32,000 bases of DNA, from the NCBI RefSeq assembly GCF_000018465.1, contig NC_010085.1:870001-902000 (forward strand), given 5' to 3'. A program made the position numbers and the translations under genes. A model generated the notes under the pieces. The model made no database searches and was not told the origin of the DNA. It saw only the letters and a list, made by a program, of their open reading frames with translations. Shown here in pieces: positions 1 through 32,000 of the stretch. This DNA comes from Nitrosopumilus maritimus SCM1. Lineage in GTDB: Archaea; Thermoproteota; Nitrososphaeria; Nitrososphaerales; Nitrosopumilaceae. Every line of letters begins with the position of its first letter. Position 1 is the first letter of the stretch.

Positions 1-511
1 CAAGTAATCCAGAATCAGTCAATACCCGTTTTGATTCAGAAACAAATTCAGATAGAGGTTTGAAATGCTGTGCAGATTCTAATGCCAAGACACGGTCTAC
101 AGAGTTGTTTGTAAAGGGGAGTTTTGTAGAAGAAGAGTTTAGAAATTCAATTTTTTGTTTTTTTCCAAAAGATAATTGTGAATAGTTGATGTTTACATCA
201 TATAGCAGAATATGGGGGAATTCTTGTTGCCATAGATGAGAGGGAGCAGATAACCCACTTCCAACATCAACTACATGTTTTGCAGAAGATAATTCAGCAA
301 GTTCTGCAAAAACCATGCACAGATTTTCCTGAGCAGATATTGGTTCAGAGTGTTCTTGAGACCAATACCCAAAATTAAGCATAGATCCACCTGTTGCAAG
401 TTGCATTACGGGAGATAATGTGTTGTAAAGATTGACAGTGTCTTTTTCATTTCTACGAAAAGTCCACAAGAATAGTTCTAGAGGGTTAATCGATACCAAA
501 AATAAATTCAA
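1..511 (-). CDS. Class I SAM-dependent methyltransferase (partial; C-terminus lies beyond the window start)
   Basis: Own minus-strand translation; absent from the ORF track because there is no in-window stop. Sequence: ...FRRNEKDTVNLYNTLSPVMQLATGGSMLNFGYWSQEHS...AKHVVDVGSGLSAPS...NNSVDRVLALESAQHFKPLSEFVSESKRVLTDSGLL. VVDVGSG is a SAM-binding glycine-loop motif I, and the downstream acidic/hydrophobic motifs fit the fold. Start is uncertain: in-frame TTG ending at 511 or 499, or ATG at 406. Confidence 0.7.
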   Translation of the reverse strand, partial: MNLFLVSINPLELFLWTFRRNEKDTVNLYNTLSPVMQLATGGSMLNFGYWSQEHSEPISAQENLCMVFAELAELSSAKHVVDVGSGLSAPSHLWQQEFPHILLYDVNINYSQLSFGKKQKIEFLNSSSTKLPFTNNSVDRVLALESAQHFKPLSEFVSESKRVLTDSGLL

Positions 512-539
512 AATTAATTGAACAGAGTCATATTAATTT

Positions 540-671
540 CTAGGGTAATCCTTCAGAGTCTTCAGCACAATGTTTGTGGACCCATTTTTCATCTTTGTTT
601 TTAGAGATCTCTTTTCCTGGCTGAATTTTATCACCACAAGAGACACAAGATGTTGCAAATTTTGCTTTCAT
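540..671 (-). CDS. 43-aa Cys/His mini-protein (C-x2-C ... W-x-H-x2-C), hypothetical
   Basis: Own translation, below the track size cut-off: MKAKFATSCVSCGDKIQPGKEISKNKDEKWVHKHCAEDSEGLP, ATG at 671, stop at 540-542. An A/T-rich TATA-like stretch (TTTATC) lies about 20 nt upstream on the minus strand. Confidence 0.4.
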   Translation of the reverse strand: MKAKFATSCVSCGDKIQPGKEISKNKDEKWVHKHCAEDSEGLP

Positions 672-927
672 ATGTTTTGATAATTTTAGATAGATAAATC
701 AGATGTGTTGCAATTGGTGTCAACTAATGATCAACGCATTTTGAAAATTTGAGTATTAGTTTACACATCAAATACGGTTCAGAGAGCATAGTTAACAAAA
801 TTCATCATCTTTTAGGTCAAAAATGGATTCATTCAGATGTAAATTGAGATAAACAGAAGAGATTGGAAATCAAAAGAAATCATCCTAGTCTGCATAGGTT
901 TTGGAGATTTCTAATGTTTTATTGTTT

Positions 928-2472
928 TTAGTTATTACTATCAGAGTCTCCACTATCAGAGTCTCCACTATCAGAGTCTCCACTATCAGAGATCACGGGT
1001 TCGTTAATTATTTCAGAATTTTGTGAATCATTACTTGTGTCAAATTCATCATTGTTATTTTCAGATGCATTTTGTGTGGGCAAATTATCTGGCACAGGAG
1101 TTGACAAGATTTGGAATACTGTATCATGTTGAGTTTGTGCAGATTGAACTCTTTGGTTAGCAATATCTAATTTTTCTTTTTTATTTTCTTCAAAAGTCAC
1201 AAATTTGAGCAAAGTATTTTGCCTTTTTTCAAGTGCCTTGATTGCCCTTTGTTCTTCTTTACTTCCTAAAGGAGCTTTATCGAGTCTTTCTTTTGCAAGA
1301 TCAACTGCTGTTTTTGCAGCTAATGTTTTTTCAATAGCTATTTGATATTGCACTTCTCGTTTTTGCTCATTTTTTATTGCATTGTTTAGTTGATTCAATG
1401 CTTTTTTCTGTGCTTTAGTTAAGGGGGTTGAGGGCTCAGTAGGAGTTGAGGGCTCAGTAGGAGTTGAGGGCTCAGTAGGAGTTGAGGGCTCAGTAGGAGT
1501 TGAGGGCTCAGTAGGAGTTGAGGGCTCAGTAGGAGTTGAGGGCTCAGTAGGAGTTGAGGGCTCAGTAGGAGTTGAGGGCTCAGTAGGAGTTGAGGGCTCA
1601 GTAGGAGTTGAGGGCTCAGTAGGAGTTGAGGGCTCAGTAGGAGTAGGAGTATTTACAACATAACTTTGTTTAGAGTTTTGACTGTTTTTGTTTTGTTGTT
1701 TTTTAATTAAGGATTCTATTGCATCCCTAGTTTCCAAAAGATCTGTTCGTTTTGATGGTTGTAGTTTTGCTTGATGTTCTAGTGCTTTAATTAACATATT
1801 CCATCTTTCGTTTTGTATCAATTCGTTTATTGTCAAAGCAAAGACTTTGTCAGTTACTTTCGATGCAAAACCTGTTCCTTTGTATTCTTGTTGATTAATT
1901 TTAGCAAATATTTTTCGATATTCTTTAATTTCTTTTAGATTTAGAATTTCAGATTTAATAAAATCTGATTTTTTCTGTTTGTCAACAGATTTTGTTAATT
2001 TTGAATTTACATTATTTGCATGTTGAGTAAGTTTTTGTAATATTTGCTTTTCATGTGAAGAAAAATGCTTTGATACTTGTTCATTCTTTGTAGTCTGTTT
2101 CTTATACATAGTCAATAATTGATTAAACTCAGAAATCAGATTTTCTTGTTCTTCTAATGACAATGTAGGTTGAATACCAACTAAGGCATTTCCAATTGTG
2201 CGAAATTCAAAGGACATTGAAGAAACATTATCTGTTCTTTGTTCTGCAATGGATGAACGAATTTTTTTAAAACCTTGCTCAATTTTCTCTAATTTTTCTG
2301 AATTTGCATCGTCAATTTCAGCACTGGCAAAAGGAACTGAAGCAACTATGCTAGTAAGTAACAATACTGCAAGAAAACTAGCCAGAAACATCAAAGAAAA
2401 TTTTCTAGTATGAGTTACATTTTTGTTCAATATGCTATTAGAATTATTTTCATGGAAAGTTAGAGTCATCAC
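928..2472 (-). CDS. Secreted or surface repeat protein: signal/anchor, helical regions, (PTEPST)x12 linker, acidic (SGDSD)n C-terminal tail
   Basis: 514-aa ORF. Hydrophobic N-terminal segment RKFSLMFLASFLAVLLLTSIVASVPFASAE, heptad-like K/E/Q-rich sequence, a Pro/Thr/Ser tandem repeat and a C-terminal SGDSD repeat. Start is uncertain (GTG 2472, ATG 2469 or a downstream TTG). Confidence 0.8.
   Translation of the reverse strand: MMTLTFHENNSNSILNKNVTHTRKFSLMFLASFLAVLLLTSIVASVPFASAEIDDANSEKLEKIEQGFKKIRSSIAEQRTDNVSSMSFEFRTIGNALVGIQPTLSLEEQENLISEFNQLLTMYKKQTTKNEQVSKHFSSHEKQILQKLTQHANNVNSKLTKSVDKQKKSDFIKSEILNLKEIKEYRKIFAKINQQEYKGTGFASKVTDKVFALTINELIQNERWNMLIKALEHQAKLQPSKRTDLLETRDAIESLIKKQQNKNSQNSKQSYVVNTPTPTEPSTPTEPSTPTEPSTPTEPSTPTEPSTPTEPSTPTEPSTPTEPSTPTEPSTPTEPSTPTEPSTPTEPSTPLTKAQKKALNQLNNAIKNEQKREVQYQIAIEKTLAAKTAVDLAKERLDKAPLGSKEEQRAIKALEKRQNTLLKFVTFEENKKEKLDIANQRVQSAQTQHDTVFQILSTPVPDNLPTQNASENNNDEFDTSNDSQNSEIINEPVISDSGDSDSGDSDSGDSDSNN
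937..992. repeat. 15-bp tandem repeat (tcagagtctccacta) x3 plus a partial copy, encoding (SGDSD)n
   Basis: Read directly from the sequence: three identical units at 941-955, 956-970 and 971-985 with partial flanking copies. Confidence 0.9.
1430..1645. repeat. 18-bp tandem repeat (gagggctcagtaggagtt) x12, encoding (PTEPST)n on the minus strand
   Basis: Counted unit by unit: 11 identical copies and a 12th differing at its last base. There is no synonymous variation between copies. Confidence 0.95.
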
Positions 2473-2506
2473 AGTATAGTATTTTACATTGTTTAATTAT
2501 TTTTTA

Positions 2507-3814
2507 TCAGACTAGGAGCAAAAGTTTGTATAATTTTGTTCTATTCTCTAATAGATCAAGACGTAGTTTTTCAATATTTTGTACTATTTCTGTTGCCTGT
2601 TCTTCACCTGTAGAATCTAGTTTCTTTGAGGTTAGTTGATTTAGTGATTTTCTTTGCTCAGATAGATCTGTTTGTAGTTTATCAATTTTCTTTTCTAATT
2701 TTTCAACTTCAGAAGATGCTTTTGAGTGAGTACTGATTTTAGGTTCAATTGACTCAGAATCAAGTGCGTTAATCTTTGCAATTCCAACTTGGCAGGAATT
2801 TGGCACAATTCTATCAATCAGTTTTACAGTGGTAGATGCAGAATCAGATACAATGTCAATTACAGGAATCCTTACAGTATCTTTACCTGTGCATGCCTCA
2901 AAGACAACATCATATCTCTTTAAATCAGGATTTGAAGAGTCAGGTTTTGCAACTGCTTCAGTTACAGAGATAAGATTTGTACTCATTCCTTCAAGAGGTT
3001 GACCAGTTATGGATTTTGGAAGATCAAGTTCTGTTGCTTTAGTATTTGGAGGCACATACAATACCATCAAATATCTTCTAAGTTGATCTTGAAGACTTTT
3101 GAGTTCTTTTTTAAGTGTTGAAATATTGCTCAAGTTTTCAGGACTTGGTTCTCCATCTCGAGGAATTTTTTGTTTTGCAGCAGTGATTCTTTCTTTCAAA
3201 TCAGTAATCTGGGTTTCAAGAGAAGAGATTTTTTCAGATATTCCACCCTTGTTTAATAGAGTTGCAGAAATAGAATTAGGATCTGCAGCTTTGATAATTA
3301 CAGAACTAGTGTAACAAGAATTAGCTTTTAACATACTTCCTAGTTTTACAGATTTAGTTTCACTATCAGAGGTTACAAAAATTTCAGGATTTCTAACTGT
3401 TTTTGAATCAGCACATGCATCAAAGACAAAAGCATATCCAGTAACTCCTGTAGCAGTTGAGCCTTTGATAACTTTGGTAGATTGTTTTAATGTTGCAATC
3501 TTTTCGATAGTTCCTGCAGGTTCACCCTTTTTTGCCTTCTTGGCAGATATCTCTTCTATTTTTTTCTCAGAGAGAGGGTTTGACCAACCTAATTCAGACA
3601 GTCGTTCAGCAGTCTTTGGTTTTACACATGATGCATCACCAGTGGTTTTTTTGATTAGTTTTACAAGATTTTCACTACATACAACTTGATCAGGAGTAAA
3701 ATCCAACTTCATTTGCATTCTTGGACTAATAACATCTGCAAAACTTGAAGTTGTAAAAGTACTTGAAACAAGAATAAAGCCTAGGAATAATACTAGAAAG
3801 GAGATTGATTTCAC
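2507..3814 (-). CDS. Secreted protein with an N-terminal two-Cys module and an internally duplicated two-Cys domain plus coiled-coil unit
   Basis: 435-aa ORF with GTG start followed directly by a signal-peptide-like KSISFLVLFLGFILVSSTFTTSSFA. The duplication aligns aa 127-190 with aa 301-364 without gaps. Each copy is followed by a heptad-rich stretch. Confidence 0.8.
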   Translation of the reverse strand: MKSISFLVLFLGFILVSSTFTTSSFADVISPRMQMKLDFTPDQVVCSENLVKLIKKTTGDASCVKPKTAERLSELGWSNPLSEKKIEEISAKKAKKGEPAGTIEKIATLKQSTKVIKGSTATGVTGYAFVFDACADSKTVRNPEIFVTSDSETKSVKLGSMLKANSCYTSSVIIKAADPNSISATLLNKGGISEKISSLETQITDLKERITAAKQKIPRDGEPSPENLSNISTLKKELKSLQDQLRRYLMVLYVPPNTKATELDLPKSITGQPLEGMSTNLISVTEAVAKPDSSNPDLKRYDVVFEACTGKDTVRIPVIDIVSDSASTTVKLIDRIVPNSCQVGIAKINALDSESIEPKISTHSKASSEVEKLEKKIDKLQTDLSEQRKSLNQLTSKKLDSTGEEQATEIVQNIEKLRLDLLENRTKLYKLLLLV

Positions 3815-3890
3815 AGTAATGCTTGAAAATTATTATTAAAAAACATATTGTAAAAATTGAGGTTATTCTGCGAGATAAAATGAGTTTATT

Positions 3891-5201
3891 CTATTTAGAG
3901 CTCTTTTGTTCTAGACCAATGTTTTTTAAGAAATTGTTGGATTCATTTAGTGCATGTTTTTTAATTTTAATTCTGTCTTCTTTTTTGATGGATTTGGAAG
4001 CCAGATGAAGTATCTCATCCATTAGATTAATTCCCCCTCTAGCCCCCTTCTTGAGTCCGAGTTGGTAGAGCATTGGAAGTTTTGACATGTTTGAGGTGAC
4101 TTGCATCTTGATTTCAGGTACATTCAGAGATTTTTTATCAGGGGTCTCAATTTCAGTGAATTTGTCAACTACTTTGGATAGTAAAATATCTAGATTCTCA
4201 CCCAAATTACGCTCAAGTTTGGTATTTTTTTCCTTTCTTGCCATCATTACGATTCTTTTGATCTTCAGTAGAGCTTGGTTTGTCTCAACAGATTCAAAAT
4301 CATTTGCAGAGAGGTCCAATCCAAAATCTTTCATGAATGCAGAAGTGATGTATGATATGGCCTCTTTTCTACAAGATGCCTTTGTTGTTCCAAATGGGCA
4401 GTTATCACAATTTGTTGTAAAATATCTAGCTCCACGTTGACCAAAACTTGAAAGAACAATTTTATCTTGATCACGTAATTTGGAGATAGTTCGTGATACA
4501 AGTCCTTCGTCAATCAATAGTGCTTGAGATATTTCTTGGTTAGAATAAGAACCCTCATCAATTAACTCTAGTATCTCTTCTTCTAATTCACCTGGAGAAC
4601 GTCTTGAGGCCTCTTCTATTGCATCAGCTAAGTAATGTAAAACAACCTTATCTCCAGAATCATGGTTAATAGTGAAAGTTTTTCCATCATATGTTGCATC
4701 AAGGCCAGATAATGTTTCTGTTTTAATTATTTTTGCAAGAATTTTGTCTAGATTTTTTATTTTAAAATTATTTAATAACTCGTTTAGATTTTGTTTTGAG
4801 ATTTTTGTTTTGCCAGCTGTAAAAATATAATATAATGCCCAACGAATTTTTCGTTCATCACTTCTCTCAATTAATCGCAATAATTTACAAAAATTGTCTA
4901 TTCGGGCCCATTTTATATCAGATAGTTCATCCTTGGTGTTTTTGATGAATAAAGTCCTGTCTAAGATTTTACAAAATTCATCAAACTGTTTTGCAAGTTC
5001 AGATTTTTTGATTTTTGAAGATTTCTTAATTTTTGTACTTTTTGGAATGAGTTCTAAAAAATCATCTTTGAGAACATTACTTTCGTCTCTTAGGGATTTT
5101 GTCTCATATCGAAAAAACTCAAAGAAACCAAGTGAACCATCAAGTAACGAGGATGGGGGAAATACTCGTAATCCGTTGAGATTAGGAGAAGATAGTCCCA
5201 T
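3891..5201 (-). CDS. Winged-helix (MarR/IclR-like HTH) domain protein with an adjacent Cys cluster; putative regulator
   Basis: 436-aa ORF. The central segment EILELIDEGSYSNQEISQALLIDEGLVSRTISKLRDQDKIVLSSFGQRGARYF fits a wHTH pattern and is followed by TTNCDNCPFGTTKASC. TATA-like ATAAATA (5223-5229) lies 21 nt before the ATG. Confidence 0.75.
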   Translation of the reverse strand: MGLSSPNLNGLRVFPPSSLLDGSLGFFEFFRYETKSLRDESNVLKDDFLELIPKSTKIKKSSKIKKSELAKQFDEFCKILDRTLFIKNTKDELSDIKWARIDNFCKLLRLIERSDERKIRWALYYIFTAGKTKISKQNLNELLNNFKIKNLDKILAKIIKTETLSGLDATYDGKTFTINHDSGDKVVLHYLADAIEEASRRSPGELEEEILELIDEGSYSNQEISQALLIDEGLVSRTISKLRDQDKIVLSSFGQRGARYFTTNCDNCPFGTTKASCRKEAISYITSAFMKDFGLDLSANDFESVETNQALLKIKRIVMMARKEKNTKLERNLGENLDILLSKVVDKFTEIETPDKKSLNVPEIKMQVTSNMSKLPMLYQLGLKKGARGGINLMDEILHLASKSIKKEDRIKIKKHALNESNNFLKNIGLEQKSSK

Positions 5202-5222
5202 ACAGGTGTAAAATTACTTGAC

Positions 5223-5229
5223 TATTTAT
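5223..5229 (-). promoter_or_regulatory. TATA-like box for the wHTH gene (leaderless geometry)
   Basis: The minus strand reads ATAAATA, then 21 nt, then the ATG at 5201. Confidence 0.4.
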
Positions 5230-5313
5230 GAGTATCAAGACAACTAGATGACTAGTTTTTGGCTCAACATAACTGGTTTTATTGAAACAACATCTAGACA
5301 AAATTATCTTGGC

Positions 5314-5319
5314 TTAATA
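5314..5319 (+). promoter_or_regulatory. TATA-like box upstream of the mini-ORF at 5343
   Basis: TTAATA, then 23 nt, then ATG. Confidence 0.35.
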
Positions 5320-5342
5320 CCAAAAATTGACTTTCTCTTTTT

Positions 5343-5504
5343 ATGAGTACAACTTTGACAATGTCTTACAATAAGACTAGGCAACTCGAGCCACGAAAGA
5401 TCCTGGTTGAAAGCATACCAGTAAAAGAAAGCAAAAAACTTTCAGCTAATGAATCAACCAAAATACAAGTTATTACTTGGGAAGACTTCAGAGGTGTTTT
5501 CTAA
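5343..5504 (+). CDS. 53-aa hypothetical mini-protein
   Basis: Own translation: MSTTLTMSYNKTRQLEPRKILVESIPVKESKKLSANESTKIQVITWEDFRGVF. A TATA-like box sits at the right distance and the next ORF starts immediately after the stop. Confidence 0.3.
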   Translation: MSTTLTMSYNKTRQLEPRKILVESIPVKESKKLSANESTKIQVITWEDFRGVF

Positions 5505-5621
5505 ATGAGTCCATTTTATGGAAACGGTTTTAACAGAATAATGGATGCACTTGAAAATCGCTTCAAGAAAAAAAGATTTCCCTTACAATTTGATGAAGAA
5601 TTGTTAGAAAGTTTCAAGTGA
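5505..5621 (+). CDS. 38-aa hypothetical mini-protein
   Basis: Own translation: MSPFYGNGFNRIMDALENRFKKKRFPLQFDEELLESFK. Its ATG directly abuts the TAA of the preceding mini-ORF. Confidence 0.25.
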   Translation: MSPFYGNGFNRIMDALENRFKKKRFPLQFDEELLESFK

Positions 5622-5784
5622 TAAAAATGAGATTTTCTAATAATTTTTACTTAGATTACCTAAGAGGGGGTGTTTGATAAAAAATATGCCAAGACGGAAA
5701 CTTTATGACAACGGAGATGAAGACGATGATCTTGAATGTTATCAAGACATGTGATTTCTCTTATTCTTTTTTTGAGGTAACAAA

Positions 5785-5880
5785 ATGAGATTATGTAGAG
5801 TTTGTTTTCATTGTGGACGAGAATTTGTATCACTTTCAGAAAACTTGTGTAGTCAAAAATGTGTAGAAGAGATAAAATAA
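5785..5880 (+). CDS. 31-aa Cys-rich mini-protein (CxxCxxC ... CxxxC)
   Basis: Own translation: MRLCRVCFHCGREFVSLSENLCSQKCVEEIK. Confidence 0.3.
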   Translation: MRLCRVCFHCGREFVSLSENLCSQKCVEEIK

Positions 5881-5978
5881 AATGTATTTAGACAAAGTAA
5901 ACAATGTAAATACCATACACGTATGCTATGTACAAATGGGCACATCCAAGATTAAAAAACAATTCATCAGGGATAAGA

Positions 5979-5986
5979 TTAAGATA
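5979..5986 (+). promoter_or_regulatory. TATA-like box for the RAM-domain gene
   Basis: TTAAGATA, then 22 nt, then the ATG at 6009. Confidence 0.35.
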
Positions 5987-6008
5987 TGAGAACAGGTGAA
6001 ATAAAAAC

Positions 6009-6260
6009 ATGTTAGCATATATTCTTATTTCATGTAATACTGGAAGTGAAACAACAGTAATATCTGAACTCAAAGATATGCCAGAAATTGTGGAGATAAA
6101 TGGCATATGGGGGAAATATGATATTTTTTTAAAAATTTCTACAACAGACACAAACAAGATAGATCAAATTGTGCAAAGATTGAGAAACCATCCCGATGTA
6201 ACAGATACCTATACCATGCATGTTCTATATGGTCAGGGAGGCAGTATCGATGATGACTAG
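6009..6260 (+). CDS. Stand-alone Lrp/AsnC-type ligand-binding (RAM) domain protein, no HTH
   Basis: The 83-aa sequence MLAYILISCNTGSETTVISELKDMPEIVEINGIWGKYDIFLKISTTDTNKIDQIVQRLRNHPDVTDTYTMHVL matches the RAM-domain pattern (..V...L...peV.....vtG.yD....v...d...l...). It is too short to include a DNA-binding domain. Confidence 0.8.
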   Translation: MLAYILISCNTGSETTVISELKDMPEIVEINGIWGKYDIFLKISTTDTNKIDQIVQRLRNHPDVTDTYTMHVLYGQGGSIDDD

Positions 6261-6266
6261 ATTAGG

Positions 6267-6274
6267 TAAATATA
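6267..6274 (+). promoter_or_regulatory. TATA-like box for the gene at 6296
   Basis: TAAATATA, then 21 nt, then ATG. Confidence 0.35.
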
Positions 6275-6295
6275 CATCTGAAAAAGGGAGCAAAC

Positions 6296-6688
6296 ATGGC
6301 AATATTATCAGTGAATGACGTACAGAGATTAGATGCAGCATGTGTTGAACTGTCAAATGAGGAAAAAGTAAGGCACGTAGGAGGGATTAGTGAATTAGGA
6401 CGATTGGTTGCGGGAGGATTCAAAAAAGGTGTTACCCCTTTGCTTTCAGATGATAAGGTAAGAATGGTCTACATGCAGATGCAACTTGATTTTAACATGA
6501 GACAAGAATTAGACGATATTCTAGGACCTATAGACTATATCACATCTAGACGAACTAATCAGTTGATAATCAGTGTACCAATTGGAGAGAATTTGGTACT
6601 AATTACAGCAGAGCCTGATGCAGATGACAAAAAAATCATCAAAAAAGCAGAAGAAATATTTGACGAAATTACAATTTCTACCATTTAA
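6296..6688 (+). CDS. Hypothetical protein, possibly Roadblock/LC7-like fold
   Basis: 130-aa ORF with a good promoter geometry. There is a weak pattern resemblance (VRHVGGISELGRLVAG ... NLVLITAEPDAD) to Roadblock/LC7 domains. The function call is tentative. Confidence 0.65.
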   Translation: MAILSVNDVQRLDAACVELSNEEKVRHVGGISELGRLVAGGFKKGVTPLLSDDKVRMVYMQMQLDFNMRQELDDILGPIDYITSRRTNQLIISVPIGENLVLITAEPDADDKKIIKKAEEIFDEITISTI

Positions 6689-6753
6689 GATCATTCTCAA
6701 CTAAAATAATTTCAATAATAATTGCAAGTGGACACTAAAAAGTGGAAAAATTA

Positions 6754-7533
6754 TTACAGAGTTCTAATTTCTGAAAAGAAAAGTTCTAATGAATTTTCAA
6801 ATTGTTTGTTTAGTTTTTGAAGATGTGTGTTTTCTACAGAAAGAGATTCTTGATCAAACCAGGGTGGAGACAAATATAGTGAACGGTTCATCTCAATTTG
6901 AATCCATGGTAAGGGGTTATTTCCATATGTCTTTGTGATGTGACCTCCATGAAATGGGTCATTTAGAGATATTTCTTTTCTATCAATTGAATATGAACTA
7001 GAGATACAATCAGCTAAAAGTTCAAGCATTTCATCTGAACATGTTTTTCCATCCTGATTTGAAAGGCAAAACAATGGTCTTTTTTTGTTGGCACCATCAG
7101 GTGAAATTCCAGGTGCTACAGATGCCATAGAATGACAATCAAGACATAACTGCAAATCCAGTTCTGAAAAACTCTTTTGAAGTGCTCTATGATATGGCAT
7201 GTAATAAAATTCAACAAGCAAATCTCTTAGAGACTCATTAGGTTCTTTTCCTTTGATGTAAATTGGTTTTTCATAACAAGTCATGCTTTTTATCAAACCA
7301 TCAGGATTATCTGGAGGCATGTCTTGTAGGGAACGATTAAGATCTACAAACGCTCTTGCAATATCGGTCTTAATTACACGTTGTACTTTGTCTCCCAAGT
7401 CATATAGTTCTATGACAAAAGGATCAGCATCATCAAACAAATCTTTGTTTGTGATTGTTAAATGTCCATCAAGCTCTGCAGGTTTTTTCAATCCTCCATG
7501 GGGAATGGATAGCAATACTGGAAATTTTTTCAT
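6754..7533 (-). CDS. N-formylglutamate amidohydrolase (FGase) family hydrolase
   Basis: 259 aa with family-like motifs: LSIPHGG near the N-terminus, ARAFVDLNR, LDCHSM, NDPFHGGH and IQIEMNRSLY. Its ATG overlaps the stop of the upstream GGT gene (ATGA). Confidence 0.8.
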   Translation of the reverse strand: MKKFPVLLSIPHGGLKKPAELDGHLTITNKDLFDDADPFVIELYDLGDKVQRVIKTDIARAFVDLNRSLQDMPPDNPDGLIKSMTCYEKPIYIKGKEPNESLRDLLVEFYYMPYHRALQKSFSELDLQLCLDCHSMASVAPGISPDGANKKRPLFCLSNQDGKTCSDEMLELLADCISSSYSIDRKEISLNDPFHGGHITKTYGNNPLPWIQIEMNRSLYLSPPWFDQESLSVENTHLQKLNKQFENSLELFFSEIRTL

Positions 7534-9155
7534 CTTAATCCTTCTGCTGTTCCATCACGTCTGACTTCGGCAACTCCTTGAAAACCATCTCCAGTTTGAC
7601 GTTTGAGTACAGCATGAATTGCACCCAAAAAGAAAGAGTATCGCTCTCTAATGTCAATTTTATATCCCATTTTTTTGAGATGTTTAATTATTTCAACAAG
7701 CGAATCGTCGTCCTCCAAACTAATTTTTCCATCAACAGTACAATGGATTCTAGGTTTTTCCATGGCTTGATCTATGGAATTATTGTGATCAATTACTCGA
7801 GAAATAAAATGACTCAATGTTGAAAATATTCTTGCACTGCCTGGAGTTCCCAATACCATCCATGGTTCATGATTGTAAAAAATTATTGAAGGACATACAG
7901 ATGTCCATGGAATAGCATTTGGACGTAGATAGAATGGATGGTTTGGATTATCAAACTCATATGCAGACATGTAATTATTATACAAAAATCCCAAACCATC
8001 AGCTGCTGCTTTTGAGCCATAAACCAGTTCTATGGACTGAGTAATTCCCACAGCATTTCCATCCTTGTCCATTACAGAAAGATGTGTTGTATCTTCAGTA
8101 TCAAGGGATTCTTTTAATGGAAGTGTTGGATCAATTGTATCTCTAATAGATTTTGCAAGCGTTTTTGCAAAATTCCTACTCAAGTGAATTTTTTTATCAA
8201 TTTGATGATATGTTTCAGGGTTAAATCTTCGTTGTTCTCTATACAACAATGCCTTTCGATGAGTTTCAGATACATAGTGATATGCTCTTGGAGTCCTAGT
8301 GAGAAACTTGGATGGAAGATTGTTTAACATCATCAACACCAACAACATTGTAGAACCAGCTCCTGGAGGAGGAACAGTATAAACGCGAATACCCCTATAT
8401 CTTCTGCTTATCACTTTTCTCTCAATAGGCATTGGGATTAGTGCAAGGTCTTCCTTTCTTAGGAATCCACGATTTAGTTTCATATCTTTGTCAATTAGTG
8501 TAGAAATCATTCCATGGTAAAATGAACGATAACCATATGTTGCTAATTGCTCAAGAGTGTATGCCAAATCATCTTGTACAAAAAGATCTCCTATTTCATA
8601 TGGTACTTCGCCGTCTTTAAGAAAATACTTTGCGCCAGATTTTGATTTAACTTTAAAGAAATTTTTGAGATGTTTTTCTTGCAGTTCATATTGTAGTTTT
8701 GTAATTCTATATCCTCTTTTAGCAATACGAATTGATGGTTTTACAATGGTTGACCAATCCAATTGCCCATATCGTTCATTAAGATAACCTAATGTTGCCA
8801 CAGTACTTGGCACAGTGGTTGCCTTGTACCCAATGAGGCTGCGAGAGCGTTTTTCAAAAAACGATATGTGTGCTAAAGAAGGAGCCCTGCTTGAACCATC
8901 AACAGCAAATGTCTTTCCATCAACATGCAAGATAGCCATTGATTGTCCGCCTATTCCGGATGCCTGAGGTTCACACACTCCCAAGGCCAATGCAGTAGCA
9001 CAAGCAGCATCTACTGCATTTCCTCCTTTTTTGAGCATTTCAACTCCTGCCTTTGTTGCATCAGGAAATGCAGATGCAACCATCCCATTTTTTGCAACAG
9101 AGCACTTTTTGTTCTTAGTTGTAACAAATGATTTTTCTATAGAACTTACATCCAA
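7530..9155 (-). CDS. ggt: Gamma-glutamyltransferase family protein
   Basis: 541 aa with GMVASAFPDATKAGVEMLKKGGNAVDAACATALALGV at the N-terminus and the autoprocessing/nucleophile region DTTHLSVMDKDGNAVGITQSIE. The track start is TTG (9155); an alternative ATG lies at 9083 (MVASAF...). Confidence 0.9.
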   Translation of the reverse strand: MDVSSIEKSFVTTKNKKCSVAKNGMVASAFPDATKAGVEMLKKGGNAVDAACATALALGVCEPQASGIGGQSMAILHVDGKTFAVDGSSRAPSLAHISFFEKRSRSLIGYKATTVPSTVATLGYLNERYGQLDWSTIVKPSIRIAKRGYRITKLQYELQEKHLKNFFKVKSKSGAKYFLKDGEVPYEIGDLFVQDDLAYTLEQLATYGYRSFYHGMISTLIDKDMKLNRGFLRKEDLALIPMPIERKVISRRYRGIRVYTVPPPGAGSTMLLVLMMLNNLPSKFLTRTPRAYHYVSETHRKALLYREQRRFNPETYHQIDKKIHLSRNFAKTLAKSIRDTIDPTLPLKESLDTEDTTHLSVMDKDGNAVGITQSIELVYGSKAAADGLGFLYNNYMSAYEFDNPNHPFYLRPNAIPWTSVCPSIIFYNHEPWMVLGTPGSARIFSTLSHFISRVIDHNNSIDQAMEKPRIHCTVDGKISLEDDDSLVEIIKHLKKMGYKIDIRERYSFFLGAIHAVLKRQTGDGFQGVAEVRRDGTAEGLR

Positions 9156-9168
9156 TCTGTTTTTTCTC

Positions 9169-9972
9169 CTAACTATGTGTTATATCCTTTCCACAGTGAG
9201 GACAAGTGTTATTTTTCTGCTCTTTTCTTTTTCTCAATTCTTCTGTAAATGCAGATGCCATGATACCTGTCGGAATAGCATATACTGCGATTCCCAAAAT
9301 AGCTACTATACTACCGACAATTTTTCCCATGAGAGTTATTGGATAAGTATCCCCATATCCAATTGTAGTTAAAGTAATGATTCCCCACCACATAGATGCA
9401 GGAATACTTGAGAAAATCTCTGGTTGAGCATCTTTTTCTGCATGATACATCAGGCTAGATGCAAAAATAAGAACAACAAACAGGATGAAAAATGCGACAG
9501 ACAAATCTCCTGCTTTTGCCTTAAAGACATTACCCAGAGTCTGCATAGAGTCAGAATATCTTGCGAGTTTGAACAATCTAAATAATCTCAAAAGTCGTAT
9601 TATTCTGATGAATCTAATATCCATAACCACAAATGGTAAGAAGAATGGCAATATGGCTGCTAAATCAACTAGCATCATAGGAGTAAAGACAAATCGTAGA
9701 ATTCCAAATTTTTTGTTTTGATATTTTGGGTTTAATTTACAAACAATTATTCTTCCAGCATATTCTAAAGTAAAAACAATTACAGAAAATACTTCAAATG
9801 GAGTGAACAAATAACCATATTCATCCAAAACAGATTCTTCTGTTTCAATAATTACAAAGAGAACATTAACTGAAATTAAAGCTATGATAAAATATTGAAA
9901 TATTTTTGTGATTTTATCATTAGTTGTTCCTTCTAAAATCTCATAGGTTCGTTGAAGTACTTTGTTTGGCAT
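9169..9972 (-). CDS. Voltage-gated-type K+ channel (6TM, S4 Arg ladder, TIGYGD filter) with a short C-terminal CxxC tail
   Basis: 267 aa. S4-like IRFIRIIRLLRLFRLFKLAR, selectivity filter TLTTIGYGD, C-terminus NNTCPHCGKDITHS. Confidence 0.9.
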   Translation of the reverse strand: MPNKVLQRTYEILEGTTNDKITKIFQYFIIALISVNVLFVIIETEESVLDEYGYLFTPFEVFSVIVFTLEYAGRIIVCKLNPKYQNKKFGILRFVFTPMMLVDLAAILPFFLPFVVMDIRFIRIIRLLRLFRLFKLARYSDSMQTLGNVFKAKAGDLSVAFFILFVVLIFASSLMYHAEKDAQPEIFSSIPASMWWGIITLTTIGYGDTYPITLMGKIVGSIVAILGIAVYAIPTGIMASAFTEELRKRKEQKNNTCPHCGKDITHS

Positions 9973-9975
9973 ATG

Positions 9976-11619
9976 TTACAACCATTGTTTTTTCTTAAAC
10001 CACGCAAGCATTGCCATTACAATTATTACCATTACAAAAATCATAACAAAATAACTGCCCTCCCATTCTAATTCAGGAATGTATTGAAAGTTTGTACCAT
10101 AAATTCCAGCAATGAATGTTATTGGAATGAAGATGCTTGCAATTATTGTCAATGTTTTCATGATTTCATTCATTTTATTACTCACACTAGACAGATAGGT
10201 ATCCAACATTCCCCCAATCATATCTCTTAGTCCTTCAATGTTATCCATAACTTGAACAGTATGACCATAAACATCACGAAGGTATCTTTTTGTTCTGTCT
10301 TCAATTAATTCAGAATCAGTTCTCTCCAAACTATCAATCACCTCACGTAGAGGCCAAATGGACTTTCTTAGAACCACCATTTCTCGTTTGAGCGTATGAA
10401 TTACTTCTAATGTTTGAGCAGTAGGATTTGACATTAATTCTTCTTCAAGGACTTCAGTCCTGGCTCCAATGTGTTCCATAACTACGTAAAAGTGGTCTAT
10501 TACTGCATCAATTAGAGCATAAGCAAGATAATCGCTCTTCTTGGTTCTTAATGCGCCTATAGACTTTTCAAGTCTCTCTCTAATTGGATTAAAGACATCA
10601 TCTTCGGTCTCTTGGAAAGATATGACAAAATCTTTTCCCAAAATAAGACTGATCTGCTCCATGAATAATTTTCCTTCATTTGTAATATGAGGTAGTTTTA
10701 AGATCAAAAACAAATTTTCATCTTGGGCGTCTAGTTTGGGTCTTAGTTGTGTGTTCATGATATCGGCTTGTGTAAGGATATGTAGATTATAGTATTGACC
10801 AATTTTCCTAATAAGATCTGGGTTATGAAGTCCTACAATATTGGTCCAAGAAACAAGGGAGTTGTCATGAGTGTTTAAGCAATCATCAATATTTTCAAAA
10901 TCTTTTACGGTGTGATTATTCACATCATATTCAATTTGTTGAATTAATACTTTCTTGACATGCTGTTCACCAACATGCACTAGTGCTCCAGGTTGAAGTC
11001 CAACGGTATCAGATAATGTCGTAACATCATCATCTTTTTTTGACATTAATTTTGAAAATTTGGAAAATTCTGAAATATCAACTTTCTTTGTCAACTCTTT
11101 AACTTTTGCAGTTTTACTAGCAACACCAACTATTATGAATCCAGCAATAATTGAAAATACAATACTTACAACAAGAGGTATAAAATCCCCGTTACTTGCA
11201 GCAGCATAAATAGCCTGAACATCAGTTGCAGAATCAATTTTTACTATAGAGCCAAGTATTGAATCAAGTAAGAAAAACAAGAAAGAGATTATTGCACCAA
11301 TCACAATTGCAGTAACAGCAGTTATTTTTGGAGGGATGTCAATGTCTGGTTCATTTTTGTAAGGAGAGATGTATTTTTTGTATCGTACAATTATCAAAGA
11401 AAGAGCAGTAATAATAATTGTAGAAATAATCCACCAGAAGATAAGCAAGTATCCCTGTTCTTTTTCAATGTGTTCAAATCCAGTGATAAGATCTTGAATG
11501 TTTCCAGTTAAAGGAATGGATAACAAAGACGTAGCAACTGCGACAACGATTTGATACAAAAATGCAAAGACAAAGCCATACACAAGTCGATTTACAACCA
11601 AACCAGCTACATTTGTCAA
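9976..11619 (-). CDS. corA: CorA-family divalent cation (Mg2+/Co2+) transporter with an N-terminal extension of about 190 aa carrying 4 predicted TM helices
   Basis: 547 aa. The C-terminal part has a CorA-like layout ending in two TM helices with IAGIYGTNFQYIPELEW (GTN in place of the canonical GMN). The N-terminal 190 aa contain four long hydrophobic segments in the same uninterrupted frame. TTG start overlaps the CNNM stop (TTGA). Confidence 0.85.
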   Translation of the reverse strand: MTNVAGLVVNRLVYGFVFAFLYQIVVAVATSLLSIPLTGNIQDLITGFEHIEKEQGYLLIFWWIISTIIITALSLIIVRYKKYISPYKNEPDIDIPPKITAVTAIVIGAIISFLFFLLDSILGSIVKIDSATDVQAIYAAASNGDFIPLVVSIVFSIIAGFIIVGVASKTAKVKELTKKVDISEFSKFSKLMSKKDDDVTTLSDTVGLQPGALVHVGEQHVKKVLIQQIEYDVNNHTVKDFENIDDCLNTHDNSLVSWTNIVGLHNPDLIRKIGQYYNLHILTQADIMNTQLRPKLDAQDENLFLILKLPHITNEGKLFMEQISLILGKDFVISFQETEDDVFNPIRERLEKSIGALRTKKSDYLAYALIDAVIDHFYVVMEHIGARTEVLEEELMSNPTAQTLEVIHTLKREMVVLRKSIWPLREVIDSLERTDSELIEDRTKRYLRDVYGHTVQVMDNIEGLRDMIGGMLDTYLSSVSNKMNEIMKTLTIIASIFIPITFIAGIYGTNFQYIPELEWEGSYFVMIFVMVIIVMAMLAWFKKKQWL

Positions 11620-12884
11620 TCTAGATTCTCCTCAAGAGGTTTTTTCTTAGTAATTCGTAAGGAAACAGGTTTGTTTTTTGAAACCTTTTCAACCTTGATT
11701 TCTAATGCATCAATGTTTATGACATTTCCAACTTGAGGAATATCATGAAGTTTCTCATGCAACAAGCCATTTAATGTAGAATAATCATCACCTCTAGGAA
11801 GATTGGATTTGAAGATTTCATTAATCTCGTCTATTTCAATTTCTCCATTTGCAAGAATTACATCATTATTGATTTTTTGATAATGAGGACTCTTTAGATC
11901 AGTCTCATCATGAATTTCGCCAACTATCTCTTCAATAAGATCTTCTAGAGTAACAAGGCCTTCAACGCCACCAAATTCATCAACAACTATGGCCATATGG
12001 GTATTTTTTGCCTGCATTTGTTTGAGAAGTTCGCTCATTCGTTTTTCCTGAGACACATAGATTGGTTCTCTTACAAATTCTCGTAGTTTCATTTTTTGCA
12101 GTTCTTTATCTTTTAGATGTTTGAGAATATCTCTTACATGAAGAATACCAAGTATGTCATCATGATCCTTTCCATATATGGGGATTCTAGAATGACCACT
12201 CTTGTGAATCTTATCTGCAGCTGTAATTAGTTCCATATCTCCATGCAAACTAAACATTCTAGTTCTTGGCATCATTACAGATCTTATCACAGTATCATCA
12301 AATTTGAGAGCACCGTAAAGTAAATCTCGTTCAGATTTTTCTAAAGCTTCATCTCTATGACCCTGAGCAATAATTCCTTTAATTTCATCCTCAGTTAGGG
12401 CAGGAGGTTGATAATCACTTCCAGTTATTTTGATAATTCCACGAGTTATCTTTTCAAGAATCCAAACTGCAGGATAGAAAACATAACTGAATGTTAACAA
12501 AATTCTACTGCATCGTAAAGCAACTTTTGTGGCATTTGCATTACAATAAGTTTTTGGAGTTACTTCACCAAATATTATTACAAGAAAAGTCATAATACCA
12601 ACTGCAATTCCCACTCCGTTATCTCCAAAAATTTCAATTGCAACTATAGTAGCAAGGGATGCAGAGCCTATATTGACAAGATTATTTCCAAGATTGACAC
12701 TAGACATCATCCATCCAGGATTGGCCTTTAATTTCTGAAGAGATTTTGCGCCCTTTACATTATCTTTGACGAGTCTCTCAATTGTGGCTTGACTTGTACC
12801 CACAAGTGCAACTTCAAGACCACTGAAAAAACCAGAAAGACCAATTAGACCTGCAAGTGCAGCTAGTTGATATTCTAAGCTCAA
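11616..12884 (-). CDS. CNNM/CorC-type transporter (DUF21 TM domain, CBS pair, CorC_HlyC C-terminal domain)
   Basis: 422 aa. N-terminus AALAGLIGLSGFFSGLEVALV, typical of DUF21, then VMMPRTRMFSL...HSRIPIY...ILHVRDIL (CBS pair) and MAIVVDEFGGVEGLVTLEDLIEEIVGEI, then a CorC_HlyC-like tail. TTG start overlaps the upstream stop (TTGA). Confidence 0.85.
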   Translation of the reverse strand: MSLEYQLAALAGLIGLSGFFSGLEVALVGTSQATIERLVKDNVKGAKSLQKLKANPGWMMSSVNLGNNLVNIGSASLATIVAIEIFGDNGVGIAVGIMTFLVIIFGEVTPKTYCNANATKVALRCSRILLTFSYVFYPAVWILEKITRGIIKITGSDYQPPALTEDEIKGIIAQGHRDEALEKSERDLLYGALKFDDTVIRSVMMPRTRMFSLHGDMELITAADKIHKSGHSRIPIYGKDHDDILGILHVRDILKHLKDKELQKMKLREFVREPIYVSQEKRMSELLKQMQAKNTHMAIVVDEFGGVEGLVTLEDLIEEIVGEIHDETDLKSPHYQKINNDVILANGEIEIDEINEIFKSNLPRGDDYSTLNGLLHEKLHDIPQVGNVINIDALEIKVEKVSKNKPVSLRITKKKPLEENLD

Positions 12885-15049
12885 TTTCCACTACACCTAT
12901 ACAACACAGATGCAAGCAGAGCAGAACGTTCTGTGATGCTATCATGAAGTATGTATTCTTGTGTAGAGCGATATTTGTGACCAACAGGACCAAACCCATC
13001 TAGTGCAGGCAATCTTGAAGGCACATTACTAATATCTGAGGACATTATCTGTTCATGGCGTCTTATTTTTAATTCATGTTTTTTAGCCAAATCTTCTACT
13101 TGCTCGTAGAATTTTTTATCAGATTCTTCTTCAATGACTGGAGGTCTTGTTTGTATTTGATTAATTGCAACTTCCAAATTTTTTTGTCCGGATTCTTTTT
13201 TTTGCATAATAGTTCGAATTTTAGAATCCATTGTTTTACCTAATGCAGGAGTTTTAAAACTACAAACTATAGATAACGTTGCATAATTTGGCGCATGGCC
13301 ATGAGTGCCTTGAGCTATAACAGATGTTGTTCTCAGACGATAATTTTTTTCATCTTTTGAAAGTTTTTCAATTGCTGTAATCTTTTTACCAAGTATAGGA
13401 ATTATTCCATGAATATCAGAGGATGTGGAATTAGGAGTGGTGAATCGAATTTGATAGTCATTTCTTCCATAACAAGTAGTAATTATACCTCCATCTTTGC
13501 TTGCAGATTTTAATCCTATAACATACTTTGATTTTTTAGAATATTGTTGGACAAGTTTTTTACTAAAACGTCCGCCTAGACTATCATCGGTTGTAAGCAA
13601 GACACCACATTTTATTTTCTTTAGACGTTTTGCAAAGCGTAAAGCATGCAATGCACCCAGCATTACAGTTAGACCGCCCTTACTTTCAGCTATTCCTGAA
13701 CCGTAAATCCTATCATCATCTTCAAAATACGAGATTAAATCATTTGGACCATAATGAGTATCCATATGAGATATTATCAGAACATCGTTTTTCTCATCCT
13801 CATGGTTCTTAAAATAATGAAAATCTCCAATCTCAAACTGCCTGTGCAAATGCTCAGAGAAGCCCAAGTGTTTCATCCTCCTAGACAACATTGTGCCTAA
13901 TTTGTTTACATTATCGATGTTATGTACATGCGTATTCAAGTTAACAAAATCTTTCAAAGTGTCTTTTTGGTTTTGTAGGTGACTTCTCAGATAAGTGCGT
14001 GCAACAATCCGCAGTGGTTGTGTAAGGTCAGGTTCATGTTCAGTTTCAGGCAATTGAGACGAACCAAAATATCTCATGGTTGCAACGTCTAAAATTTTAT
14101 TGATTAAAGATTCGTAAGTGTATCCAGCTGTTTTTGCGGCATAAAACAAAGAACCACCCATTCCCAAACTCGCCATGGAATTTAGTTCTAGAATGTAGAT
14201 ATTCTCATCTTTATCCATTCTAAAGTCAACTCTAGTATAGTCATTAAGACCCAAAGCTGTGAATGCATCAATGCAAATCTTTTTCATATATTCTGTTTTT
14301 TCTTTGGATAATTTTGCAGGACATGTTTTATCAACACCACCTGTTTTCTTTTTATCTGAAATTGTTTGAATTTTGTCAGGATCTCCAAGATTAATTTCAA
14401 CGATTGGAAGAACCTCAATGTTTGGACTGTTCCCAATTAATCCTACTGCAAACTCTCGTCCAGAGATAAATTGTTCTACTAGAATGTCTTGTTGATATTT
14501 TTCAATCTGAACTTTGACAGCATTTCGCAAATCATCCCAATTATCAACTACTTCCATTCCCATAGAAGTTGATTCTAGTTTTGGTTTTACAATTACGGGG
14601 AAAACTAGATCATCAAATTTATCGTCTGGTGTCTTGAATACCCAAAAACCAGGGGTTGGGATATTATTTTTTTGAAGAACAATTTTGGTCATCACCTTAT
14701 CTTGTACAATTGCATGACCTGCAGGACCAGAGCCAATGTAAGGAATCCCAAGCATCTCCATCATGGCTGGAACATGTGTGTACCTATTTTGCCCTTGAAT
14801 TCCATATGCCATATTGAAAACCATCCCTGGCTTTTCGCCTGAAACTACTTTGGGCATAAACTCACGTAATTCATCAGCAAGATGGATATCACCTTCAATA
14901 ACTTTGACAGAATGACCTCCTTTCTCTAATGCTCTTGCAACTCTTTCAACAGCTTTTGAGCTGTAATGCTCTTTTGTTGTCATTCCAAAAACATTGATGA
15001 CATCATTTGGATCTATCTTCTTTTCATTATAGATTAGTGATACTTTCAT
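12881..15049 (-). CDS. Fusion protein: D-Ala-D-Ala-ligase-type ATP-grasp domain (N-terminal half) plus M20 metallopeptidase-like domain (C-terminal half)
   Basis: ATP-grasp motifs: MKVSLIYNE..., GIPYIGSG, QDKVMTK, EQFISGREFAVG, TRVDFRMDKDENIYILELNS. M20-like motifs: IISHMDTHYGP, GSGIAESKGG, LLTTDDSLGG, GFGPVGHKYRSTQEY. I prefer the ATG at 15049 (MKVSLIY) over the track start at 15112, because the extra 21 codons overlap the upstream mini-ORF and Ddl-like proteins typically begin at this motif. Confidence 0.85.
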   Translation of the reverse strand: MKVSLIYNEKKIDPNDVINVFGMTTKEHYSSKAVERVARALEKGGHSVKVIEGDIHLADELREFMPKVVSGEKPGMVFNMAYGIQGQNRYTHVPAMMEMLGIPYIGSGPAGHAIVQDKVMTKIVLQKNNIPTPGFWVFKTPDDKFDDLVFPVIVKPKLESTSMGMEVVDNWDDLRNAVKVQIEKYQQDILVEQFISGREFAVGLIGNSPNIEVLPIVEINLGDPDKIQTISDKKKTGGVDKTCPAKLSKEKTEYMKKICIDAFTALGLNDYTRVDFRMDKDENIYILELNSMASLGMGGSLFYAAKTAGYTYESLINKILDVATMRYFGSSQLPETEHEPDLTQPLRIVARTYLRSHLQNQKDTLKDFVNLNTHVHNIDNVNKLGTMLSRRMKHLGFSEHLHRQFEIGDFHYFKNHEDEKNDVLIISHMDTHYGPNDLISYFEDDDRIYGSGIAESKGGLTVMLGALHALRFAKRLKKIKCGVLLTTDDSLGGRFSKKLVQQYSKKSKYVIGLKSASKDGGIITTCYGRNDYQIRFTTPNSTSSDIHGIIPILGKKITAIEKLSKDEKNYRLRTTSVIAQGTHGHAPNYATLSIVCSFKTPALGKTMDSKIRTIMQKKESGQKNLEVAINQIQTRPPVIEEESDKKFYEQVEDLAKKHELKIRRHEQIMSSDISNVPSRLPALDGFGPVGHKYRSTQEYILHDSITERSALLASVLYRCSGN

Positions 15050-15084
15050 GAGATATTCACAATATTTTTTGATTGTATTTAATT

Positions 15085-15246
15085 TTAATTTGGTTGGGAT
15101 TTGAGAATCCATGCCTGTTCATTGACATCATGACATTTGCAGTCAGGAGCCTTACCTTTACAGTTTTTTTGGTGTAACTTTGCATCACATTTGTTACAGT
15201 CAGGATCTCTCCAACTTGCTTGATTTCCACAATTCGGGCATCGCAT
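15085..15246 (-). CDS. 53-aa Cys-rich zinc-ribbon mini-protein, first gene of the array
   Basis: Own translation, not in the track: MRCPNCGNQASWRDPDCNKCDAKLHQKNCKGKAPDCKCHDVNEQAWILKSQPN. It has two CxxC knuckles plus three more Cys and two His. TATA-like TTTAAA lies 23 nt upstream of the ATG. Confidence 0.45.
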   Translation of the reverse strand: MRCPNCGNQASWRDPDCNKCDAKLHQKNCKGKAPDCKCHDVNEQAWILKSQPN

Positions 15247-15269
15247 ATATTTTGATATTTCTTTAATGC

Positions 15270-15275
15270 TTTAAA
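15270..15275 (-). promoter_or_regulatory. TATA-like box (TTTAAA) for the mini-ORF / ATP-grasp array
   Basis: The minus strand reads TTCTTTAAAGC, with 23 nt between the box and the ATG at 15246. Confidence 0.4.
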
Positions 15276-15568
15276 GAATGATGTTTTTGAGTTCATACAA
15301 AAACCAAATAACTAGTTGTTTTAATTCAGATCCAAGTCAACTAAAATGAAACAAAAAATGGCATCATACAACTAATTATCCAAATACTGCACACCTATGA
15401 TTAAATAAAAAAGTGTCAAGTGTTTGTCAATGAATTTTCAGATATGAAATTAACTACTTTTTTGAAGAATTACTATCATGGTAAAAGAATTCTTTGAATT
15501 CATCTGGGATTTGGTCTCAGGAAACTAATTTTTCTTTTTTTCTAATTGTTATGTTACAACAGATTTGA

Positions 15569-16492
15569 TCAAGTTCCGTTATTGTCCTTTGATTTTTTTA
15601 CCTCGTCTTGCAGTTTTTTCTCCACATCATCAGTCTCTTTTTCTATTTTTTTCTCAATATCATTTGTTTCTTCTTCTATTTTCTTTTCAATATTTTCAGT
15701 TTCTTTTTCTATCTTCTTTTCAATTTCATCAGTTTCCTTATCTATCTTCTTTTCTAGATCTTCTTGTTTATCTTCTATTTTTTCTACATGGATTTTGATT
15801 TTTTCATCTATTTGTTTTTCAATTTGTTCTTCTAATTTTTCTTCTGCAACAGGCAAAATTTTTCGTTTTATCAAGAACAAAATTCGTAAAAATGCCTCAA
15901 CGATAATTGCATATGTAACAAATCCTAGGATTTTTCCTAAAAATGGAAGGAATCCAAATGTTCGTTCTGCCACATCTTCTGCAGTAAAGAAAATACTACT
16001 AGTAAGGAAGATACCCAATAATGCAAAGGGTATTAATTTTGCAAAATCCTTTGCAAGATCTTCTTTGTAGTATGCAGATATTCTAACAGTTACTACCAAT
16101 GAAATTACAATTAGAAATACATGTTCTATTGGCAAATCTGGTGCCATAAAGAACAAAAATGTAGAATAAACTACAAACCAAACTAGAACAACCAGAGGAA
16201 ATACAACAACATATTTTACAAAATAGACAATAATCGAAGTGATCTTTTTTCCATCTGTCTCATATTTTTTTAGACGTAAAGGAATCATTTCACGTCTTGC
16301 AAGGAATCTGTAAAAATTCCAGATAAAAATTCCATATACAACCATCCCTATGGAATATCCTATCAAATCAGTGAAGGACACATCTGTTCCAAATTGACTT
16401 GTGATATTTTCAAAATCAGTAAAGTATGTGATTATGTTTTCATCTATTGTAATTCCTGCAAACGTAAAAAGACCGAAAATTAGGGCAAACAT
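15569..16492 (-). CDS. Multi-pass membrane protein with a C-terminal charged 11-aa-repeat coiled-coil tail
   Basis: 307 aa. Several hydrophobic helices occupy the first 210 aa or so. The tail reads LEKKIDKETDE IEKKIEKETEN IEKKIEEETND IEKKIEKETDD VEKKLQDEVKK. Confidence 0.75.
   Translation of the reverse strand: MFALIFGLFTFAGITIDENIITYFTDFENITSQFGTDVSFTDLIGYSIGMVVYGIFIWNFYRFLARREMIPLRLKKYETDGKKITSIIVYFVKYVVVFPLVVLVWFVVYSTFLFFMAPDLPIEHVFLIVISLVVTVRISAYYKEDLAKDFAKLIPFALLGIFLTSSIFFTAEDVAERTFGFLPFLGKILGFVTYAIIVEAFLRILFLIKRKILPVAEEKLEEQIEKQIDEKIKIHVEKIEDKQEDLEKKIDKETDEIEKKIEKETENIEKKIEEETNDIEKKIEKETDDVEKKLQDEVKKSKDNNGT
15593..15757. repeat. Imperfect 33-bp tandem repeat x5 (encodes 11-aa IEKKIEKETxx units)
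   Basis: Periodicity is visible in both the DNA and the translation. The copies are diverged, unlike the 18-bp repeat at 1430. Confidence 0.75.
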
Positions 16493-16581
16493 AATGTAGT
16501 GTGTCTCAGTAAATATTTAACTTAACTTAGTGGTCAACCATTAAGCCAAATTACATGTATTATTTTTAGAGACTTTTTTGT

Positions 16582-16962
16582 TTATTTTGAAATAAACTTG
16601 TCATCGCTTGCAGAATGCTCTTTTGATAGATGCTCCATAAATTCTGCTTCTACATATGTCTTAAAATTACATAATGCACACCTGTAATCTCGTTTTCCTA
16701 ACAGAGCTTTTGCTTGAGATGCAGCTCTTGCAACAAAAATTGTCAGAACAACTGCAATCATGGTTACAATAATTGCGTAAACTATCATTGGTCCTACTTG
16801 ATCAGTTGGTCCAAAGTACTCACGAAACAACGCCTTGATTGCTTCATTCCAAGCAAGTGCGGCTACCAAACCAAAGGCTGCAGCAATGAGTGCAGCAATC
16901 TTGTCTAAAATTTCATGTTTGATAGATGTTGATTCGGGTTCATCTGCCATGAAAAAACTCAT
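16582..16962 (-). CDS. Small two-TM membrane protein with a C-terminal classical C2H2 zinc finger
   Basis: 126 aa. TM segments IAALIAAAFGLVAALAWNEAI and MIVYAIIVTMIAVVLTIFVA, then YRCALCNFKTYVEAEFMEHLSKEH (C-x2-C-x12-H-x4-H). The true start may be Met5. Confidence 0.8.
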   Translation of the reverse strand: MSFFMADEPESTSIKHEILDKIAALIAAAFGLVAALAWNEAIKALFREYFGPTDQVGPMIVYAIIVTMIAVVLTIFVARAASQAKALLGKRDYRCALCNFKTYVEAEFMEHLSKEHSASDDKFISK

Positions 16963-16989
16963 TTGAAATTAAATAAATATCATTCTGGG

Positions 16990-17979
16990 TTATTCAATGA
17001 CTCTGATTAGTTCTTTTAGATGTCTTCTTGACTTTGGTGGTTTTTTCTTATCAGGATAACCAATGCAAAGAATAGATGATGGTCTCAAGTCAGTTCCAAG
17101 AATCTTCTTTACTTTTTCTTCATCAAACATTCCTATCCAAATGGTACTTAATCCAACACCTGAAGCGGCTAACAAGGAAAATGTTGCAGCTATTGTTGCA
17201 TCCTGCAAAGAAAACTTGTCTAATATTTCAGGAGGAAATTTCAATTTCACTCGGGATGGATCTGTACAAAACACCAGTACAACTGGTGCGTTGACATAAG
17301 GTTGCTTGTTTGCAGCCTCTACAAGGGCTTCTTTTGTTTTTTTATTTTTTATCAAAAATACTTGGAAACCTTGAAAGTTTCCTGCAGTAGGTGCAACATC
17401 AGCTGCCGAAAGAATCTTGTCAATCTTCCAATCCTCAACCTTTGTTTTGTCAAATTTCCTTGTTGAGCGTCTAGTTGCAAATACCCTAAACAAATCAGTA
17501 GGAGACAAGTCTTGCCTAATTTTTTCAGGTTCTGAAGACAGGATAGCTTGAATCAAAGATTTTTTTGGATCTTTGATAGAAATTTCTCTTTGTACTTTAT
17601 CGTCATCTCGAATCCATATAGAGGGATAGAACTCTTTTGTTCCAATGTAGACATACTGGGGTTCATGTGGGACTTTGGCATACTCTAAAACGTCTTCTTG
17701 AATTTGATTTGTGTCTACCTCTAACAATCCATGATTACTCAAATTAAACTGAGTAACATCAGAATTCACTCGAATATAGCTTGATTGATCTTCTAATTCC
17801 ACTTCACCAACAGAGTTTTTTTTAAAAAGTTCTACAAGATTTGATAATTCATTTTTGTTTAGTATTACGACATCAGTGTCATCCTCATCAACCCCTTCCC
17901 ATACAATTCGACATCCATCTTTTGTTGTGTAAGAGGGCTCAATTGCTTTGTATTTCACAACACTTGATATATCAAACAT
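16990..17979 (-). CDS. Nitroreductase-family flavoprotein with an uncharacterised N-terminal domain of about 160 aa
   Basis: 329 aa. The C-terminal half has TRRSTRKFDKTKV...ILSAADVAPTAGNFQGFQVFLI...VLVFC...DATIAATFSLLAASGVGLSTIWIG, the classic nitroreductase pattern. Confidence 0.85.
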   Translation of the reverse strand: MFDISSVVKYKAIEPSYTTKDGCRIVWEGVDEDDTDVVILNKNELSNLVELFKKNSVGEVELEDQSSYIRVNSDVTQFNLSNHGLLEVDTNQIQEDVLEYAKVPHEPQYVYIGTKEFYPSIWIRDDDKVQREISIKDPKKSLIQAILSSEPEKIRQDLSPTDLFRVFATRRSTRKFDKTKVEDWKIDKILSAADVAPTAGNFQGFQVFLIKNKKTKEALVEAANKQPYVNAPVVLVFCTDPSRVKLKFPPEILDKFSLQDATIAATFSLLAASGVGLSTIWIGMFDEEKVKKILGTDLRPSSILCIGYPDKKKPPKSRRHLKELIRVIE

Positions 17980-18096
17980 TATAAAAAAGAATTAGATGAT
18001 TTTGATGTCTTTTTCCTTTCACCTCATACATAAAAACACAAAATTTGGGTTATAGTTCTAAAGATTTGATTTATTTTGTTCTTTTGGCAGTCAACA

Positions 18097-18105
18097 ATTT
18101 ATTTA
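18097..18105 (+). promoter_or_regulatory. TATA-like box for the usp gene
   Basis: ATTTATTTA, then 22 nt, then the ATG at 18128. Confidence 0.4.
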
Positions 18106-18127
18106 GGAATATCAAAACACACCTGTA

Positions 18128-18601
18128 ATGTATAAAGCCATACTTGTTCCTCATGCAGGAACTCCAGCAGGAGACAATGCACTAAAACATGCAATACATG
18201 CTGCAAAGAATTCATCTGCCAAGATAATAATCCTACACATTATTGAAGAGATTCAAAGGCCACCAATATCATTTGGTCTAGCAGAGTCAGAAAGAGAGAA
18301 AATATTTGACAGTATCAAAGATGCAAATGAATCAATACGTCAAGAGATGGAAAAAGTGATGGAAAAACTTAGTCAACAATGCAATGATGAAAGCATTGAA
18401 ACCAAAGTTAAAGTTGAGATGGGAGATGCAGCTGAGATCATTCTAGATACAATTCAAAATGAGAATATAGATTTAGTCGTAATGGCAAAACGTAGAAAAT
18501 TAAAAGGAGTAAAAAAACTGTTGTCACTAGGAAGCGTATCTAGAAAAGTAGTAGAAAATGTTACTTGTCCGGTTATTTTGCTTGATGTTGATAATACTTA
18601 G
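18128..18601 (+). CDS. Universal stress protein (UspA family)
   Basis: 157 aa. YKAILVPHAGTPAGDNALKHAI...IIILHI...DLVVMAKRR...LGSVSRKVVENVTCPVILL is the canonical USP layout. Confidence 0.9.
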   Translation: MYKAILVPHAGTPAGDNALKHAIHAAKNSSAKIIILHIIEEIQRPPISFGLAESEREKIFDSIKDANESIRQEMEKVMEKLSQQCNDESIETKVKVEMGDAAEIILDTIQNENIDLVVMAKRRKLKGVKKLLSLGSVSRKVVENVTCPVILLDVDNT

Positions 18602-18604
18602 AAC

Positions 18605-18904
18605 ATGGTTCACAAGGTTCTAGTCGATGAACAGGCTTTAGGATGGGGAGAAGACAATCAAGATTTAATCCATCAAAAATACGAAAAAATATTTTTTGTC
18701 GGAACTAAACCTGCCCCACCAAAAGGTAGCAATGATAAGGAGATAGGTACATTCTGTGAAGAACAAGGATGCAACTTGATTACATCAGATTATACTGCAT
18801 ATACACATTTTTTGGAAAATCCCAGAATTAATGCGGTCCAAATTGAAAAATTCCAATACAACTCAAAAGCATCAAGACAAATCTATTTGATTAGAATTCT
18901 ATGA
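18605..18904 (+). CDS. Hypothetical protein, possibly a Mut7-C/DUF5615-like PIN-fold domain
   Basis: 99 aa, starting 3 nt after the usp stop. KVLVDEQ ... KGSNDKEIGTFCEEQGCNLITSDYTAYTHF resembles the LxDEN ... asDeeil.lA.eeg..lvT.D.DF pattern of that family. The function call is tentative. Confidence 0.55.
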   Translation: MVHKVLVDEQALGWGEDNQDLIHQKYEKIFFVGTKPAPPKGSNDKEIGTFCEEQGCNLITSDYTAYTHFLENPRINAVQIEKFQYNSKASRQIYLIRIL

Positions 18905-18939
18905 GTTTTGGACCAGATATAAAATAAAAAAATGTGTTG

Positions 18940-19089
18940 CTAGCCGAGTAAACCGCTAGCAACAAAGTAGGCACCTGCACCCATTCCCATTACTGCACCG
19001 ATTGCCATGCAGATGAGGTCGAATTTTACGACCTTTTTGAATGGGGCGTGAACCATTTTATCCCAGTTTGAGATTTGTTGTGTTTTCAT
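18940..19089 (-). CDS. 49-aa small membrane protein (hypothetical)
   Basis: Own translation: MKTQQISNWDKMVHAPFKKVVKFDLICMAIGAVMGMGAGAYFVASGLLG. It has a Gly/Ala-rich TM helix and is locally more GC-rich than its surroundings. Confidence 0.4.
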   Translation of the reverse strand: MKTQQISNWDKMVHAPFKKVVKFDLICMAIGAVMGMGAGAYFVASGLLG

Positions 19090-19142
19090 GATACTAGTTG
19101 CACATAGTTGAACATAGATTCTGGTAAAACCAAGTCATTACA

Positions 19143-19162
19143 GGTAAGCTTGAAAGCTTACC
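19143..19162. promoter_or_regulatory. 20-bp palindrome GGTAAGCTTGAAAGCTTACC (candidate operator or hairpin)
   Basis: Perfect 9-bp arms with a 2-nt spacer, in the divergent intergenic region between the ORFs at 19089(-) and 19196(+). It is related to the palindrome at 20296. Confidence 0.4.
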
Positions 19163-19195
19163 GCACTCTATGATGTGGCAAATCTACACCATATC

Positions 19196-19411
19196 ATGAA
19201 AACAAGTATCAAAGCAATGTTTGTGATTATGGCAATCTTGTCGTATCACTTTGTTGCATCAGATAAAATGGAAGAAAAGAGTCCTCAGGCATTTTGGACT
19301 TCAATCTCTTATGTTACATGTGAAGGAGGATCATGTGAGGAGAAAGGAGATCACAGACACGAACACAAAAAGAAGAAGAGTTTGAGAACTTTGCAGGGAA
19401 TTTACATTTGA
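19196..19411 (+). CDS. 71-aa hypothetical protein with a signal-peptide-like N-terminus
   Basis: MKTSIKAMFVIMAILSYHFVASD... followed by a His/Cys/acidic stretch (CEGGSCEEKGDHRHEH). The track ORF starts at an upstream GTG (19175). Weak support. Confidence 0.3.
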   Translation: MKTSIKAMFVIMAILSYHFVASDKMEEKSPQAFWTSISYVTCEGGSCEEKGDHRHEHKKKKSLRTLQGIYI

Positions 19412-20212
19412 TTACTCTTTTAGTTTGCTTTCTTTGAATATATCAGAGCCATACCAACAATATCTAAAATAGTCAAGACACCATTCATGGAACATTGGGT
19501 CATCAGAATAGAGCATCTCACTAATGTCAGACTCACCATCCAATGTAGGAAACATTATGCAGGCTTCTTTTTCGTTTAGAACAACTACTGTTTTGACATC
19601 CTTTTCCATCTTTCTTTCAACGAGTCCCTTTTCCATAAGCTTGTCAAATCCAAGTTTTTTTAGCAATGTCTTTCTTCCCTTTGGAACGACAGCAGACTCT
19701 GAAAAGATATAGTTGAATCGTATACCCTTCTTGACTCTTTTTACAAGCGGTTCAATAAGATCAAGTGGAACTTCAGATAAAATCTCATAGACGTATTCAT
19801 CAGAATTTTTGTATATAGTCTTCCAGGTTTCTAAAACTTTGGATACTCCCTTTACATATTGGGAGTTTGCTAATTGTCCACAACGCATTTGAAACTTGTG
19901 TGGGACATCACCAAAATTGTGTTCTTCAAAATATTTTCTGTTTTGTGACAAAAACACAAGTGATGGGACCTGTGTGCATACAACTTGACCAAATGTTGTA
20001 AGAGAGTACGTTCCTCCAACATTTTTCTTTATCAATCCGGCTTTTTCCAATCTTGAAAAATTTCTGTGTACTTCTTGTTTTGTAGAGTCGATGCTTTTGG
20101 CAAAAGCAGTAGGGGTGGATTGTTTTGTTAGCAATCCAATCAGTATGCTTAATCTCTGAGAGCTTGCAAGCTCCAAGACATAATCTGCAGTCTCATCAAT
20201 CAAGTCAGCCAT
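19412..20212 (-). CDS. Archaeal wHTH transcriptional regulator (ArsR-like N-terminus with a C-terminal FilR1/DUF1724-like domain)
   Basis: 266 aa. SQRLSILIGLLTKQSTPTAFAKSIDSTKQEVHRNFSRLEKAGLIKKNVGGTYSLTTFG is a wHTH. The overall length and C-terminal pattern resemble archaeal DUF1724 regulators; the domain name is tentative. Confidence 0.8.
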   Translation of the reverse strand: MADLIDETADYVLELASSQRLSILIGLLTKQSTPTAFAKSIDSTKQEVHRNFSRLEKAGLIKKNVGGTYSLTTFGQVVCTQVPSLVFLSQNRKYFEEHNFGDVPHKFQMRCGQLANSQYVKGVSKVLETWKTIYKNSDEYVYEILSEVPLDLIEPLVKRVKKGIRFNYIFSESAVVPKGRKTLLKKLGFDKLMEKGLVERKMEKDVKTVVVLNEKEACIMFPTLDGESDISEMLYSDDPMFHEWCLDYFRYCWYGSDIFKESKLKE

Positions 20213-20295
20213 GAAAGACTCACCATTTTGTTTCCTAAAAAACTAGTTGGAAATAAGCTAAAACTAAGGAAATGATTTGGTGAGGCGTATCACAA

Positions 20296-20315
20296 AGTCA
20301 GCTTGATAGCTGACT
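20296..20315. promoter_or_regulatory. 20-bp palindrome AGTCAGCTTGATAGCTGACT (candidate operator or hairpin)
   Basis: 8-bp arms with a 4-nt spacer, upstream of the regulator gene and of the zinc-ribbon ORF pair. 15 of 20 positions are identical to the palindrome at 19143. Confidence 0.4.
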
Positions 20316-20437
20316 AGGGTATATGTTCAAAAGTAACGTAACTATACTATGCGAGAACACACTGTCACCCTAGACAAGTTACAGAACTGTGAAATTTTTG
20401 TCACAAGTTCTCGCTATATTATAGGAGTGAAAATGAA

Positions 20438-20620
20438 TTGCGAGTAGAGAGTTGTAGAAAATGTGGTACAGAATTAGAAATTAGACAAAACTGTTCTGTA
20501 TGCAAAGAACCAAAAAAATTTGAATGTAAAAATTGCAAGGTTGAGACAGATGAGCAAATTCACTCCATATGCAGACTAGTTGACATGAACTATACACCAA
20601 CAATATCAGAGGTTGCATAA
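20438..20620 (+). CDS. 60-aa triple-CxxC zinc-ribbon protein
   Basis: (TTG start) MRVESCRKCGTELEIRQNCSVCKEPKKFECKNCKVETDEQIHSICRLVDMNYTPTISEVA. Its stop overlaps the next ATG (TAATG). Confidence 0.5.
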   Translation: MRVESCRKCGTELEIRQNCSVCKEPKKFECKNCKVETDEQIHSICRLVDMNYTPTISEVA

Positions 20621-20841
20621 TGTCAAGAGAATCTGATCCTCACCCATCATGTATTGGAAAATGCATAAAATTTCAAGCACAAAAACCAAAGGTGGGAAAA
20701 AGATACCAGTTGGGTCAGAAACTATGCCAAGCATGTGATCAATGGATACTATATGATGGAGTGATGTGTCCTTGTTGCCATCACCGACTTAGAACTAGAC
20801 CAAGATGCAAGAAATACAAAGTTGAGGTTGCACGAATTTAG
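20620..20841 (+). CDS. 73-aa zinc-finger protein (C-x2-C ... CPCC-x-x-x-LRTRPR type)
   Basis: KRYQLGQKLCQACDQWILYDGVMCPCCHHRLRTRPR matches a small conserved archaeal protein pattern I recognise (G.KRC..C...i...g..CPCCg..LR..PR). Translationally coupled to the preceding ORF. Confidence 0.65.
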   Translation: MSRESDPHPSCIGKCIKFQAQKPKVGKRYQLGQKLCQACDQWILYDGVMCPCCHHRLRTRPRCKKYKVEVARI

Positions 20842-20843
20842 TT

Positions 20844-21875
20844 TTAAGGAATGTCATTAGTACATTCACCTACATGTTTTATTGTAACATGGCTTGATGC
20901 AATTGCACATTTGTTTCCATATGTTTTCCCATCAACTCCACAGACAGGTGCATACTCTAAAGTGCATGCAAATACTGGAAGAGGTATTTGCCATCCACGT
21001 TGTTCAAGATTCTTTGCTGTTTCAGAAGTTACACATGCAGGTGAGCCGTCATGAGATTTGAAAATCAGATTCAGTTCTTCAGCACATATTACATCTGCAG
21101 ATGAAATACCAGCATCTCCTTGTTGAGATGGTCTAAGATATGGTTGTTTTACTCCATCCATGACACATACTTTGCCAGGATATATCCCAGGACCACATCT
21201 ATCATTTAGGACACATATTTCTCCAAGCGACACAAATCCTGGAGCACATACTCCTTTGTATGGAATGTGTTTTGCAAATGATTTTTGGTCTAAAATTTCA
21301 ATTAACTCATATTTTTTGCTAGATGCATCAGCTGGAGGACTCTCTACATCAGTGACTTTTACAGAAATTTTGTAAGACTTTCCTTCAGCATAATCAAATC
21401 CTTGGATAGAATCATAGAAATTTTGCCAGTTAGAATTAGGATCTTCACGGATTTGCATGCATTTCATAGGTCCTACACCAACACAGTCAACCAGACTTGA
21501 ATCAACATGGAAGATTTTAGTCTCGTAAGGAACTTCTAATCCCAACTCTATTCTAACTTGTTTTCGTAACTCATCAAGTTCCTCTACTGGAATCTGTAGA
21601 CTGACCATTTTTCTAATCTGGTTCATCAAGACTAGTCCTTCTTGATCATGAGATAGTTGGTTTCCTGTTTCCTCAAATGCATAATATGCCTTCATGATTT
21701 CAAGGCGTTGACGGGTATCATCTTCATCAGGGTTGTTCATCCAATTCTCAACCATAACTTTGAGTTCTTGTTGATTAATTGAGGAATAGTTTTCAGAGAT
21801 TGTTTCATCTGCAAAAGAATTTGAAATTGCAAATGTGCCTAACAAAAATAATGAAATAGCAATAATTAGTTTCAT
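20844..21875 (-). CDS. Secreted multidomain protein: signal peptide, DUF4377-like domain, Cys-rich region, two-Cys module, C-terminal Kazal-type serine protease inhibitor domain
   Basis: 343 aa. N-terminus [36 protein letters not shown]...[25 protein letters not shown]...YELIEIL is DUF4377-like (tentative). C-terminus [36 protein letters not shown] carries the Kazal signature. Confidence 0.85.
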
Positions 21876-22033
21876 GAAAAATCTAAGAAATAGTAGTTAA
21901 TAGGGTTTGATGAAAATGAGATTTTACCAACATGGATTCAAATCTTTAGAGGTTTTAACCTTTAATGATAAAGCAAGACCATAATCCAAATCATGTTTTA
22001 CAAGTATTGGTTTAACTCTACAAAACAGAATCC

Positions 22034-22738
22034 TTGATAAAACACATTACAATCCCAATATTGTTGGACAAAGCTTTGCTTGATAAAGTTCAAGAACTTT
22101 TGATTCTTGGCATTGGTGATGAAGGTAGATTAAGACATATCAAAAGTATGTTAGAACAAGATCTAAAACTATACGCTTCAGATGCAAAATATTTGGAGAA
22201 TCTCATCCAAACCCATTTGCCTGATTCTGAAAATACTGATTTGAAAAATGATACAAAAAAAGAAACTACTCAAAATAAGACTCTACAAAATAACAGTAAT
22301 GAGAATAAACCAAATTCTACAAAACCTAATGAAATTCGTGTTACTTCCACAAGAAATTACGTGAGACCTTTAGGTGTAACTATCATTGCTATTTTGGAAA
22401 TTATTTCTGGAATTTCTTCAATAGTAATTGGTGCAGTTTTCAGTATGTTGGTGGGCTTTGTTGGTGCAGATGTTTTTGATATGATTGGTACTAGTATTAT
22501 GGGAATTGTCAGTGGCACCATGGTTGCTATGGGCGTAGTAGCTTTTGTTTTGGCTTGGGGATTACTCAAAGGAAAATCATGGGCATGGACTGTTACTCTA
22601 ATTTTTACTATTCTCAATGTGATTATCAGCATTCCATCAATGAATCCAATTAGTCTAGCAATTAACTTTGTAATATTGTACTACTTGTATCGTCCACATG
22701 TCAAAGCATACTTTGGCAAAGGTGCAGAAATATTGTAA
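22034..22738 (+). CDS. Membrane protein: soluble N-terminal domain, N/K/T-rich linker, 4 TM helices
   Basis: 234 aa with a TTG start per the track. C-terminal hydrophobic segments include GLLKGKSWAWTVTLIFTILNVIISI. No family recognised. Confidence 0.7.
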   Translation: MIKHITIPILLDKALLDKVQELLILGIGDEGRLRHIKSMLEQDLKLYASDAKYLENLIQTHLPDSENTDLKNDTKKETTQNKTLQNNSNENKPNSTKPNEIRVTSTRNYVRPLGVTIIAILEIISGISSIVIGAVFSMLVGFVGADVFDMIGTSIMGIVSGTMVAMGVVAFVLAWGLLKGKSWAWTVTLIFTILNVIISIPSMNPISLAINFVILYYLYRPHVKAYFGKGAEIL

Positions 22739-23017
22739 TGTTAATCAGAATCAAAAATAAAAAAATTCTCAGACGTCACATAATTGAACTACTAGAAAAG
22801 TCAGATTTTCTTTAACCATTACTTTGAAGAATTTACCAACAGATCTATTAGCAACCTTCGATCTGTTCTCTTGATGTCTGAAAACCAAAAACAATGGTGG
22901 GTAGGATTAGCAGATGAACTGCAAAACGACATTGAGTTAGAAGAATAAAATCAAAGCTTAGTGTCCACTAGGGATTTTTAATTCACAAAAAATTCTATAG
23001 CTTTCGCTAAGAGTGAT

Positions 23018-23030
23018 TAAAAATAAAATC
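23018..23030 (-). terminator. Oligo-T tract downstream of the 23S rRNA (candidate archaeal terminator)
   Basis: The minus strand reads GATTTTATTTTTAATC just 3' of the 23S processing stem. Archaeal RNA polymerase terminates at oligo-T. Confidence 0.35.
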
Positions 23031-23091
23031 ATCGTACAAGTCGTGTATATTCCACTTTGATGAATAAAATGATTCATCGCGCATAGTCTCT

Positions 23092-26105
<3,014 letters not shown>

Positions 26106-26240
26106 TACACGACTATGCACGACGATCATTGCAGGTCTCCTGGCAGAGACCCACTACATCCTTCATACATCACTTTTGGTGATGCATTGCATCGATGATT
26201 TGATGTGAAGATTAGTGCATCCGTACACTTTCCTTATCTA
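26106..26240 (-). other. 16S-23S internal transcribed spacer, no tRNA
   Basis: About 135 nt between the rRNAs. It carries halves of both processing stems and has no cloverleaf or T-loop sequence. Confidence 0.8.
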
Positions 26241-27712
<1,472 letters not shown>

Positions 27713-27930
27713 TGAATTTTTGATTTTTGATTATTGAAGTACATTTGTACTTTAATTGGAATTGACGGATGCACATAATCTTCACATCTCAGATATTGAT
27801 CACTTGATCAAAGTCCTCATTTTTGTATGCGTAACTGGAGGCCCACGAATCACAAAATGGTATATTACCATACTTCATCGCAAGCGCCGCCTATTGCGTT
27901 ACGTATGCAAAAGCATCACATGCCAGAATC

Positions 27931-27938
27931 CATATAAA
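27931..27938 (-). promoter_or_regulatory. Candidate rRNA operon TATA box (TTTATATG on the minus strand)
   Basis: This is the strongest TATA-like element upstream of the 16S processing stem. It would give a 5' leader of about 190 nt. No experimental support. Confidence 0.35.
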
Positions 27939-27994
27939 CCATGCGAGAAATTATGCCTGATCGACCCTATTTCTTGTAAAAATTACAATGTTAC

Positions 27995-28056
27995 AACTAT
28001 GCAGAACTATGCAGTTTTGGAAAAATTGAGCCTGATAACTATGCCAAACTATGCCA
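27995..28056. promoter_or_regulatory. Two pairs of tandem 10-mers: AACTATGCAG x2 (27995-28014) and AACTATGCCA x2 (28037-28056)
   Basis: Read directly from the sequence. Four copies of the AACTATGC core, with the pairs 42 bp apart, lie in the divergent region between the rRNA promoter and the aminotransferase gene. Confidence 0.45.
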
Positions 28057-28087
28057 TTTTCAATGTTAAAATGATAGAAGGAATTTT

Positions 28088-29395
28088 GTGAATTTGCTTT
28101 TGGATTACATCAAAGAATACAAAAAGAAAACAAAGACATCAGCAAAACTATTTTCAAAATCAGCTAAACTGCATGTCAATGGTGTTTCTCATAACATAAG
28201 ATTTTATGAACCATATCCATTTGTTGTAAAAAAATCTGCAGGAAAAAATTTGGTAGATGTTGACTCTAACAAGTATACTGATTACTGGATGGGTCATTGG
28301 GCTTTGATTTTGGGACATGGTCCAAATAGTGTGAAAAAGAATCTGCAAAAACAAATTGAGAAAAGCTGGATGTATGGAACGGTAAATGAGCAGACGATTC
28401 AACTTTCAGAATTAATTTCAAAGGCAGTTCCAGTAGCAGAAAAAATTCGTTATGTTACATCTGGAACTGAAGCTACAATGTATGCAGTAAGATTGGCCCG
28501 TTCAGTTTCAGGCAGAAAAGTGATTGCCAAGATAGATGGAGGATGGCACGGATATACATCGGATTTACTAAAGTCAGTAAATTGGCCATTTTCAGAATCT
28601 GAAAGTTCCGGAGTTGTAAATGAAGAACAGATTGTTTCAATTCCTTACAATGATTTAGAAAAGTCATTATCCATTTTGAAAAAATATTCCAAGGACTTGG
28701 CAGGAGTAATCATTGAACCAGTATTAGGTGGAGGGGGATGCATTCCAGCGGATTCAGAATACTTGAAAGGAGTTCAGGAATTTTGTAAGAAGAATAATTC
28801 ATTGTTTATCCTAGATGAGATAGTTACTGGATTTCGATTCAGGTTTGGATGTCTATACCCTACAATGAAACTTGATCCAGACATTGTTACTTTGGGAAAA
28901 ATTGTTGGAGGAGGATTATCAATTGGTGTGATGTGTGGCAAAAAGGAAATCATGGAAGCAGCAGACACTACAGGAAAGAAAAAATCAGAGAGAAGTTATG
29001 TTGGAGGAGGTACGTTTTCAGCCAATCCAGCCTCAATGGTGGCAGGATATTCAACTCTAGATTATCTAAAATCAAAAAAGACAGTTTATTCAAAAATCAA
29101 TGATTTGGGCAAATTTGCCAGAAAAGAGATTGGCAAGGCTTTTGATGGCAAAGTAGCAGTTACTGGAAAAGGCTCTCTGTTTATGACTCACTTTTTACAA
29201 AACGGCATATCAGAGATTAGAAACTCTGCAGATGCCGCAAAATGTAATGGAGGGCTATTGGCAAAATATCATTTCAAAATGATTGCCCATGATGGAATCT
29301 TCTTTTTGCCAGGCAAACTAGGGGCAATATCAAATGCACATTCTAAAGAAGATATCAAGAAGATTGTAAAGGCATCAGAAGAATTTACTTGTTAG
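28088..29395 (+). CDS. Class III PLP aminotransferase, glutamate-1-semialdehyde 2,1-aminomutase-like
   Basis: 435 aa. [47 protein letters not shown], and TLGKIVGGG (PLP lysine). It diverges from canonical HemL motifs (NGVSHNIRF versus PGGVNSPVRAF), so no gene symbol is assigned. GTG start. Confidence 0.85.
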
Positions 29396-29798
29396 AGTCA
29401 TTTGGAAAAAATTCTGATTTCCAAGATTTGAGTTTTGCAAAAATATCCATGTATTCAGAGGATTTTACGGTAATGTGGACATGGGTATACAACTCTCCAA
29501 ACTGAGACTCAAATATCATCCTGCATTCATCCTTGAAAAAAGGAACAGATATGCCAATCTTTTTGAGATGAGAAAATTCAAAATCCTGGATTATAATTGA
29601 CTTGCCAGAAACTGTAATTTTCTTTGGTTCAGCATTTTTGGAGACAGTCTCATCGAGTTTCTGTTTTACAGAATCATCCCACAGTGGAGTGTCATGAGGC
29701 CATCTGTGTACAAAGACTTTTTCAGCTAGAAAAGAAACTTCAGACAATATCAGAATTAATTTGCATGTTTTTATAAAATAACTGATCTCAAAAACCAT
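29385..29798 (-). CDS. Hypothetical protein
   Basis: 137-aa ORF convergent with the aminotransferase gene, overlapping it by 11 nt. Two HxT motifs (PHDT, HITV) weakly recall 2H phosphoesterases, but the protein is short for that fold. Confidence 0.5.
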
Positions 29799-29919
29799 GG
29801 AAAAGAAAAAAGAGGAAAAAGAGGCCTATGCCACAGAGGACCCAACTAAAGCAGATGCAAAATCTCAAGAAGACTTGGCAAGAGAGGCAATCAAGAAATT
29901 CAAATCATTGAATAATTAG
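29797..29919 (+). CDS. 40-aa charged mini-protein (hypothetical)
   Basis: Own translation: [40 protein letters not shown]. Its ATG shares the CCATGG site with the divergent ORF start. Confidence 0.25.
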   Translation: MEKKKEEKEAYATEDPTKADAKSQEDLAREAIKKFKSLNN

Positions 29920-29955
29920 CAAGATTTGATTATAGAATAAAGGTTGTAGAAAATT

Positions 29956-30777
29956 ATGGGATTGTTTGGAAAAAAAGAAGACCCTGAAGATTTGATGTAC
30001 GAGGGTGTGGGCATGATGGAAAAGAATCAGCCAAAGGCAGCCATTTCATTTTTCAACAAGGTCCTAAAACAAGAGCCAGAAAATACAGAGGCATTACTTC
30101 AAAAGGGGTTGGCATTAAACTTGATAAAAAAATACCAAGATGCAATTACTTGTTTTGATAAATTAATAGAAATTGATCCTAAAGATGCCCAAGCCCTAAA
30201 CAACAGAGGAATATCCATGGCAGAGACAGGCAACATCCAGGGGGCTGCAGAATATTATGACAGGGCAATTGAGGCAGATTCCAAATATGCATCAGCTTAT
30301 TTCAACAAAGGCGTACTACTAGACAAACTCCAAGAACATGAAGAGGCATTAACAGTTTTAGAAAAAGCAATAACAATTGATCCAAGAAAGCCAAATGCCA
30401 TGATCTACAAGGGAATAGTTCTAGGTAAACTCAAAAGAAACGAAGAGGCATTGAATTGCTTTTCAAATGTTTGCAAAAAATATCCAAACAATTTGGATGC
30501 ATTTTTCCAAAAAGGAGTTCAGCTAGCTGAATTAGACCAACATAAAAAAGCACTAGATGTGTTTGATGAACTCTTAAAAAAATACAAAGACAACGTGAAT
30601 GTGATTTATGCAAAATCACGCAGTATGGCAGCACTTGAAAAGTATCCTGAATCACTAGAATTACTAAAACAAGCAGTATCCAAAAGTCCCAAAGTTATTC
30701 GAGCATGGGCAAAAGAAGAGCCAATTTTCACAAAATTGCACAGTAATGATGAATTTAGAAAGATTGTAAAACTATAG
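29956..30777 (+). CDS. Tetratricopeptide (TPR) repeat protein
   Basis: 273 aa with about seven consecutive 34-aa units showing the W/L-G-Y-A-F-A-P pattern, for example ALLQKGLALNLIKKYQDAITCFDKLIEIDPKDAQ and ALNNRGISMAETGNIQGAAEYYDRAIEADSKYAS. Confidence 0.9.
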   Translation: MGLFGKKEDPEDLMYEGVGMMEKNQPKAAISFFNKVLKQEPENTEALLQKGLALNLIKKYQDAITCFDKLIEIDPKDAQALNNRGISMAETGNIQGAAEYYDRAIEADSKYASAYFNKGVLLDKLQEHEEALTVLEKAITIDPRKPNAMIYKGIVLGKLKRNEEALNCFSNVCKKYPNNLDAFFQKGVQLAELDQHKKALDVFDELLKKYKDNVNVIYAKSRSMAALEKYPESLELLKQAVSKSPKVIRAWAKEEPIFTKLHSNDEFRKIVKL

Positions 30778-31476
30778 AATCTTTTTTCGTACTGCATCGA
30801 TTCGGATTATTTCGACCTTCTTTTTTGGACCAATTAGTCGGCCCTCAAAAATCGGTACATAGAGTTCGGTGATTTCACGCAATACAAATTCTTCAGATAG
30901 TTCTCTCACATCGGTCTCAAGAGGTTTTTTCAATTGAGACTGAAGTTTCTCTAATGCAGCATCATATGTTATTTCAGGTCTTTTTACATTTGGTTCATTT
31001 TTTTGTAGTAATCGTTTAGGATAATTTTCCACCGTATCAGAATTTACTTTGAATGGGAATTTTATCTCTCTTCCGTGATGATCAAATGCAAGTTCATCTT
31101 CTTCTTTAACAAATACGTGTTCTTCCAAGTTTATGTCAATCTTGTTTTTTCCTTTCTTTCCAGTTAACGCCTTTTCAAACCCAGATTTAGAGCGAGTCTG
31201 AAATACGCCATCGCCAAGTTCAACTTCTTTTACATTGTAGGGAACAGAGATTGTATGGGTTGCCTTTCGATAATAGTCAGCAACATATTTTCCAGACACT
31301 AGTAAAATGCATTCATAGTATAATTTGACGGAGTGGATGTGAACTTGTTCTTTTTTTGGTCTAGACAATAGTGATTTGAATGGGTTTGTCTTCTTTTCTT
31401 CTATAATCTCAGTTGCTTCTTCAAGTTCGATGTTTTTTCTAAGAACAACTGTCTTTACATCATAGGACTTGCTCAA
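30772..31476 (-). CDS. Hypothetical protein
   Basis: 234-aa ORF with protein-like composition. No family recognised. Overlaps the TPR gene end by 6 nt (convergent). Confidence 0.7.
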   Translation of the reverse strand: MSKSYDVKTVVLRKNIELEEATEIIEEKKTNPFKSLLSRPKKEQVHIHSVKLYYECILLVSGKYVADYYRKATHTISVPYNVKEVELGDGVFQTRSKSGFEKALTGKKGKNKIDINLEEHVFVKEEDELAFDHHGREIKFPFKVNSDTVENYPKRLLQKNEPNVKRPEITYDAALEKLQSQLKKPLETDVRELSEEFVLREITELYVPIFEGRLIGPKKKVEIIRIDAVRKKIL

Positions 31477-31553
31477 AACTATACAAAGTACATGATTCTA
31501 GTTATTAAACCAATTCTACTAGGAATTAAATAATAGATTTTAGAAAATAAAGC

Positions 31554-31919
31554 ATGGCAACAAAAAAGAAAGTTGGGTATATTGAACGATTTTTGAAAAA
31601 AGCAGACAAGGCAATTGATGATGGAGTAAAAAGGGCTGATGAAGTTCTAGAGGATGCAGTAGAATTTGGAACAATGACTGCAAAACAGGCTGCAAAAGCA
31701 AGTAAGGACATACAACTAAGAGCAAAAAAAGAAAGTGAAGCAATACACAAAAAAGGTACCAAAAAGATTGAGGAAGGACTTTCTGCTGCAAAAAATGCAA
31801 CATCAAACACAGAAGAAGATTTGGCAACACTTGAGAAATTAGGAAAATTACGAAAAGCAGGAGTTCTTACTGAAAAAGAGTTTCAGGCAAAGAAAAAGAA
31901 AATTCTGGAAAGAATTTAA
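31554..31919 (+). CDS. Lys/Glu-rich helical protein with a C-terminal SHOCT domain
   Basis: 121 aa. The C-terminus LATLEKLGKLRKAGVLTEKEFQAKKKKILERI matches the SHOCT pattern (l.kL..L...G.lteeEF...K..iL). Confidence 0.8.
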   Translation: MATKKKVGYIERFLKKADKAIDDGVKRADEVLEDAVEFGTMTAKQAAKASKDIQLRAKKESEAIHKKGTKKIEEGLSAAKNATSNTEEDLATLEKLGKLRKAGVLTEKEFQAKKKKILERI

Positions 31920-31920
31920 A

Positions 31921-32000
31921 ATGAAAAAAACAAACATTCAAGGAAGTAATGATAAAAGAAATGTAAATCCAAATTGGTTTACATCAAAGACATGGATGAA
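31921..32000 (+). CDS. Partial CDS (N-terminus only), possibly a cupin-domain protein
   Basis: MKKTNIQGSNDKRNVNPNWFTSKTWM... starts 1 nt after the previous stop. N.NWFT.K.W resembles the N-terminal strand of small cupins. Only 26 codons are visible. Confidence 0.35.
   Translation, partial: MKKTNIQGSNDKRNVNPNWFTSKTWM

Follow-up and report, generated by a model that had tools for sequence, protein, structure and literature searches.

The seven minus-strand genes of the investigated array, which encode a mini-protein, an ATP-grasp::M20 fusion (AGM20), CNNM/CorC, CorA, a Kv channel, GGT and FGase, are best explained as a six-gene operon reaching from the ligase gene to the FGase gene, with an optional small gene upstream. 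In this explanation, held as a whole with moderate confidence, an ancient amide module has received an inserted Mg2+/K+ cassette, and metabolite turnover and ion fluxes would be expressed together. The array, which comes from a marine archaeon that oxidises ammonia, lies in a window of 32,000 nucleotides (the whole stretch of DNA analysed). The enzyme trio would synthesise and degrade a small metabolite with an amide linkage and a carboxylate or amine group; the likeliest candidate is a glutamyl-type compound or amide that functions as an organic counter-ion or osmolyte. The ATP-grasp ligase would form the amide, and the GGT-family threonine amidohydrolase and the FGase-family amidohydrolase would be the hydrolases. 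The three-gene cassette, comprising a CNNM/CorB-type exporter of Mg2+ (or another cation), a CorA-type GTN channel and a voltage-sensor K+ channel, would have been inserted between ligase and hydrolases in the window's lineage; upon an ionic or osmotic shift, turnover of the metabolite would be co-expressed with Mg2+/K+ fluxes. We infer both the direction of these fluxes and the nature of the metabolite. Candidates for the product are a glutamyl-type solute and a conjugate of a polyamine. A K+/glutamate osmolyte function is plausible, with a polyamine-conjugate function deserving equal consideration, and the module probably helps to balance the ions and solutes of the cell.

When the sequence was re-read, the gene order, the six junctions (successively: 35 nt, -4 (TTGA), -4 (TTGA), +3, +13 and -4 (ATGA)) and the three TTG starts (CNNM, CorA and GGT) proved to be exactly those of the initial sequence-only reading. 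The end of the array had been placed at 15276, a position that holds no start codon and is the base before the TTTAAA box (Table 1). The spacing is tighter than is usual in the lineage, as a comparison of 45 Nitrosopumilaceae loci showed: the array junctions (n=80) have a median of -1 nt, with 74% at 15 nt or less, against a median of 40 nt and 32% for the other same-strand pairs of these loci (n=230; Mann-Whitney p=2e-9). Within the window, the other same-strand gaps measure 27-89 nt. The -4 overlap of GGT and FGase recurs in 21 of 27 relatives.

Table 1. Positions of the genes and TATA-like boxes of the array in the window
Feature	Position	Strand	Remarks
TTTAAA, TATA-like box	15270-15275	-	29 nt upstream of the mini ATG (15246); sequence reading
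Mini ORF	15085-15246	-	53 aa, Cys/His-rich
TTAAATA, TATA-like box	15076-15082	-	33 nt upstream of the ligase ATG; sequence reading
ATP-grasp::M20 fusion (AGM20)	12881-15049	-	722 aa; Pfam and NCBIfam matches
CNNM+CBS+CorC_HlyC	11616-12884	-	TTG start within the ligase stop overlap (TTGA)
CorA with N-terminal extension	9976-11619	-	547 aa; TTG start overlapping the CNNM stop
Ion_trans K+ channel, voltage-sensor type	9169-9972	-	267 aa
GGT-family Ntn amidohydrolase	7530-9155	-	541 aa
FGase-family amidohydrolase	6754-7533	-	259 aa; ATG overlapping the GGT stop (ATGA)

The TTAAATA box is likely the operon promoter. A TATA-like hexamer at -45..-24 of the ligase gene was present in 23 of 37 relatives by a first count and in 18 of 31 by a second, stricter one, with a positional peak at -50..-30. 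At -45..-24 of the remaining genes, such a box was found in none of the relatives for CNNM (0/9), CorA (0/9), Kv (0/8) and GGT (0/11), and in one for FGase (1/27); SD-like motifs precede CorA in 7/9, GGT in 8/11 and FGase in 18/27. The initial reading saw no obvious promoter geometry within the array except possibly TTAAATA, and in relatives the TATA-like box is kept solely ahead of the ligase gene. This box, the tight or overlapping junctions and the SD-like motifs of the internal genes all agree with the view that the genes form one unit, and co-transcription of the operon is predicted from these features. The TTTAAA box, likewise judged from its position, is likely the promoter of the mini gene.

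The mini ORF is conserved in 17 loci, is restricted to Nitrosopumilaceae and is optional there; in two loci (L009 and L020) it is the first gene of a separate CNNM-CorA-Kv unit. Its product contains two conserved Cys/His clusters: (i) C3, C6, C17 and C20; (ii) H25, C29, C36, C38 and H39. None of the 17 mini-protein clusters has a Pfam match or a name, and the AlphaFold model (pLDDT 56) is unusable.

Comparison of the loci indicated that the array is conserved in synteny across Nitrosopumilaceae and its orthologues are not scattered. Its composition is modular, not a fixed set of seven genes as had been assumed: it consists of an enzyme trio, to which an ion cassette of three genes and a mini-gene are optional additions. 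The core, ATP-grasp::M20-GGT-FGase, occurs in nearly all 45 Nitrosopumilaceae loci, and an intact cassette always has the order CNNM-CorA-Kv and always lies between ligase and GGT. The arrangement is present in N. piranensis D3C and, judging by consecutive IMG gene ids, probably in N. maritimus SCM1. A clade at about 55% identity (L035-L042) carries the trio without the ion cassette, and in several Nitrosopumilaceae (L009, L010, L020) the cassette is missing, split up or interrupted by an IS element. Full-length homologues of the fusion (29-56% identity) are encoded by ANME-1, Methanosarcinales and Halobacteriota archaea and by a Defluviicoccus-type bacterium, groups in which the trio with its 4-nt overlaps is found again. 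Bacteroidales ligases are instead partnered by a class-I GATase and polyamine-synthesis genes, which points to a different chemistry. The three-enzyme core is an ancient, uncharacterised module; no description of a ligase-GGT-FGase module was found in the searchable literature.

AGM20 is composed of a Ddl-like ATP-grasp domain (residues ~1-330) and an M20 fold (~360-722), with PDB matches to Ddl and carboxypeptidase G2, respectively. Its start, MKVSLIYN, is conserved in relatives, and the ORF is open up to 15112. Across 38 close and 16 distant homologues, no catalytic residue of the ATP-grasp half varies, and this half is predicted to be an active ligase; in the same homologues, other residues stand in place of four of the five M20 metal ligands and of the catalytic Glu. 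The M20 domain is regarded as a pseudo-peptidase because the canonical metal and catalytic residues are lost, which excludes a canonical glutamate carboxypeptidase, and its role is probably that of a scaffold for binding or oligomerisation. The Ddl/VanA family is the best sequence and structure match for residues ~60-330 (E about 1e-28), and its ATP/Mg and transition-state residues are conserved. However, AGM20 scores under every NCBIfam Ddl cut-off, lacks the N-terminal GGxSxExEVS/E15 motif, carries Lys at Ddl Y216, is fused to an M20 fold and is found in archaea without peptidoglycan. Carboxypeptidase G2 is the best solved match of the C-terminal domain, with an alignment covering the catalytic and dimerisation regions, but Nitrosopumilaceae AGM20 invariably shows the replacements D141->E, E175->D, E176->S, E200->K and H385->R, and the equivalent positions vary in more distant members.

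The GGT, taken to be a gamma-glutamyl enzyme, has kept the catalytic Thr356, whereas the canonical gamma-glutamyl pocket has not been retained: the positions of E. coli N411, Q430, D433 and R114, which hold the free amino and carboxylate groups of the gamma-glutamyl moiety, are replaced. Inspection by eye showed no N-terminal signal peptide, and the enzyme is therefore probably cytoplasmic. The signature DGSSRAPS/TQSIE/LYNNY is common to AGM20-partner GGTs of archaea and bacteria, and by sequence the GGT is a member of a dedicated subfamily tied to AGM20. The FGase gives a full-length Pfam match (E=1.5e-45), and its motifs PHGG, DxNR, HSM and QIE align with 2q7s; its score falls far under the HutG equivalog cut-off, and the assignment as an N-acyl-glutamate deacylase was not borne out. 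Since the M20 domain is dead, the GGT pocket altered and the FGase below HutG level, gamma-glutamyl or N-acyl-glutamate chemistry is a family-level guess. The idea of a co-regulated ion and glutamyl-conjugate unit is thus partly supported, namely for the single unit, the synteny and the ion link, and is weakened in its glutamyl part.

Within the cassette, the CNNM gene, optional in relatives, encodes a CNNM transmembrane domain, a CBS pair and a CorC_HlyC domain; it is of CNNM/CorB type and scores nearer CorB/YfjD than PaeA. CorA exceeds the TIGR00383 cut-off; its pore motif is YGTNF, with GTN instead of GMN in 20/20 relatives, and Mg2+ selectivity is consequently not assured. Its conserved N-terminal extension of ~225 aa has four hydrophobic TM-like segments (by eye) and no Pfam match. 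The Kv channel possesses an S4 Arg/Lys ladder, a TTIGYGD filter and an invariant C-terminal CPHCG motif.

The link between amide enzymes and ion transport is supported outside this family, where it recurs with non-homologous transporters in both archaea and bacteria of distant lineages. Of 30 lineages, 15 have ion or mechanosensitive-channel genes close to the module, as in MscS-MscS-MgtE_N-MgtE-ligase-GGT-FGase on one strand (L062), trio-MscS-MgtE-CNNM (L086), trio-MscS-MgtE (L105) and trio-CorA (L098), or where the trio adjoins CNNM-CorA-TrkA_C-Usp-P-type ATPase (L060) or a K+ channel, a Na/H exchanger and KhtT (L056); a BON/OsmY-like protein is encoded near the module in L110. Such neighbouring MgtE, MscS, K+ systems and BON proteins support a connection of the module with ions or with osmotic balance. 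Among genes no more than 3 positions away from the module, 18/133 are of the ion/mechanosensitive-channel type, versus 7/182 at >=5 positions (Fisher p=0.0025, weakening to p=0.043 when the window's own lineage is left out), from crude ORF calls and partly non-independent lineages. The remaining half or so of the lineages have the enzyme module without an ion gene in the available DNA, and since the cassette is also lost, split or IS-hit in relatives, the coupling is facultative. The osmotic response includes Mg2+ (PMC8844918), and Mg2+ and polyamine pools are under coordinate regulation (PMC9972920).

The same neighbourhoods bear on two rival explanations, each considered rather unlikely. In one, the ligase would acylate a polyamine or its precursor (e.g. 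by gamma-glutamylation), with release by GGT/FGase or a GATase-like partner, giving a reversible organic-polycation buffer co-regulated with Mg2+ and K+ transport. Marinifilum fragile carries arginine decarboxylase, agmatinase, deoxyhypusine-synthase-like, GATase and ligase genes on one strand; genes of these types adjoin GATase-ligase in varied arrangements in L109, L118, L115 and L120, upstream of ligase-GGT, L113 has an arginase-family gene and L090 a DDAH/ADI-like gene. The CNNM-family protein PaeA exports polyamines, with Mg2+/polyamine co-regulation in Salmonella (PMC9972920, PMC12421838). However, such genes occur in only 4/30 lineages, mostly marine Bacteroidales, where shared ancestry may inflate the signal; they are absent from the window and the Nitrosopumilaceae loci, and the array's CNNM scores nearer CorB/YfjD than PaeA. 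In the other, with a similarly low probability, chance would have put the cassette into an enzyme operon with which it has no functional tie, within a variable island gathering transporters. Its variable presence, partial or disrupted state in relatives, the cassette-free clade and the many other transporters near relatives' loci (e.g. Na/H exchangers and SDF symporters) would fit, but in Halobacteriota, Alphaproteobacteria and other bacteria the module independently has CorA, CNNM, MgtE, MscS and K+ systems as neighbours, the start/stop overlaps between the cassette and the adjoining enzyme genes are preserved, and internal TATA-like boxes number 0-1 per gene among relatives.

The enzyme features weigh on two further explanations. 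Peptide and nitrogen salvage, in which GGT, FGase and M20 degrade imported gamma-glutamyl or N-acyl peptides, is improbable: all three families include catabolic amidases, and the L058 fusion adjoins an Opp-type peptide ABC transporter, a GGT and a canonical M20, yet the fused M20 domain lacks metal ligands and catalytic Glu, the invariant conserved part is an ATP-consuming ligase, the GGT is probably cytoplasmic, and no peptide transporter was found in the window or the archaeal loci. Still less credible is a carrier system in which the zinc-ribbon mini-protein holds the ligase substrate and M20 releases it. A small CxxC...CxxC protein directly upstream of ATP-grasp::M20 does match the parts list LysW, LysX and LysK, but its C-terminus is basic and variable, not an acidic EDWGE-type tail, most ligase-bearing lineages lack it, and its gene also heads a transporter unit. 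The ATP-grasp is moreover Ddl-like with a weak RimK match, the M20 domain is inactive, and the conserved TATA-like box between the two genes, directly before the ligase gene, parts ligase from mini gene.

Several known systems resemble the preferred amide module with its ion cassette. The hyp-ectABCD-mscS cluster of Nitrosopumilus maritimus is reportedly an osmolyte-synthesis operon with a channel gene. Found in the same archaeal family, it groups genes for solute metabolism and for a membrane channel into a single transcription unit, as proposed for the array, and the module of bacterial relatives most often adjoins MscS; in contrast, the array's enzymes are an ATP-grasp ligase and two amidohydrolases, and its channels are of CorA, CNNM and Kv type, not MscS. 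The pathway of N-acetylglutaminylglutamine amide (NAGGN) is said to employ AsnO and Ngg. In that pathway, a glutamyl dipeptide osmolyte is the product of an ATP-grasp-type ligase, and an amidotransferase partner supplies the amide, comparable to the GATase-ligase pairs of Bacteroidales and Desulfobulbaceae, but Ngg is a GNAT plus ATP-grasp from a different subfamily, AsnO is an Ntn-type amidotransferase, and dead M20 domain, GGT/FGase partners and transporter linkage are missing. Glutathionylspermidine synthetase/amidase (GspSA) also combines an ATP-dependent amide ligase and a hydrolase-fold domain in one polypeptide, and its substrate, a glutamyl-peptide/polyamine conjugate, is relevant for cation pools. 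Its folds are unrelated to AGM20, and its amidase (CHAP) is active, unlike the M20 domain without catalytic residues; hydrolysis in the array is assigned to the separate GGT and FGase genes. The Salmonella MgtA/B, PaeA and CorC/MgpA circuit is a dispersed PhoPQ regulon without a ligase/amidohydrolase module, not a single operon, but it resembles the array in managing organic and inorganic cations jointly, with CNNM-family exporters (PMC9972920, PMC12421838).

The seven genes named in the sequence-only reading have been recovered as minus-strand ORFs, and their Pfam matches agree with the family names proposed there (see the table). The junctions, re-read in array order, are identical to those first listed: 35 nt, -4 (TTGA), -4 (TTGA), +3, +13 and -4 (ATGA), as are the three TTG starts of the CNNM, CorA and GGT genes. 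The extent of the array stands for its genes and not for its end; position 15276 is no start codon but the base before a TTTAAA box, located 29 nt upstream of the ATG of the mini-protein gene.

Array genes, signals and neighbouring features of the window, and gene orders at related loci (L numbers; trio, ligase-GGT-FGase)
Locus	Feature	Position	Strand	Match or remark
Window	Mini-protein ORF, 53 aa, Cys/His-rich	15085-15246	-	No family match
Window	Ligase: ATP-grasp (Dala_Dala_lig_C, E=4.6e-32) fused to Peptidase_M20 (E=5.5e-12)	12881-15049	-	Pfam
Window	CNNM + CBS + CorC_HlyC	11616-12884	-	Pfam; TTG start
Window	CorA, ~225 extra N-terminal residues	9976-11619	-	Pfam; TTG start
Window	Ion_trans K+ channel	9169-9972	-	Pfam
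Window	GGT	7530-9155	-	Pfam; TTG start
Window	FGase	6754-7533	-	Pfam
Window	CPHCG knuckle of K+ channel	9169-9200
Window	TTAAATA	15076-15082
Window	79-aa ORF	15057-15296		Other frame over mini gene; no Pfam match
Window	Conserved block	15306-15346	-
Window	8-bp palindrome	15310-15317
Window	DUF6659 gene	6296-6688	+	Convergent with FGase
Window	Universal stress protein gene	18128-18601	+
Window	Winged-helix regulator	19412-20212	-	HVO_A0261_N type
Window	Archaeal 16S-23S rRNA operon	23103-27711	-
L010	K+ channel remnant, TnpB/OrfB_IS605 ORF	12142-14050 (approx.)
L054	Small ORF	660-749
L056	Radical-SAM, GNAT/AdoMet_dc and ATP-grasp genes	1958-5468
L059	Small ORF	5861-5950
L143	Arginine decarboxylase-agmatinase-deoxyhypusine-synthase-like-small ORF-GATase-ligase	3443-10151		Marinifilum fragile
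L086	trio-MscS-MgtE_N-MgtE-CNNM
L105	trio-MscS-MgtE
L098	trio-CorA
L127	GATase-ligase-MgtE
L110	GATase-ligase-BON
L103	trio-MscS-amino-acid permease

The spacing has been compared across 45 related Nitrosopumilaceae loci, anchored on the ATP-grasp::M20 gene (the ligase) and processed with one ORF caller throughout; the closest relatives of the window belong to Nitrosopumilus and Nitrosarchaeum. Junctions between array genes (n=80) have a median of -1 nt (IQR -4 to 19) and measure 15 nt or less in 74% of cases, whereas the remaining same-strand pairs of the same loci (n=230) have a median of 40 nt and reach this limit in 32% (Mann-Whitney p=2e-9). The 4-nt overlap of GGT and FGase is kept in 21 of 27 relatives. 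The objection that such tight spacing is merely typical of a compact genome is thus contradicted.

The TTAAATA element lies 33 nt ahead of the ligase ATG. In the relatives, a TATA-like hexamer occurs at -45 to -24 of the ligase gene in 23/37 cases by one count and 18/31 by a second, with a positional peak between -50 and -30. At the internal genes such hexamers are found in 0/9 (CNNM), 0/9 (CorA), 0/8 (K+ channel), 0/11 (GGT) and 1/27 (FGase) cases, in line with the initial impression that no promoter is obvious inside the array, except possibly TTAAATA. Shine-Dalgarno-like tetramers precede the internal CorA (7/9), GGT (8/11) and FGase (18/27) genes and just 6/31 ligase genes. Taken together, the two patterns suggest a single promoter, located at the ligase gene, with the internal genes served by re-initiation. 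Since the mini-protein gene lies upstream of the ligase box and possesses its own TATA-like box, the unit is better named "mini gene plus six-gene operon"; from the seven-gene unit originally proposed, the tight six-gene operon starting at the ligase is retained and the mini-protein gene is set apart. A conserved block, TAGTTGAyTTrrATCwGAAT...AACTrGTTAT, situated 60-100 nt ahead of the ATG of the mini-protein gene and containing the 8-bp palindrome AACTAGTT, is common to the window and five related loci (L007, L012, L013, L021 and L027), and may represent an operator.

Analysis of the related loci by tblastn and ORF clustering revealed an invariant core, ligase-GGT-FGase (the trio), across the Nitrosopumilaceae. 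The full six-gene form is present in the window and in L001, L003, L015, L034, L040 and L065; the form ligase-CorA-Kv-GGT-FGase in L011, L024, L029, L033 and N. piranensis D3C (L051); and CNNM and/or CorA are the sole ion genes in L007, L019, L027 and L028. The trio with 4-nt overlaps and zero ion genes is found in L016, L023 and the entire clade of about 55% identity (L035-L042), and the mini-protein, CNNM, CorA and Kv genes form a unit of their own in L009 and L020. This variable content indicates a three-gene ion cassette inserted between ligase and GGT and later lost to varying extent. The expected synteny was therefore confirmed as a conserved order in the relatives and not as a fixed array, the ion genes being optional and modular. 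In L010, an 86-aa K+ channel remnant and a 554-aa TnpB/OrfB_IS605 (Cas12f-like TNB) ORF stand between ligase and GGT, and the cassette at this locus is decaying via IS insertion. A similar TnpB-like ORF follows FGase in L011.

In the orthologue table of Bayer et al. 2019 (PMC6593220, Data Set S1), N. maritimus SCM1 has a run of consecutive gene identifiers: 641316647 ("D-alanine-D-alanine ligase"), 641316646 ("protein of unknown function"), 641316645 (CorA), 641316644 ("Ion transport protein"), 641316643 (GGT) and 641316642 (FGase). From this gene-id order SCM1 appears to carry the same array, with the orthogroup of 641316646 corresponding, as we infer, to the CNNM/DUF21 family. The opposite view, that SCM1 is without the cluster, had come from its absence from a pattern-based genome scan and from the named matches, and was overturned by the same table. 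The presence of the operon in cultured N. piranensis D3C, and probably in SCM1, makes transcript, metabolite and transport assays feasible.

The ligase is a protein of 722 residues whose best matches are D-Ala-D-Ala ligases (E about 1e-28). The ATP lysines, Mg2+ ligands and transition-state arginine of DdlB (K97, K144, E180, R255, D257, E270 and N272) correspond to K118/K122, K155, E192, R273, D275, E288 and N290, which are invariant in 38 close homologues and kept in 14/16 distant ones. Judged by these residues, the N-terminal part is an active ATP-grasp amide ligase. A D-alanine--D-alanine ligase is defined by (i) the triad E15-S150-Y216; (ii) an N-terminal GGxSxExEVS motif; and (iii) a score above the curated cut-off. 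This assignment was rejected: the E15 motif is missing, Y216 is replaced by K234, and the score falls under every Ddl cut-off, the best NCBIfam value being 166.8 vs 243. The C-terminal domain covers positions 2-205 of 206 of the M20 profile (PF01546) and matches carboxypeptidase G2 (CPG2) across 345 residues (E=1.3e-14). An active M20 metallopeptidase requires the CPG2 metal ligands H112, D141, E176, E200 and H385 and the catalytic E175; H428 is the sole ligand kept. The residues D141, E175, E176, E200 and H385 are substituted by E455, D489, S490, K514 and R694, invariant in the 38 homologues from Nitrosopumilaceae, while in distant fusion members the H112 equivalent is lost too and the replaced positions are variable. 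By alignment, the domain keeps the M20 fold and lacks the M20 active site. The annotations "M20/M25/M40 metallo-hydrolase" and "D-alanine--D-alanine ligase" are accordingly both wrong: the protein is a ligase of the ATP-grasp type that sits on a dead peptidase scaffold.

The GGT (T03) possesses the autoprocessing nucleophile, equivalent to T391 of the E. coli enzyme, as T356 within a DTTH motif; this Thr is unchanged in all partners compared, 32 close and 18 distant. The gamma-glutamyl pocket is remodelled: relative to R114, N411, Q430 and D433 of E. coli GGT, N411 is replaced by E, Q430 by Y and D433 by A or D, with R114 unaligned, and the score (347.5) lies below the TIGR00066 equivalog cut-off of 357.85. 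Because the signature DGSSRAPS, TQSIE, LYNNY and PW[TA][ST]V is shared by ligase-adjoining GGTs of ANME-type archaea and bacteria, these proteins form a dedicated, co-inherited subfamily, and "GGT" should be annotated as a member of it with a remodelled pocket. The FGase is a full-length member of the Pfam family (E=1.5e-45) with PHGG, DxNR, HSM and QIE motifs aligning to 2q7s; its identification as the HutG N-formylglutamate amidohydrolase was rejected at 102.6 bits vs the TIGR02017 equivalog cut-off of 278.75.

The CorA has two C-terminal transmembrane helices and scores 294.8 bits against a TIGR00383 cut-off of 200.75 (Pfam CorA E=5.4e-65). In place of the canonical YGMNF pore motif, YGTNF is found in 20/20 array-linked CorAs, with YGMNF present in the module-adjoining CorAs of L060 and L098. 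The N-terminal extension is conserved, contains four hydrophobic, transmembrane-like segments by eye and has no Pfam match. The protein may select ions differently from classical CorA, and the annotation "CorA" should mention the GTN pore motif and the extension. The CNNM protein combines the DUF21 transmembrane domain, a CBS pair and CorC_HlyC in Pfam; its substrate is left unassigned since it scores below every NCBIfam equivalog cut-off (CorB-like PRK11573 242.9/475; PaeA 141.5/500). The Kv protein (Ion_trans E=1.3e-32) carries a TTIGYGD filter invariant in 14/14 sequences and an S4 basic ladder, visible in the sequence as RIIRLLRLFRLFKLAR; by domain, ladder and TxGYGD filter it is assigned as a voltage-sensor K+ channel. 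A CPHCG knuckle at its extreme C-terminus is invariant in 14/14 relatives, and a metal site shared with the Cys-rich mini-protein of the same locus is conceivable.

The mini-protein has two invariant Cys/His clusters and just 17 clusters of relatives, all unnamed. Its AlphaFold2 model, from an 18-sequence alignment, reached a pLDDT of 56 and is unusable. The 79-aa ORF overlying this gene was rejected as an alternative, the conserved frame being the Cys-rich one. Outside Nitrosopumilaceae, small ORFs upstream of ANME and bacterial ligase genes proved unrelated to it and not Cys-rich; among those called ahead of the ANME-type ligase genes of L054 and L059 are a 29-aa ORF of Lys and Glu only (MKGMAKKKEKKKRKKEKEEEK...) and a 51-aa ORF overlapping the ligase start, both perhaps spurious.

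An exhaustive HMMER search yielded full-length fusion homologues at 29-56% identity, with named sources comprising ANME-1/Methanophagales, Methanosarcinales, "Halobacteriota archaeon", Defluviicoccus sp. and unclassified bacteria. In L056 (Halobacteriota archaeon), genes for TrkA_C, an Ion_trans_2 K+ channel, a Na/H exchanger and KhtT come after the trio; L060 has CNNM-CorA-TrkA_C-Usp-P-type ATPase adjoining the trio; the alphaproteobacterial contig L062 carries MscS-MscS-MgtE_N-MgtE-ligase-GGT-FGase on one strand with 35/-4/-4 junctions; and in L059 an MscS gene lies 5 kb off. At 4-7 kb upstream of the trio in L056, three genes code for a radical-SAM protein ending in a lysine-aminomutase domain, for a GNAT/AdoMet_dc protein and for a further ATP-grasp of Ddl type that stands alone; together they resemble beta-amino-acid osmolyte (abl-type) genes. 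A metagenome scan with the family alignment added 80 loci, and 30 lineages resulted from clustering at 70% identity. Among these, GGT is operonic in 15 and FGase occurs in 9; MscS lies near the module in 14 lineages and belongs to the same-strand chain in 11; CorA, MgtE or CNNM occur in 8, K+ systems in 4, and any of these ion or channel genes in 15 (examples in the table). L132 holds two tandem MscS-ligase pairs, a third MscS and a Na/H exchanger, all within 22 kb.

The ligase occurs without GGT or FGase in eight lineages, including marine Bacteroidales (Marinifilum, Carboxylicivirga, Draconibacterium) and Desulfobulbaceae, where an overlapping gene for a class-I glutamine amidotransferase of 190 residues (Pfam GATase E=1.3e-27; Peptidase_C26 weaker) stands ahead of it. 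GGT and class-I GATases alike use gamma-glutamyl-enzyme intermediates, so the partner swap, read through family enzymology, hints at gamma-glutamyl or amide chemistry. Polyamine genes of the kinds listed for Marinifilum fragile adjoin GATase-ligase, rearranged, in L109, L115, L118 and L120; in L109 an MscS gene stands between GATase and ligase, and in L113 an arginase-family gene precedes ligase-GGT. In Salmonella, Mg2+ and polyamine pools are co-regulated, and the CNNM-family PaeA exports polyamines (PMC9972920, PMC12421838).

Several explanations of the neighbourhood have to be weighed. Chance co-location inside a variable island would be compatible with the optional ion genes of Nitrosopumilaceae. 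Within three positions of the module, 18/133 genes are of the ion or mechanosensitive-channel type, vs 7/182 at five or more (Fisher p=0.0025), and 15/127 vs 7/152 (p=0.043) without the lineage of the window, in a test based on crude ORF calls, home-made HMM labels and incompletely independent lineages. The strongest argument for a functional link is the recurrence of non-homologous Mg2+ transporters (CorA, CNNM and MgtE) across phyla; on these gene orders the module is ancient and repeatedly adjoins ion and osmotic genes. In B. subtilis the osmotic response includes Mg2+ homeostasis (PMC8844918). Peptide salvage could accommodate the peptidase-like fold and the two hydrolase families, and conflicts with the dead M20 site. 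The LysW/LysX/LysK carrier system likewise pairs a small protein with an ATP-grasp enzyme, and was rejected as a model: the tail of the mini-protein is basic and variable vs the acidic Glu tail, the M20 domain is inactive, and the RimK match is weak (E=3.2e-5) vs Ddl (4.6e-32), where a RimK/LysX-type ATP-grasp would be expected. Where the mini-protein occurs, and how it ends at the C-terminus, also speak against any LysW-like carrier, as does the dead M20 site.

On balance, we lean slightly towards a six-gene unit linked to ion and osmotic functions. The ligase would make a small amide-linked metabolite with ATP, its pseudo-M20 domain serving as a binding or oligomerisation scaffold, and the GGT-like and FGase-like hydrolases would break this metabolite down. 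In the lineage of the window the operon would also supply a CorA-type channel, a CNNM-type exporter and a K+ channel, and such co-delivery would allow the organic charged-solute pool and the Mg2+ and K+ fluxes to be tuned together. A glutamyl-type solute as the product is possible, if somewhat unlikely, and a polyamine conjugate is doubtful. Only tentatively, and as an improbable reading, can the fusion and its dedicated GGT-like or GATase-like partner be proposed as an undescribed, widespread pathway of marine and sediment archaea and bacteria, in which reversible amide conjugation of a major charged solute (a glutamyl compound or a polyamine, e.g. putrescine or homospermidine) would provide an organic-ion buffer that can be tuned and is wired directly to the fluxes of Mg2+, K+ and mechanosensitive channels.

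The closest known kind of system is the osmolyte operon with a built-in channel gene, represented in N. maritimus by the ectABCD-mscS cluster. Such operons are defined by co-transcription and by induction on an osmotic or ionic shift, for which junctions, TATA and SD patterns and synteny serve as sequence proxies at the present locus. NAGGN, an ATP-grasp-based solute synthesis, is also close. By the Ddl, M20 active-site, GGT pocket, HutG and GMN comparisons, the locus is placed outside every characterised pathway. The sequence-only reading did not know the combination as a described operon, and neither the trio nor its transporter link is described in the full-text literature searched, a body outside which the main amidoligase-neighbourhood survey falls. 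Nitrosopumilus-type archaea are among the most abundant ocean cells, and to our knowledge little is known of their ion handling beyond ectoine synthesis. That CorA, CNNM, MgtE, MscS, K+ systems and polyamine genes lie beside the module again and again suggests that cation and osmotic homeostasis includes a small-molecule part not recognised so far; if the proposed pathway is true, ammonia-oxidising archaea would have a second osmo- and cation-adaptation system beside ectoine.

The surroundings of the array hold further features. The DUF6659 gene is a recurrent neighbour (family n=13 across related Nitrosopumilaceae loci). The universal stress protein and winged-helix regulator genes lie 3-5 kb upstream of the array, with homologues upstream of the N. 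piranensis locus as well. Rfam and tRNA scans of the window returned the rRNA operon only, with no element inside the array and no tRNA in the spacer or elsewhere; the GC jump to about 0.5 reflects this operon.

Follow-up and report, generated by a model that had tools for sequence, protein, structure and literature searches.

A short Kazal domain of the two-disulfide kind at the C-terminus of a predicted exported protein of Nitrosopumilus maritimus SCM1: a candidate protease inhibitor

Short Kazal inhibitors and the archaeal domain

GmSPI-2, an inhibitor from Galleria silk, is a 36-residue Kazal protein with four cysteines, paired 5-24 and 13-39, and strongly inhibits both subtilisin and proteinase K (PMC4169406). 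The domain described here, the C-terminal module of a 343-aa multidomain protein of Nitrosopumilus maritimus, resembles it in its 35-residue Cys-to-Cys core, in possessing the same four cysteines and in lacking the C1-C5 pair. The two differ in setting and at the reactive site: GmSPI-2 occurs on its own, as a one-domain peptide of insect silk, and has Thr at P1 and Trp at P2', whereas the archaeal module has Leu at P1 and Tyr at P2'. A second inhibitor, the non-classical leech-derived tryptase inhibitor LDTI (1AN1, 1LDT, 2KMO), shares the compact core length, with 16 of 35 core residues identical to those of the archaeal domain; it keeps a third disulfide in a C-x-C...C-x3-C pattern, and it is unlike in activity, inhibiting trypsin and tryptase. 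The third comparison is with the turkey ovomucoid third domain, OMTKY3 (1CHO, 3SGB, 1PPF), in which the stretch A-C-T-L-E-Y-x-P-x-C-G-x-D-x-K-T-Y-G-N-K-C is identical, including the P1 Leu, the P1' Glu, the P2' Tyr and the spacer Asn. At the 12 consensus contact positions of OMTKY3, known from the Laskowski work, eight residues of the archaeal domain are the same (P4 A, P3 C, P2 T, P1 L, P1' E, P2' Y, P14' G and P15' N). Nevertheless, the likeness is limited to the N-terminal 20 residues of the core (16/20 identical); OMTKY3 possesses a Cys8-Cys38 bridge that the archaeal domain is without, and the helix and C-terminal half of the latter are six residues shorter.

Within the window, the whole 32,000-nucleotide stretch of N. 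maritimus SCM1 DNA that was analysed, the Kazal core (aa 303-338) lies at 20862..20969 on the minus strand and was recognised by Pfam, phmmer, AF2 and Foldseek. An earlier note on this DNA had reported a 36-residue peptide at these positions, naming no strand; the peptide is exact on the reverse complement, and a plus-strand reading of 20862-20969 yields stops and nonsense. The note had called the peptide a Kazal domain and proposed a profile search and a structural model as checks, both of which bear it out. Kazal_1 (PF00050) matches aa 303-338 with 38.3 bits against a gathering score of 21 (E 1.4e-9), and Kazal_2 (PF07648) matches the same residues with 26.2 bits against 22.8. Comparison with all PDB sequences by phmmer returned ovomucoid third domains first, the turkey domain giving an E of 6e-8 (1r0r_I), and then other proven inhibitors, so that chance can hardly account for the similarity. 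The resulting alignment reproduces the ovomucoid match that the note had given (ACTLEY-PxCGxDxKTYGNKC), reading ACTLEY(A/R)P(V/L)CG(V/S)D(G/N)KTYGNKC followed by a 6-residue deletion relative to ovomucoid. Leu306 aligns with OMTKY3 Leu18, in agreement with the claim that P1 is Leu, and its TTA codon (20958..20960, minus strand) thus encodes the predicted P1 of a Leu306-Glu307 bond placed by alignment with Leu18-Glu19. The canonical reactive-site residues of the MEROPS I1 family are all present, namely C304, T305, L306, E307, Y308, G320 and N321.

The Kazal part of the AF2 model is predicted with a pLDDT of 93-96 and consists of a strand (311-313), a helix (322-327) and a second strand (332-335). 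Its predicted fold is that of solved Kazal inhibitors, with a Foldseek probability of 1.00 to 4hgu, to 1an1 and to the OMTKY3 complexes. The top match in the PDB was GmSPI-2 (4hgu; TM 0.90, rmsd 0.9 Å, 49% identity), LDTI (1an1) gave a TM of 0.89 and an rmsd of 1.0 Å, and the OMTKY3 complexes were weaker than either (TM 0.60-0.67, rmsd 2.3 Å). On the predicted model, the best structural analogue is therefore GmSPI-2 or LDTI and not the classical ovomucoid third domain, and the ovomucoid-like loop, judged by sequence comparison, is a pan-Kazal consensus that is common in many bacteria too.

The four cysteines retained (Cys 304, 312, 323 and 338) are those the note had counted out of six, and no equivalents of OMTKY3 Cys8 and Cys38 are found; the loss of the C1-C5 pair was said to follow known non-classical Kazals, with which both the Cys counts of the family and the comparison with GmSPI-2 agree. 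By phmmer the window's own domain scores 33 bits against GmSPI-2, with 19 of 35 core residues identical, and P0104, a divergent orthologue whose Cys spacing is identical to that of the window domain, aligns with GmSPI-2 without a gap and Cys for Cys at 54 bits. From this gapless alignment and the GmSPI-2 bridges on record (5-24 and 13-39), we infer disulfides C304-C323 and C312-C338: the spacing is right, and the shared four cysteines would give the same two disulfides, C2-C4 and C3-C6, in both proteins, a predicted pairing that comes from alignment and, like the loop geometry, from the modelled fold. Given the missing Cys8 and Cys38, the 6-residue deletion and the modest TM to OMTKY3, the domain is best classed with the short Kazals of non-classical type; the six cysteines, C1-C5 bridge and 50-60 residues of a classical Kazal are not found in it. 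In summary, both its sequence and its predicted structure identify the C-terminus as a real Kazal domain of the short two-disulfide kind.

The predicted exported protein and its genomic setting

The gene occupies 20844..21875 on the minus strand (complete ORF, range including the stop codon), and its 343-aa product, which carries a predicted export signal, is 100% identical to ABX12911.1 / WP_012215398.1 / UniProt A9A3H9 of N. maritimus SCM1. The entry is named "Proteinase inhibitor I1 Kazal" in UniProt and "DUF4377 domain-containing protein" at NCBI. The presence of the domain in a Nitrosopumilus protein is consequently not new, being recorded already in UniProt, Pfam and arCOG, and it can be regarded as a fairly ordinary member of a known family.

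The AF2 model was built on 74 homologues and has a mean pLDDT of 84 overall. All features that follow lie on the minus strand. Residues 1-22 (21810..21875) form a putative signal sequence of the Sec type, read directly from the sequence and likely cleaved before DETI; over aa 1-28 the AF2 model does not reach a pLDDT of 50. A four-helix region (aa ~30-110; 21546..21788), with AF2 helices at 35-47, 53-69, 78-92 and 97-110, has no Pfam match and is confined to the longer homologues, being common to P0087 and P0089. There follows an all-beta DUF4377 domain (aa 123-196 with Cys131 and Cys139; 21288..21509) that matches Pfam PF14302 with an E of 7e-31 and 106.4 bits against a gathering score of 25, and whose AF2 beta strands span 117-199. 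For the fold of this domain, Foldseek against the PDB returned only low-probability OB-fold-like matches and a BFVD search nothing meaningful; a likeness to protocadherin repeats (phmmer against the PDB, E 0.002) was too weak to use. Downstream of it, a Cys-rich hairpin module (aa ~203-240; 21156..21269), with C210, C221, C227 and C237 and AF2 strands at 214-217 and 220-223, is nearly invariant across the family in the alignment columns. A WING-49 domain (aa 249-296 with C264 and C281, ending ...RGW; 20988..21131) then matches NCBIfam NF058652 with an E of 1.4e-19 and 70 bits against a cut-off of 22, and is modelled as a helix, two strands and a helix with pLDDT above 90. The 12 cysteines of the 343-aa protein are paired within domains, which, together with the signal peptide, fits an oxidising extracytoplasmic location.

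The archaeal origin of the DNA, which the earlier note had taken as sound, holds: the closed 1,645,259-bp SCM1 genome is identical, and an archaeal 23S/16S operon (23103-27711; 23S at 23103-26092, 16S at 26241-27711) adjoins, its 23S gene 1.2 kb from the Kazal gene, so that non-archaeal contamination is ruled out. Beyond this operon, no tRNAs or RNA families were found in the window. On the other side, a neighbouring gene (19412..20212, minus strand) encodes a 266-aa winged-helix regulator of the HVO_A0261_N type, identified by a Pfam match; its linkage to the Kazal gene is conserved, and the two may be functionally tied. The window also encodes a gamma-glutamyltranspeptidase, an M20 peptidase/ATP-grasp fusion, transporters, a Usp and a nitroreductase, and a DpdE-like stretch scoring 18 bits with the PADLOC defence models was treated as noise.

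Candidate function and the thaumarchaeal family

Domain identity, predicted fold, family conservation, export signals and taxonomic spread were all established in this analysis, and from them we infer inhibition, specificity and target: the 36-residue short Kazal at the C-terminus of this exported protein is probably a standard-mechanism (Laskowski) inhibitor. With its P1 Leu, its most likely role is canonical inhibition of subtilisin, of chymotrypsin or of enzymes resembling elastase, given that a P1 Leu on a GmSPI-2-like scaffold points to enzymes of the subtilisin, proteinase K, chymotrypsin or elastase type. Under such a mechanism, the protein would be exported to the pseudoperiplasm or cell surface of this ammonia oxidiser, where C304-C323, C312-C338 and the spacer Asn321 would keep the loop V301-F-A-C-T-L306-E307-Y-A rigid. 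A serine protease would take this loop into its active site as it does a substrate, Leu306 entering the S1 pocket, and the docked loop would be cleaved extremely slowly between Leu306 and Glu307. The upstream DUF4377, Cys-rich hairpins and WING-49 could carry the domain, anchor it or add further binding sites, and candidate targets would be either the organism's own membrane-anchored S8A subtilisins or bacterial and grazer proteases that threaten its surface proteins. Literature searches returned no published biochemistry on this protein or on any prokaryotic Kazal, the broad bacterial-Kazal search being uninformative, and no mention of the accessions or of the guessed locus tag Nmar_1015; for Kazal together with Nitrosopumilus, nothing beyond one comparative-genomics mention was found. 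As a candidate inhibitor, the 343-aa protein is small, expressible and easy to test.

A search with the full-length protein returned 321 homologues, and all of those with a named source come from Nitrosopumilus, Nitrosopumilaceae or Nitrososphaeria. Their shuffled architectures include DUF4377+Kazal, DUF4377+Kazal with a metallo-beta-lactamase-fold (MBL) hydrolase, Kazal+MBL and tandem Kazal, besides proteins with DUF4377 by itself and others with DUF4377+Kunitz_BPTI, in which a Kazal may be present or absent; N. maritimus itself has a second gene, ABX13254.1, of the Kazal+MBL architecture. The module is often fused to the MBL-fold hydrolase, which has no obvious tie to protease control. From 121 sequences, 104 Kazal domains were extracted, 100 of them unique. 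The regular expression used for extraction required four cysteines and limited the residues allowed at several points of the scaffold, which means that the following invariance arises partly by construction: the 35-residue core with four cysteines is found in 103 of the 104 domains and, among the 100 unique ones, P2 is Thr in 97%, P4' is Pro in 99% and Gly10, Tyr16 and Asn18 are present in 100%. P1, by comparison, varies among the unique domains (L 79, M 6, K 4, R 4, A 3, Q 2, S 2), and variation at P1 on an otherwise constant scaffold is the hallmark of canonical inhibitors. In the homologues with tandem Kazals, the first domain has K, R or A at P1 and the second L or M (7/7), a pairing that suggests dual specificity.

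The same family contains a second, unrelated protease-inhibitor fold. In 10 homologues a Kunitz/BPTI domain follows DUF4377, either beside the Kazal module or replacing it, and two of them score 46-51 bits with the Kunitz/BPTI profile of Pfam. These domains read ...AGLCKAYMPKYYFD...FIWGGC... and contain a C-K-A motif, which is the reactive site of BPTI and, by analogy, places Lys at P1. As the Kunitz fold is unrelated to the Kazal fold, its presence gives independent support to an inhibitor function, and the fixed scaffold with its variable P1, the complementary P1 residues of the tandem domains and the Kunitz fold are together what is expected of working standard-mechanism inhibitors.

It is tentatively suggested that free-living ammonia-oxidising archaea possess a dedicated and hitherto undescribed extracellular anti-protease toolkit, in which DUF4377 is shuffled with short Kazals whose P1 is L, M, K, R or A and with Kunitz domains of the BPTI type that have Lys at the BPTI P1 position, an MBL hydrolase being joined on in some cases. 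Such a toolkit would protect the S-layer, and the enzymes of the pseudoperiplasm, against proteases of bacteria or grazers. Here DUF4377 might itself provide docking for a protease, a hint of which comes from the one source of functional data found for this domain, CipA of Acinetobacter baumannii (META-META-DUF4377), whose DUF4377 is needed to recruit the serine protease complement factor I (PMC9361855). CipA has the DUF4377 domain in common with the N. maritimus protein; however, it is the protein of a bacterial pathogen, has no Kazal and joins its DUF4377 to wholly different partner domains, and its relevance is that of a lead only. If such a toolkit exists, Archaea would have their first demonstrated examples of functional canonical inhibitors of the Kazal and Kunitz types. 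The shuffled Kazal/Kunitz/DUF4377 family suggests that these archaea, abundant in the ocean, are under protease pressure of some importance to them. N. maritimus is the model marine ammonia oxidiser, and a candidate inhibitor of this kind would bear on how its surface proteome is protected or regulated. What is mildly interesting about the locus is the candidate inhibitor function and the modular Kazal/Kunitz/DUF4377 family in ammonia-oxidising archaea.

Given that the targets may be endogenous, it has to be considered that the protein is a housekeeping regulator of the cell's own membrane-anchored S8A subtilisins and plays no part in defence, a variant of the inhibitor reading that appears doubtful. 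P1 Leu and Met suit subtilisins, and vertical descent has kept the family throughout the group. S08A subtilisins number about two in most thaumarchaeotes and are for the most part anchored in the membrane, and serpins are absent from nearly all free-living ammonia-oxidising archaea (PMC6790972). The target may therefore be endogenous: credible candidates exist, and an inhibitor would find its niche open. However, three observations speak against it: first, no partner protease gene was found in the window or beside the homologues examined, so that genomic linkage to a protease is lacking. Second, the Kazals with Lys or Arg at P1 and the Kunitz domains with Lys at P1 point to trypsin-like targets, and we know of no reason to expect such targets in these archaea. 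Third, the domain shuffling and the diversification of P1 resemble an arms race with external enzymes. The K/R Kazals, the Kunitz domains and the heavy shuffling appear to fit defence against foreign proteases better than an endogenous target.

Inhibition by the Kazal domain may itself be questioned, since many eukaryotic Kazal modules, such as those of follistatin, agrin, SPARC and RECK, are non-inhibitors. The domain could accordingly be a structural or binding module that stabilises or targets an extracellular protein, the real activity residing in its DUF4377 or MBL hydrolase partners: the Cys-rich hairpins, WING-49 and Kazal travel as a block, many homologues (among them P0096, a paralogue in N. 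maritimus) have this block joined to an MBL-fold hydrolase, there is no protease gene nearby and follistatin is weakly listed by Foldseek. Nevertheless, this is unlikely, given that the reactive-loop residues are conserved where inhibitors need them while P1 is the site that varies, that tandem domains carry complementary P1 types, that the family also includes Kunitz domains of the BPTI type, with C-K-A as reactive-site motif, and that the closest solved relatives are active inhibitors. A standard-mechanism inhibitor thus remains the preferred reading of the Kazal domain.

Distribution and origin of the short Kazal

The earlier note had regarded Kazal domains as mainly eukaryotic, which is not upheld, as short cores are abundant in bacterial and in other archaeal genomes. 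An exhaustive query of 1.84 billion cluster representatives with the 47-residue domain returned 8,106 clusters at E ≤ 1e-3, many of them proteins in which several Kazals of this short core are repeated; because scores add, such a search places multi-repeat proteins first, and the matches were re-ranked by single-domain score. For ten of the best metagenomic matches, the one organism name obtained was that of a moth. A signature scan with back-translated P-V-C-G-x-[DN]-x-x-T-Y-x-N-x-C, covering one genome per bacterial or archaeal species and with about one chance match expected by a rough calculation, found at least 120 loci, of which, among the matches listed, 115 are bacterial and 5 archaeal. 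The bacterial loci listed belong to Bacteroidota (cultured Hymenobacter, Belliella and Dyadobacter), Myxococcota, Planctomycetota, Thermoanaerobaculia, Alpha-, Beta- and Gammaproteobacteria (with Nitrosomonas and Nitrosospira), Omnitrophota, CPR and Bacteriovoracaceae, and the archaeal ones to Nitrosopumilus, Nitrososphaera, Micrarchaeota, Diapherotrites and Altiarchaeota. Proper Kazal cores are present in all 157 of the 157 listed matches, and the exact 35-residue C...C length in 115 of 155. The short two-disulfide Kazal is therefore the standard prokaryotic form, found in many bacterial phyla and several archaeal lineages, and no animal oddity, which corrects a common assumption, GmSPI-2 having been called unique among animal Kazals.

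Two explanations of the archaeal copy had been offered by the earlier note, horizontal acquisition and an overlooked archaeal family, and neither stands. The category arCOG10350, "Kazal-type serine protease inhibitor", is already in use in thaumarchaeal comparative genomics (PMC6697440) and A9A3H9 is already named a Kazal, so that the family has not been overlooked. With respect to composition, the Kazal gene has a GC of 0.365 and a GC3 of 0.22, equal to those of the neighbouring genes. In the divergent orthologue P0104 (48% identity; loci L001 and L002), the gene is followed by a 266-aa HVO_A0261_N-family gene as in the window, and retention of this regulator gene downstream indicates vertical inheritance. 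Native GC and GC3 and conserved gene order together give no sign of a recent acquisition from a eukaryote, for which atypical composition, patchy spread and eukaryotic nearest relatives would be expected and were not found.

A horizontal origin from a eukaryote, specifically from an animal ovomucoid-like gene, is therefore most improbable, as is an overlooked archaeal family: that the top PDB sequence matches are bird ovomucoids, that 16 of the first 20 core residues are those of OMTKY3 and that Kazal inhibitors have historically been studied in animals is outweighed by the existing annotation, the native composition, the hundreds of Nitrosopumilaceae orthologues with synteny kept in the one distant orthologue examined, the same 35-residue core in the bacterial and archaeal loci of the signature scan, and a C-terminal half that differs from ovomucoid by its deletion and missing cysteine. 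Moreover, the closest cores among the matches listed are prokaryotic and share 24 of 35 residues with the window domain, one in a Thermoanaerobaculia lipoprotein with two Kazals (L036) and one in a Micrarchaeota genome (L038), compared with 19 of 35 for GmSPI-2.

The prokaryotic short Kazals resemble the N. maritimus domain in their C-x7-C-x10-C-x14-C spacing and in the loop C-T-x-E-Y-x-P-V-C-G, which is common among the listed cores, where P1 is hypervariable. Most of the bacterial copies among the matches listed are unlike it in having a fifth cysteine (C-G-C-D-G) and in their architectures, tandem repeats and lipoproteins for example, whereas strictly four cysteines and the partners DUF4377, WING-49, MBL hydrolase and Kunitz are the thaumarchaeal family's own.

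Short Kazal cores in insects and bacteria

The Kazal inhibitor GmSPI-2 from Galleria silk has been described as structurally unique and as the shortest animal Kazal. The layout of its core (PDB 4HGU/2M5X) is nevertheless the standard prokaryotic Kazal layout, and GmSPI-2 gives a gapless match of 54 bits to the Kazal domain of the divergent thaumarchaeal orthologue P0104. This identity of layout raises the question of whether the lepidopteran inhibitor reflects prokaryote-to-insect transfer or convergence. P0162, one of the metagenomic Kazal hits, comes from the moth Loxostege sticticalis.

Among the matches listed, the nearest non-thaumarchaeal match to the N. maritimus core, at 24/35, is the first Kazal domain of a Thermoanaerobaculia lipoprotein (locus L036, 985-1515, + strand; 176 aa, lipobox LLTAC), which consists of two Kazal domains, with P1 Arg and P1 Glu, and little else. 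Short Kazal cores, exemplified by CTKEYKPVCGCDGKTYGNAC, also occur in the ammonia-oxidising bacteria Nitrosospira (L058, 4184-4225) and Nitrosomonas (L059, 6550-6591), and this type of inhibitor is therefore common to bacterial and archaeal ammonia oxidisers. The sharing may be a coincidence or may reflect a common ecological pressure.

DUF4377 and the Kunitz domains of its homologues

In ten Nitrosopumilaceae homologues (P0076, P0077, P0085, P0087, P0093-P0095, P0102, P0107 and P0110) a BPTI/Kunitz domain lies C-terminal to DUF4377, as at locus L003, 8001-8984, and in some of these it co-occurs with the Kazal module. The reactive-site motif of these Kunitz domains is C-K-A and, by analogy with BPTI, P1 would be Lys. 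No discussion of archaeal Kunitz-BPTI domains was found in the literature searched. As to DUF4377 itself, a segment within the domain at window 21288-21509 (- strand) bears a weak resemblance (E 0.002, 21 bits) to C-terminal motifs of protocadherin EC repeats, and in A. baumannii CipA the binding of the serine protease factor I requires the DUF4377 domain (PMC9361855); both are taken as leads only.

Other genes of the window

Two tiny abutting ORFs of 60 aa (20438-20620, +) and 73 aa (20620-20841, +) are convergent with the Kazal gene, running towards its 3' end and stopping 3 nt short of its stop codon. Each carries several CxxC pairs that, from sequence, look like zinc ribbons; a Pfam search returned no match for either. 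Three large ORFs in succession (514, 435 and 436 aa; 928-5201, -) gave nothing in a Pfam search at E ≤ 1e-4, an uncharacterised block though the genome is well studied. A 743-aa ORF (12881-15112, -) fuses a D-Ala-D-Ala-ligase-type ATP-grasp to a peptidase M20; CNNM/CorC, CorA and ion-channel genes are found downstream of it, and gamma-glutamyltranspeptidase and N-formylglutamate amidohydrolase genes are close by.
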